Source: a virus | Lineage: Duplodnaviria; Heunggongvirae; Uroviricota; Caudoviricetes | Virus record (IMG/VR): IMGVR_UViG_2737471831_000003 | Span: 1-12,424 of that record | Length of the DNA stretch: 12,424 bases | Direction: 5' to 3' (one strand) | Shown here: positions 1-12,424 of the stretch, in pieces | How the letters are laid out: each line of letters starts with the position of its first letter | Numbering within the stretch: the first letter of the stretch is position 1 | The notes under the pieces: generated by a model | Seen by the model: only the letters and a program-made list of their open reading frames with translations | Database searches by the model: none | What the model was told of the DNA's origin: nothing | Made by a program: the position numbers and the translations under genes

Positions 1-1131
1 TCACCATGCTACTTTGCTCCATCCTTTGCCTCGGTCGTCATGATAACGATCGGTTTGTTGTTGTGTTTTGTGACCAAGTAGTTTTTGTGTATCTAACCCC
101 TGTTCTTTATACAGGCGTTCAGATAACGACCTTTGCTCATGGAATGTTGCAGGTGAACCTTTCCCCCAGTCAATTCCTGCTAAGTCCCTCGCTTTACTGA
201 AATTCATCGTCAATGTGTTAGATTTAACCTGTGTTCCACGTTCAGCCTGTGAAGTCGTACGGGAAAAATGTACAAGGTATGGGCTGACTGCATAGTCACG
301 GCAGCGGGCTACTACATCGCGTAAACTCCAGTTAATCGCATTGAGGTGAAGAGAAAGAGGAATTGCGATTTTGCTCCCGGTCTTTTCCTGAATGACGTGA
401 AGATGATCCTCCCAAATATCACTAAATTTCATTTTGGATATATCTCCCAAACGCTGCCCAGTGACTAAAGCTAGGAGCATGGCATTTCCCATGTAACGAT
501 GAGTGGCGTCTGCGATATCGAATATTTTTTGCCATTCTTCCAGGCTGAGGCGTTGACGGGTAATTTTTCTTCTTGGTTGTTTAGTGGCTAATGCTGGGTT
601 ATAGCCAGGCGGAACTTCGCCGTAATGCTGTGCTTCCTTAAACACATCGATCAATACAGACCTTACGACTTGGGCCATTCTCGGCTGTCCCGCAGAGATA
701 TACTCTTCAAGCAATTGTGCTATATCTCTGACATCAACGGCCGAGATCAACTTCATTCCTGCTCTTTCCCTGAGCAAGGATACTGGTTTGGCTTTCTGCT
801 TATAGGTGTTGAGTCTTATATCACCACTTTTCAGCCTATCGTCTTGGATAGCCTGGTAACGGTCTAACCATGTAGATGTTGTGATCGCTTTTCCTTTGCT
901 GGTTGCGATCCTGTCACTGATAGCCAGAATCTGCCGGGTTCTTTGTTCAGCCAGTCGAGTGTTGGCCTCAGTGGCAATAGCGATAGCTTCAGCTTCGTTT
1001 GTTCCCAAAGCATGGAATTTTCCTGTTACTGGATGCTTATACCGCCAATAGACTTTATTTACCTTTCGGCTATAAAGCGGATATAAGTTAGGGACTGAAA
1101 CATTATTCTTACGCGGTCTGGCTGCCATCAC
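1..1131 (-). CDS. int: Tyrosine recombinase, lambda Int-family phage integrase
   Basis: 376-aa ORF. By-eye alignment to lambda Int: N-terminal PNLY arm-binding region; catalytic region TFHEQRSLSERLY...LLGHK...RYHDDRG (lambda: TFHELRSLSARLY...LLGHK...QYRDDRG) with conserved His and Tyr-nucleophile context. Stop codon at positions 1-3; first codon GTG at 1131, ATG at 1128; 5' end overlaps xis by 23 nt as in lambda. Confidence 0.93.
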   Translation of the reverse strand: MMAARPRKNNVSVPNLYPLYSRKVNKVYWRYKHPVTGKFHALGTNEAEAIAIATEANTRLAEQRTRQILAISDRIATSKGKAITTSTWLDRYQAIQDDRLKSGDIRLNTYKQKAKPVSLLRERAGMKLISAVDVRDIAQLLEEYISAGQPRMAQVVRSVLIDVFKEAQHYGEVPPGYNPALATKQPRRKITRQRLSLEEWQKIFDIADATHRYMGNAMLLALVTGQRLGDISKMKFSDIWEDHLHVIQEKTGSKIAIPLSLHLNAINWSLRDVVARCRDYAVSPYLVHFSRTTSQAERGTQVKSNTLTMNFSKARDLAGIDWGKGSPATFHEQRSLSERLYKEQGLDTQKLLGHKTQQQTDRYHDDRGKGWSKVAW

Positions 1132-1354
1132 TCAAAATCCGTTGCAAAAGTAATGAGTCATTTTTCTTAATTACTGGTGTTACCAGCTCTCCAACTAACT
1201 CGGCGTCCTCACGCACTCGCCATAACCGGCCTTGTTTCATGGCCGGTGGACAAAATAAATTCTGCTTAGCATAACGACGCAATGTGGACACACTTGGAGG
1301 ATTACTTCTGTATTTTTCAGAAGCCCATTCTTCAAGAGTTAACATTTGAAGCAT
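1109..1354 (-). CDS. xis: Excisionase (lambda Xis-like)
   Basis: 81-aa ORF; LTLEEW...PPSVSTLRRYAKQNLFCPP.K.GR resembles lambda Xis LTLQEW...PRSLETVRRWVRECRIFPPPVKDGR. RBS AAGGTGA 6 nt upstream of ATG at 1354 (second in-frame ATG at 1345). Overlaps the int start. Confidence 0.85.
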   Translation of the reverse strand: MLQMLTLEEWASEKYRSNPPSVSTLRRYAKQNLFCPPAMKQGRLWRVREDAELVGELVTPVIKKNDSLLLQRILSDGSQTA

Positions 1355-1397
1355 ATGCGATCACCTTATTACTTCACTAACTGTTCAGTCTCTGCAT

Positions 1398-1700
1398 ATC
1401 GACCCTGCAAGGTCGATTAGTTTCTCCACAAAACAGAGAAGAGCACCTGTGGCCACAACTACCAGGATGGATTGGGTTATGAGCCCGTCGTCCGGTGATG
1501 CTCTTCTCTGTTTTGTAAAAAGGACGGTACCAGCCGGAAGCAAGGGTACAAGCTGGTACCGCCAGGACTACACACAGCATAAAGTTGTGGTTCCGGGGGC
1601 CTCCCGGTGCCTGGCGAAGGTTGCACACCAGGCGGGTGGGTATCCACAGAAGGTCGACTGTCAGCCTCAACCTTAACCCGCGTGCGCTGAGCCGCATTCA
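1398..1700. other. GC-rich, highly self-complementary intergenic element (candidate structured RNA or protein-binding site); function unknown
   Basis: Contains a perfect 18-bp inverted repeat, a perfect 9-bp inverted repeat (1526-1534 GGTACCAGC / 1552-1560 GCTGGTACC, 17-nt loop) and a 7-bp hairpin (1398-1404 ATCGACC / 1411-1417 GGTCGAT). ORFs called here translate to Arg/Pro/Gly/Cys-rich peptides typical of non-coding GC-rich sequence. Confidence 0.35.
1428..1516. repeat. Perfect 18-bp inverted repeat flanking a 53-bp spacer
   Basis: 1428-1445 ACAAAACAGAGAAGAGCA is the exact reverse complement of 1499-1516 TGCTCTTCTCTGTTTTGT; read directly from the sequence. Confidence 0.85.
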
Positions 1701-1816
1701 CCACAACGCTAAGGATTCTCTCTGGTTGAAAATACTTAGCTGTTATGTGCCTGTCTTTTCACCACTTCAGGCTCGGTGGTATCCTTTTAAGCCCGTATTC
1801 ATAAAAGGAAAATCAA

Positions 1817-2062
1817 ATGACTTTTGATGAAAAAGAACTTGATAATGCAATTAATAAAATCATCGTAACGTCGCTCTTTTCCTGTCTCAGCGACACTCAG
1901 CAGAAACAGTTCTACGAATCGGCTTTCAACATGATCGAGCGTTGTTGTTTCTGCGATGCCGACGAGTTACCTGAAAAAATCAGGAAACAGTTGGCTGATG
2001 CTCTTCGAGTGCGACTTTTTGACCAATTTTCTGAAATGTACTCTCCGAATTTGGACAAATAG
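1817..2062 (+). CDS. Hypothetical small protein (81 aa)
   Basis: ATG at 1817 preceded by AAGGA (1805-1809) at 7-nt spacing; helical-looking, non-repetitive translation; imperfect hairpin 2073-2096 shortly after the stop. The 3' end overlaps the convergent minus-strand ORF 1980-2255, so only one of the two may be real. Confidence 0.45.
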   Translation: MTFDEKELDNAINKIIVTSLFSCLSDTQQKQFYESAFNMIERCCFCDADELPEKIRKQLADALRVRLFDQFSEMYSPNLDK

Positions 2063-2255
2063 AAAAAGGCCATTTCCATTCAGGGTCTGATGGAAAGACT
2101 TCAGCCTGTTCCAAAGCACGGCGTAAAGAGAACACAACTCCAGCCATAATCTGATGTTTCCCATTGGTCCAGCTATCGCCGCTCTGAGCTACAGGAGCGG
2201 CTATGTCGTATGACCAAACGACTTCACCACTATTGTTTAAAATCTGGACTTTCAT
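1980..2255 (-). CDS. Hypothetical protein (91 aa), early-left operon position
   Basis: ATG at 2255 lies 9 nt downstream of the stop of the zinc-finger ORF (operon-like packing); GGAGG is 12 nt upstream, a long spacing. The C-terminal third overlaps the plus-strand ORF 1817-2062 and passes through the 2073-2096 hairpin. Confidence 0.35.
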   Translation of the reverse strand: MKVQILNNSGEVVWSYDIAAPVAQSGDSWTNGKHQIMAGVVFSLRRALEQAEVFPSDPEWKWPFSICPNSESTFQKIGQKVALEEHQPTVS

Positions 2256-2263
2256 TTTGTTCT

Positions 2264-2485
2264 TTAACCTCCAGATTTCCGCGCATCTAAAGGCGCATTC
2301 TCATTTGGTGTGAACTGAATAGTTGTGCTGATATTGATTAATGCCCCGACACACAAGACTACGCACTCAGAGCAGATAGCAACTTCATCTTTTCCGCCTT
2401 TGGCGATGATTTTTTTTGCCTGCAGCTCGTTTGCGCCACAAAACGAGCATGTGAAATAACGGTTCATTTGCGCTCTCTTACACAT
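2264..2485 (-). CDS. Small protein with ClpX-type C4 zinc-finger motif
   Basis: CSFCGANELQAKKIIAKGGKDEVAICSECVVLC matches the ClpX N-terminal zinc-binding domain pattern (CSFCGK...x18...ICDECVDLC). Likely start is the internal ATG at 2467 (67 aa; GAGAG 5 nt upstream) rather than 2485. Confidence 0.7.
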   Translation of the reverse strand: MCKRAQMNRYFTCSFCGANELQAKKIIAKGGKDEVAICSECVVLCVGALINISTTIQFTPNENAPLDARKSGG

Positions 2486-2564
2486 AGTATTTAACGAATC
2501 ATCTTGGACTTCATATGCCCCAGGCGGCTACTTCGTGGGCGTCCTGCCTGTTCATTGTTTTAAC

Positions 2565-2625
2565 ATCTTTAAGTTGTAATTTAGTTGTGGTTTTGAATAT
2601 TGTCAACAACTTTATGTGGTTTGAA
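2565..2625. promoter_or_regulatory. Putative OL operator/promoter cluster (AAGTTGT / ACAACTT heptamers)
   Basis: AAGTTGT at 2571-2577, AGTTGTG at 2583-2589 and ACAACTTTATG at 2606-2616; the same heptamers and the ACAACTTTATG motif recur in the cI-cro intergenic region. Lies between divergent genes (zinc-finger ORF leftward, TerB/BRCT ORF rightward). Confidence 0.4.
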
Positions 2626-2669
2626 CGAGTAGCCAAGGAGTGCAAGGATTATCAAAAAAAGGAGGTTGT

Positions 2670-3560
2670 ATGGAAGACGCGCTTTACGCTTTTAATTACA
2701 CACAGAACCGGGACAAGTTATTTGCTAACTTGATTAGCATAATTGATGGAATCATTGCAGATGGAGTTGTCCGTGAAGAGGAGGTTCTTTACTTAGATAC
2801 ATGGTTACTTGAAGCAAAGCAGATTATCAATAATGGAGTTATAAAAAGTCTATCAGCACGGGTGTCGGATATTCTTGCGGATGGAATAATCACATCAGAA
2901 GAACGTGATGACCTTAAAAATAGCCTTCTCCAAATACAGAGGGAAATTCTTGATATCCCTGAAATTGATTTTTACTCCAAGGATGTAGATGTCCATTTAC
3001 TTAATGGACTATGTAAAGGATTAATTGCTGATCGGAACTTAACTCAAGAAGAAATAAGATATCTTAATTGGTGGCTTGAGCAAAATGGAGCTTTGAAGAA
3101 CAACTACCCAGGAAAAAAACTTTATGCACTTGTAAAGGAAATTCTTAAAGATGGGGTTATTACTGAAGATGAGAGTTTAACTCTACATAAGGCATTAGTA
3201 GACTTCACAGGATGTGACTTGGAAAGTGGGGTGGTGGATGGTTTGGCGACCAGGCTGCCTATTGATGTAGGGGCTTCGATAGAGTTAGAGGGTAAAACCT
3301 ATTGTCTTACAGGCACTTTTGTTGCAGGAAAGAGAGCCGTAGTTGAAAATTTGATTAAAAATGCTGGTGGGAACATCAGTAGTGGAATTACTCAAAAGTT
3401 GGATTTTTTAGTAATTGGGACGCTTTCCTCCCGTGATTGGAAATTCTCAAGTCACGGAAGGAAGATCGAAAAAGCTATATCTTATAGGGATGATAATGGT
3501 GCAAAACTTAAAATTATTTCTGAAGAAATGCTTTTCGATGCATTACCAAGTTCGCGATGA
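2670..3560 (+). CDS. Protein with four TerB-like helical repeats and a C-terminal BRCT domain (296 aa)
   Basis: ATG at 2670 preceded by AGGAGG (2660-2665); in-frame GTG at 2640. Four repeats of the form h-ADG-h-h-T/R-x-E-E (IADGVVREEEVLYL, LADGIITSEERDDL, IADRNLTQEEIRYL, LKDGVITEDESLTL) resemble TerB/DjlA-N motifs. C-terminus GKTYCLTGTFVAGKRAVVENLIKNAGGNISSGITQKLDFLVIG...KLKIISEEMLFDAL matches the BRCT pattern of NAD-ligase C-termini. AT-rich; 3' end overlaps the cI 3' end by 18 nt. Confidence 0.8.
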   Translation: MEDALYAFNYTQNRDKLFANLISIIDGIIADGVVREEEVLYLDTWLLEAKQIINNGVIKSLSARVSDILADGIITSEERDDLKNSLLQIQREILDIPEIDFYSKDVDVHLLNGLCKGLIADRNLTQEEIRYLNWWLEQNGALKNNYPGKKLYALVKEILKDGVITEDESLTLHKALVDFTGCDLESGVVDGLATRLPIDVGASIELEGKTYCLTGTFVAGKRAVVENLIKNAGGNISSGITQKLDFLVIGTLSSRDWKFSSHGRKIEKAISYRDDNGAKLKIISEEMLFDALPSSR

Positions 3561-4229
3561 CCAGAATACCCTACCTATAACATGAATTCTGGCTCGTCTA
3601 TCTTCAAAGGTGAGTATTTCATCTGGGTACTCATCTTTGTTGAAGCTTCTAAGAATCAAGCCACCGTCAGGTAAGTTGATAAGTATTTTAACCCTTAGCA
3701 ATACACCATCTCGTACGGCATAAAGATCGCCATCACGAATAGGAACGGTTTGAGAAATATCAACGGCAACAAGATCTCCATTATTGAGAACCGGTAATAA
3801 ACTGTTCCCCCATATTTTTACGATCTTGGCATTAGATGCACATACGCCAGATTTTCTCAAATCTGCTCTTCTTAACGGAAACCAGTCAATAGCTGATTCA
3901 ACTATTTCAGCCAGACATCCGTTACCTGCCGATAACTCGACATCTAAAACAGGAATGTTTACGAAAATATCGGGGTCTAATGCGGTGCTTTCTGCTTCTT
4001 TTACAACAAGATCAGGTATGGATGCGTTGTCTTCAATACCAAGTTGTAACCACTTTTGTGATACACCTAAAACTTTTGCAATTTCTTTAATTTTGCGCGG
4101 TTGTAGAGTTTCGCCATTCTCTATTTTGGCTACAGATTGTTGTGAAAGTCCAATTTTTTCAGCTAGTTGAGCTTGGCTCATGCCAGCTTTCTCTCTACCT
4201 ATCTTTAATCGTTCTGCCAGTGTTTTCAC
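3543..4229 (-). CDS. cI: Prophage repressor, cI/LexA-type (XRE HTH + S24 peptidase domain)
   Basis: 228 aa; N-terminal HTH (MSQAQLAEKIGLSQQSVAKIENGE); C-terminal S24-like autocleavage domain (GNSLLP...GDLVAVD...LLRVKIL). GTG start at 4229 with GAGGG 7 nt upstream; divergent from the cro-like gene. Confidence 0.9.
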   Translation of the reverse strand: MKTLAERLKIGREKAGMSQAQLAEKIGLSQQSVAKIENGETLQPRKIKEIAKVLGVSQKWLQLGIEDNASIPDLVVKEAESTALDPDIFVNIPVLDVELSAGNGCLAEIVESAIDWFPLRRADLRKSGVCASNAKIVKIWGNSLLPVLNNGDLVAVDISQTVPIRDGDLYAVRDGVLLRVKILINLPDGGLILRSFNKDEYPDEILTFEDRRARIHVIGRVFWSSRTW

Positions 4230-4254
4230 AACATATCCCTCTCTTTTTTGATGA

Positions 4255-4345
4255 GGTTACAACTTTATGTTTTAGCTTTCCAACACCTAAAAGTTGTGAT
4301 AAAAGTTGTTAATGTTGTATTCTTGCAACTCGTAACAACTTAACT
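4255..4345. promoter_or_regulatory. Putative OR operator/promoter region (pRM/pR) between cI and cro
   Basis: ACAACTT at 4259-4265 and 4335-4341; AAGTTGT at 4291-4297 and 4303-4309; these are the same half-sites as in the 2565-2625 cluster. Sits in the 135-bp divergent intergenic region. Confidence 0.5.
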
Positions 4346-4364
4346 ACCTAAAAAGGAGAAAGCT

Positions 4365-4613
4365 ATGACACCTGAGCAATTAGCCTTATCGGAGGCAATC
4401 GCTCTGGCTGGTGGTCAATCAGAATTGGCTCGGAAGCTCACAGCCAGCAGCGGTCATTTAGTAAAGCAACAACATGTCTGGAACTGGTTGAACAGAGAAA
4501 AGCGTCCCCCTGCAAAGCTCTCGATATTCATTGAAAAGACCACTGGCATATCAAAAGAAAAATTACGTCCAGATATTTTTCAAAAGATTAAAGATTCATC
4601 AGATGAAAAGTAA
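4365..4613 (+). CDS. Cro/YdaS-like small HTH regulator
   Basis: 82 aa; AGGAG at 4354-4358, 6 nt before the ATG; GGQSELARKL...V.NWL.......P......IEK.TG.SKEKLRPDIF pattern as in YdaS/Cro-type proteins; first gene rightward of the repressor. Confidence 0.8.
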   Translation: MTPEQLALSEAIALAGGQSELARKLTASSGHLVKQQHVWNWLNREKRPPAKLSIFIEKTTGISKEKLRPDIFQKIKDSSDEK

Positions 4614-4635
4614 CCACAGTTTTAAGGAGATAGCC

Positions 4636-5187
4636 GTGGGTAAGCATCACTGGAAAGTAGAAAAACAGCCTAAGTGGTACGTGAAAGCTGTCAGAAAAAC
4701 TATCGCAGCGTTGCCGGGGGGTTACGCTGAAGCTGCTGACTGGCTGGATGTAACAGAGAACGCATTATTTAACCGCCTTCGTGCCGATGGCGATCAGATT
4801 TTCCCGCTGGGATGGGCAATGATTTTGCAACGTGCTGGTGGAACTCACTTCATTGCTGACGCTGTGGCGCAGTCTGCAAATGGCGTCTTTGTGTCTCTTC
4901 CTGATATCGAGGATGTGGACAACGCCGATATCAACCAACGCCTGCTGGAGGTCATTGAACAGATCGGCAGTTATTCAAAACAGATTCGTTCAGCAATTGA
5001 AGACGGTGTAGTTGAACCGCATGAGAAGACAGCAATTAACGATGAGCTGTACCTCTCAATTTCGAAGCTGCAGGAGCATGCAGCACTGGTCTACAAAATC
5101 TTTTGCGTTTCAGAAAGTAGTGACGCCCGCGAGTGTGCAGCTCCGGGCGCCGTGGCGTGTCGTGACTGTGGAGAAACTAACGCATGA
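4636..5187 (+). CDS. Hypothetical regulatory protein in the cII position, possibly YdaT-family
   Basis: Strong RBS AAGGAG (4624-4629) 6 nt before in-frame GTG at 4636; alternative ATG at 4603 overlaps the cro stop. The family assignment is from memory of YdaS-YdaT pairs and is tentative. Confidence 0.55.
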
Positions 5188-5522
5188 ACAGTTTAACAAC
5201 ACACTACCGTCGCTCGCAACTGATTGCGCTTCCGGTTCCGGGTGGAAAAGCGAAGGTGGAGTATTGCTATGCAGTGAATGTACCAGGTGACAGGGAAATT
5301 GTAACCCACAGCTTTGCAGAGTGGGCTGTGGGTGATTTCAACCGGCAGAAGGAGACAGTCCTTTGCGACAAGTTAACCGCTGGTTCAAAGATCACTACGG
5401 AGTGCCCGTCAGAGTCATTCGTTGGGAACCGGAAACACAACGGGTTATCTACCTCCGCGAAGGTTATGAGCATGAATGCTTCAGTCCGCTCGAACAGTTT
5501 CGTCGTAAATTCAGGGAAATAG
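5184..5522 (+). CDS. Hypothetical protein (112 aa, ATG-initiated); C-terminal half doubtful
   Basis: ATG at 5184 overlaps the upstream stop (ATGA coupling). The N-terminal ~55 aa look protein-like, but the C-terminal half is Ser/Asn-rich and low-complexity, while an alternative frame over the same DNA looks more protein-like. Confidence 0.3.
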
Positions 5523-5542
5523 AGGTCGGTCATGAGCACTAA
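5363..5542 (+). CDS. Alternative small ORF (59 aa, TTG start), frame-2
   Basis: AAGGAG at 5349-5354 lies 8 nt before TTG at 5363. Translation [59 protein letters not shown] is charged and non-repetitive; stop at 5540-5542 overlaps the start of the replication gene. Confidence 0.35.
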
Positions 5543-6473
5543 ATTAACCGGCTATGTATGGGATGGTTGCGCTGCATCAGGCATGAAGTTATCCAGCGTG
5601 GCAATTATGGCCCGCCTGGCTGATTTCAGTAATGACGAAGGTGTGTGCTGGCCATCAATTGAAACCATTGCCCGTCAGATTGGCGCGGGGATGAGTACCG
5701 TCAGAACGGCTATCGCACGGCTGGAAGCAGAAGGCTGGTTAACGCGTAAGGCGCGTCGCCAGGGTAACCGCAATGCGTCGAATGTTTATCAGCTTAACGT
5801 TGCGAAGCTTCAGGCAGCGGCATTTTCTCAACTGTCAGATTCTGACCCGTCAAAATCTGACGCATCAAAATCTGACCCGTCAAAATTTGATGCGTCGAAA
5901 TCTGGGAAAAAAGCGGGTTTTCACCCGTCAGAATCTGGTGGGGATCCGTCAGTAAAATCAAAACATGATCCGTCAGATAAAAAACCTTCTCGTCCGGACG
6001 CTTCGCAACCGGACACGCAGAAGGCTGAACAGGATTTTTTAACTCGCCATCCTGATGCGGTTGTATTCAGCCCTAAAAAGCGCCAGTGGGGAACGCAGGA
6101 TGATTTGACCTGCGCACAGTGGCTCTGGAAAAAAATCATCGCCCTGTACGAGCAGGCCGCCGAATGTGACGGCGAGGTGGTTCGTCCCAAAGAACCGAAC
6201 TGGACAGCCTGGGCAAACGAAATTCGCCTGATGTGTGTGCAGGATGGTCGTACTCACAAACAAATCTGCGAGATGTACAGCCGCGTCAGCCGCGATCCGT
6301 TCTGGTGCCGTAACGTGCTCAGCCCGTCGAAGCTGCGGGAAAAATGGGATGAGCTTTCCCTGCGCTTATCGCCGTCCGTCAGCACGTACACCGAAAAACG
6401 CGAAGACCCGTACTTCAAAGCCAGTTACGACAACGTGGACTACAGCCAGATCCCGGCAGGATTCAGGGGGTGA
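5532..6473 (+). CDS. Phage replication initiation protein (N-terminal winged-HTH, low-complexity linker, DnaT-like C-terminus)
   Basis: 313 aa; GAGGT 5 nt before the ATG. N-terminal HTH typical of phage replication initiators (SIETIARQIGAGMSTVRTAIARLEAEGWL); central SDPSK-type linker encoded by the iteron array; C-terminus ends ...NWTAWANEIRL...QIPAGFRG, resembling (from memory) the C-terminal domain of primosomal protein DnaT (...IPPGFRG). Confidence 0.8.
   Translation: MSTKLTGYVWDGCAASGMKLSSVAIMARLADFSNDEGVCWPSIETIARQIGAGMSTVRTAIARLEAEGWLTRKARRQGNRNASNVYQLNVAKLQAAAFSQLSDSDPSKSDASKSDPSKFDASKSGKKAGFHPSESGGDPSVKSKHDPSDKKPSRPDASQPDTQKAEQDFLTRHPDAVVFSPKKRQWGTQDDLTCAQWLWKKIIALYEQAAECDGEVVRPKEPNWTAWANEIRLMCVQDGRTHKQICEMYSRVSRDPFWCRNVLSPSKLREKWDELSLRLSPSVSTYTEKREDPYFKASYDNVDYSQIPAGFRG
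5831..5985. repeat. Iteron-like direct repeat array (15-bp period), candidate replication origin
   Basis: Four consecutive 15-bp units at 5842-5901 (CTGACCCGTCAAAAT, CTGACGCATCAAAAT, CTGACCCGTCAAAAT, TTGATGCGTCGAAAT), plus degenerate CCGTCAG-containing copies to about 5980 and an A-rich stretch (5976-5985). Confidence 0.6.
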
Positions 6474-6475
6474 TC

Positions 6476-6964
6476 ATGAGTCTTTTGAATGAAGTTCAGA
6501 AATTCATTGAAGCCCATCCGGGGTGTACTTCCGGAGACATTGCGGATGCTTTTGCAGGTTATTCACGGCAGCGCGTTCTGCAGTCTGCAAGCAAGTTACG
6601 TCAGAGTGGGCGTGTGGCTCACCGTTGTGAAGGAGATACACGCAGACATTTCCCGCGCCTGACTGAGAGAGCGCAGGAGCCGGAACCACAACCAGTTCGT
6701 GAAACCAGACCTGTGCGCAATTTCTATGTCGGCACTAACGATCCCCGGGTGATTTTGTGCCTGACCCGCCAGGCTGAAGAACTGGAGTCAAGGGGCTTAT
6801 ACCGTCGTGCTGCAACCGTGTGGATGGCGGCATTCCGTGAAAGCCACTCCCAGCCAGAACGAAACAATTTTCTGGCGCGTCGTGAGCAGTGCTTACAGAA
6901 AAGCAGCAAGCGCGCTGCATCGGGTGAAGAGTGGTATCTGTCAGGGAATTACGTGGGGGCGTAA
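6476..6964 (+). CDS. PerC-like transcriptional regulator domain protein
   Basis: ATG at 6476 with GGGGG 5 nt upstream (GTG at 6470 also in frame). C-terminal AEELESRGLYRRAATVWMAAF resembles the PerC/Pch motif (A..LE.RGLWRRAA..W), recalled from memory. Confidence 0.55.
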   Translation: MSLLNEVQKFIEAHPGCTSGDIADAFAGYSRQRVLQSASKLRQSGRVAHRCEGDTRRHFPRLTERAQEPEPQPVRETRPVRNFYVGTNDPRVILCLTRQAEELESRGLYRRAATVWMAAFRESHSQPERNNFLARREQCLQKSSKRAASGEEWYLSGNYVGA

Positions 6965-7290
6965 TGACGACGTTAACTCAATGCCAGCAGCAGGTGCTGG
7001 ATATGCTGATTTCTTATCAGAAAGAGCGTGGCTTTCCGCCAACCAATCAGGAGGTGGCAACCATGCTGGGATACCGTTCGGTGAATGCAGCGGTGGAGCA
7101 TCTTCGCGCACTGGAGAAAAAAGGCGTCATCACGATAAAGCGTGGCGTGGCACGGGGGATAACGCTTCATACCGCTGTGAAGGACGACGACAGCGAGGCG
7201 GTCGGGATTATCCGCGCACTGCTTGCCGGTGAGGAAAACGCCAGGCTGCGTGCAGCCCACTGGTTACATGAGAGGGGCCTGAAAGTATGA
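6964..7290 (+). CDS. LexA N-terminal DNA-binding-domain-only protein (no S24 peptidase domain)
   Basis: ATG at 6964 overlaps the upstream stop (TAATG). QQQVLDMLISYQKERGFPPTNQEVATMLGYRSVNAAVEHLRALEKKGVITIKRGVARGITL aligns closely with E. coli LexA residues ~8-70 ([61 protein letters not shown]). The protein ends after ~108 aa with no catalytic Ser/Lys domain. Confidence 0.8.
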   Translation: MTTLTQCQQQVLDMLISYQKERGFPPTNQEVATMLGYRSVNAAVEHLRALEKKGVITIKRGVARGITLHTAVKDDDSEAVGIIRALLAGEENARLRAAHWLHERGLKV

Positions 7291-7676
7291 AGCTGATTCT
7301 GCCTTTTCCGCCCAGCGTGAACACGTACTGGCGACACCCCAACAAAGGGGCGTTTGCTGGTAAGAGCCTGATAAGCGCGGCGGGGCGCAAATTCCAGAGC
7401 GCGGCGTGTGCAGCAATAGTTGAGCAGTTACGTCGTCTGCCAAAACCAACGTCGGCACCTGCTTCAGTGGAGATCGTGTTGTTTCCACCGGATAACCGGA
7501 TCCGCGATCTGGACAACTATAACAAGGCGCTGTTTGACGCCCTGACCCACGCGGGTGTGTGGGAGGACGACAGTCAGGTGAAAAGAATGCTGGTGGAGTG
7601 GGGGCCGGTTATCCCGGAAGGGAAGGTCGAGATCACTATCAGTAAGTACGAGAAAACGGCGGGTGCAGCCGCCTGA
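7287..7676 (+). CDS. rusA: Holliday-junction resolvase RusA
   Basis: 129 aa; LPFPPSVNTYWR and RDLDNYNKALFDALTHAGVWEDDSQV match the RusA motifs ([38 protein letters not shown]). ATG overlaps the upstream stop (ATGA). Confidence 0.92.
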   Translation: MKLILPFPPSVNTYWRHPNKGAFAGKSLISAAGRKFQSAACAAIVEQLRRLPKPTSAPASVEIVLFPPDNRIRDLDNYNKALFDALTHAGVWEDDSQVKRMLVEWGPVIPEGKVEITISKYEKTAGAAA

Positions 7677-7695
7677 TTAAGAGGAGAAACGAAGT

Positions 7696-8493
7696 ATGAA
7701 TAATCTGATGGTCATTGATGGTATTGAAGTTCGTCGTGATGCTTATGGGCGTTACAGCCTGAACGATCTGCACAGGGCTGCCGGTTCTCAGGATAAGCAT
7801 AAGCCTGCATTTTGGCTCCGCAATGAGCAAACCGAACGTTTAATAAGCGAGTTGCAGATTTGCAACTCGGTCAATATAGAGCCAGTTAACGTTATTCGTG
7901 GCGGAAATAACCAGGGGACGTATGTCTGCAAAGAACTGGTGTATGCCTATGCAATGTGGATCAGTCCGTCATTCCATCTGAAGGTGATCCGTACTTTCGA
8001 TATGGTAACCAGCGCACCGGAAAAATTATCCGGGCAGGCTGCTGACAAGATGCAGGCTGGTGTGATTCTGCTGGACTTTATGCGTCGGGAGTTAAACCTG
8101 TCTAACTCATCTGTGCTTGGGGCCTGTCAGAAACTCCAGGAGGCTGTTGGTTTACCGAATCTGGCACCGCGCTATGCCATTGATGCCCCTGCTGATGCAC
8201 ACGATGGCTCAAGTCGCCCGACACTGTCACTGAGTGCACTGCTGAAACAGTATGGTATCCGCCTTACGGCTAATCAGGCATATCACCAGATGGTGAAACT
8301 GGGGATCGTCGAACAGCGCGAACGATACAGCCGTACCGCGATTAATAACATCAAAAAATTCTGGTCGCTGACGGCGAAAGGCTGCATGTTCGGCAAGAAC
8401 ATCACCAGTCCGGCAAATCCGCGTGAGACGCAGCCGCATTTCTTCGAATCCCGATTCCCTGAGCTGTTAAAGCTGCTCGATACCGTTCATTGA
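7696..8493 (+). CDS. KilA-N domain protein
   Basis: 265 aa; GAGGAG RBS at 7681-7686. N-terminal ~100 aa (IDGIEVRRDAYGRYSLNDLHRAAG...PAFWLRNEQT...YVCKELVYAYAMWISPSFHLKVIRTF) fit the KilA-N DNA-binding domain pattern. Confidence 0.8.
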   Translation: MNNLMVIDGIEVRRDAYGRYSLNDLHRAAGSQDKHKPAFWLRNEQTERLISELQICNSVNIEPVNVIRGGNNQGTYVCKELVYAYAMWISPSFHLKVIRTFDMVTSAPEKLSGQAADKMQAGVILLDFMRRELNLSNSSVLGACQKLQEAVGLPNLAPRYAIDAPADAHDGSSRPTLSLSALLKQYGIRLTANQAYHQMVKLGIVEQRERYSRTAINNIKKFWSLTAKGCMFGKNITSPANPRETQPHFFESRFPELLKLLDTVH

Positions 8494-8494
8494 G

Positions 8495-9490
8495 GTGACC
8501 GTGAGAGCGCTACTGACCCCTGAGATTGCCCCGCGTATGGGGATCGTATTGTTCAGACCCGGTTCAGAGCTGATGCCCCTGTTTATGCAGGGGCGTGTCC
8601 TGCTGGAGCCTGAGCCGGAGCGTTATTCATCTTTCGCCAGTGGTGCCGTTCCGGCGGCATCACAACCGCTGGCGGATGATCCTGCCGTTCGGGCCGTGTT
8701 CCGCAATGAGGCAGTGATCCGTCGTGCTGGTGGCGTGGAATGTCTTGAAAGCTGGTTACTTCGTGAAAAAGGCTGCCAGTGGCCTCATTCCGACTGGCAC
8801 AGCGAGAACATGACAACAATGCGACACGCTCCGGGCGCAATCCGTCTGTGCTGGCACTGCGATAACCAGCTGCGCGATCAGTTCACGGAACGGCTGGAAT
8901 CAATGGCAACGGATAACTGTGCCCGCTGGGTGTTGTCTGTTGTGCGTCGGGATCTCGGTTTTGATGATAGTCACGTTGTGACAATGCCGGAACTGTGCTG
9001 GTGGCTGATTCGTAATGACCTGGCGGATGCCTTACCGGAAAGTGCAGCCCGTAAGGCACTGAGATTACCGAGGCCTGTTGTGCCGTCTGTCACCCGGGAA
9101 AGTGACCTTGTGCCTTCGGTTCCTGCCACCAGCATCATCCAGGATAAAGCGAAAAAGGTGCTGGCGCTGAAAGTGGATCCGGAGTCGCCGGAGTCTTTTA
9201 TGTTACGCCCAAAACGTCGCCGCTGGGTTAATGAAAAGTACACGCGCTGGGTTAAGACACAGCCGTGTGCATGTTGTGGAAAGCCTGCTGATGATCCCCA
9301 CCACCTGATAGGTCACGGTCAGGGTGGAATGGGAACAAAAGCGCATGACCTCTTTGTGTTGCCTTTGTGCAGAAAGCATCACGACGAGCTGCATGCGGAT
9401 ACCGTGGCATTTGAAGAGAAGTATGGCTCCCAGCTGGAGCTGATATTTCGTTTTATCGATCGTGCGCTGGCAATTGGCGTGCTGGCCTGA
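8495..9490 (+). CDS. DUF968-like phage protein with C-terminal Cys/His-rich (HNH-like) motif
   Basis: 331 aa; likely start GTG at 8501 (GAGG 5 nt upstream) rather than 8495. C-terminal CACCGKPADDPHHLIGHGQGG...HDLFVLPLCRKHHDELH is a zinc-binding/HNH-like signature; the position after rusA/KilA-N matches DUF968 genes in Qin-type prophages (from memory). Confidence 0.65.
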   Translation: MTVRALLTPEIAPRMGIVLFRPGSELMPLFMQGRVLLEPEPERYSSFASGAVPAASQPLADDPAVRAVFRNEAVIRRAGGVECLESWLLREKGCQWPHSDWHSENMTTMRHAPGAIRLCWHCDNQLRDQFTERLESMATDNCARWVLSVVRRDLGFDDSHVVTMPELCWWLIRNDLADALPESAARKALRLPRPVVPSVTRESDLVPSVPATSIIQDKAKKVLALKVDPESPESFMLRPKRRRWVNEKYTRWVKTQPCACCGKPADDPHHLIGHGQGGMGTKAHDLFVLPLCRKHHDELHADTVAFEEKYGSQLELIFRFIDRALAIGVLA

Positions 9491-9507
9491 TTTTGTGGAG
9501 AAAGTTG

Positions 9508-9855
9508 ATGCGTGATATGTATGAAGTATTGGACCGCTGGGGAGCATGGGCTGCAGCAGATAACAGTGGCGTGGACTGGCAGCCGATAGCTGCAGGCTTC
9601 AAGGGGCTTTTACCTCATGGCAAAAAGTCCCGGATTCAGTGTGATGATGACGAAGGCATTATGATAGACAGTTGTGTGGCTCGGTTGAGAAAGTATAAAC
9701 CAGAGGAATATGAGCTAATCATAGCTCACTTTGTCATTGGTATCTCATTACGCACTATTGCCAAGAAGAGAAGATGTTCAGATGGCACAGTTAGGAAAAA
9801 ATTGCAGACTGCCTTGGGGTTTGTTGAAGGATGTATTTGTTTGATTGAGTTCTAA
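9508..9855 (+). CDS. Q: Late-gene antiterminator Q (phage 82/QuuD-like family)
   Basis: ATG at 9508 with GGAG 7 nt upstream (an upstream TTG at 9493 is also in frame). VLDRWGAWAA...DWQPIAAGFKGLL...SRIQCDDDEGIM resembles E. coli QuuD as recalled; Cys pairs consistent with a Q zinc finger; last early-right gene before the lysis cassette. Confidence 0.75.
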   Translation: MRDMYEVLDRWGAWAAADNSGVDWQPIAAGFKGLLPHGKKSRIQCDDDEGIMIDSCVARLRKYKPEEYELIIAHFVIGISLRTIAKKRRCSDGTVRKKLQTALGFVEGCICLIEF

Positions 9856-9883
9856 AAAGAATGAGGCGTAAGCCTCATTCTTT
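9856..9883. terminator. Bidirectional intrinsic terminator between Q and the convergent membrane-protein gene
   Basis: Perfect 12-bp stem (9856-9867 AAAGAATGAGGC / 9872-9883 GCCTCATTCTTT) with GTAA loop, A-run on one side and T-run on the other. The minus-strand gene's stop codon (9875-9877) lies in the stem. Confidence 0.75.
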
Positions 9884-10444
9884 ATCTTTAATTATAAGTT
9901 TCGATTTTTCATCATGCATTTTGTCTATCATAAAATACATACCTAATGCCGTTGTGTATATAATGTTGCATATGGTACTTAAATAAATAAACAAAAGTAA
10001 TGATTTCACTAGTGGATATGATGAAAGGTGTAATTCCTTGATGCTTGCACTGGTTAGTTGAAGTGCTCCTCCAACGAAATACAGCGCGATGCTCATAAAC
10101 GCTAAATAACCAAATAGATAAGTGAGGAATTTACGCCTTGTAAGTTTTTTACCTTTTAATACCGGAGGTATGCCATGCATAACTTCATCCATACCATCCT
10201 TACTGAAGGTTGCAACTGCAGCCATAGATGCAATGTAAAAACCAGATAGTATTTGAAGTATCCCGTTTACTAAAGACACAAGACTATCCTTCCCGAGAAG
10301 TGAGATGGTTTTCGGTAAGTAATAGATGGATAAAGTAATAATTGCAGCAGTGAAAATGGGTAAAACCCAGTCAAAAAATCGCTTCTCAGGATGCTTTATG
10401 CGTAGGTAGTCTATAGGTGTAAAAACCTTAGATAAAACATACAT
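9875..10444 (-). CDS. Small integral membrane protein, 4 predicted TM helices (189 aa)
   Basis: Start ATG at 10444 with AGGAGG 5 nt upstream (the longer ORF to 10537 would overlap the upstream gene). Four hydrophobic segments: FFDWVLPIFTAAIITLSIYYL, LVSLVNGILQILSGFYIASMAAVATF, FLTYLFGYLAFMSIALYFVGGAL, LVKSLLLFIYLSTICNIIYTTALGMYFMI. AT-rich. Confidence 0.75.
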   Translation of the reverse strand: MYVLSKVFTPIDYLRIKHPEKRFFDWVLPIFTAAIITLSIYYLPKTISLLGKDSLVSLVNGILQILSGFYIASMAAVATFSKDGMDEVMHGIPPVLKGKKLTRRKFLTYLFGYLAFMSIALYFVGGALQLTSASIKELHLSSYPLVKSLLLFIYLSTICNIIYTTALGMYFMIDKMHDEKSKLIIKDKE

Positions 10445-10476
10445 ATATGCCTCCTTTTGACAGGTTTTCCATGCCT

Positions 10477-11412
10477 TCACTTTAACATAAAGTTTTGCAT
10501 TTTTGCGAGAAGTTCTTCGTGAAATGCTGTTTGGCAAACGGCAATTGTTGATGCCAACACTGCTTTTTCACGTTGTGCCAATTGTGCTGTTGCGAGTTCC
10601 TGTAAGCTCATTTCTTTTCCGATGGAAACAAGATCTGATGAAACGCGTTTATTTTTGTCTTTATAAGAAATTCTTAACATTGTATACTTTCTACCACGAA
10701 GTTTGTCATATGCAGACTTAATCGCCTTAATTGCACCCTCTCCGCGACGTATTTTTGTTGATAGCTTTAGTGTTTCTTCTTCAACCATTACTGTGCCATC
10801 ATCATCTAAAGAGTTATCTTTAAAGCGACGAGTAGCAGTAAGTCCACATAAATAACCAGTGGATAGAGATTGCTCAAGTGTTGTTGCAGCCAAAAAATCA
10901 ATGTCGAAAATAGGTCTGCACTTAAGTTCTTTTTTCCCTCCTGAACGGATAAAGGAAAAATTATTTTCTCGCAGGAAATAAGTTAAAGCTTGGGCTAATA
11001 AACCTCTGGTAATGCCCGGAACTTCTTCTAAAATTGCCTCATAACAATCTTGGAATGATGAGTCGCTCGGTCTTTTTTTGATAAGCACATGAGCAGAGTA
11101 CCCCATACCTTCATCATTTTGCTTTTTCTCAATTCTGGTTTCACCAGTTTTTATGTTGGAAAAGGCGGGATCAGAAGCATCTTTATTTATATATTGAAAA
11201 AGCAATTTCAGGTAATTTTCATCGTCTTTTATGGATAGCAATCTTATGACAGAACGTCCTTTGTTTAATTCGTAAACAGCTTCTCCTTTGTTATAGCGAT
11301 TTTTTAAAACAGGAATACAGTTTACTAAAGGCATGTCAGGTGCGTCATTAGGATACTTCTTTAAAGTAACCTGGCATTTGATCATGAAACGTTCATTATC
11401 TCCCAAGAGCAT
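10477..11412 (-). CDS. Hypothetical soluble protein (311 aa) with a possible Pol-beta-type nucleotidyltransferase signature
   Basis: ATG at 11412 with AAGGA 6 nt upstream; AT-rich. IRSGGKKELKCRPIFDIDFL (residues ~156-175) fits the hG[GS]-x9-13-DhDh pattern; an acidic cluster SLDDDG lies ~30 residues downstream. No family recognised with confidence. Confidence 0.7.
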   Translation of the reverse strand: MLLGDNERFMIKCQVTLKKYPNDAPDMPLVNCIPVLKNRYNKGEAVYELNKGRSVIRLLSIKDDENYLKLLFQYINKDASDPAFSNIKTGETRIEKKQNDEGMGYSAHVLIKKRPSDSSFQDCYEAILEEVPGITRGLLAQALTYFLRENNFSFIRSGGKKELKCRPIFDIDFLAATTLEQSLSTGYLCGLTATRRFKDNSLDDDGTVMVEEETLKLSTKIRRGEGAIKAIKSAYDKLRGRKYTMLRISYKDKNKRVSSDLVSIGKEMSLQELATAQLAQREKAVLASTIAVCQTAFHEELLAKMQNFMLK

Positions 11413-11472
11413 ATCTGTTCCTTATACGAGCACTAATACTGATTGCTGTTTTTAGTTCAGCAGAACCAAAGG

Positions 11473-11501
11473 TTAACTGATTGTGCTTGATAGTATATAT
11501 T
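11473..11501 (+). promoter_or_regulatory. Putative late promoter (pR'-like)
   Basis: TTAACT (11473-11478), 17-bp spacer, TATATT (11496-11501), in an AT-rich region about 240 bp upstream of the holin and about 70 bp upstream of a plus-strand terminator hairpin. Sequence-only prediction. Confidence 0.3.
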
Positions 11502-11566
11502 TTTCACTAACGCGTACGCAAAAAGTATTGTATCGTGTTAAGAGTGGTTACTTCGCCACACAACTT

Positions 11567-11596
11567 AAACCCGCCGCTGAGCGGGTTTTGTCGTTT
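11567..11596 (+). terminator. Putative tR'-like intrinsic terminator upstream of the lysis genes
   Basis: 8-bp stem (11567-11574 AAACCCGC / 11581-11588 GCGGGTTT) with 6-nt loop CGCTGA, followed by TGTCGTTTCT. Confidence 0.5.
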
Positions 11597-11740
11597 CTGG
11601 GCCTAGGGATTCGTTGGGCCTGGTCTATCCCGCAGTTATCCATTGGCTCGGCTTCTTTGACGTTTCCGCTTCTGATTTGCGGTACATGATGTTCCCTCAA
11701 TTTGCACCTGCTGTATCAGCGAGGTGAGAGATAACTACAA

Positions 11741-12067
11741 ATGCCTCATAACCCAAATACCTGGCTGGAGTTGGTCCAGAGCTGGTGGCGTGGAGACACA
11801 CCGCTGGGCGCAGTGATTATGTCGATTGTTATGGCTGGTTTACGTATTGCCTATTTTGGCGGTGGTGGCGGCTGGAAGCGAAAAACACTCGAAATTCTAC
11901 TCTGTGGCGCTCTGACGCTGACTTTTGCATCCGCTCTTGAGTATGTCGGATGGCCTAAATCACTATCTGTTGCCATTGGTGGTGGGGTGGGGCTGATCGG
12001 TGTCGATGCTATTCGTGGGGCTGCAATGAGAGTAATCGGTAACAAGTTTGGTGGCTCTAAGGAGTAA
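11741..12067 (+). CDS. S: Holin, lambda S-like (class I)
   Basis: 108 aa with three hydrophobic segments and a charged C-terminus, similar in size and hydropathy to lambda S; stop 3 nt before the endolysin start. Confidence 0.8.
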   Translation: MPHNPNTWLELVQSWWRGDTPLGAVIMSIVMAGLRIAYFGGGGGWKRKTLEILLCGALTLTFASALEYVGWPKSLSVAIGGGVGLIGVDAIRGAAMRVIGNKFGGSKE

Positions 12068-12070
12068 TTT

Positions 12071-12424
12071 ATGCAGGTACTAAATTCCCAGCGTAAAGCT
12101 TTCCTCGATATGGTGGCATGGTCAGAAGGAACGGATAACGGGCGACAACCGACACGTAACCACGGTTATGATGTTATTGTTGGCGGCGAACTGTTTACTG
12201 ATTACTCCGATCACCCTCGCAAACTTGTCACGCTAAACCCCAAACTCAAATCAACAGCCGCCGGGCGTTATCAGCTTCTTTCACGCTGGTGGGATGCTTA
12301 CCGTAACCAGCTTGGTTTGAAAGACTTTTCCCCCAAAAGCCAGGACGCAGTGGCATTGCAGCAGATTAAAGAGCGTGGTGCTTTACCGATGATTGATCGC
12401 GGTGATATGATCCTACCCACGTAA
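12071..12424 (+). pseudogene. R: Endolysin R (lambda-type lytic transglycosylase), truncated after ~112 codons
   Basis: AAGGAG 6 nt before the ATG. The first ~112 residues are near-identical to lambda R as recalled (NSQRKAFLDM.AWSEGTDNGRQ.TRNHGYDVIVGGELFTDYSDHPRKLVTLNPKLKST.AGRYQLLSRWWDAYR.QLGLKDFSPKSQDAVALQQIKERGALPMIDRGD); the frame then reads MILPT-stop, encoded by IS-end sequence. Lambda R is 158 aa. Confidence 0.85.
12408..12424. mobile_element. Terminal inverted repeat of an IS3-family element (IS3 IRR-like) at the window edge
   Basis: TGATCCTACCCACGTAA matches the outer end of the IS3 right inverted repeat as recalled (TGATCCTACCCACGTAATATGGACACAGGCC...). The element body lies beyond the window. 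Confidence 0.6.

Follow-up and report, generated by a model that had tools for sequence, protein, structure and literature searches.

The GC-rich block beside xis in the window (the whole stretch of 12,424 nucleotides that was analyzed) is a non-coding, strongly folded minus-strand RNA of a lambda-like prophage, which is read from right to left. It is neither a coding sequence nor a DNA site. From 5' to 3' on the minus strand it consists of a multi-branch domain resembling the small RNA STnc100, a single-stranded linker, a terminator (T1), a long hairpin (LH), and a small hairpin (SH). With moderate confidence, the block is regarded as an RNA module that is encoded in cis within the leftward early (pL) operon of e14/SfV/ST64B-type lambdoid prophages, in which a terminator-gated small RNA is combined with processing at LH. 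The features of the region, in the order of transcription, are:

2495-2606, minus strand: probable early-left promoter pL (TTGACA-17-TAAATT, 10 of 12 matches) with operators (2560-2620) and a conserved leader (2495-2555)
1747-1780, minus strand: upstream hairpin Hup (stem 1761-1780) with its conserved tail GAAAAGACAGGCAC, the 5' boundary of the conserved element
1708-1740, minus strand: H0, a 13-bp imperfect hairpin 5' of the STnc100-like core
1584-1707, minus strand: multi-branch RNA domain of the STnc100/PasD superfamily, with the closing helix P1 formed by 1700-1707 and 1584-1591
1562-1583, minus strand: single-stranded linker UUUAUGCUGUGUGUAGUCCUGG, the putative seed region of the small RNA
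1517-1563, minus strand: intrinsic terminator T1, with a stem at 1523-1563 followed by CC and by UUUUU at 1517-1521; it contains the second inverted repeat of the earlier note
1421-1523, minus strand: LH, about 100 nt with two apical hairpins, which contains the 18-bp inverted repeat of the earlier note
1474-1487, minus strand: LH apical hairpin CGGGCUCAUAACCC, 14 nt identical to positions 29-42 of the E. coli tRNA-fMet anticodon stem-loop
1398-1417, minus strand: SH, after the conserved GGAGAAAC (1420-1427) and ahead of the ribosome-binding site of the gene that follows, here xis
1109-1354, minus strand: xis (Pfam Exc, E = 6e-12; xisE in a near-identical E. coli record), given for context and outside the conserved element

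Genomic Context and Distribution

The window is an e14-like prophage. The GC content of the block was 0.53-0.60 (positions 1426-1725), compared with 0.35-0.48 in the flanking DNA, and the block lies between xis on one side and small early-left ORFs on the other side, both in agreement with the earlier note. A role as a cis-regulator of xis/int, which had also been proposed there, did not hold up. In SfV, ST64B, phiNP, mEp460, and most other relatives the element is located kilobases away from xis and directly upstream of other early-left genes (orf32/sb37). In the loci compared it was always flanked by the repressor/pL on one side and by the first early-left genes on the other side; it is tied to the beginning of the early-left operon and has no particular association with xis. 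That it adjoins xis in the window is due solely to the absence, in e14-type prophages, of the genes that separate the two elsewhere. The element is situated at a mosaic junction with differing flanking genes, and the copy in the window is itself recombinant within LH.

The transcript that crosses the element is likely to start at pL. The operator half-sites ACAACTT at pL are also present in the cI-cro region (4257-4345), and no such cI operators were found near the element. The leader also follows pL in SfV and ST64B and is present in 51 phage records, and an Rfam scan of it by E-value gave no match. It has been reported that AZT induces e14 genes including ymfH, xisE, and intE, with a mean of 36-fold over 17 genes and in dependence on LexA cleavage.

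The element is present in about half of the complete E. coli genomes, where the usual annotation is a hypothetical protein (ymfH in K-12). It was also found in Shigella serotype-converting phages, in Salmonella ST64B, and in prophages of about ten enterobacterial genera. A pattern scan of genome contigs turned out to be too loose, as true homologues made up only 12 of the 106 matches. A repeat derived from a MITE or an IS was rejected: the element occupies a median of one and a maximum of four places per E. coli genome, which equals the number of prophages, and the window has a single copy.

Inverted Repeats and Folding of the Block

The perfect 18-bp inverted repeat that had been noticed at 1428-1445/1499-1516 was confirmed, with arms that are 100% complementary and a spacer of 53 nt. 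The entire window contains no longer perfect inverted repeat (spacer up to 100 nt), and the longest ones in 40 shuffled windows had only 8-11 bp, so that the repeat is indeed beyond chance. Two smaller repeats are present where they had been reported, but with other dimensions. The second repeat, described as a perfect 9-bp repeat (1526-1534/1552-1560), has 10 bp (1525-1534/1552-1561) and folds to 13 bp when G·U pairs are included; the 7-bp hairpin at 1398-1417 was measured as a 10-nt palindrome (90%). Both strands of the region 1390-1745 were folded, as the earlier note had suggested, and the minus strand reached -155 kcal/mol (z = -6.3), compared with -135 kcal/mol (z = -3.3) for the plus strand.

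The perfection of the 18 bp is atypical among the relatives of the element. In the window and in a near-identical E. coli relative (NCTC9038, L002) an SfV-type left half (GAGCA) is joined to an e14-type right half (UGCUC), and the two parental types have one wobble pair each at this join. Outside E. coli, the helix of most relatives is interrupted by a mismatch.

The Long Hairpin Is Conserved as RNA

LH is located immediately 3' of T1, and also in about 78 of 85 further loci the terminator U-run directly precedes it. The basal helix comprises 20 contiguous pairs (1428-1447 with 1497-1516); pairing of the T1 U-run with GGAGA (1423-1427) could lengthen it to as many as 25 pairs. For the analysis of compensatory substitutions 66 distinct homologues from about ten enterobacterial genera were aligned. 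Pairing was kept in 95.6% of the cases, and 12 pairs had changed on both sides. Slid pairing reached 47-61%, and none of 500 shuffles attained the observed values; an alignment with MAFFT only gave 96.4% pairing and four compensatory pairs. Pairing dropped from 95.6% on the sense strand to 84.1% on the antisense strand. In all, 263 G·U cells were counted versus 17 A·C cells. The G·U pairs fit a minus-strand RNA only. A covariance model of LH (R1) scored 118 bits on the minus strand versus 35 bits on the plus strand. The structured RNA that had been considered in the earlier note is thus supported by covariation and by strand-specific G·U pairs, and the RNA is the leftward transcript. LH is present once per phage, and no Rfam family matches it.

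It was also considered that the inverted repeat works as DNA, i.e., as a cruciform, as paired half-sites for a dimeric protein (a repressor, or Xis/Int at an accessory site), or as a hotspot for recombination where two modules meet. The high sequence conservation of both arms would be compatible with this, as would the mosaic-junction position and the recombination within the window copy. However, the variants that occur most often in nature are no longer symmetrical as DNA and yet retain G·U pairs in the minus-strand RNA, as the excess of G·U over A·C cells shows. Changes on both arms are compensatory, with flips from G-C to C-G in 20 of the 66 sequences. In addition, half-sites that are 53-80 bp apart with a variable insertion are implausible for a dimer, and the cI operator motif of the phage is absent from the element. 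The recognition site for a dimeric DNA-binding protein, to which the earlier note had pointed, is not supported: the arms are not kept identical as DNA, and their compensatory and wobble substitutions preserve RNA pairing only. A function at the DNA level is very unlikely.

The conservation of LH extends beyond base pairing. Eight of the 25 basal pairs are invariant across genera, and sequence conservation of the basal helix is far above the needs of pairing. In the middle of the helix most relatives have a conserved C·C or C·U mismatch. Together, the invariant basal pairs and the sequence-conserved apical loop suggest that LH is recognized by one particular partner and not by a nuclease of broad dsRNA specificity. 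The published footprint of RNase III corresponds to about 22 bp of dsRNA, and with its 20 to 25 pairs LH has the length of near-continuous dsRNA (about 20-22 bp or more) that was taken as typical for this enzyme.

SH folds to -11 kcal/mol. In relatives its position is taken by hairpins of unrelated sequence (GGCGG..., GCGGC..., GCCCC..., or AACGCC...). In every case the Shine-Dalgarno sequence and the AUG of whichever gene follows come a few to about 30 nt later.

The Annotated Gene ymfH

Because ymfH of K-12 is an annotation of the same DNA, the block is formally a fragment of a known gene, a result that the earlier note had named as evidence against its reading. The coding tests indicate, however, that ymfH is not a real coding gene. 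A real small protein (YmfH or "YfdP-like" hypothetical protein), as assumed in K-12 and in many genome annotations, would be in accord with the presence of a 106-codon ATG ORF in the window (1377-1697, minus strand), with the annotation of an ORF at this place in K-12 and in many phage records, and with the ATG being kept in all 82 E. coli-type copies. But the codon positions are unbiased, with 21/15/24 variable sites at the three positions, and the ratio of synonymous to non-synonymous changes (23:47) does not reveal an excess relative to the other two frames (21:48 and 15:55). Frameshifting indels were found in 11 of 82 sequences and in-frame stops in 7 of 71, and PGAP has annotated a frameshifted pseudogene in the nearest relative. 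Because of 1-nt indels the window ORF and K-12 ymfH have only a short stretch of residues in the middle in common, and the frames differ over most of the length. The translation is rich in Arg, Pro, Gly, and Cys, a Pfam search with the block ORF gave no family match, and the RNA helices account for all of the conservation. Frame conservation, a third-position or synonymous bias, and a known family, by which a coding gene is recognized, are thus all missing for this ORF. The existence of the protein is extremely unlikely, and the ORFs across the block, which had been called implausible, are spurious.

In the literature no description of an sRNA or a structure at ymfH was found. A search of the window with ARAGORN returned no tRNA or tmRNA gene and no cloverleaf. 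A retron msr-msd was also rejected, as nothing in the immediate vicinity (xis, int, and small ORFs) resembles an RT gene and no Rfam retron family matched.

A Divergent Member of the STnc100/PasD Superfamily

The Rfam scan that had been recommended in the earlier note provided STnc100 (RF02076) as a lead. The full-length match (model positions 1-206) covers positions 1514-1737 on the minus strand with 31.2 bits and E = 5e-5 in a 601-nt search, which is below the gathering cut-off of 47 bits. At the gathering threshold, the window and ten related loci gave no match for the element. The other sub-threshold matches (mir-247, hairpin ribozyme, DicF, ftsZ-DE) had E-values of at least 0.6 and were dismissed. 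Side-by-side folds of canonical STnc100 copies and of the window revealed the same architecture. P1 is followed by a GAAU junction and by internal hairpins, the last of which is CCGGG-AGGCC-CCCGG (1593-1607). Between early-left and canonical copies P1 and the first hairpin covary, with both sides changed in 6 of the 14 consensus pairs. In other genera the last hairpin is changed from CCGGG/CCCGG to GGUGG/CCACC, and its AGGCA loop is unchanged. At least four subtypes of the early-left core exist. These results establish the multi-branch domain, the linker, and T1 as a divergent member of the STnc100/PasD superfamily of prophage sRNAs. STnc100 and PasD are known to be related, and PasD has been described as Hfq-dependent.

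Of the two hairpins upstream of the core, Hup is kept in the types of E. coli, SfV, and phiES15, and in Klebsiella phages as a 45-nt block with 96% identity. At the position of H0 other genera have a hairpin of unrelated sequence, GAAAGCGCACUCC...GGAGUGCGCUCUC. A sigma-70 promoter of its own for the sRNA (AAGACA-17-TATTTT, about 1729-1757) was rejected: it was not reported by the promoter scan, its start would lie inside H0, and other genera lack it. No convincing conserved promoter was found ahead of the sRNA domain.

Linker and Terminator

The linker sequence UUGCUGUGUGUAGUC is kept in nearly all variants, even in a Mixta copy that has no core. The linker of the STnc100-like RNA includes UGCUGUGUGUAGUC. 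Within the window, targets of the linker did not rise above chance, with a best duplex of -28 kcal/mol versus a mean of -25 kcal/mol and a minimum of -30.8 kcal/mol for shuffled seeds.

The stem of T1 has 13 bp and -23 kcal/mol. It covaries from GGUACC/GGUACC to GGUGCC/GGCACC, and ST64B, Buttiauxella, and phiES15 have GC-rich stems of unrelated sequence in its place; CCUUUUU follows the stem in every case. In the published Term-seq data of K-12 a 3' end (1201195) lies exactly at the last U of the tract. T1 thus has the GC-rich hairpin, the U-run, and the 3' end within the U-run of an intrinsic terminator. A consensus terminator scanner missed it because the loop is longer than 8 nt. A U-run of only five residues and a loop of 15 nt, as in T1, are unusual for a strong terminator and also for a tail that binds Hfq.

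Two further 3' ends are known from K-12. One of them (1201423), which is the strongest on the minus strand of the locus and was seen in all three growth conditions, is equivalent to window position 1747, at Hup, and another one (1201257) is equivalent to position 1580, in the linker. In uninduced K-12 there are thus three places where transcripts end: Hup, the position just after the core, and T1. The latter two are indirect evidence for a discrete small RNA. The Term-seq list contains no 3' ends inside LH, and downstream of T1 neither 3' ends nor a Rho-termination region; it represents uninduced cells, in which read-through transcripts are scarce.

The LH Tip and Initiator tRNA-fMet

The longest substring that metZ and the element have in common is the 14 nt of the LH tip, a length that was not reached in any of 2000 element shuffles. 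The identity spans three G-C pairs and the loop CUCAUAA. The apical hairpin is also the most conserved sequence of LH across genera, with GGGCUCAUAACCC in 43 of the 66 distinct variants. These observations would agree with LH being a trans-acting or a ribosome- or protein-binding RNA instead of a processing site, with a tip that mimics the tRNA-fMet anticodon stem-loop and with the long helix as a stable stalk. It could be a decoy or sensor for tRNA-fMet-cleaving PIN toxins of the VapC type, or it could target the 30S P site with IF3, or MetRS. Moreover, over-expression of ymfH triggered the retron-Sen2 toxin RcaT in a published genome-wide screen. The K-12 clone would express exactly the LH-bearing RNA, and its effect is hard to explain with a non-existent protein.

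On the other hand, the comparison was made post hoc with one tRNA among about 45, and only three of the five pairs of the anticodon stem are present. The equivalent of tRNA position 37, which is universally a purine in tRNAs, is U in 16 of the 66 variants, and one variant has a different loop. The copy of K-12 itself reads UUAAUAA, and ARAGORN detects nothing tRNA-like. Such a role of LH is thus judged to be unlikely, and its resemblance to the anticodon arm may be due to chance or convergence. It is quite doubtful that LH founds an unrecognised class of phage RNA, in which a mimic of the tRNA-fMet anticodon loop on a dsRNA stalk acts in trans as a decoy or sensor for VapC-type toxins, the P site/IF3, or MetRS. 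In a broader sense, LH could be an anti-defence or a defence-triggering RNA. If true, such a role of LH would account for the activation of the retron-Sen2 toxin by the ymfH clone.

Proposed Function in the Early-Left Operon

In the preferred reading, a terminator-gated small RNA with processing at LH, T1 would act like tL1 of lambda. It would stop basal leftward transcription in the lysogen and thereby insulate the early-left genes (xis-int here), and it would release a stable structured small RNA of about 230 nt, with a 3' hairpin and a U-tail of the Hfq-binding kind. After induction, transcription from pL would read through T1; the e14 genes ymfH, xisE, and intE are co-induced by DNA damage. 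LH would then fold in the read-through transcript. As LH represents about two turns of near-perfect dsRNA, it is expected to be a substrate of RNase III, and it is proposed, purely by inference, to be an RNase III-type processing or insulating hairpin. Cleavage would cut the small RNA off from the mRNA that follows, and the 5' end left on this mRNA would be protected by SH; in this way mRNA stability and translation would be set. Counting against this reading are the sequence conservation of LH beyond pairing, the mid-helix mismatch of most relatives, the unusual features of T1, the lack of a convincing conserved promoter for the sRNA, and the sub-threshold Rfam score.

Alternatively, the structured RNAs could be a factor-independent processive antiterminator like put of HK022, or a nut-like site, and could modify the polymerase so that it reads through downstream terminators. 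The phages are annotated with an HK022-like cI, several early-left terminators have to be overcome (t-up, T1, and some SH variants), no N-like protein is evident among the small ORFs in Pfam searches, and the 3' arm of LH contains UGCUCUU, the boxA core. However, only one LH is present, and none was found downstream of pR. It is about 1 kb away from pL and downstream of T1, and thus it cannot help the polymerase to pass T1. The put arrangement of two copies near pL and pR, upstream of the suppressed terminators, is therefore not present, and there is no similarity to the early region of HK022, which lacks LH. The hallmarks of lambda nut are a single-stranded boxA, a conserved boxB, and the N protein. 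Here the boxA-like string is base-paired within the LH helix, and stem and loop of SH vary freely, unlike boxB. The separate conserved leader right after pL is a better candidate for such a function. Antitermination by the element is considered improbable.

Taken together, a covarying RNA structure of 100 nt has been unannotated even in E. coli K-12 (e14). Pipelines label it as a hypothetical or frameshifted protein. The recognition of LH removes the phantom gene ymfH, and the published retron-trigger result for ymfH gains an RNA-based reading. Terminator and long hairpin form a modular unit in front of the early-left, recombination, and excision genes, and thus a testable control point for induction and excision.

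Comparison with Known Systems

Like the element, putL and putR of HK022 are conserved, protein-independent structured RNAs in early operons, and they belong to a lambdoid phage with the same kind of repressor. The put RNAs are about 70 nt long, consist of two stem-loops, and form a left/right pair just after the promoters. In contrast, LH has about 100 nt, is not duplicated, and follows a terminator at a distance from pL, and its sequence is not similar to HK022.

Mimics of tRNA anticodon arms are known in mRNAs (e.g., the thrS operator) and among phage counters to tRNA-targeting toxins. The top of the LH stem and its 7-nt loop copy the tRNA-fMet arm in a comparable manner, but only a 3-bp stem is shared, and the loop positions 37/38 vary among the variants.

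In lambda, the control elements of early-left expression include tL1 as a terminator, an RNase III site in the leader of N, and sib. The element shares with them the combination of a terminator and a long RNase III-type hairpin in the pL transcript, in a position from which downstream early genes including xis/int could be controlled. There is no sequence similarity, no N/nut system is evident in the window, and cleavage of LH is a prediction. In addition, LH is located upstream of the genes that it would regulate, and neither downstream of int, as sib, nor between nutL and N.

The closest relatives are STnc100 and PasD. The features in common are the multi-branch domain with a closing helix of 8-9 bp that contains UGGUG...CACCA, the GAAU junction with the first GC hairpin, and the last hairpin CCGGG-AGGCN-CCCGG, which abuts the closing helix. 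These are followed in both cases by a single-stranded linker and a Rho-independent terminator, and the carriers are lambdoid prophages of Enterobacteriaceae. Apart from the lower score with the Rfam model, the element differs in its inner hairpins, linker, and terminator, which are unrelated in sequence. The canonical copies reside in the late region near Q, stx, and lysis genes, whereas the element, here and in all relatives, is part of the early-left operon next to the immunity region. The range of the STnc100/PasD superfamily is thereby extended from the late region to the early-left region of these prophages.

Prophage setting and distribution of the element

As a lambdoid prophage of the e14-like type, the window carries the GC-rich element among the following features:

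1-1131, minus strand: int
1109-1354, minus strand: xis (Pfam Exc)
about 1398-1780, minus strand: the element
1980-2255, minus strand: small ORF
2264-2485, minus strand: small ORF with a ClpX-type zinc finger
2560-2620, minus strand: probable early-left promoter and operators (pL/oL)
2640-3560, plus strand: BRCT-domain gene
3543-4229, minus strand: cI-like repressor gene
4365-4613, plus strand: cro-like gene

The element was found in 2782 of the 5426 complete E. coli genomes (90-99% identity, median one copy per genome), also in phages SfV, SfII, SfIV and ST64B, and in part in mEp460, cdtI, Stx2c phages, phiNP and phiES15. In K-12 it is found in prophage e14 under the annotation ymfH (e14 locus L003, 6070-6381, corresponding to window about 1391-1705). 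All annotated relatives have it between repressor/pL and the first of the early-left genes, in many cases kilobases away from xis, and therefore the link to xis proposed in the earlier note is incidental to this window.

The product of the first gene after pL has 73 aa and a ClpX-type C4 zinc finger (Pfam E = 1e-10), and the gene for the 306-aa BRCT-domain protein runs convergently to that of the repressor; it is unusual to find either of them in an immunity region. An enterobacterial-type prophage early region with the element was also present in the records 'Chryseobacterium sp. 18061' (L161) and 'Geobacteraceae bacterium' (a MAG, L198), which suggests contamination or mis-binning of these assemblies. 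A related viral contig (L044, 10502-10690) had adjacent Rfam matches to C4 antisense RNA and isrK, i.e., a P1/P7-type immunity RNA beside an IsrK-like sRNA. A loose search pattern matched dozens of contigs of three rumen Selenomonadaceae MAGs (RGIG9261, RGIG6591, RGIG9201; L130-L233), implying a multi-copy repeat containing CYTTTTTMCANAANAGANAAGRG, for which blastn revealed no relation to the phage element.

Modular structure of the RNA

Homologues were collected from 120 viral contigs retrieved via the junction of terminator T1 and long hairpin LH, from about 80 further viral contigs retrieved via the LH apical motif, and from species-representative genomes, which contained 12 true homologues. 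Their alignment revealed a modular RNA on the minus strand:

1747-1780, minus strand: upstream hairpin Hup with conserved tail
1708-1740, minus strand: hairpin H0
1700-1707 with 1584-1591, minus strand: closing helix P1 of the multi-branch core
1562-1583, minus strand: conserved linker UUUAUGCUGUGUGUAGUC
1523-1563, minus strand: stem of T1, with its U-run at 1517-1521
1421-1523, minus strand: LH
1420-1427, minus strand: GGAGAAAC
1398-1417, minus strand: small hairpin SH
downstream of SH, minus strand: ribosome-binding site of the next gene

The predicted fold had -155 kcal/mol (z = -6.3) for the minus strand and -135 kcal/mol (z = -3.3) for the plus strand. The element is a feature of RNA and belongs to the leftward transcript; the earlier note gave a structured RNA as one reading, and the element is more structured than could be seen there. 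Its modules can occur apart from one another: in phiES15 the core has a terminator of its own and LH is missing, a Mixta prophage lacks the core but has both LH and T1, and mEp460 has a core of a different subtype. A 45-nt block with Hup and GAAAAGACAGGCAC (window 1740-1785) occurs with 95-97% identity in several Klebsiella phages (matches H55-H60) that otherwise lack the element; a strong RNA 3' end maps to this block in K-12, though no U-run follows.

The peptides encoded by the ORFs of this region had been called implausible, and this was supported by negative frame and codon tests. A 106-codon ORF over the element matched no Pfam family, and it was flagged as frameshifted by PGAP in the closest genome. 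Because 1-nt indels shift the frame, it has residues in common with K-12 ymfH only over a short middle stretch. Among 82 E. coli-type copies, variable sites were distributed 21/15/24 over the codon positions, the synonymous to non-synonymous ratio was 23:47 in the ORF frame versus 21:48 and 15:55 when read in the other two, and frameshifting indels were present in 11 copies; in-frame stops occurred in 7 of 71. With these tests negative, there is next to no chance that a real protein, YmfH, is encoded here. In a published genome-wide over-expression screen a ymfH clone was among the prophage-derived triggers of the retron-Sen2 toxin RcaT; since ymfH appears to be non-coding, the active agent of this clone may be the structured RNA.

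The long hairpin

The 18-bp inverted repeat described earlier was recovered exactly (18-nt arms 1428-1445 and 1499-1516, perfect complementarity, 53-nt spacer), and with spacers of up to 100 nt no perfect repeat above 11 bp occurred in any shuffled window. The GC content is 0.53-0.60 across 1426-1725 versus 0.35-0.48 in the flanks. The repeat is part of LH, a structured RNA motif that is well supported and that no database lists. In a MAFFT alignment of 33 distinct LH variants 96.4% of the cells were paired, versus 47-60% in slid controls, and four pairs had changed on both sides. For a model-based alignment of 66 distinct variants the values were 95.6% versus 47-61%, with both-side changes at 12 pairs (91 cells). 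None of 500 shuffles matched the observed values. Compensatory swaps included G-C to C-G (45 versus 20 sequences), C-G to A-U (43 versus 16) and A-U to G-C (44 versus 19).

The helices also discriminated between the strands. G·U cells were frequent (263) and A·C cells rare (17), 95.6% were paired as minus-strand RNA versus 84.1% as its complement, and the covariance model scored 118 bits on the minus versus 35 bits on the plus strand. Because wobble, pairing and model score favour a minus-strand RNA, a DNA palindrome and a plus-strand reading were ruled out. The dimeric DNA-binding site suggested as an alternative was not borne out; as the wobble pairs fit one strand only, any DNA-level site is extremely improbable.

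The perfect repeat of the window is a recombinant of two LH types (1428-1516; left half of the SfV type, locus L001, right half of the e14 type), and its perfection arose because recombination removed the single wobble pair of each parent. Among the 2791 E. coli records with a match, no more than 2 were at least 99% identical to this copy, and most non-E. coli variants of LH have a mid-helix mismatch. LH occurs once per phage, is absent from HK022 and was not found beside canonical STnc100. It almost always starts 1-2 nt past a terminator U-run, and this run can pair with GGAGA, which is conserved at the 3' side of LH.

The LH tip CGGGCUCAUAACCC (1487 to 1474, minus strand), the most conserved sequence within LH, is identical to positions 29-42 of the E. 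coli initiator tRNA-fMet (metZ). This match spans the three G-C pairs plus the anticodon loop, and in 2000 shuffles of the element no 14-nt identity arose. Should LH be a mimic or decoy of tRNA-fMet, the sole fitting observation would be the triggering of the retron-Sen2 toxin by over-expressed 'ymfH'. The comparison was made post hoc and loop variants exist: the K-12 copy differs at the tip, and the equivalent of tRNA position 37, universally a purine, is U in 16 of the 66 variants. ARAGORN saw no tRNA. A decoy is, thus, very improbable, and we treat the resemblance as unexplained.

The terminator T1

T1 is a terminator working in vivo. It contains the second repeat of the earlier note, which is present but comprises 10 bp (1525-1534/1552-1561) instead of 9 bp; the third repeat (1398-1417) was also found, as a 10-nt palindrome (90%). 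The T1 stem covaries (GGUACC/GGUACC to GGUGCC/GGCACC), and in ST64B, Buttiauxella and phiES15 unrelated GC-rich stems replace it, always followed by CCUUUUU. For uninduced K-12, the Term-seq data in the supplement of Adams et al. (2021) contain three minus-strand 3' ends at the locus:

1201423, minus strand: after Hup (window 1747); all three conditions, strongest end
1201257, minus strand: four nt after P1 (window 1580); LB, OD 0.4
1201195, minus strand: last U of the T1 run (window 1517); M63

Downstream, over LH and SH, these data list neither a 3' end nor a Rho-termination region. DNA damage induces ymfH, xisE and intE jointly.

Elsewhere in the window, the minus strand of 5109-5169 runs antisense to the ymfL-like ORF 4531-5187 and has 52/61 identity to K-12 minus-strand sequence at 1203751. 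Of all Term-seq 3' ends in the e14 region, the one at this K-12 site, which is antisense to ymfL, is by far the strongest (scores 1.4e7-5e7); end and identity point to an antisense RNA that is abundant and has a GCCCG...CGGGC hairpin at its end.

Proposed mode of action

A minus-strand structured RNA thus stands at the entry to the early-left genes: a terminator that works in vivo is followed at once by a conserved long hairpin, and a further hairpin comes just before the next gene. From this arrangement we infer the function of the LH motif. In the lysogen, T1 would stop basal leftward transcription and free an STnc100-like small RNA; once induced, transcription from pL would pass through T1. 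LH in the read-through RNA would form about two turns of dsRNA, the size accommodated by RNase III. Its cleavage would, in this model, part the small RNA from the downstream mRNA, and SH would cap the new 5' end. The model has weak points: LH is strongly conserved in sequence, which hints at a specific partner, T1 has only five U residues, and a conserved promoter for the small RNA was not found. That LH itself is a put/nut-like antiterminator is very improbable, as it is present in single copy, its position is wrong and it lacks similarity to HK022.

A conserved leader of about 60 nt (AACAGGCAGGACGCCCACGAAGUAGCCGCCUGGGGCAUAUGAAGUCCA.GAUGAUUCG) follows the probable pL (window 2495-2555, minus strand; SfV about 3405-3465; locus L004 about 2600-2655) and is common to phages with different operators. 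The leader is without annotation in the 51 phage records in which blastn revealed it, among them Pantoea, Pectobacterium ZF40, Yersinia, Klebsiella, Providencia and Aeromonas phages; neither an Rfam match nor similarity to HK022 was seen. We regard it as a candidate for nut/put-like antitermination and as a possible route past T1.

Comparison with STnc100 and PasD

In the Rfam scan proposed in the earlier note the only meaningful match was STnc100 (RF02076), full length at 1514-1737 on the minus strand (E = 5e-5), with 31.2 bits. The gathering score of 47 was reached by neither the window nor the related loci. Canonical STnc100 copies, retrieved via a published primer sequence, have in common with the window core a closing helix of 8-9 bp around UGGUG/CACCA, the GAAU junction, the first GC hairpin and the last hairpin CCGGG-AGGCA-CCCGG beside the closing helix, and in both a linker and then a terminator follow. 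In other genera the last hairpin is GGUGG-AGGCA-CCACC. In a joint alignment, closing helix and first hairpin had compensatory substitutions between the canonical and the early-left groups. STnc100 and the Hfq-dependent EPEC sRNA PasD are reported to have a common ancestry and to be located near Q and the lysis genes (Zhu, Shabalina and Storz, 2026 preprint). In contrast, the window core lies in the early-left part of the prophage and scores below the curated threshold for membership. It is a divergent early-left branch of the STnc100/PasD superfamily, and, taken together, part of the element belongs to a known, functionally uncharacterised superfamily of prophage sRNAs.

Follow-up and report, generated by a model that had tools for sequence, protein, structure and literature searches.

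The window analyzed here, a stretch of 12,424 nucleotides, carries a gene for a BRCT domain-containing protein that is real and strongly conserved, and that is an accessory gene of the lysogeny/immunity module, neither a core phage function nor a ligase. Its product combines two acidic helical units with a C-terminal BRCT domain, and in every enterobacterial locus that we compared, the gene is found next to the phage repressor gene. The product may well act on DNA and be expressed in the lysogen, and we consider the gene a good candidate for such a factor.

Gene setting, reading frame and selection

The host element of the BRCT gene is an SfV/CPS-53-like lambdoid prophage of E. coli, with the window covering the left half of the prophage. 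DNA of at least 99% identity was found in 47-48 of 5,426 complete E. coli genomes and was chromosomal every time; of the complete genomes, 48 carry cI and 47 carry the BRCT gene. The gene layout is as follows:

1-1131 (-), integrase
1109-1354 (-), excisionase
2264-2485 (-), small early-left genes, the last one encoding a ClpX-type zinc-finger protein
2660..2665 (+), Shine-Dalgarno AGGAGG, 4 nt 5' of the ATG, invariant in 58 distinct upstream regions
2670..3560 (+), BRCT gene, coding sequence of 296 aa with the stop codon at 3558-3560 (from the open reading frame, PGAP and phrog_3989)
3543..4229 (-), cI-like repressor, 228 aa, HTH and S24 peptidase, convergent with the BRCT gene
4365..4613 (+), Cro/YdaS-type repressor, third member of the cassette
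4630-5187 (+), CP76/YmfL cII-like protein
after 5187 (+), replication genes, RusA, KilA-N, DUF968 and Q
from 11741 (+), lysis genes

The same prophage also contains a second candidate defence cassette, PDC-M53, which marks it as a cargo-bearing phage.

The original prediction placed a reading frame of 296 residues at ATG 2670. Indeed, an open reading frame is present at 2640..3560 (+), and PGAP gives the same product (WP_000389078.1, 296 aa, labelled as a BRCT domain-containing protein). As AGGAGG is found at 2660-2665, and as 35 and 88 homologues align from this methionine, ATG 2670 is the true start. The homologues of the gene number in the hundreds and have the same start Met, and the unnamed PHROG phrog_3989 matches the window protein over its full length (1.5e-128). 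Across 56 distinct alleles, the median pairwise dN/dS of the BRCT gene is 0.054, as compared to 0.036 for cI, with values of about 0.05 in each of the three parts of the protein, reflecting purifying selection throughout. With a dN/dS as low as that of the adjacent repressor, the gene thus encodes a working protein. The AT-richness claimed for the gene was also observed (GC of 0.35-0.41 over 2600-4400, vs. 0.50-0.57 in the replication genes), and it should be noted that the low GC content spans the whole immunity cassette at 2600-4400, not the BRCT gene alone.

Linkage to the repressor and accessory status

The original prediction had proposed to check whether homologues recur beside the repressor, and they do so in all 86 enterobacterial loci as well as in five lineages further away. 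The 86 loci comprise 80 IMG/VR loci and six genomic or metagenomic loci (L001-L006); a seventh, L007, stops just inside cI. In all 86, a convergent cI homologue comes after the BRCT gene and cro comes third, with the genes further left varying, and the cassette co-diverges (identities of 69-100% for the BRCT protein, 58-100% for cI and 62-100% for cro).

SfV, SfII, SfIV and similar phages have both flanks in common with these loci, with cI-cro alone lying between them (about 1.2 kb vs. 2.2 kb). Such SfV-type relatives carry other immunity cassettes and have nothing between cI and the pL leader. In E. coli RMDEC465, an internally deleted remnant of the BRCT gene lies beside intact cI and cro. 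Its absence from close relatives such as SfV and the deleted remnant in this strain show that the BRCT gene is accessory. Among the isolated phages in INPHARED, none carries this cI type and none encodes a close homologue of the BRCT protein.

Operators, promoters and convergent transcription

The gene had been claimed to lie between OL/pL and cI, in the orientation opposite to cI, and both the operator palindromes and the prediction of pL bear this out. A 15-bp operator-like palindrome (about ACAACTTTAAGTTGT) is found just left of the gene at 2563-2577 and 2606-2620 and, between cI and cro, at 4259-4273 and 4283-4297, and the half-site AAGTTGT occurs nine times in the window vs. 2.2 expected (four-fold), a count that none of 200 shuffles reached. 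The elements considered are the following:

2563..2577 (no strand), OL1, operator-like site ACATCTTTAAGTTGT, over the pL start region
2578..2606 (-), predicted leftward pL, with -35 TTGACA at 2606..2601, a 17-nt spacer and -10 TAAATT at 2583..2578
2606..2620 (no strand), OL2, operator-like site ACAACTTTATGTGGT, overlapping the pL -35 and abutting the -35 of the putative BRCT-gene promoter
2621..2649 (+), putative BRCT-gene promoter, with -35 TTGAAC at 2621-2626, a 17-nt spacer and TG-n-AAGGAT at 2641-2649
4255..4345 (no strand), OR region, with operators at 4259-4273 and 4283-4297 and half-sites at 4303-4309 and 4335-4341

The predicted pL presents 10 of 12 matches in the promoter scan, is conserved and sits between the two left operator copies. 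For the BRCT gene, 58 different upstream regions, taken from E. coli, Citrobacter, Serratia, Klebsiella and others, were aligned and revealed two invariant or near-invariant blocks around a freely varying 17-nt spacer, the one being TGTCAACAACTTTATGTGGTTTGA and the other TG-n-AAGGAT together with the A-rich Shine-Dalgarno region. Judged from the alignment, these blocks would correspond to OL2, a -35 element (TTGAAC/TTGATT) and an extended -10 element. The strict consensus promoter scan made no call on this putative promoter, of which the AAGGAT -10 is weak. Its predicted start lies near 2656, which places the centre of OL2 at about -43, and OL2 abuts the -35 without covering it. In lambda, cI bound at OR2 activates pRM from the same geometry, with the operator at about -43. 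Nonetheless, repression of the putative BRCT-gene promoter by cI is equally as conceivable as activation.

At their 3' ends, the convergent BRCT and cI genes overlap by 18 nt here and by 9 nt in relatives, and no clear terminator was found between them. A hairpin at 3605-3639 was considered as a terminator and rejected, as it lies inside the cI coding sequence and its conserved core, with one covarying pair, is confounded by coding constraint. Given the convergent overlap and the lack of a clear terminator, transcription of the BRCT gene and transcription of cI must interact. No LexA box was seen when 2500-2670 was inspected by eye.

The C-terminal BRCT domain

AlphaFold produced a poor model from a shallow alignment (pLDDT 66), and a deeper alignment was used instead. 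The latter yielded a compact model (pLDDT 93, pTM 0.91), with two four-helix units followed by the BRCT domain; in unit 1, the helices span residues 10-28, 36-50, 56-69 and 76-94, with pLDDT above 90. The N-terminal half is acidic (pI 4.4), whereas the BRCT domain is basic (pI 9.2). The parts of the protein are encoded as follows:

2691..2963 (+), helical unit 1, residues 8-98, four-helix, pI about 4.3 (from AlphaFold and repeat analysis)
2754-2786 and 2874-2906 (+), unit 1 motifs ADG..REEE and ADG.ITSEE
2973..3221 (+), helical unit 2, residues 102-184, homologous to unit 1 (from hhalign)
3024-3056 and 3144-3176 (+), unit 2 hairpin motifs
3282..3542 (+), BRCT domain, residues 205-291, pI 9.2, with pocket residues T214-G215, R222 and K265

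The claim of a C-terminal BRCT domain resembling that of NAD-ligases stands, the domain being genuine and of the LigA/RFC1 type. PF00533 matches residues 206-290 with 29 bits (gathering threshold, 21.3), 82 of the 88 family members match it as well, and the window protein presents the beta1-alpha1-beta2-beta3-alpha2-beta4-alpha3 fold of BRCT domains. Foldseek placed LigA and RFC1 BRCT domains at the top, while a profile search of solved structures retrieved the RFC1 p140 BRCT domain (2ebu/2k6g) with an E-value of 2e-8 and LigA BRCT domains with about 1e-6. Residues T214-G215, R222 and K265 are nearly invariant in the family and align with ITG...R...GTK of RFC1. The window protein thus contains both S/T-G in the beta1-alpha1 loop and a basic residue where alpha2 begins, as in phosphate-binding BRCT domains, where the phosphate pocket is formed by S/T-G plus Lys (PMC10386641). 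The RFC1 BRCT domain alone has a Kd of about 10 nM for recessed 5'-phosphate DNA (PMC9293004). Taken together, the conserved pocket residues and the RFC1 precedent suggest that the window protein would bind a phosphate-bearing ligand, with a 5'-phosphorylated DNA discontinuity being the most likely one.

The RFC1 and LigA BRCT domains, which are the best matches in both sequence and structure, have the TG...R...K phosphate pocket in common with the window protein. Beyond this, the proteins differ, as the adenylation, OB-fold, Zn-finger and HhH domains of LigA and the clamp-loader AAA+ module of RFC1 are all absent from the window protein. The labels "NAD-dependent DNA ligase" and DNA polymerase epsilon were rejected, as the BRCT domain is the sole part that matches. 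For example, only the last 50 or so positions of the NCBIfam LigA models match, with 20-28 bits vs. cut-offs of 369-1051. The ligase label found on some homologues is thus an over-annotation drawn from the BRCT domain alone. No catalytic domain was found in the window protein in Pfam, NCBIfam, PADLOC and PHROG profile searches.

The N-terminal helical units

Four repeats of an ADG-x-I/V-T-x-E-E motif had been described for the N-terminal part, and these are real repeats, found at residues 29-39, 69-79, 119-129 and 159-169. When unit 1 (residues 15-92) was aligned with unit 2 (residues 105-182), hhalign returned a probability of 99.8% (E 1.2e-27), and each unit contains an internal helix-hairpin duplication (E 2e-6 to 3e-7). 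Two homologous units, each a duplicated hairpin, thus account for the four evenly spaced motifs. Shorter homologues of about 210 aa keep unit 2, as they match residues from about 100 to 290.

The repeats had further been claimed to be TerB-like, yet membership in this family could not be established, given that the matches are sub-threshold and confined to a single motif and that no TerB fold was retrieved. TerB/DjlA-N (PF05099) does resemble the window protein in its helix hairpins with an acidic ADG....E motif; however, the match of the window family stays under the gathering threshold and extends over no more than about 30 of the 118 profile positions. The window protein itself gave nothing against TerB in Pfam at E<=10. 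The unit 2 consensus scored 20.9 bits and the N-terminal consensus 20.0 bits (Pfam gathering cut-off, 24.4), with the best sub-threshold match falling in unit 2 and the consensus match spanning profile positions 10-39, corresponding to one hairpin only. BRCT aside, TerB is nonetheless the Pfam family that ranks first for the family consensus, and likewise for 16 of the 88 members, the same number that match it at E<=1 (best, 9.5e-5). Neither the profile search of PDB sequences nor the Foldseek structure matches included TerB, and hhalign comparison with a bona fide TerB-domain protein, the product of a neighbouring gene in a Serratia prophage, gave a probability of 2.7%. The acidic DG.IT..E hairpin also weakly matches SHOCT, EF-hand and the phage CII/YmfL (CP76) family. 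The N-terminus is best called a TerB-resembling acidic helical repeat of unassigned family. With TerB membership not established, arguments from the ter-operon phenotype cannot be transferred to the BRCT gene.

The wider family and comparison with known systems

With clusters defined at 50% identity, the family comprises 373 clusters at E<=1e-30; at E<=1e-10 it has roughly 2,000 members, and at E<=1e-3 the number of cluster representatives rises to 3,445. It presents two main architectures, namely, about 295 aa (two units and BRCT) and about 210 aa (one unit and BRCT). The more distant contexts are as follows, with handles standing for individual homologues:

Vibrio phage K139 orf2 (33% identity), PL -> cI-orf2-glo-int
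P0121, cI -> BRCT
P0131, cI -> x -> BRCT -> int
P0160, S24 repressor -> BRCT
P0150, cI -> x -> x -> BRCT -> PemK, in a P2-like element
Pseudomonas phage Lodos, int-x-BRCT
Sulfurimonas phage SNW-1, BRCT gene divergent from cII
P0125, solitary chromosomal gene with no phage genes nearby

In K139 and four further lineages, the BRCT homologue is thus co-directional with and downstream of the repressor, and the K139 GenBank record annotates the promoter of the lysogenic operon, together with a mapped "lysogenic transcription start site". K139 Orf2 (NP_536630.1, 301 aa; also found in Kappa kp3, VPUSM8 and 919TP) is a full-length homologue of the same architecture, with 33% identity over 95% of the window protein. 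Like the window gene, orf2 belongs to a lysogeny module and adjoins the repressor, but it lies co-directionally downstream of a 186-type CI in a P2-like myovirus, whereas the window gene is convergent to an S24-type cI. As the K139 CI is of the 186/P2 type (Phage_CI_repr and Phage_CI_C) and not S24, a specific coupling to S24 (RecA-cleavable) repressors is weakened, and the association of the BRCT gene is rather with the lysogeny operon in general.

In longer relatives, a unit and the BRCT domain are fused to a DEDDh exonuclease (P0195, P0258 and P0210) or to HhH2 and a second BRCT domain (P0153 and P0219). The exonuclease fusion corresponds to the PADLOC defence candidate PDC-S48, which was the only match of the window protein in a PADLOC search. 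The original prediction that the protein matches no described system accordingly holds, with only the unnamed phrog_3989 and the C-terminal module of PDC-S48 being found. PDC-S48 (PDLC05027, a 411-aa model of an unvalidated candidate) shares one helical unit and the BRCT domain with the window protein, of which residues 119-251 match model positions 239-377 (E 2.4e-7), and family members P0210, P0216 and P0214 match PDC-S48 at 1e-19 to 1e-23, bridging both architectures. The N-terminal part of PDC-S48 (about 8-164) is a DEDDh 3'-5' exonuclease, whereas the window protein carries the second helical unit there instead and gave no RNase_T/DEDDh match in Pfam.

Lambda rexAB, P22 sieB, BTP1 bstA and K139 glo occupy the same niche by the repressor, and the window gene is likewise accessory, AT-rich and patchy in distribution. 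However, their products resemble the window protein in neither sequence nor domains, and the window gene is oriented opposite to cI. BstA offers a precedent for a single prophage protein that acts at phage DNA (PMC8585504). A literature search on the function of BRCT-family members, K139 orf2 or PDC-S48 yielded nothing.

Possible functions of the BRCT protein

The reading that we favour, albeit tentatively and as a possibility somewhat short of probable, is that of a protein made in the lysogen that would bind nicks or ends in DNA and act against other phages by exclusion or defence. We infer the DNA binding, the expression in the lysogen and the exclusion role from the domains and fold, the precedent for the pocket, the fusions to DNA-acting modules, the accessory status, the linkage to the lysogeny module, the conserved promoter-like blocks, the purifying selection and the presence of PDC-M53 as further cargo. 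In such a scheme, the basic BRCT domain would dock on 5'-phosphorylated DNA discontinuities, such as nicks, gaps and recessed ends, while the two acidic four-helix units may serve as a surface for partner binding or oligomerisation. The gene would be transcribed from its own promoter, back-to-back with pL, such that repressor bound at OL would shut pL and at the same time permit or stimulate the BRCT gene in the lysogen. Where the homologue lies downstream of the repressor, as in other phage lineages, the two would simply be co-transcribed. The target would be the DNA of a superinfecting phage. The protein could keep entering or replicating genomes from being sealed or processed, for example by preventing their ligation or circularisation, or it could mark them for a host nuclease or recruit a nuclease to them. 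The protein would thus act as a single-protein exclusion or defence factor in the niche of RexAB, SieB, BstA and K139 Glo.

Several observations weigh against an exclusion role and need to be considered. The searches revealed neither an effector domain nor a conserved partner gene besides cI and cro. The uniformly low dN/dS and the divergence in parallel with cI and cro look more like those of a protein with fixed partners than those of an arms-race sensor. No second immunity type was found with the BRCT gene in Enterobacterales, which is unusual for cargo that shuffles freely; a possible explanation is the 3' overlap with cI. With such a convergent overlap, simultaneous high expression of the BRCT gene and cI is not self-evident. 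Finally, the AAGGAT -10 is weak, and the P0125 homologue is a solitary chromosomal gene.

The protein might instead be a third component of the switch, tuning prophage maintenance or induction together with the repressor, which we consider unlikely. Such a component could, for example, couple DNA nicks, damage or incoming ends to repressor activity or, alternatively, convergent transcription into cI could provide negative feedback on the repressor level. The co-diverging BRCT-cI-cro cassette, unsplit in 86 loci, is consistent with this, as are the conserved 3' overlap with cI, the adjoining repressor gene in six independent lineages, the purifying selection, strong and similar to that on cI, and the putative promoter abutting an operator; BRCT domains are, moreover, classic modules of the DNA-damage response. 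However, sister phages with other immunity types have the same switch architecture without the BRCT gene, and the deletion derivative in RMDEC465 persists with intact cI and cro. Near some homologues (Lodos, SNW-1 and P0125), the repressor is absent. The partner repressors also differ mechanistically, being S24 autopeptidases in most lineages and a 186/P2-type CI in K139, which disfavours a specific link to RecA-dependent cleavage. We regard as improbable a further possibility, namely, that the protein is a co-evolving third element of the immunity module that would act as a RecA-independent sensor of DNA discontinuities for the switch or immunity, wired through the pRM-like promoter at OL and convergent feedback on cI; were this sensor reading true, the cI/Cro switch of the textbooks would gain a new input channel.

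It is also quite unlikely, in our view, that the protein is made early after infection or induction and assists the phage in its own DNA transactions, protecting or presenting nicks and ends in circularisation, replication or recombination, or recruiting host ligase or polymerase. The LigA/RFC1-like BRCT domain and the fusion of relatives to DnaQ-like exonuclease or to HhH-BRCT repair-type modules would suit such a helper, and an integrase gene lies near the BRCT gene in several phages. The promoter beside OL, divergent from the early pL operon and equally open to repression by cI, would suit it as well, yet OL2 lies next to, not over, the putative -35. Against a helper role, in K139 and four other lineages the gene belongs to the repressor (lysogenic) operon rather than to an early lytic one, and close phages with the same replication and recombination genes are without it.

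Lysogenic conversion or counter-defence, with the protein acting on the DNA metabolism of the host rather than of the phage, for example by raising DNA-damage tolerance or by masking ends and nicks from host or rival nuclease systems, is likewise doubtful. In its favour, the place in the lysogeny operon is common to conversion genes such as glo, the protein is non-catalytic, its N-terminal half is acidic (pI 4.4), a trait of some inhibitors and mimics, and P0125 stands alone on a chromosome. However, the helices of the acidic region form a well-packed bundle in which hydrophobic and Trp positions are conserved, which does not make it an obvious DNA mimic, and Pfam, NCBIfam, PADLOC and PHROG searches gave no match to a known anti-defence family.

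The repressor-side niche and lysogen-expressed accessory proteins in general are already well known, and this position has yielded several founding examples of lysogen-expressed exclusion, namely, rexAB, sieB, bstA and glo. The architecture described here and its systematic association with phage repressors, nonetheless, appear to be undescribed so far, in a large family that lies at the repressor side in lambdoid and P2-like phages of several bacterial orders. If the protein excludes phages, it would be a defence protein without an enzymatic effector, working by recognition of DNA structure, and would also explain the targeting module of PDC-S48. If, instead, it tunes the switch, it would provide a DNA-structure input to a classic regulatory circuit.

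Borders of the immunity cassette

The leader block lying 3' of the predicted leftward early promoter pL (window 2492-2566) is retained at 93-98% identity in many heteroimmune phages, among them SfV, SfII, SfIV, PhiR29 and others, and carries on the + strand a small GGCGTCCTGCC hairpin with a T-run after it. On its left the immunity cassette has its recombination boundary at this block, and on its right at 4625-4700, where ymfL starts.

Within the cassette, a putative 15-bp hairpin is found at window 3605-3639, approximately 45 nt 3' of the BRCT gene stop codon and inside the cI reading frame, at its 3' end. Folding of the region gives a z of -3.7, and an 8-bp core of the hairpin is kept across 12 loci, with one covarying pair. 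As the same sequence also encodes the conserved cI peptide EYPDE, the hairpin should still be considered putative, its conservation notwithstanding.

In E. coli RMDEC465 (NZ_CM177019.1; L091 2780-2960), the BRCT gene carries a natural internal deletion that fuses the MDDAL... start to a C-terminal piece (...SRDWKLSNHGRKIEKA). This remnant adjoins cI and cro, both intact, with cI diverged (92.5% aa); the ClpX zinc-finger gene beside the remnant is frameshifted too.

Relation to the YmfL/CP76 and TerB families

Residues 58-92 of the BRCT protein, which span its 'DG.I/V...E' helix hairpin, show weak matches to the YmfL/CP76 family of CII-like regulators, namely to NCBIfam NF041471 (E 1.6e-4), phrog_6499 and phrog_101, with Pfam Phage_CP76 weakly matched in 5 of 88 relatives. 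A member of this family is encoded in the same module (window 4630-5187), 1 kb from the BRCT gene.

The original prediction had called the N-terminus of the BRCT protein TerB-like. A 141-aa protein of a Serratia prophage (GCA_946228225.1; L005 5348-5773, - strand) contains a genuine TerB domain (PF05099, 30 bits, E 7e-7), with no detectable homology between this protein and the BRCT protein. Its gene lies directly upstream of the Serratia prophage BRCT gene, in divergent orientation, and a true TerB protein and a BRCT protein are therefore neighbours there.

Additional cargo

A further AT-rich cargo cassette, with a GC of 0.35-0.39, occupies window 9875-11412 on the - strand, flanked by the Q antiterminator gene (9493-9855) and the holin/lysozyme genes. 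Its two genes overlap, and a Pfam search gave no match for either product:

10477-11412, - strand, 311-aa protein, matches PADLOC candidate PDC-M53A (1e-17)
9875-10537, - strand, 220-aa membrane-like protein, matches PADLOC candidate PDC-M53B (2.7e-39)

In other phages, a BRCT homologue is seen together with other cargo in one repressor operon, the partners being:

L102 (P2-like element) 5081-5509, PemK-family toxin
L008 (Vibrio phage K139) 4858-5271, glo, an exclusion/virulence gene

What the first reader, a model, noticed from the sequence alone, without database searches (positions are those of the whole stretch)
5184..5542. Ambiguous coding frame between the cII-position gene and the replication gene: possible frameshifted or mis-started gene
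Seen: the ATG-initiated 112-aa frame (5184-5522) is protein-like only in its first ~55 residues and then becomes Ser/Asn-rich low-complexity. Over the same DNA a second frame (TTG at 5363 with AAGGAG 8 nt upstream, stop at 5542) encodes a compositionally normal, charged 59-aa peptide that the ATG-only ORF track just misses. Either a short TTG-initiated gene is the real one, or an ancestral ~115-aa gene has suffered a -1 frameshift near 5335-5365, which would fit the decay seen at R.
Basis: seen in the sequence. Interest (0 to 1): 0.45.

Follow-up and report, generated by a model that had tools for sequence, protein, structure and literature searches.

The report
Two overlapping prophage genes: ymfM and DUF4222
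The "ambiguous" stretch is not a broken gene: it holds two overlapping genes in different reading frames, the known cell-division inhibitor ymfM and a more conserved small DUF4222 gene, so it is unsettled which protein actually blocks division.

Summary
The window is an e14/SfII-like lambdoid prophage of E. coli.

- **5184-5522:** this is ymfM, 98% identical to K-12 b1148, the "cell division inhibitor YmfM" (SfiC).
- **5363-5542:** this TTG ORF is a full-length DUF4222 gene (PF13973, E=8.6e-19). NCBI's PGAP annotates exactly these coordinates.

The frameshift-decay reading fails, and so does the either/or framing. In about 40 diverged loci from many enterobacterial genera:
- DUF4222 has its own start and ribosome-binding site and is under strong purifying selection (dN/dS 0.05-0.08).
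- The first ~58 codons of ymfM are a conserved, fast-evolving domain (dN/dS 0.3-0.5).
- The ymfM tail that overlaps DUF4222 has no sequence conservation and is predicted disordered. Even so, its frame is open in 41 of 41 unique sequences.
- Purine-ending codons that would create a stop are absent at 158 of 158 critical codons, against 45% purine at other four-fold sites. RgdR-type DUF4222 genes carry 2-4 stops in that frame.
- The ymfM frame starts on the upstream gene's stop (ATGA) and ends on the ribosome-binding site of the replication gene.

I read this as two genuinely overlapping genes. The ymfM tail probably serves as a translated bridge that carries ribosomes to the replication gene (inferred). 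Published ymfM experiments did not separate the two frames.

The parts
4636..5187 (+). ymfL, the CII-like regulator gene (context). Its TGA stop overlaps the ymfM ATG.
   Evidence: Pfam Phage_CP76 E=3.4e-13 and NCBIfam phage_reg_YmfL E=1.1e-49. PGAP annotation in L001.
5184..5187 (+). ATGA start/stop overlap between ymfL and ymfM, the usual geometry of translational coupling.
   Evidence: Read in the sequence. The same 'acgcATGA' junction is present in nearly all of about 40 related loci.
5184..5522 (+). ymfM ORF, 112 aa, a homologue of K-12 b1148 'cell division inhibitor YmfM' (SfiC).
   Evidence: 110/112 identical to K-12 YmfM. phrog_1170 E=1.9e-69. K-12 annotation. Homologues of 112-117 aa down to about 44% identity.
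5184..5360 (+). Conserved N-terminal domain of YmfM (about 58 aa), the only part of the protein under amino-acid constraint.
   Evidence: Alignments A1 and A4. dN/dS 0.30-0.48 in frame 0, with no excess of synonymous change in the other two frames. Polymorphic sites in 79 close copies fall 2/6/14 by codon position. Stand-alone 63-78-aa forms exist: phrog_20047, P0056, P0070, phiNP. N-domain types A, B and C are homologous by hhalign, 94-96% probability.
5349..5354 (+). Shine-Dalgarno sequence AAGGAG of the DUF4222 gene, 8 nt before the TTG.
   Evidence: Read in the sequence. GGAG/GGAGG lies upstream of the DUF4222 start in the other loci.
5363..5542 (+). DUF4222 gene: 59 aa, TTG start, -1 frame relative to ymfM.
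   Evidence: PF13973 E=8.6e-19. phrog_1343 E=2.1e-34. PGAP CDS WP_001250269.1 at these coordinates. dN/dS 0.05-0.08 with saturated synonymous sites. Substitutions by codon position 5/1/27 against the Klebsiella phage. AlphaFold2 pLDDT 82.8, a five-stranded SH3/Tudor-like barrel.
5363..5522 (+). The 160-nt dual-coding stretch. The DUF4222 frame carries the amino-acid constraint. The ymfM frame is constrained only to stay open.
   Evidence: The ymfM frame is open in 41/41 unique sequences. The chance of this under synonymous recoding is 0.06 per gene with E. coli codon usage and 0.36 with within-gene permutation. Critical Leu/Val codons use only C/T endings. Tree-based test P about 3e-7. RgdR-type DUF4222 genes have 2-4 stops in this frame in 44/44 sequences.
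5520..5525 (+). The ymfM stop TAG abutting AGG. Together they form the Shine-Dalgarno region (GAGG 5522-5525) of the replication gene, 6 nt before its ATG.
   Evidence: Read in the sequence. A TAG/TAA followed by AGG or GG, usually 9 nt before the ATG, is present in about 35 of 38 loci. It is created by the rare A-ending DUF4222 codons ATA, TTA or CTA.
5532..6473 (+). O-like replication initiator gene, in the same frame as ymfM. Its first 11 nt overlap the end of DUF4222.
   Evidence: Pfam HTH_36 E=4.3e-11 and weak DnaD_N/RP-C hits. Annotated as replication protein O or primosomal protein in phage records.

Best explanation
The region holds two genuine genes that overlap out of frame, in the early-right operon of an e14/SfII-like lambdoid prophage. 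Gene 1 is ymfM (5184-5522). It has a fast-evolving but conserved N-terminal domain of about 58 aa, followed by a tail of about 52 aa. Gene 2 is a DUF4222 gene (5363-5542, TTG start, own AAGGAG). It is read in the -1 frame across the ymfM tail and encodes a small, highly conserved SH3/Tudor-like beta-barrel related to the prophage regulator RgdR. Shown here: DUF4222 carries essentially all the amino-acid constraint in the overlap. The ymfM tail has no sequence constraint and is predicted disordered. Its frame is nevertheless kept free of stop codons. It begins on the stop of the CII-like gene ymfL (ATGA) and ends on the Shine-Dalgarno sequence of the replication gene. Inferred: ribosomes pass from ymfL into ymfM and are carried through the DUF4222 coding sequence to terminate about 9 nt before the replication-gene ATG. 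This couples replication-protein synthesis to the upstream genes. On this view the tail acts mainly as a translated bridge whose length and end point matter, not its sequence. DUF4222 is made by independent internal initiation. Also inferred: the filamentation assigned to 'ymfM' (SfiC) could come from the YmfM N-domain, from the whole protein or from DUF4222, because the published clones carried both.
For: Identity of the genes. DUF4222 frame under strong purifying selection: dN/dS 0.05-0.08, pS 0.57-0.85, substitutions 5/1/27 by codon position; 13 of 14 polymorphic sites in the overlap of close copies are third positions. ymfM N-domain coding in frame 0: dN/dS 0.30-0.48, conserved alignments, three homologous subtypes. 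Stop avoidance in the ymfM tail: open in 41/41 unique sequences from about 25 genera, against an expected 0.06 (codon usage) or 0.36 (within-gene permutation) per gene, while the third frame is closed in all. At Leu/Val codons where a synonymous change would create a stop, only CTC/CTT (58/58) and GTC/GTT (110/110) occur, whereas CTG is 27/51 and GTR 17/56 elsewhere in the same genes. Seventeen parsimony changes at these sites are all C<->T, while 58% of 180 changes at other four-fold sites are pyrimidine<->purine, giving P about 3e-7, or about 1e-5 without the Leu-Glu column. Negative control: RgdR-type DUF4222 genes have 2-4 stops in that frame in 44/44 sequences. Geometry: the ATGA start and a stop beside the replication gene's Shine-Dalgarno sequence persist across 4-5 unrelated replication-gene types, and also where DUF4222 itself runs 41-90 nt into the replication gene. 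In Providencia the N-domain ORF ends early, and a separate 58-aa ORF starts on its stop (ATGA), spans DUF4222 and ends 4 nt before the replication ATG. The tail is predicted disordered. The two differences between the window and K-12 YmfM both lie in the tail and are silent in DUF4222.
Against: There is no direct evidence here or in the papers found (ribosome profiling, proteomics) that either frame is translated; only transcript induction of 'ymfM' is reported. The sequences are related, so 41/41 is not 41 independent trials, and the conservative permutation null is only 0.36 per gene. The conserved TA of the stop could partly reflect extended Shine-Dalgarno complementarity (TAAGGAGG) rather than selection for termination. 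DUF4222 also terminates next to the replication start in the 59-aa forms, so it could provide coupling by itself. That weakens the need for a bridge. In SfV-type phages the ymfM frame does not stop there but runs on into a Rha-like gene. No conserved RNA structure was found at the DUF4222 start. The coupling mechanism is inference only.
Confidence: 0.7

Rival explanations
1. Full-length YmfM is the functional unit, and its disordered tail matters as protein (for example as a degron, a flexible linker or a contact with FtsZ or the divisome). The frame is kept open for that reason, not for translational coupling.
For: The pBAD clone of the 112-aa ORF causes strong filamentation. Homologues keep a length of 112-117 aa down to about 44% identity. 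The frame is kept open by selection.
Against: The tail sequence is unconstrained. DUF4222 synonymous sites, which are second codon positions in the tail frame, are saturated (pS 0.57-0.85) and at least as divergent as those of the non-overlapping N region. Tail composition is largely dictated by the conserved DUF4222 codons. N-domain-only proteins of 63-78 aa exist where DUF4222 is absent or the frames differ. The published clone also carried the DUF4222 ribosome-binding site and 53 of its 59 codons, if the annotated ORF was what was cloned.
Confidence: 0.25
2. Only DUF4222 and a short N-terminal ymfM peptide are meaningful. The open ymfM frame across DUF4222 is an accident of DUF4222's conserved sequence and shared ancestry.
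For: Within-gene synonymous permutation leaves the frame open 36% of the time on average. All the loci share ancestry. The tail has no sequence conservation.
Against: Synonymous sites are saturated between lineages, yet no stop has ever arisen. At critical sites C and T interchange repeatedly (17 events) with no purine, P about 3e-7. The common codons CTG and GTG are used at non-critical sites of the same genes. RgdR-type DUF4222 genes are closed in this frame in 44/44 sequences. The third frame is closed everywhere.
Confidence: 0.08
3. One reading: an ancestral single-frame gene of about 115 aa (N-domain plus DUF4222) suffered a -1 frameshift near 5335-5365, so the region is decaying.
For: A few database proteins fuse the N-domain to DUF4222 in one frame: P0031, P0053, P0059, P0065, P0090.
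Against: Those fusions switch frame at four or more different places and are rare (1-14 sequences). The two-frame layout is the conserved state in all 36 species loci and in the phage records. DUF4222 has its own conserved start and ribosome-binding site, with a stop 9 codons upstream in its frame. Both parts are under purifying selection. All 79 close E. coli/Shigella copies keep both ORFs intact.
Confidence: 0.02
4. A programmed -1 ribosomal frameshift makes an N-domain-DUF4222 fusion protein, as with lambda G/GT.
For: DUF4222 is always in the -1 frame relative to the N-domain ORF and always overlaps it.
Against: There is no X XXY YYZ slippery heptamer anywhere in frame 0 of 5184-5522 and no homopolymer run of 5 or more. 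The window available for slipping is only 27 nt (5336-5362). DUF4222 has a conserved start codon and ribosome-binding site of its own. No conserved RNA structure was found downstream. The frame-0 ORF continues for 52 more codons rather than ending soon after a slip site.
Confidence: 0.03
5. Only the 112-aa YmfM is real, and the DUF4222 hit is a shadow of translating its coding sequence in the wrong frame.
For: K-12 annotation lists only ymfM. An experimental phenotype is attached to that name.
Against: Amino-acid conservation in the overlap is 78-92% in the DUF4222 frame and 44-56% in the ymfM frame, and substitutions pile up on DUF4222 third positions. DUF4222 includes RgdR, a genetically characterised protein in a different context with no overlapping ORF. 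The AlphaFold2 model is confident.
Confidence: 0.02

Closest known systems
YmfM / SfiC of the E. coli K-12 e14 prophage (b1148)
   Same: 98% identical over 112 aa. Same position between ymfL and the replication gene. K-12 e14 contains the identical embedded DUF4222 ORF.
   Different: Nothing substantive differs in the sequence. What differs is the reading. The literature treats ymfM as a simple 112-aa gene, whereas only its first ~58 codons are conserved as protein and the rest overlaps a more conserved gene that is not annotated in K-12.
RgdR (ECs1581), a DUF4222 prophage regulator of EHEC O157:H7 (Flockhart et al. 2012, PMC3378721)
   Same: Same Pfam domain: RgdR PF13973 E=2.1e-23. 41% identity over 49 aa, E=3e-11. 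Both are small prophage proteins encoded immediately upstream of, and overlapping, a replication gene; RgdR overlaps a primase gene by 4 nt.
   Different: RgdR is 99 aa, with an N-terminal extension, an RGD motif at residues 20-22 and a basic C-terminal tail. The window protein is 59 aa and has V-N-R at the aligned positions. RgdR lies in a P4-like element, has no ymfM-like partner, and its +1 frame is full of stops. RgdR's activities (LEE1 activation, motility repression, non-specific DNA binding) have not been tested for this subfamily.
Rz/Rz1 of phage lambda (an out-of-frame gene embedded in another gene). Basis: established knowledge, not tested here.
   Same: A small gene with its own start is read in another frame inside a longer gene of a lambdoid phage, and both are expressed.
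   Different: In Rz/Rz1 both products are sequence-constrained partners of one complex, and Rz1 lies wholly inside Rz. Here the host frame has no sequence constraint in the overlap, the embedded gene runs 20 nt past it, and no functional link between the two proteins is known.
Translationally coupled operon junctions, such as ATGA overlaps or termination within or beside the next gene's Shine-Dalgarno sequence (for example trpE-trpD, trpB-trpA). Basis: established knowledge.
   Same: ATGA at the ymfL/ymfM junction, and the ymfM stop abutting the replication gene's GAGG, 6-9 nt before its ATG.
   Different: Here the proposed coupling ORF must cross another complete gene in a different frame to reach the junction. 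Coupling itself has not been measured.

Membership tests
DUF4222 (Pfam PF13973) | Score above the Pfam gathering threshold, with near full-length domain coverage | tested here: met
   67.3 bits against a cut-off of 27, E=8.6e-19, profile positions 3-52 of 53.
DUF4222 (Pfam PF13973) | Purifying selection acting in this reading frame | tested here: met
   dN/dS 0.05-0.08. Substitutions 5/1/27 by codon position. 13 of 14 polymorphic sites in the overlap are third positions.
DUF4222 (Pfam PF13973) | Independent start codon with a ribosome-binding site | tested here: met
   TTG 5363 with AAGGAG 8 nt upstream. ATG or GTG with GGAG/GGAGG in 33 other species loci.
DUF4222 (Pfam PF13973) | Protein product detected | not testable with these tools
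   No proteomic or ribosome-profiling data were available. Papers report only transcript induction of 'ymfM'.
YmfM (K-12 b1148, phrog_1170) | Sequence identity to K-12 YmfM over the full length | tested here: met
   110/112 identical. phrog_1170 E=1.9e-69, positions 1-112 of 112.
YmfM (K-12 b1148, phrog_1170) | Position between ymfL (CII-like) and the replication gene of an e14-like prophage | tested here: met
YmfM (K-12 b1148, phrog_1170) | [quoted passage not shown] | not testable with these tools
   Reported for the K-12 ORF clone. The clone did not separate the two frames.
RgdR family of prophage regulators | DUF4222 core domain | tested here: met
RgdR family of prophage regulators | RGD motif at the position of RgdR residues 20-22, reported as important for T3SS activation | tested here: not met
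   The BLASTP alignment starts at RgdR Y24 against window F8. By position, RgdR RGD corresponds to window V4-N5-R6.
RgdR family of prophage regulators | Protein of about 99 aa with N- and C-terminal extensions (63-aa truncated forms are known) | tested here: not met
   The window protein is 59 aa and consists of the core domain only.
Frameshifted pseudogene | Intact single-frame homologues are the common or ancestral state | tested here: not met
   Fusions are rare and have different junctions. The two-frame layout is present in all 36 species loci.
Programmed -1 ribosomal frameshift (lambda G/GT type) | Slippery heptamer X XXY YYZ in the upstream frame within the overlap | tested here: not met
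   None in 5184-5522.
Programmed -1 ribosomal frameshift (lambda G/GT type) | Downstream frame lacks its own initiation signals | tested here: not met
   Conserved start codon and ribosome-binding site.
Out-of-frame overlapping gene pair | Both frames show evidence of selection (coding constraint or stop avoidance) across diverged lineages | tested here: met
   DUF4222 shows amino-acid constraint. The ymfM frame shows stop avoidance, with a negative control.
Translationally coupled gene chain | Start/stop overlaps, or termination within about 10 nt of the next start | tested here: met
   ATGA at 5184-5187. TAG 5520-5522 lies 9 nt before ATG 5532. Both are conserved.
Translationally coupled gene chain | Downstream expression depends on upstream translation | not testable with these tools
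   This needs reporter fusions with frame-specific stop mutations.

The most novel reading that the evidence does not exclude
The 160-nt overlap is a true dual-coding region kept across the Enterobacteriaceae. One frame (DUF4222) is selected for its protein. The other (the ymfM tail) is selected only to stay open and to end on the replication gene's ribosome-binding site, so it acts as a sequence-independent translational bridge. A consequence is that the SOS-inducible division inhibitor SfiC, assigned to 'ymfM' in 2020-21, may in fact be the 58-aa N-domain alone or the embedded RgdR-like DUF4222 protein.
Probability: 0.35. Interest if true: 0.65.

Novelty: new member of a known kind. Interest (0 to 1): 0.5.

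Why it matters
Each gene is already known on its own. ymfM is in EcoCyc/K-12, and DUF4222 is in Pfam and in PGAP annotations. But databases annotate one or the other, and I found no paper that notes the overlap.

Three consequences follow.

1. **Attribution of SfiC.** The experiments that assigned the 35-year-old SfiC division-inhibition phenotype to YmfM used DNA that also carries the DUF4222 ribosome-binding site and nearly all of its ORF, if the annotated ORF is what was cloned (the 2013 library clone carried all of it). The gene deletions remove both genes. The responsible polypeptide is therefore not established. Three point mutations, each silent in the other frame, can settle it.

2. 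**Stop avoidance without sequence constraint.** The pair is a clean natural example of an ORF kept open with no amino-acid constraint. That pattern points to a role for the act of translation, such as coupling to the replication gene, rather than for the product.

3. **A lead on DUF4222 function.** DUF4222 genes sit directly upstream of replication genes in two unrelated prophage types, lambdoid and P4-like (RgdR). This suggests a conserved, unexplored link between this small Tudor-like protein and the start of phage replication or early regulation.

Tried and rejected
- **Frameshift decay.** Rejected on comparative grounds.
- **Programmed -1 frameshift.** There is no slippery heptamer and no homopolymer run.
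- **RNA structure at the DUF4222 start.** In the window, a hairpin pairing AAGGAG with UCCUUU (including part of the TTG) is predicted (z=-2.3, 1 of 200 shuffles). RNAalifold on 21 diverged loci found no shared structure at all, so it is not a conserved feature.
- **Structure at the other two junctions.** The ymfL/ymfM and ymfM/replication-gene junctions fold no better than shuffles.
- **Rfam.** No hit anywhere in the window.
- **Fold of YmfM.** The AlphaFold2 model is too poor for a fold search (pLDDT 49.8), so none was run.
- **Source genome.** The 100%-identical 501-nt match (NZ_CM128598.1) is not the source of the whole window. No genome in the collection covers more than 84% of it, so I did not transfer that record's annotation outside 4636-6473.
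- **Papers not reached.** Mehta et al. 2004 and the journal version of Ansari et al. are not held. The preprint's primer table is not held either, so the exact ends of the ymfM clone are unknown.
Full report
**What is in the sequence**

- Frame 0 runs from ATG 5184 to TAG 5520-5522 and encodes 112 aa.
- A second ORF runs from TTG 5363 to TAA 5540-5542 and encodes 59 aa. It lies in the -1 frame relative to the first.
- AAGGAG sits at 5349-5354, 8 nt before the TTG.
- The nearest upstream stop in the TTG frame is TGA 5333-5335.
- The frame-0 ATG overlaps the TGA stop of the upstream gene (ATGA, 5184-5187).
- The frame-0 stop lies 9 nt before ATG 5532 of the downstream gene. The 59-aa ORF ends 8 nt after that ATG.

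**What the genes are**

The window is an e14/SfII-like lambdoid prophage of E. coli. Its genes include an integrase, an S24-peptidase repressor, a YdaS-type Cro, YmfL (CII-like), an O-like replication protein, PerC, RusA, KilA-N, DUF968 and Q.

The 112-aa ORF is ymfM. It is 110/112 identical to K-12 b1148, annotated "cell division inhibitor YmfM". The 59-aa TTG ORF is a full-length DUF4222 domain protein (PF13973, E=8.6e-19, profile positions 3-52 of 53). PGAP annotates it at exactly these coordinates as WP_001250269.1 and does not annotate ymfM. The K-12 annotation does the opposite, although K-12 e14 carries the identical DUF4222 ORF. PHROGs holds both as separate families, plus a 63-aa family that matches only the ymfM N-terminus.

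**Comparative evidence, frame by frame**

I collected 36 loci, one per species across about 25 enterobacterial genera. I added phage records from Klebsiella, Escherichia, Shigella and Citrobacter phages.

*DUF4222 frame.* Against relatives about 74% identical in DNA, the overlap gives 78-92% amino-acid identity in this frame. dN/dS is 0.05-0.08, synonymous sites are saturated (pS 0.57-0.85), and substitutions fall 5/1/27 on codon positions 1/2/3. Nearly all relatives start with ATG at the same codon, preceded by GGAG or GGAGG.

*ymfM frame, upstream of the overlap.* The first ~58 codons behave as coding sequence in frame 0 only (dN/dS 0.30-0.48). They are conserved in homologues. Three divergent N-domain subtypes are homologous by profile comparison (94-96% probability).

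*ymfM frame, inside the overlap.* The tail is only 44-56% identical between lineages. Its apparent dN/dS is far above 1, which is an artefact of the overlap. AlphaFold2 gives residues 67-112 a pLDDT below 50, with block means of 32-39 from residue 71.

*Close copies.* Among 79 near-identical E. coli/Shigella copies, both ORFs are intact in all. Polymorphic sites fall 2/6/14 by frame-0 codon position in the N region and 1/0/13 by DUF4222 codon position in the overlap. The two residues that differ between the window and K-12 YmfM both lie in the tail and are silent in DUF4222.

**Why it is not a decayed frameshift**

- The two-frame arrangement is the conserved state in every locus examined.
- The few database proteins that join the N-domain to DUF4222 in one frame switch frame at four or more different positions. 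They have 1-14 member sequences, against more than 1,700 for the 112-aa form.
- The N-domain also occurs alone in Citrobacter phage phiNP (65 aa). P0056 and P0070 are short homologues (76-78 aa) that end before the tail region; their downstream DNA was not examined.
- A programmed -1 frameshift is unlikely. There is no slippery heptamer or homopolymer run, DUF4222 has its own start signals, and there is no conserved RNA structure.

**The unexpected part: the ymfM frame is kept open**

The tail has no sequence conservation, yet the ymfM frame is free of stops across the DUF4222 domain in 41 of 41 unique sequences. The third frame closes within 5-110 nt in every one.

- **Recoding null.** Random synonymous recoding of each DUF4222 gene leaves the ymfM frame open with mean probability 0.06 (E. 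coli codon usage) or 0.36 (permuting the gene's own synonymous codons).
- **Site-by-site view.** At Leu/Val codons where a synonymous codon would create a stop in the ymfM frame, only CTC/CTT (58/58) and GTC/GTT (110/110) are used. Elsewhere in the same genes CTG is 27/51 and GTA/GTG 17/56.
- **Tree-based test.** On a neighbour-joining tree, these critical third positions changed at least 17 times, always C<->T. At other four-fold sites 45% of cells hold a purine, and 58% of 180 changes are pyrimidine<->purine. This gives P about 3e-7, or about 1e-5 if the Leu-Glu column is left out, since G is allowed there.
- **Negative control.** RgdR-type DUF4222 genes from P4-like prophages have no ymfM-like partner. 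They carry 2-4 stops in the same frame in 44 of 44 unique sequences.

So the open frame is not a property of the DUF4222 sequence. It is specific to the ymfM context.

**Geometry**

In nearly all loci the ymfM-type ORF starts on the stop of the CII-like gene (ATGA). It ends at a TAG or TAA immediately followed by AGG or GG, usually 9 nt before the replication gene's ATG.

That stop is built from the rare A-ending DUF4222 codons ATA, TTA or CTA. It holds its position next to the replication gene's ribosome-binding site in three situations:
- with 4-5 unrelated types of replication gene downstream;
- when DUF4222 has one- or two-codon insertions;
- when DUF4222 itself extends 41-90 nt into the replication gene.

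In Providencia the N-domain ORF ends early. A separate 58-aa ORF then begins on its stop (ATGA), spans DUF4222 and ends 4 nt before the replication ATG.

There are two caveats. The TA of the stop may partly reflect extended Shine-Dalgarno complementarity. And SfV-type phages have no stop there, so the frame runs on into a Rha-like gene.

**Interpretation**

Shown:
- There are two overlapping ORFs, each with comparative signatures of selection.
- DUF4222 is selected for its protein sequence.
- ymfM is selected for its N-domain sequence and, in the tail, only for staying open.

Inferred:
- The tail is translated as a bridge that brings ribosomes from ymfL/ymfM to the replication gene's start (termination-reinitiation coupling).
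- DUF4222 is made by internal initiation.

The main rival is that the disordered tail matters as protein. The saturated divergence at tail second-codon positions argues against this, but it is not excluded.

**What the proteins may do**

The one characterised family member is RgdR (ECs1581) of EHEC. It is a 99-aa prophage protein that activates LEE1/T3SS, represses motility and binds DNA non-specifically. It shares 41% identity with the window protein over the core. The window protein lacks RgdR's RGD motif and terminal extensions. Like the window gene, rgdR lies directly upstream of, and overlaps, a replication gene, in its case a primase.

**Link to the literature on ymfM**

Ansari et al. 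(bioRxiv 10.1101/2020.11.19.390815) cloned "the open reading frame" of ymfM into pBAD24. They observed filamentation with loss of Z-rings, independent of SulA, SlmA and MinC, and concluded that ymfM is sfiC.

If the annotated ORF is what was cloned, the fragment contains the DUF4222 ribosome-binding site and 53 of its 59 codons. That is the whole Pfam domain, and residues 56-59 have pLDDT below 50 in the model. The exact clone ends could not be checked. The 2013 library clone carried the entire DUF4222 gene, and the deletions remove both genes. The preprint describes no frame-specific mutations. I found no paper that mentions the overlap. Which polypeptide inhibits division is therefore open, and it can be settled with point mutations that are silent in the other frame (listed under next steps).

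**Verdict**

The ATG ORF is not an artefact either. The genes are individually known, so this is not a new kind of system. It is a newly recognised out-of-frame overlapping pair, with clear statistical support for stop avoidance and a concrete consequence for a published functional assignment. Interest is moderate (0.5).

Noticed in passing
window 5841-5904: A tandem array of a 15-bp unit (TCTGACCCGTCAAAA, 4.3 copies, 81% matches) lies inside the O-like replication gene. It encodes the repeated peptide DPSKSDASKS. By analogy with lambda, where the origin iterons lie within gene O, this may be the prophage replication origin.
   Followed up: partly
window 5267-5539 (- strand): A 90-aa GTG ORF runs antisense to the dual-coding region. 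The equivalent ORF is annotated as a CDS (URC10551.1) in phage record ON470622.1 in place of ymfM or DUF4222. Given the substitution pattern on the + strand, it is most likely a shadow ORF.
   Followed up: partly
L009 (phage SfV) 1534-2370; also L010 and L044: SfV orf37, annotated as a 278-aa 'transcriptional regulator', is a run-on ORF. It joins a ymfM-like N-terminus (MNSLTANN...), the alternative frame of an unannotated DUF4222-like gene (starting about L009:1683), a spacer and a Rha-like domain. In this lineage the ymfM frame has no stop before the next gene.
   Followed up: partly
L045 (Providencia heimbachae) 2281-2671: A variant layout. The ymfM-N-like ORF ends at 2493. A separate 58-aa ORF (2490-2666) starts on that stop (ATGA), spans the whole DUF4222 gene in the alternative frame and ends 4 nt before the replication gene's ATG at 2671.
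   Followed up: partly
L002 (K-12 MG1655) 5002-5181 = NC_000913.3 1204001-1204180: K-12 e14 carries an intact DUF4222 ORF identical in protein sequence to the window's, and it is not annotated in NC_000913.3. PGAP-annotated genomes, conversely, omit ymfM. Public annotations of this locus are mutually inconsistent.
   Followed up: yes
L127 (O157:H7 Sakai) 3720-4019: rgdR (ECs1581), the only characterised DUF4222 gene, also lies immediately upstream of a replication gene (a primase) and overlaps it by 4 nt. DUF4222 genes thus precede replication genes in two unrelated prophage types.
   Followed up: partly
window 5346-5366: A predicted hairpin pairs the DUF4222 Shine-Dalgarno sequence (AAGGAG) with UCCUUU, which includes part of the TTG start (fold of 5325-5400, z=-2.3). 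It is not shared by the ATG-start lineages: RNAalifold found no consensus structure.
   Followed up: yes
window 1-12424; 2640-3560 (+) and 10477-11412 (-): The window is a mosaic. No complete E. coli genome in the collection covers more than 84% of it. It carries a 306-aa BRCT-domain protein next to the repressor, and a 311-aa minus-strand ORF after the Q gene with no Pfam match.
   Followed up: no

Follow-up and report, generated by a model that had tools for sequence, protein, structure and literature searches.

A lambda-O-type replication initiator with a DnaT-like C-terminal peptide in a lambdoid prophage operon devoid of a recognisable helicase-loader gene

The closest described counterparts of the initiator studied here are lambda O and phi80 gp15. 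The genes of both lie after cro and cII in the rightward early operon and carry iterons in the linker-coding region, and their products combine a winged-helix N-terminal domain, a globular C-terminal domain and a short disordered C-terminal peptide ending in ...D(L/F)xNTDW(I/A)YGV; they are paired with the loaders P and gp14, respectively. For lambda O, classical genetics places the interaction with P in the C-terminal half of the protein. On the host side, E. coli DnaT joins PriA and PriB on forks, and the stop codon of dnaT is located 2 nt from the start of dnaC. The Rac prophage carries a gene pair of this kind, in which ydaU, whose product ends in ...VNTVSLPDSAIPPGFRG, is followed 6 nt later by ydaV, encoding a protein 50% identical to DnaC. 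YdaU comprises a DUF1376 N-terminal domain and a DnaT-like C-terminal region, so that its likeness to DnaT reaches beyond the tail into the three-helix domain (E 1e-8). Phage modules with an initiator but neither a helicase nor a loader gene were reportedly described by Weigel and Seitz in 2006 as 'initiator-solo', in a classification that is said to leave the recruitment of the host helicase unexplained.

The initiator gene analysed in this work lies within a 12,424-nucleotide stretch of DNA (hereafter, the window). Its product shares with lambda O and phi80 gp15 all the traits of position and anatomy listed above, among them a globular C-terminal domain that is homologous to theirs (38% identity for lambda O, 35% for phi80 gp15), and differs from them in its N-terminal domain, which is of the HTH_36 and not of the Phage_rep_O (PF04492) subtype, in its ending, ...IPAGFRG, and in the lack of a downstream P-like gene. 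With DnaT, it has in common the type of extreme C-terminal peptide, borne on a disordered tail, but neither the N-terminal oligomerisation domain nor the three-helix domain (PF17948), and it would bind a specific origin, unlike DnaT, which acts on forks. The gene order of dnaT and dnaC, with a DnaC-type gene immediately downstream, was found in relatives (P0117, P0245 and 51 of the 106 loci with a SEPD-type tail), not in the window. [quoted passage not shown] The initiator-solo modules resemble the window in their lone initiator, internal origin and reliance on host DnaB loading. Finally, DopC, from the DopC-DopE pair of Cellvibrionales and Oceanospirillales, is also O-like, with an HTH_36 N-terminal domain and a DnaT C-terminal motif; in contrast to the window gene, and according to its published description, it is a chromosomal gene that has been domesticated, lacks iterons and has a P-like loader as partner (PMC5509034). 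The similarity of DopC to DnaT was reported against the 2ru8 domain, and Brezellec et al. (2017) drew a parallel between O-P, DopC-DopE and DnaT-DnaC (PMC5509034).

The window represents the early region of a lambdoid prophage, which starts with an integrase, an excisionase and a few small leftward genes, followed by a cI-like repressor (Table 1). The rightward operon then encodes, in this order, the Cro-like (YdaS) and CII-like (YmfL) proteins, a 112-aa protein, the 313-aa initiator, a PerC-like protein, a protein with a LexA N-terminal domain, RusA, KilA-N, a DUF968/HNH protein and Q; beyond Q, there are two minus-strand genes and then a holin and a lysozyme. This cro-to-Q operon lies entirely inside the window and contains no loader gene. 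A search of the window against Rfam yielded no match. The initiator belongs to a prophage of the lambdoid SfII/SfIV/CPS-53 type and is 99% identical to gp41 of the plaque-forming phage SfIV. The gene itself is ordinary and very common in E. coli and Shigella prophages, and around half of the complete E. coli genomes (2749 of 5426) harbored a match to it.

Table 1. Features of the initiator locus and its surroundings, with positions numbered from the first nucleotide of the window
Feature	Position	Strand	Basis
cI-like repressor	3543-4229	minus	
First genes of the rightward early operon: Cro-like (YdaS family) and CII-like (YmfL/Phage_CP76)	4365-5187	+	Pfam, NCBIfam
112-aa gene upstream of the initiator (DUF4222 in RefSeq annotation), function not assigned	5184-5522	+	PHROG 1170, E 1.9e-69
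Replication initiator gene (lambda-O-type, 313 aa)	5532-6473	+	ORF; PHROG 391 match
Winged helix at the N-terminus (residues 1-98), presumably binding the origin/iterons	5532-5825	+	Pfam HTH_36, E 4.3e-11; AF2 fold
Iteron array, six repeats of 13-15 nt (GTCAAAATCTGAC-like, partly palindromic)	5834-5942		Repeat and inverted-repeat detection
Disordered linker, residues 102-159	5835-6008	+	AF2 pLDDT below 50
Globular C-terminal domain, residues 162-282, helical	6015-6377	+	Homology to the equivalent domains of lambda O and phi80 gp15
Disordered C-terminal tail, residues 283-313, VSTYTEKREDPYFKASYDNVDYSQIPAGFRG	6378-6470	+	Translation; low AF2 pLDDT
DnaT-like core SQIPAGFRG	6444-6470	+	Eight of nine residues as in the DnaT terminus
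YfdN/PerC-like small winged-helix protein, translationally coupled to the initiator	6470-6964	+	Pfam PerC, E 6.8e-9; PHROG 1324; RefSeq yfdN
Antiterminator Q, far end of the operon	9493-9855	rightward operon	

The first-pass annotation of this DNA had identified the 313-aa open reading frame as a replication initiator, and this assignment was confirmed by a match over residues 1-313 to positions 1-298 of the 298 in the PHROG 391 profile, 'replication initiation O-like' (E 8.6e-136). The protein ends in ...VDYSQIPAGFRG immediately before the stop codon (...NVDYSQIPAGFRG in a longer view). The HTH_36 winged helix was the only domain seen by Pfam, where a DnaD_N match on the N-terminus remained below its cutoff, and NCBIfam returned only sub-threshold matches to winged-helix regulators. 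In the AF2 model, the N-terminal domain, which is predicted to bind DNA, consisted of a helix-turn-helix with a β-hairpin (pLDDT 66-86); the model placed the helical globular domain at residues 162-280 and the disordered tail at 284-313. With regard to the C-terminal domain, tblastn of residues 162-277 against lambda O revealed 37.9% identity (E 8e-18), and the comparison with phi80 gp15 gave an E value of 4e-18. A profile search with this domain retrieved 6110 cluster representatives at E<=1e-3, its structural neighbours in BFVD were phage replication proteins, and the AF2 model of residues 168-313, which covers the domain and the tail, had a mean pLDDT of 81.5. Sequence and anatomy place the window protein in the lambda-O-like initiator family, although it lacks both the usual P partner and the P-type tail.

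Five of the iterons recurred at intervals of exactly 15 bp, and a sixth came 33 bp later. The DNA of this array is at the same time the coding sequence of the disordered SDSDPSKSDASKSDPSKFDASKS linker, which is acidic and serine-rich, and the number of iteron/linker repeats varied among homologues of the initiator. The array is presumed to be the phage origin, which would reside inside the initiator gene; ori-lambda is arranged in this way within O, and sites bound by gp15 are annotated at the corresponding position of phi80 gene 15. The GC content next to the iterons, checked for an AT-rich unwinding element, showed only a mild dip (0.42-0.45).

E. coli DnaT, in a sequence identical to PDB 9zbt_D, ends in ...SEPDSQIPPGFRG, and the ending IPPGFRG given in the first-pass annotation was correct. 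With both proteins anchored at the terminus, eight of the last nine residues of the initiator and DnaT are the same (SQIPAGFRG vs SQIPPGFRG). Aligning the C-terminal region with DnaT, as had been suggested, gave a divided result. BLASTP of the pair reached an E value of 0.009 and hhalign of the two families aligned 18 terminal columns (E 1.1e-4), and neither program detected similarity outside the tail. Furthermore, Pfam DnaT (PF17948) did not match initiator residues 167-313 even at E<=10, although it matched DnaT 88-153 at E 3.6e-21, and the global alignment of a broader O-domain profile with DnaT had a probability of only 0.4%. At the level of sequence, the DnaT likeness of the initiator is confined to the tail; the proposed resemblance of the C-terminus to DnaT stood for this extreme peptide and fell for the NWTAWANEIRL segment, which forms part of the O-type domain. 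The initiator was also considered as a member of the DnaT family proper, a possibility that was discarded, given that the three-helix ssDNA-binding domain (DnaT 84-153) and the N-terminal oligomerisation domain were both looked for and neither was found.

Within the initiator family, P308, G310, F311 and R312 were invariant or nearly so. The ends of relatives, QRCVNHISEPDTEIPPGFRG or RDINTISEVDTRIPEGFRG, have 14 of 20 residues in common with DnaT tails, and the end of Rac YdaU, LRQVNTVSLPDSAIPPGFRG, has 16 of 20. The match could in principle be due to chance or convergence, and the module a defective remnant that no longer replicates, as only nine residues match in the window protein and CPS-53 of strain K-12 carries a decayed copy. 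This reading is largely refuted by the conservation of the motif in the family, by the longer match of the relatives, by the extension into the three-helix domain in YdaU and by the plaques of SfIV, where the same module works, and we consider it extremely improbable. The 24-residue tail of the window protein, REDPYFKASYDNVDYSQIPAGFRG, was shared by at least five otherwise different initiator bodies, among them some with unrelated C-terminal domains (e.g., phage cdtI orf46 and PhiR40_1), and the tail therefore behaves as a portable module.

Among the sizeable open reading frames of the window, all of which were scanned with PHROG and Pfam, none matched DnaC/IstB, lambda P, DnaB or a primase, and no Walker A motif was present in window open reading frames of at least 80 aa. 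Similarly, when all six frames of the window and of the complete SfIV genome (39.8 kb, without an annotated loader) were searched by hmmsearch with HMMs of DnaC and lambda P, the best E value was 0.24, i.e., noise. SfIV is UV-inducible and forms plaques (PMC3851460), and the initiator module is functional in this lineage, which replicates productively. The phage has no recognisable loader of its own, and must therefore use the helicase-loading machinery of the host; on both points, the first-pass annotation proved right.

That annotation had likewise described the next gene as PerC-like and not as a lambda P- or DnaC-type loader, in agreement with the Pfam match in Table 1. Its translation may start at a GTG at 6470, which overlaps the initiator stop codon, or at an ATG at 6476, 2 nt past it. 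A phage loader that escapes recognition, for instance this YfdN/PerC-like protein, might nevertheless exist. A YfdN-like gene was the first one downstream in 92 of 108 loci with the tail subclass of the window, and small winged-helix proteins were also encoded downstream of other solo initiators. However, in modules with a loader, small winged-helix or DUF1627/DUF977 genes come after the DnaC homologue, and they would therefore represent a third gene and not a loader replacement. Moreover, the inducible phage cdtI possesses the tail of the window without a YfdN-like gene, having dam directly downstream of the initiator, and the YfdN-like protein matches a transcription-activator family and has no NTPase motif. 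By these sequence criteria it is not a recognisable loader, and we regard a hidden loader as very unlikely.

The C-termini of proteins with an O-type domain fall into classes, namely ...IPxGFRG, ...D(F/L/W)xNTDW(A/I)xG... and ...HWNSxEAWE... A search for related loci with the C-terminal alignment retrieved only loci that were 98-100% identical, and tail-coding DNA patterns were used instead to scan IMG/VR contigs for diversity; downstream open reading frames were classified with DnaC and P HMMs. All 91 evaluable loci with the tail D[FW]xNTDWA had a P-like gene within 600 nt and none a DnaC-like one. Among 106 evaluable loci with the tail SEPDxxIPxGFRG, 51 had a DnaC-like gene, none a P-like gene and 55 neither. 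The 100 evaluable loci with DYxxxPxGFRG, the subclass of the window, had neither in every case. Many of these loci are interrelated, the number of distinct final 60-residue sequences being 59 for the NTDW class, 30 for SEPD loci with a DnaC-like gene and 17 for SEPD loci with none. No hidden Walker-A NTPase was found downstream in the tail groups without a loader. In all of the roughly 300 loci, the type of loader was as predicted from the tail class. Since the tail-coding DNA is only 2-6 nt away from the loader gene, linkage or shared ancestry of mosaic modules could partly explain this association. The DY..IPxGFRG subclass never adjoined a phage DnaC homologue in its 100 loci, and its connection with DnaC is made through the shared IPxGFRG core.

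Individual phages followed the same pattern. The NTDW-tailed phi80 gp15 is followed by the P-like gp14, and Phage_lambda_P was present downstream of P0277 (NTDW) and P0251 (HWNS). Full-length DnaC homologues were found downstream of P0245 and P0117, both with DnaT-like tails, that of P0117 matching PDB 6qel_G at E 4.5e-74. The GFRG-tailed P0280, P0275, P0295, P0091, P0288 and P0259 had no loader downstream. Two close relatives of the window initiator differ in their tails: P0042 (83% identical in the N-terminal and 76% in the C-terminal domain) has an NTDW tail and Phage_lambda_P next to it, whereas P0117 (65% and 71%, respectively) has a DnaT-like tail and a DnaC homologue next to it. To judge from these sequences, the globular domains do not decide the loader partner within the family of the window protein, and it appears to be the terminal peptide that specifies which loader the initiator works with, NTDW and HWNSxEAWE pointing to a lambda-P-type and IPxGFRG to a DnaC-type loader.

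These comparisons also bear on a different role for the tail, that of a small aid to ssDNA binding or self-association, with the lambda-O-type C-terminal domain itself contacting host DnaB or DnaC. Consistent with such a role, the affinity of DnaT 84-153 for dT30 is about half that of DnaT 84-179 and its binding is less cooperative, i.e., loss of residues 154-179 modestly weakens ssDNA binding (PMC4132743), and GFRG may be likened to RG-type nucleic-acid-binding motifs. Yet it would leave the perfect partition of tails and loaders unexplained, while the C-terminal domain is 71-76% identical across P- and DnaC-partnered relatives, and it does not account for the same tail being grafted on unrelated C-terminal domains. 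We consider this role quite unlikely.

With moderate confidence, we propose that the tail recruits DnaC-type loaders, so that the solo initiator would use host DnaB-DnaC directly and stand in for DnaT. The proposal is based on the presence of a DnaT-type peptide in a phage without a loader gene, and on the fact that this tail precedes DnaC homologues or nothing, and never P, just as host dnaT precedes dnaC, which points to the initiator in the place of DnaT. The initiator would oligomerise on the iterons in its own gene, and its IPxGFRG tail, most likely by way of DnaC, would then capture the DnaB6-DnaC6 complex of the host. The initiator would thereby play the part of DnaT in the preprimosome, and PriA, PriB and DnaT would not be needed. 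Under this mechanism, the tail would be in physical contact with DnaC or DnaB-DnaC, and loading would be independent of PriA.

PriA-dependent helicase loading is used by phiX174, Mu and ColE1. The first-pass annotation had suggested such a route here, in which the host PriA/PriB/DnaT restart primosome would load the helicase and the tail would dock the initiator on PriA, PriB or DnaT. The absence of a phage loader and a tail held in common with a component of that primosome would both fit. In the preprimosome structures published in 2026, the C-terminal three-helix domain of DnaT is in contact with PriA and ssDNA, and PriB is contacted by the linker (PMC13377028). Those two elements, the three-helix domain and the acidic linker, are absent from the initiator or not demonstrable in it, as is the DnaT N-terminal domain; the tail is not among the PriA/PriB/DnaT contacts described, and the recruitment of DnaB/DnaC was posed as a question in the same study (PMC13377028). 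In addition, docking on PriA does not predict that the tail should be paired so strictly, either with DnaC homologues or with no loader and never with P, and relatives encode their own DnaC but no analogue of PriA, PriB or DnaT. The suggestion found no support in our analysis, and we deem it unlikely.

Some further data on DnaT are relevant to the direct recruitment of DnaB-DnaC by the tail. The DnaT chains of 9ZBU were deposited as residues 1-154, and the proposed mechanism is compatible with the 2026 structures, where a tail contact is not described (PMC13377028). Keck and colleagues proposed the N-terminal domain of DnaT, and not its tail, as the recruiter of DnaB/DnaC. This proposal, the modest role of the DnaT tail in ssDNA binding (PMC4132743) and the pairing of DopC with a P-like loader (PMC5509034) may speak against a tail-DnaC interaction.

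The resemblance to DnaT, through the parallel of Brezellec et al. and through pipeline labels, and the existence of initiators without loaders were already known. The main interest of this work lies in the rule that it exposes, by which phage initiators, of the lambda O family and others, end in some 10-25 disordered residues that form discrete classes and predict the loader, one class being identical to the tail of host DnaT. No description of portable tail classes or of an exceptionless link between tail and loader was found in the open-access literature, which is weak evidence of absence, nor was any paper there on the DnaT/YdaU tail or on initiator-solo modules.

Tentatively, a wider picture can be drawn, which we see as possible rather than probable. 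Lambdoid initiators would choose their loader via swappable C-terminal peptides, with IPxGFRG as a docking motif for the DnaC family. The last 20 or so residues of DnaT would be the missing DnaB-DnaC recruiter of the PriA-PriB-DnaT preprimosome, and host dnaT-dnaC would be a domesticated phage module of initiator C-terminus plus loader, like Rac ydaU-ydaV, while phages without a loader would present the peptide at their own origin. If this reading of the tail is true, it accounts for the replication of initiator-only temperate phages, including the Shigella serotype-converting SfII and SfIV. The tail rule offers a candidate explanation for the recruitment of the host helicase in initiator-solo phages, and makes the way in which DnaT recruits DnaB-DnaC accessible to a simple experiment. 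Tail class could also serve as a simple annotation marker for the host-factor dependence of a phage; at present, the initiator is labelled 'helix-turn-helix domain-containing protein', 'replication protein O' or 'primosomal protein (I)'.

A small winged-helix protein gene was nearly always found next after the initiator gene, or after the helicase-loader gene where one was present (L339-L453, L099-L218, L085-L088 and L456-L458, loci examined around initiator genes), its product being YfdN/PerC-like, DUF1627, DUF977 or unnamed. Given this shared third gene, the solo modules, in which no phage loader gene adjoins the initiator, look like derivatives of initiator-loader-winged-helix modules that have lost the loader.

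In the Rac prophage of E. coli K-12, YdaU (DUF1376), ending in LLRQVNTVSLPDSAIPPGFRG, showed similarity to residues 110-178 of DnaT (E 1e-8), and the next gene encodes YdaV, 50% identical to DnaC. Spacing within ydaU-ydaV was as tight as in the host dnaT-dnaC operon, which, judged from these sequences, looks like a domesticated phage module.

Among the initiator tails of P0251 (L091), P0359 (L092) and several cluster representatives, a third class, ...HWNSxEAWE(N/D)(T/F)(L/I), was likewise located upstream of a Phage_lambda_P gene. Other tails fell outside the named classes, e.g., ...TDYGSTGAL and ...DTSWxDDL. The iteron-encoded peptides were compared in columns 100-200 of alignment A1, equivalent to window 5834-5942. 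Here, the number of SKSD/PSKSD repeats ranged from none in the homologues P0019, P0029 and P0033 to approximately 10 in P0047, among initiators otherwise 75-99% identical, which indicates rapid expansion and contraction of the origin array.

Coordinates of the features described (L-numbers, loci around initiator and related genes)
Feature	Location	Strand	Match or position
306-aa protein gene	window 2640-3560	+	phrog_3989, E 1.7e-128
119-aa protein gene, LexA DNA-binding domain only	window 6931-7290	+	Pfam, E 3.7e-19
Two overlapping genes	window 9875-11412	-	PADLOC candidate defence system PDC-M53, both components
KAP-family NTPase, 706 aa	L098 4194-6314		downstream of P0091
ydaU-ydaV, E. coli K-12 Rac prophage	L455 1620-3230		
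dnaT-dnaC, host operon	L454 1739-3018		

The KAP-family NTPase occupies the usual loader position after P0091, a solo initiator with a GFRG tail, and is probably defence cargo. In the window itself, the overlapping minus-strand genes are flanked by antiterminator Q on one side and the holin gene on the other, and their 311-aa and 220-aa products matched M53A (E 1e-17) and M53B (E 2.7e-39), respectively. This pair has the appearance of a moron, or of cargo for defence, at the usual late-promoter-proximal site.

The 119-aa LexA-domain protein lacks the S24 peptidase domain, and its gene adjoins that of RusA, an arrangement conserved in SfIV, cdtI and PhiR40_1; the protein may be a LexA mimic or competitor. 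Finally, the 306-aa protein matched PADLOC PDC-S48 weakly, and its C-terminus bore a weak likeness to NAD-dependent DNA ligases at their BRCT end. Its gene is transcribed rightward despite being located within the leftward early region.

Follow-up and report, generated by a model that had tools for sequence, protein, structure and literature searches.

At the locus studied here, a tandem array of 15-bp repeats lies in the middle of a gene for a replication initiator. The question is whether this array is the replication origin of the phage, a set of sites for a host regulator, or simply the coding sequence of a repetitive stretch of protein. The window, i.e., the whole stretch of DNA analyzed, comprises 12,424 nucleotides of a tailed-phage genome [IMGVR_UViG_2737471831_000003]. 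Judging from its sequence and from comparison with related loci, we conclude that the segment 5834–5985 is probably (with a probability of about 0.8) a lambda-style prophage replication origin together with an initiator-binding array, situated inside the gene of its own initiator. The initial annotation of the window had named the array the probable origin, and this reading gained support from the conservation of the array, its variation by whole units, its lambda-like position, selection acting at the DNA level and joint exchange with the initiator's N-terminal domain.

The initiator gene and its repeat array

The initiator matches phrog_391 ("replication initiation O-like") from end to end (E = 8.6e-136). 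Its gene is the same as the truncated yfdO of K-12 CPS-53, and its DNA is 98–99% identical in the Shigella phages SfIV and SfII and in E. coli phage Kati. The following features were distinguished:

5532–6473, plus strand: replication initiator gene, O-like, 313 aa (ORF list, translation and phrog_391)
5532–5831, plus strand: N-terminal winged-helix domain, aa 1–100, presumed to bind the iterons (Pfam HTH_36)
5834–5906, no strand: putative iteron array, made up of five adjoining 15-bp units in which a 13-bp near-palindrome (GTCARAWTCTGAC) is combined with a 2-bp spacer
5907–5915, no strand: variable spacer between array and core, with low information at every codon position and differing among close relatives
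5916–5985, no strand: conserved DNA core of about 66–70 bp, family consensus GGTTTTGACCCGTCAGAATCTGGNGGGGATCCGTCAGTAAAWTCAAAACAAGATCCATCAGATAAAAAA
5927–5939, no strand: sixth, isolated palindrome GTCAGAATCTGGT in the core, with 2 mismatches
5943–5981, no strand: two GATC-headed 15-mers, 24 bp apart, forming a repeat family with two conserved Dam sites
5953–5985, no strand: AT-rich block of about 35 bp, of the lowest stability in the gene, candidate DNA-unwinding element
5986–6010, no strand: mosaic junction, the right boundary of an exchangeable "N-domain + origin" module (comparison with mEp460 and phiNP)
6015–6362, plus strand: C-terminal domain, aa 162–277, a homologue of the corresponding domain in lambda O (tblastn and BLASTP)

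The Pfam HTH_36 match in the N-terminal domain covers aa 23–70 (E = 4.3e-11), those to DnaD_N and RP-C being weak, and 51 residues of this domain are invariant in five phage homologues. BLASTP gave no meaningful alignment between it and the N-terminus of lambda O, Pfam assigning it to HTH_36 instead. The C-terminal domain shares 37.9% identity with that of lambda O (E = 8e-18 in tblastn; E = 6e-26 in pairwise BLASTP). The linker of the initiator comprises about 60 residues of the SDxSK type, with a high content of S, D, P and K. For the initiator, AlphaFold2 run on the single sequence gave a model of insufficient quality for a fold search (mean pLDDT 44.5), and a PDB sequence search among solved structures returned only weak MarR-type matches (E about 0.008).

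The gene lies in a lambdoid early region that also encodes a CI-like repressor, a CII/YmfL-like protein, YfdN/PerC, a LexA-N-domain protein, RusA, KilA-N and DUF968. The next gene (6470–6964) is YfdN-like and combines a winged helix with PerC. No P-like, DnaC-like or DnaB-like gene was found in the replication module, and a P-like gene was present in only a few relatives. A search for sigma-70-like promoters in 5300–6700 revealed none. It should be mentioned that a terminator-like hairpin on the minus strand (5914–5927) was dropped from consideration, since it is not conserved in relatives.

When both strands were read, the repeat units were found to start at positions 5834 (perfect), 5849, 5864, 5879 and 5894 (degenerate), with an isolated copy at 5927. 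A 13-bp near-palindrome (GTCAGAWTCTGAC) forms the natural unit, and the units are arranged head-to-tail with 2-bp spacers between them. According to position weights across the loci, the best-kept part of the unit is the 11-mer TCARAWTCTGA, its outer form being (G)TCARAWTCTGA(C), 11–13 bp in length. Tandem Repeats Finder detected a period of 15 at 5841–5904 (4.3 copies, 81% matches) and also gave a 30-bp reading of the array (88% matches). The consensus TCTGACCCGTCAAAA has five matches at no more than 3 mismatches, every one of them inside 5841–5933, with 0.36 expected; this number was reached by 0 of 200 shuffles.

Thus, the direct repeats of 15 bp are present where the initial annotation had placed them. 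It had given four consecutive units at 5842–5901; the start was moved to 5834, and a fifth and a sixth copy were added. It had also described degenerate copies containing CCGTCAG, and these are found at 5925, 5946 and 5970, among nine copies of this motif in the window (0.94 expected). Two of the other copies, at 5672 and 5698 in the region coding for the N-terminal domain, were considered as extra sites and rejected as incidental, because the synonymous positions there (columns 47–49) are not kept in relatives.

The period of the array equals five codons in the frame of the ORF 5532–6473, and the array encodes SDPSK SDASK SDPSK FDASK, in agreement with the SDPSK/SDASK linker originally proposed. 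The five contiguous units and the one separate copy span aa 101–136, upstream of the C-terminal domain, which starts at aa 162.

Conservation at the DNA and protein levels

For comparison, 80 loci from different species were fetched with the N-terminal domain and joined with four phage relatives, which gave 84 loci in total. The non-redundant set comprised 65 loci with N-domain DNA less than 93% identical (mean 68%). In the codon test, the units were picked by peptide pattern alone, which left the choice of codons unbiased. The first serine of the unit is encoded by TCA in 165 of 174 cases and the second by TCT in 153 of 174, while aspartate is encoded by GAC in 136 of 165. In the remainder of these genes, TCA accounts for 13–21% and TCT for about 9% of serine codons, and the two aspartate codons are used about 50:50. 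At the invariant serine columns of the N-terminal domain, up to six codons are used across the same loci.

A similar picture was obtained for the core, which was aligned in 61 loci by anchoring on the conserved SGGDP peptide. Of the 20 codons from –6 to +13 relative to the anchor serine (5916–5975; 61 loci), 13 carry 1.5 bits of information or more at their third position. For 45 conserved columns of the N-terminal domain in the same loci, the third-position mean is 0.56 bits and the maximum 1.21. In the 65 non-redundant relatives, therefore, synonymous sites are randomised in the N-terminal domain and nearly invariant in the repeats and the 66-bp core; the positions that vary are the 2-bp spacers and some first codon positions, not the wobble bases. 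Since synonymous positions are fixed here where other synonymous sites are saturated, selection on the repeats acts on the DNA itself rather than on the protein. Selection at the peptide level may contribute, because all copies share one reading frame.

These data bear directly on the simplest explanation of the array, namely that it encodes a low-complexity disordered linker that arose by slippage of a five-codon unit, its DNA being functionless. Such an origin would agree with a period of exactly five codons kept in one frame, with the S/D/P/K-rich composition and with the lack of predicted secondary structure at aa 102–161 in the low-confidence AlphaFold2 model. However, it leaves unexplained why synonymous positions are fixed and the spacer-encoded amino acid is free to vary, why the units are palindromes in DNA, a property not needed for a peptide repeat, and why an invariant GAT codon preserves the Dam sites; we therefore find this explanation scarcely credible. 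The low complexity of the linker is explained by the DNA motif, which dictates S, D/K/E, S and D, the residue encoded by the spacer being free. The original suggestion that the array accounts for the linker is thus borne out by conservation codon by codon.

Across the loci, the distance between the array and the sixth palindrome in the core is typically 33 or 48 bp. The two GATC-headed 15-mers are GATCCGTCAGTAAAA at 5943–5957 and GATCCGTCAGATAAA at 5967–5981. The aspartate codon of the two GATC sites is GAT in 61 of 61 and 53 of 53 loci, and at least two GATC sites are present in 54 of 61 loci. In two loci, L081 and L084, the GATC block (GATCCGTCAG) is retained despite a differing iteron sequence.

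The AT-rich block is the least stable 30–40 bp of the gene, although only within the top 5–8% across the whole window. In 61 loci, a conserved peak in AT content (72%, sd 0.04) is located between +20 and +50 nt, counted from the SGGDP anchor. The A-rich stretch of the initial annotation can thus be retained as a modest AT-rich block at 5953–5985, with no more than 73% AT in 30 nt, in comparison with a maximum of 83% in lambda ori. DnaA boxes (TTWTNCACA) are absent anywhere in the window. GATC-headed AT-rich repeats beside putative initiator sites may be likened to the DNA-unwinding elements found in oriC and P1 oriR.

The conserved sequence might also work as RNA, for example as an mRNA structure controlling translation or stability of the initiator. 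The RNA of 5825–5990 does fold with –47.1 kcal/mol, as against –32.8 kcal/mol for shuffles (z = –3.7), but an excess of this kind is expected of any set of inverted repeats. Moreover, the bases are invariant and show no compensatory changes, palindromes of 11–13 nt give hairpins of at most 4–5 bp, and the conserved GATC is a signal for methylation of DNA; the co-variation of the repeats with a DNA-binding domain (see below) would also find no explanation. A function in RNA is accordingly very hard to accept.

Distribution, module exchange and the SrsR boxes

Of the 84 loci, 81 contain the motif (at most 2 mismatches) in the linker, in strict 15-bp phase; outside the linker it is almost absent from these 6.3-kb loci. 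Prophages of Proteus, Providencia, Yersinia, Erwinia, Pantoea and other genera of Enterobacterales have retained the array, and among 5426 complete E. coli genomes a 301-bp segment around it was detected in 2086. The contiguous run varies from 3 to 10 units, with a mode of five; in E. coli 52148 it exceeds that of the window by exactly 45 bp, i.e., by three units. Units can be gained and lost without a frameshift, because the period equals five codons. Both comparisons suggested at the outset, of repeat conservation in homologous initiator genes and of iteron number among relatives, thus gave results consistent with an origin: the repeats are conserved, and they vary in number by whole units. 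It should also be mentioned that phage-sized circular "plasmids" carrying the module gave no replicon typing; they are compatible with autonomous phage circles and are not evidence of origin function.

The same N-terminal domain and array are joined to at least three unrelated types of C-terminal domain. These were distinguished by reference-based typing, which was used instead of single-linkage clustering, as the latter lumped all of them together. The genes that follow the N-terminal domain and array vary as well and encode methyltransferases, YfdN-like, DnaC-like or lambda-P-like proteins, or a primase-helicase.

In phage mEp460 the C-terminal domain is virtually identical to that of the window from aa 152, whereas the N-terminal domain is different, and so are the repeats, which are 23-bp and have their own A/T-rich tail. 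From approximately position 5986 rightwards the DNA of mEp460 shares about 97% identity with the window, and leftwards the two are unrelated, so that the junction falls directly after the AT-rich block. In phiNP, the homology extends leftwards and is lost after approximately position 6010. In L081 and L084, the two most divergent members of the family, the region of the recognition helix reads KTTVSAAI with an insertion, versus STVRTAI, and the palindrome is altered to GGGGTCAA-N3-TTGACCCC; such covariation of N-terminal domain and motif comprises few independent events. Together, the swap in mEp460, the combination with at least three types of C-terminal domain and the case of L081/L084 reveal that the repeats and the N-terminal domain are exchanged together as one specificity unit. 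A dyad-symmetric repeated element, conserved as DNA, always accompanies one winged-helix N-terminal domain. Such a type-specific "N-domain + ori" unit, combined with an effector domain that can be exchanged, is the arrangement classically known from lambdoid phages.

The sole protein shown to bind the array belongs to the host. This is the LysR-type regulator SrsR (YgfI) (PMC9181523), whose strongest genomic SELEX peak is located in the yfdO/yfdP spacer (Kobayashi et al., 2022, PMC9181523). The DNase I footprint of SrsR covers 66 bp with four boxes, TCAaATTTTGa, TCAGATTTTGa (twice) and TCAGAgTcTGa, and took 10–40 uM protein; the yfdO mRNA changes about 10-fold in srsR deletion or overexpression strains, and yfdONMLK is affected (PMC9181523). 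The array was treated in that work as an operator in an intergenic promoter region, with mention of neither iterons nor an origin (PMC9181523).

We found that the SrsR boxes, read as the reverse complement, are the units starting at 5879, 5864, 5849 and 5834. When compared with Table 1 of the cited study (PMC9181523), the reverse complement of the segment 5834–5891 shows the 11-mer TCAGATTTTGC/a four times in tandem over about 66 bp, and the K-12 copy differs by one base over the four units. In K-12 CPS-53 the initiator gene is a pseudogene without its first ~78 codons, and yfdO is annotated with 122 aa. Because the N-terminal codons of the initiator are deleted, the intact K-12 array sits in the yfdP/yfdO spacer of older annotation, i.e., beside a truncated gene, whereas in the window it is inside an intact one.

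The SELEX peak, the 66-bp footprint, the roughly 10-fold changes in yfdO mRNA (PMC9181523) and the identity of the boxes with the reverse complement of the units could suggest that the array is a cluster of SrsR (YgfI) binding sites activating downstream genes (yfdONMLK in K-12), and hence an element of transcriptional control and not an origin. We consider this improbable. Phage mEp460 keeps the C-terminal domain and the downstream genes, yet has other repeats, the array moving with the N-terminal domain. The array is also kept across genera, next to different C-terminal domains and different following genes, and the K-12 site is an orphan, since its cognate N-terminal domain has been deleted there. 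In addition, the footprint required protein at 10–40 uM, and a ChIP-exo study of YgfI reported dhaKLM and did not mention the array site. SrsR and the phage N-terminal domain have no sequence similarity. As the array follows the phage N-terminal domain and not the downstream genes, binding of SrsR is not taken as its primary function.

What the SrsR footprint does establish is that a protein can bind to the array sequence-specifically in vitro and that the array is a good protein-binding lattice (PMC9181523). The roles of SrsR site and origin are not mutually exclusive. It is conceivable, if rather unlikely, that the origin iterons of a prophage family present in over a third of complete E. 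coli genomes are also a genuine target of SrsR/YgfI in vivo; in that case either a stationary-phase host factor would gate origin firing in intact phages, or orphan iterons would have been exapted as an enhancer in CPS-53.

The candidate origin and its relation to known systems

Returning to the preferred reading of the segment 5834–5985 as an origin, the following mechanism can be hypothesized. Dimers of the N-terminal HTH_36 domain would bind to the five or six 13-bp palindromes, set 15 bp apart, and form an O-some-like complex. At this spacing neighbouring sites would be about 154 degrees apart on the helix, and the 30-bp super-period detected by Tandem Repeats Finder may reflect pairs of sites. 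The complex would destabilise the adjoining core so that the AT-rich block opens, and the lambda-O-like C-terminal domain could then bring in the host helicase without a module-encoded loader. Firing may be modulated by Dam methylation or by SeqA.

In the literature searched, including that on yfdO and the SfIV origin, we found no description of this type of origin; it is not annotated in the phage records and not discussed in the SfIV genome paper. The principle of an origin within a gene is textbook knowledge, and apart from the overlap with SrsR the biology is as expected. The unusual traits are the tightly packed lattice of 15-bp palindromic iterons and an initiator without a helicase loader of its own. 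For annotation, the locus offers a precise, testable candidate origin for the replication module of the SfII/SfIV/CPS-53 type, which is widespread in E. coli and Enterobacterales, and GTCARAWTCTGAC repeated every 15 bp can serve as a marker in the annotation of such origins. In evolutionary terms, it is a clean natural case of DNA-binding sites dictating a protein linker, as well as of modular exchange of "N-domain + origin". The published SrsR box is reinterpreted as orphan phage iterons, which bears on the SrsR regulon and on its consensus motif.

The closest parallel is lambda. The lambda in-gene origin, along with the background on Stx phages and the six-iteron origins of 933W and P27, has been described previously [PMC7466680]. 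As a positive control, the repeat tool used here recovered the four annotated lambda iterons. Both systems have dyad-symmetric direct repeats in the middle of the initiator gene with AT-rich DNA after them, which in the present case is a modest block and a candidate unwinding element only. In both, the repeats are situated just upstream of homologous C-terminal domains, and the origin region encodes the linker between the domains. As in ori-lambda and the Stx origins, the number of iterons varies among phages, which adds residues to the protein, and, as in lambda, the N-terminal domain makes up one specificity unit with the iterons, a unit that can be exchanged.

The details that set the candidate origin apart from lambda are its HTH_36 domain in place of the lambda O N-terminus, the contiguous 15-bp lattice, the GATC-headed AT-rich block and the lack of a loader. 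The repeats are 13 bp long with a contiguous period of 15 bp, in contrast to 18–19 bp repeated at 20–24 bp in lambda; the AT-rich tract is shorter and weaker than that of lambda and is headed by the two GATC sites; and the P gene is absent, unlike in the lambda O/P module.

Distant initiators with HTH_36, those of Stx2a_F403, Klebsiella phage RothC, Vibrio phage D67 and Aggregatibacter phage S1249, each have their own set of 3–4 dyad-symmetric repeats immediately following the winged helix. With mEp460 included, these HTH_36/O-like sets consist of 3–5 repeats, often with a GTCA...TGAC-like core; they have their own sequences and a spacing of 21–24 bp, and several are accompanied by an adjoining P-like loader gene. 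The 15-bp spacing of the array thus differs from the 20–24 bp of every other iteron set examined. The array does not match iteron origins of the plasmid type either (RepA/pi class, with 17–22-bp iterons, a spacing of about 22 bp and DnaA boxes), as its period is 15 and TTWTNCACA is lacking. Origins located within genes for initiators or "replisome organisers" are found in P22 (gene 18), SPP1 (gene 38) and the lactococcal phage TP901-1 (rep). In all three the initiator-binding repeats lie in the protein's own coding sequence, the proteins and repeats being unrelated or only distantly related to those described here.

Helicase loading and the genes around the initiator

No lambda-P-like, DnaC-like or DnaB-like gene was found beside the initiator gene in the whole window, and the gene that follows it (6470-6964) is YfdN-like, combining a winged helix with PerC. 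Among the 65 non-redundant relatives, a P-like/DnaC-like gene or a primase-helicase adjoins the initiator in a few loci and is absent in most.

Three further features of the neighbourhood should be mentioned. A 119-aa ORF at 6931-7290, placed between yfdN and rusA, consists of the LexA DNA-binding domain alone (PF01726, E = 3.7e-19); an S24 peptidase domain was not found in it, and its product could be a non-cleavable LexA mimic. A 306-aa ORF at 2640-3560, adjoining the CI-like repressor gene (3543-4229, minus strand), carries a BRCT domain at its C-terminal end (PF00533, E = 1.4e-6). The KilA-N gene carries at its 5' end, at 7706-7727, a small tandem repeat (~10 bp, 2.3 copies, TGATGGTAT).

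GATC sites, spacer hairpin and initiator tail

The origin core contains two GATC sites, at 5943 and 5967, which are conserved at the DNA level. In many relatives an N6-adenine (Dam-type) methyltransferase is encoded directly 3' of the initiator gene, and a remnant of it, yfdM, is still present in K-12.

Loci of relatives cited for the methyltransferase or its remnant (own coordinates)
L001, 3451-4260
L002, 3370-4251
L003, 3977-4690
L092, 2700-2966

Because the core GATC sites are conserved and a methyltransferase gene follows the initiator in many relatives, this arrangement suggests that methylation is linked to the candidate origin.

Two other elements of the initiator gene were compared with relatives.

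5914-5927, minus strand: terminator-like hairpin and T-run (CGGGTGAAAACCCG CTTTTTT) in the spacer between array and core
6372-6470: extreme C-terminal tail of the initiator (aa 281-313), ending ...YDNVDYSQIPAGFRG

The hairpin is conserved neither in Klebsiella phage 1 LV-2017 nor in phiNP. The tail shares ~82% identity with cdtI-phage and Stx2c-phage replication proteins and is also common to relatives with another type of C-terminal domain (in phiNP and Klebsiella phage 1 LV-2017 it reads VDYSLPENSGFR). The tail may serve as a docking peptide for a host factor, or it may mark a mosaic junction.

Host attributions, plasmid records and the K-12 remnant

Several loci attributed to non-enterobacterial hosts carry the same iterons, and their N-domains are 61-88% identical to enterobacterial ones.

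Non-enterobacterial attributions
L004, Elizabethkingia phage EKP1
L014, Vagococcus sp.
L036, Chryseobacterium sp.
L041, Martelella alba
L075, Pseudomonas lundensis

These attributions likely reflect contamination or mis-assigned hosts. The replication module is also present on circular, phage-sized E. coli "plasmids" [CP085522.1 (41.5 kb); NZ_CP081716.1 (37.7 kb); NZ_CP081704.1 and NZ_CP081794.1 (~43.7 kb)]. Both records inspected, CP085522.1 and NZ_CP081716.1, have no replicon or relaxase typing, and "non-mobilizable" is their sole typing. Such "plasmids" are probably circular phage genomes caught in assemblies.

In the cryptic K-12 prophage CPS-53 the initiator gene (L092, 1502-2209, from an E. 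coli K-12 DH1 derivative; also L094) is devoid of the N-terminal winged-helix domain, while the iteron array and core are fully kept. Therefore, the published consensus of the boxes for the host LysR-type regulator SrsR (YgfI) (PMC9181523), which are the reverse complement of the iteron units, appears to have been derived from orphan phage iterons.

Follow-up and report, generated by a model that had tools for sequence, protein, structure and literature searches.

The analysed stretch of DNA (12,424 nt, hereafter the window) comes from a lambdoid prophage of Escherichia coli, of which it forms the left arm. Its features are listed in Table 1. The window is limited by the stop codon of the integrase gene at its start and by a stop codon supplied by an insertion sequence (IS) at its end. 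Apparently its ends were cut at gene boundaries, and this would account for there being only 17 nt of the IS in it. The underlying assemblies end a few bases past the window, as short-read assemblies do at repeats.

Table 1. Genes and other features of the window, in gene order
Feature	Position	Strand	Basis and remarks
Integrase gene int	1–1128	−	PF09003/PF00589; annotated as intE in matching genomes
Excisionase gene xis	after int in gene order		PF07825
BRCT-domain protein, 296 aa	2670–3560	+	PF00533, E = 1.3e-6, C-terminal
cI-type repressor (S24 peptidase domain), cro-like gene, Phage_CP76-domain gene in the cII position	following the BRCT gene
Replication protein, then PerC, RusA, KilA-N and DUF968 genes	between the Phage_CP76 gene and Q
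Late antiterminator Q, 115 aa	9508–9855	+	PF06530 (Phage_antitermQ) on the identical gene in contig L003
Two-gene cassette, 189 aa and 311 aa	9875–10444, 10477–11412	−	between Q and S
Promoter-like site (11473–11501) and hairpin with T-run (11567–11588)	11473–11588	+	consensus scan; upstream of S
Holin S, 108 aa, intact	11741–12067	+	PF05106 (Phage_holin_3_1), E = 5.7e-25
Endolysin R, native part	12071–12407	+	codons 1–112 and the first two bases of codon 113; lambda lysozyme alignment
Predicted target site ATA	12405–12407		junction GGTGATA/TGATCC vs empty site GGTGATATCCGT; 3-bp duplications at other IS3 copies
IS3 right inverted repeat tip, outermost 17 nt	12408–12424	−	exact match to K-12 IS3A
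Stop codon TAA from the IS	12422–12424	+	translation and sequence; ends the 117-aa product

The gene of the BRCT-domain protein adjoins the cI repressor gene, the 3' ends of the two overlapping, and its product gives a weak match to the PADLOC candidate PDC-S48 (E = 2.4e-7). For the cassette between Q and S, PADLOC gives matches to the candidate defence system PDC-M53 (E = 1.6e-39 for M53B and 1e-17 for M53A); neither of its genes has a Pfam match. The same PDC-M53-matching cassette is present in uninterrupted relatives of the prophage. In the relatives L015, L016 and L017, the interval between Q and S holds differing minus-strand cargo, including a DUF6650 protein, an NA37-domain protein paired with a 392-aa partner, and a DNA methylase together with an AAA_15/AAA_21 ATPase. 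This interval behaves as a variable hotspot for cargo or defence genes. The promoter-like site and hairpin upstream of S resemble lambda pR'/tR' in their layout, the analogy being one of position only, given that the counts of such signals do not exceed those in shuffled sequence. The lysis cassette opens with the holin gene, annotated as "phage holin, lambda family" in matching genomes. Q, S and a truncated R stand in this order; Rz/Rz1, which would lie past the IS, are on none of the junction-carrying contigs, and the uninterrupted relatives do have them.

Among phage records, vB_EcoM-689R6 and the Shigella phages SfII and SfIV come closest. They resemble the window in the early region, Q, S and R, with identity of 94.6–96.6% over 47–58% of the window. 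Unlike in the window, R is intact in these phages, and the cargo between Q and S varies among the relatives. The prophage also resembles e14, in that its integrase is annotated as intE and its relatives adjoin icd. The icd site is the seat of the defective prophage e14 in K-12. Outside the window, between int and icd, relatives (L033–L040, at about 7767–11605 of those loci) carry a gene for an 858-aa AAA_13/SMC-type ATPase and a 366-aa gene. Some prophages at the icd site are heavily deleted: in L033 int-xis borders directly on the lysis genes, and a fused gene occurs in L040.

Endolysins of the lambda R type are lytic transglycosylases (GH104, often annotated as GH24). Positions 12071–12424 form an ATG-started ORF of 117 codons lying directly 3' of the lambda-family holin gene. 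Residues 3–113 of its product align closely with lambda lysozyme (PDB 3D3D/1AM7; E = 3e-69), the catalytic Glu at position 19 is retained, and the product matches PHROG 90 "endolysin" with E = 8.6e-43. A Pfam search gave no model for R, the intact 158-aa protein included. The native part of the gene shares 99.7% identity with the intact R of E. coli H22 and, as far as the junction described below, is 100% identical to the R genes of three E. coli drafts (L006, L008 and L011). The ORF falls short of the full-length lambda-R-type fold of about 158 aa, its native part stopping at residue 112; the C-terminus of the 117-aa product reads ...ALPMIDRGD-MILPT. An earlier note on this DNA had rightly described R as truncated and had put the loss at about 45 residues, the correct figure being 46 (113–158). 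In contrast to lambda R, the product thus lacks the upper lip and the sugar-contacting stretch 122–135, and carries the IS-encoded MILPT instead.

The place where R ceases to be native was located by comparison with uninterrupted copies. Megablast of the segment 11700–12424 against 5426 complete E. coli genomes gave 2735 matching records. The best 30 of them, from 99.7% identity (strain H22) down to 96.8%, all end at query position 709, that is, at window position 12408. In searches with the whole window against E. coli genomes and the phage collection, the alignment end also fell at 12408 in nearly every record listed. Aligned pairwise with H22, the window has GGTGATAT/GATCCTACCCACGTAA, whereas H22 has GGTGATAT/CCGTCAGGCTATCG and goes on to a 158-aa protein (the slash marks the junction). 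The near-side layout of the junction is ...GATCGCGGTGATA/TGATCCTACCCACG.

The sequence beyond the junction belongs to IS3. IS3 is a 1258-bp element of the IS3 family that transposes by a copy-out/paste-in mechanism; complete copies elsewhere have this length and are annotated with a programmed frameshift. Positions 12408–12424 (TGATCCTACCCACGTAA) are identical to the right-hand tip of IS3A (insE1/insF1) of K-12 MG1655, read inward (L002, 2968–2984, minus strand). With up to two mismatches allowed, 0.01 matches to this 17-mer would be expected in the window by chance. The element begins at 12408 with its terminal TG, and both the 5'-TG start and the right-end sequence are those of IS3. Its right end faces the 5' part of R and its transposase genes are antisense to R. 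It contributes (M)ILPT, that is, four to five foreign residues, to the R frame.

Exact-sequence look-up of the truncated protein yielded eight contigs from Logan and ENA; six contigs were found by another exact look-up. Logan contig L003 (SRR9984754) runs 29 nt into the IS and is identical to IS3 at 29/29 positions. The ENA metagenome scaffold L004 runs 54 nt into it, with 54/54 positions identical both to K-12 IS3 and to the IS3 copy of L005. The junction-carrying contigs stop 12–37 nt beyond the stop codon, so that 17–54 nt of IS3 are seen in the window and the contigs. The recognition of an IS3 right inverted repeat in the earlier note is thus borne out by 17 of 17 nt in the window and 54 of 54 nt in an independent scaffold. 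The divergent tail was correctly assigned there, but the element starts with the TG at 12408 and not with the A of the "ATG". Compared with full copies of IS3, only the tip of the element is available at R, and the insertion site is found in none of the 5426 complete E. coli genomes. No publication came up in a literature search for the sample accessions.

Uninterrupted versions of the same prophage arm are close at hand. The drafts L006, L008 and L011 agree with the window at 2877/2877 positions immediately before the junction, and their sequence then continues as TCCGTCAGG... to an intact 158-aa R. At least 1000 contigs carry an intact full-length R with the N-terminal allele of the window, and the interrupted allele is rare (6–8 contigs). 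The prophage of GCA_005391245.1 differs from window positions 1–7128 at 2 of 7128 nt (99.97% identity), and from positions 2513–12408 by two mismatches and one in-frame 18-nt gap (99.80% identity). Beyond its intact R lie genes for Rz, HNH, TerS, TerL, portal, protease, capsid and tail sheath. The KilA-N gene (7696–8493, plus strand) encodes 265 aa in the window and 259 aa in GCA_005391245.1; this difference is probably the single in-frame 18-nt gap, the sole indel between the two prophage arms. The other genes of the window are full length in comparison with the relatives, and R is the sole damaged gene in 12.4 kb. A junction-spanning query found no match covering the junction in the 5426 complete E. 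coli genomes, and the exact junction was absent from GTDB species representatives, IMG/VR and JGI metagenomes. Since the remainder of the arm hardly differs from complete prophages that have no interruption, we infer from these sequence comparisons that IS3 entered R recently and in a single lineage of a prophage that is otherwise complete and in circulation.

The far side of the IS was sought using the sequence predicted for a simple insertion. In that case the IS3 left end ...GGGTAAGATCA would adjoin ATATCCGTCAGGCTATCG, and the far side would read ...GGGTAAGATCA, ATA and TCCGTCAGGC (also written as ...CTATTGCTGGGTAAGATCA/ATA/TCCGTCAGGCTATCG). The predicted junction (IS3 left end, 3–6 nt, then CCGTCAGGC) was not found in JGI metagenomes. 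Exact look-up of eight predicted far-side ORFs (contig-edge forms with 20–36 nt of IS and a TTG-start form) gave no hit in a collection of 15 billion proteins. When the predicted IS/R fusion peptide was used as a query for homologues, the best short matches were only unrelated fusions or contig-edge partials. These negative results are weak, since a 56-aa edge ORF may escape gene calling, and where k-mers are long the call is prevented by an in-frame stop within the IS; they are also what an IS-bounded deletion would give. Two candidates for the far side (P0047 and P0049) were rejected as deletion derivatives from other samples. The Rz alleles P0031 and P0045, tried as a route to a contig starting in IS3, led only to intact arrangements or ordinary fragmented contigs.

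Full copies of IS3 were available in related prophages. All three are 1258 bp long and are simple insertions with a 3-bp duplication (ATG in L005; CTC and AAC in L029), in keeping with simple insertion as the usual result. The copies of L029 lie at 5299–6556 and 19398–20655 of a related prophage of PS1Thumoskin9, with duplications AAC and CTC, respectively. The copy of L005 (4019–5276) lies inside Rz of a different prophage, of E. coli 2017.01.04CC. Evidently, lambdoid prophages have been struck by IS3 repeatedly. The records H35–H38 were considered as a second case of the R junction and rejected, as there IS3 lies inside Rz of a different prophage. In the Logan contig L022 (SRR10691609, 1100–1125), an unrelated deletion derivative, early-region DNA is joined to the remainder of R at CCATG/GATATCCGT; this join is 1–3 nt from the IS3 insertion point of the window, which may be a coincidence.

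We consider it highly probable that an IS3 of 1258 bp has inserted in codon 113 of R in an SfII/SfIV-like lambdoid E. coli prophage that has an e14-type integrase and adjoins icd. Three other explanations were weighed against this one. It is scarcely credible that faulty assembly produced the junction or that a natural variant of R accounts for the short protein. Contigs do often end or misjoin at repeats, and the window holds just 17 nt of foreign sequence. However, the junction is identical in eight contigs from two assembly pipelines, and the tail matches IS3 at 54/54 nt, starting exactly at the terminal TG; on these grounds both a natural short variant and an assembly chimera were rejected. 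Moreover, no intact R ends in this way, the full-length members having 158 aa, and the other short R proteins, where the sequence was read or the source named them, are contig-edge partials or unrelated fusions. An unlikely, though conceivable, alternative is that IS3 forms the edge of a deletion or inversion, arisen by adjacent deletion or by recombination between two IS3 copies. Rz, the late genes and the remaining part of R would then have been lost or relocated, and the prophage would be a remnant reaching from int to the truncated R. The failure of the junction, edge-ORF and fusion-peptide searches to find the far side is in line with this, as are the heavy deletions of icd-site prophages in some strains (L033 and L040). 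The junction probe matches a median of three places per E. coli genome, mostly with its IS3 half, and these places are substrates for recombination. In three LTEE populations, large deletions accompanied about 17% of IS movements, and every such case involved IS150, an IS3-family element (PMC11708052). On the other hand, the far-side searches could have missed an uncalled edge ORF, and each of the three complete IS3 copies described above is a simple insertion flanked by a 3-bp duplication. The retained arm is also almost identical to complete prophages and therefore shows no sign of wider decay.

The earlier note had described the element as a likely cryptic, domesticated prophage, which would mean that the lysis defect is old and the element has been kept for cargo beneficial to the host. 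The PDC-M53-matching cassette and the immunity genes of the window could indeed benefit the host, and icd is the e14 site, at which deleted relatives occur. Nevertheless, long domestication appears improbable. Neither several lesions or large deletions nor divergence from functional relatives, as expected of a cryptic or decayed prophage, is found within the window: R apart, no gene is damaged in 12.4 kb, and up to 12408 the identity to an uninterrupted complete prophage is 99.8–99.97%, reaching 2877/2877 nt against the empty-site alleles. The interrupted allele is known from 6–8 contigs, against at least 1000 with intact R, and from 0/5426 complete genomes. The cassette is also present in intact relatives, therefore its retention is independent of the lesion.

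With IS3 inserted in codon 113, right end toward the 5' part of R and transposase genes antisense, the R frame read on into the IS gives 112 native residues, MILPT and a stop. Directly past the 1258-bp IS, after a duplicated ATA, the remaining part of R would most likely follow, together with Rz and the late operon. In lambda lysozyme, Glu19 is catalytic and residues 128–141 form the upper lip (PMC6916166). Asn122, Ile123, Ala125 and Phe135 hydrogen-bond the bound sugars, while Trp124, Ser126, Tyr132 and Gln134 come to within 0.4 nm of these (PMC6916166). As the loss of residues 113–158 takes away the upper lip and most of the residues that bind sugar, the truncated R should be non-functional. 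Judging from this structure, the enzyme is very probably inactive and the prophage lysis-defective. The lysis defect proposed in the earlier note is thus a sound inference, given that the lip and Asn122, Ile123, Ala125 and Phe135 are all missing.

In R-defective lambda, the holin kills the cell without lysis and the progeny are trapped unless another endolysin is supplied. Upon induction of the prophage studied here, the holin would likewise still kill the cell, the wall would stay uncut, and the virions would be trapped unless another prophage provided an endolysin. Late transcription, if antiterminated by Q as in lambda, could well continue through the IS, and the downstream late genes may then still be expressed. 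One could further suppose that the insertion was selected as a disarming of the prophage, IS3 in R removing the cost of lysis while the immunity genes and the PDC-M53 candidate cassette are kept. We regard such selection as very improbable; under it, the lineage would persist for that reason, at which the occurrence of the same junction in several sequencing runs might hint.

Similar lesions are known from other E. coli prophages, where a lambdoid prophage has a host IS in or beside late or lysis genes that are essential. In the O157 Sakai prophages, nu1 of Sp4 is disrupted by an IS, and an IS lies upstream of the lysis region in Sp5 (PMC2669165). Other IS-disrupted prophages differ in the gene affected and the position of the IS; in the window the target is the endolysin gene, and the prophage is undamaged elsewhere over 12.4 kb. 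For annotation it follows that the endolysin gene of the window is a pseudogene and that the end of the region is set by the IS and by trimming at gene boundaries. The neighbouring cargo cassette should not be read as sitting in an old domesticated remnant. IS insertion in late or lysis genes is a well-documented first step in the inactivation of E. coli prophages, and IS3 in R, a known element in a known gene, is an ordinary mutation of this kind, adding one more instance with a clean empty-site comparison.
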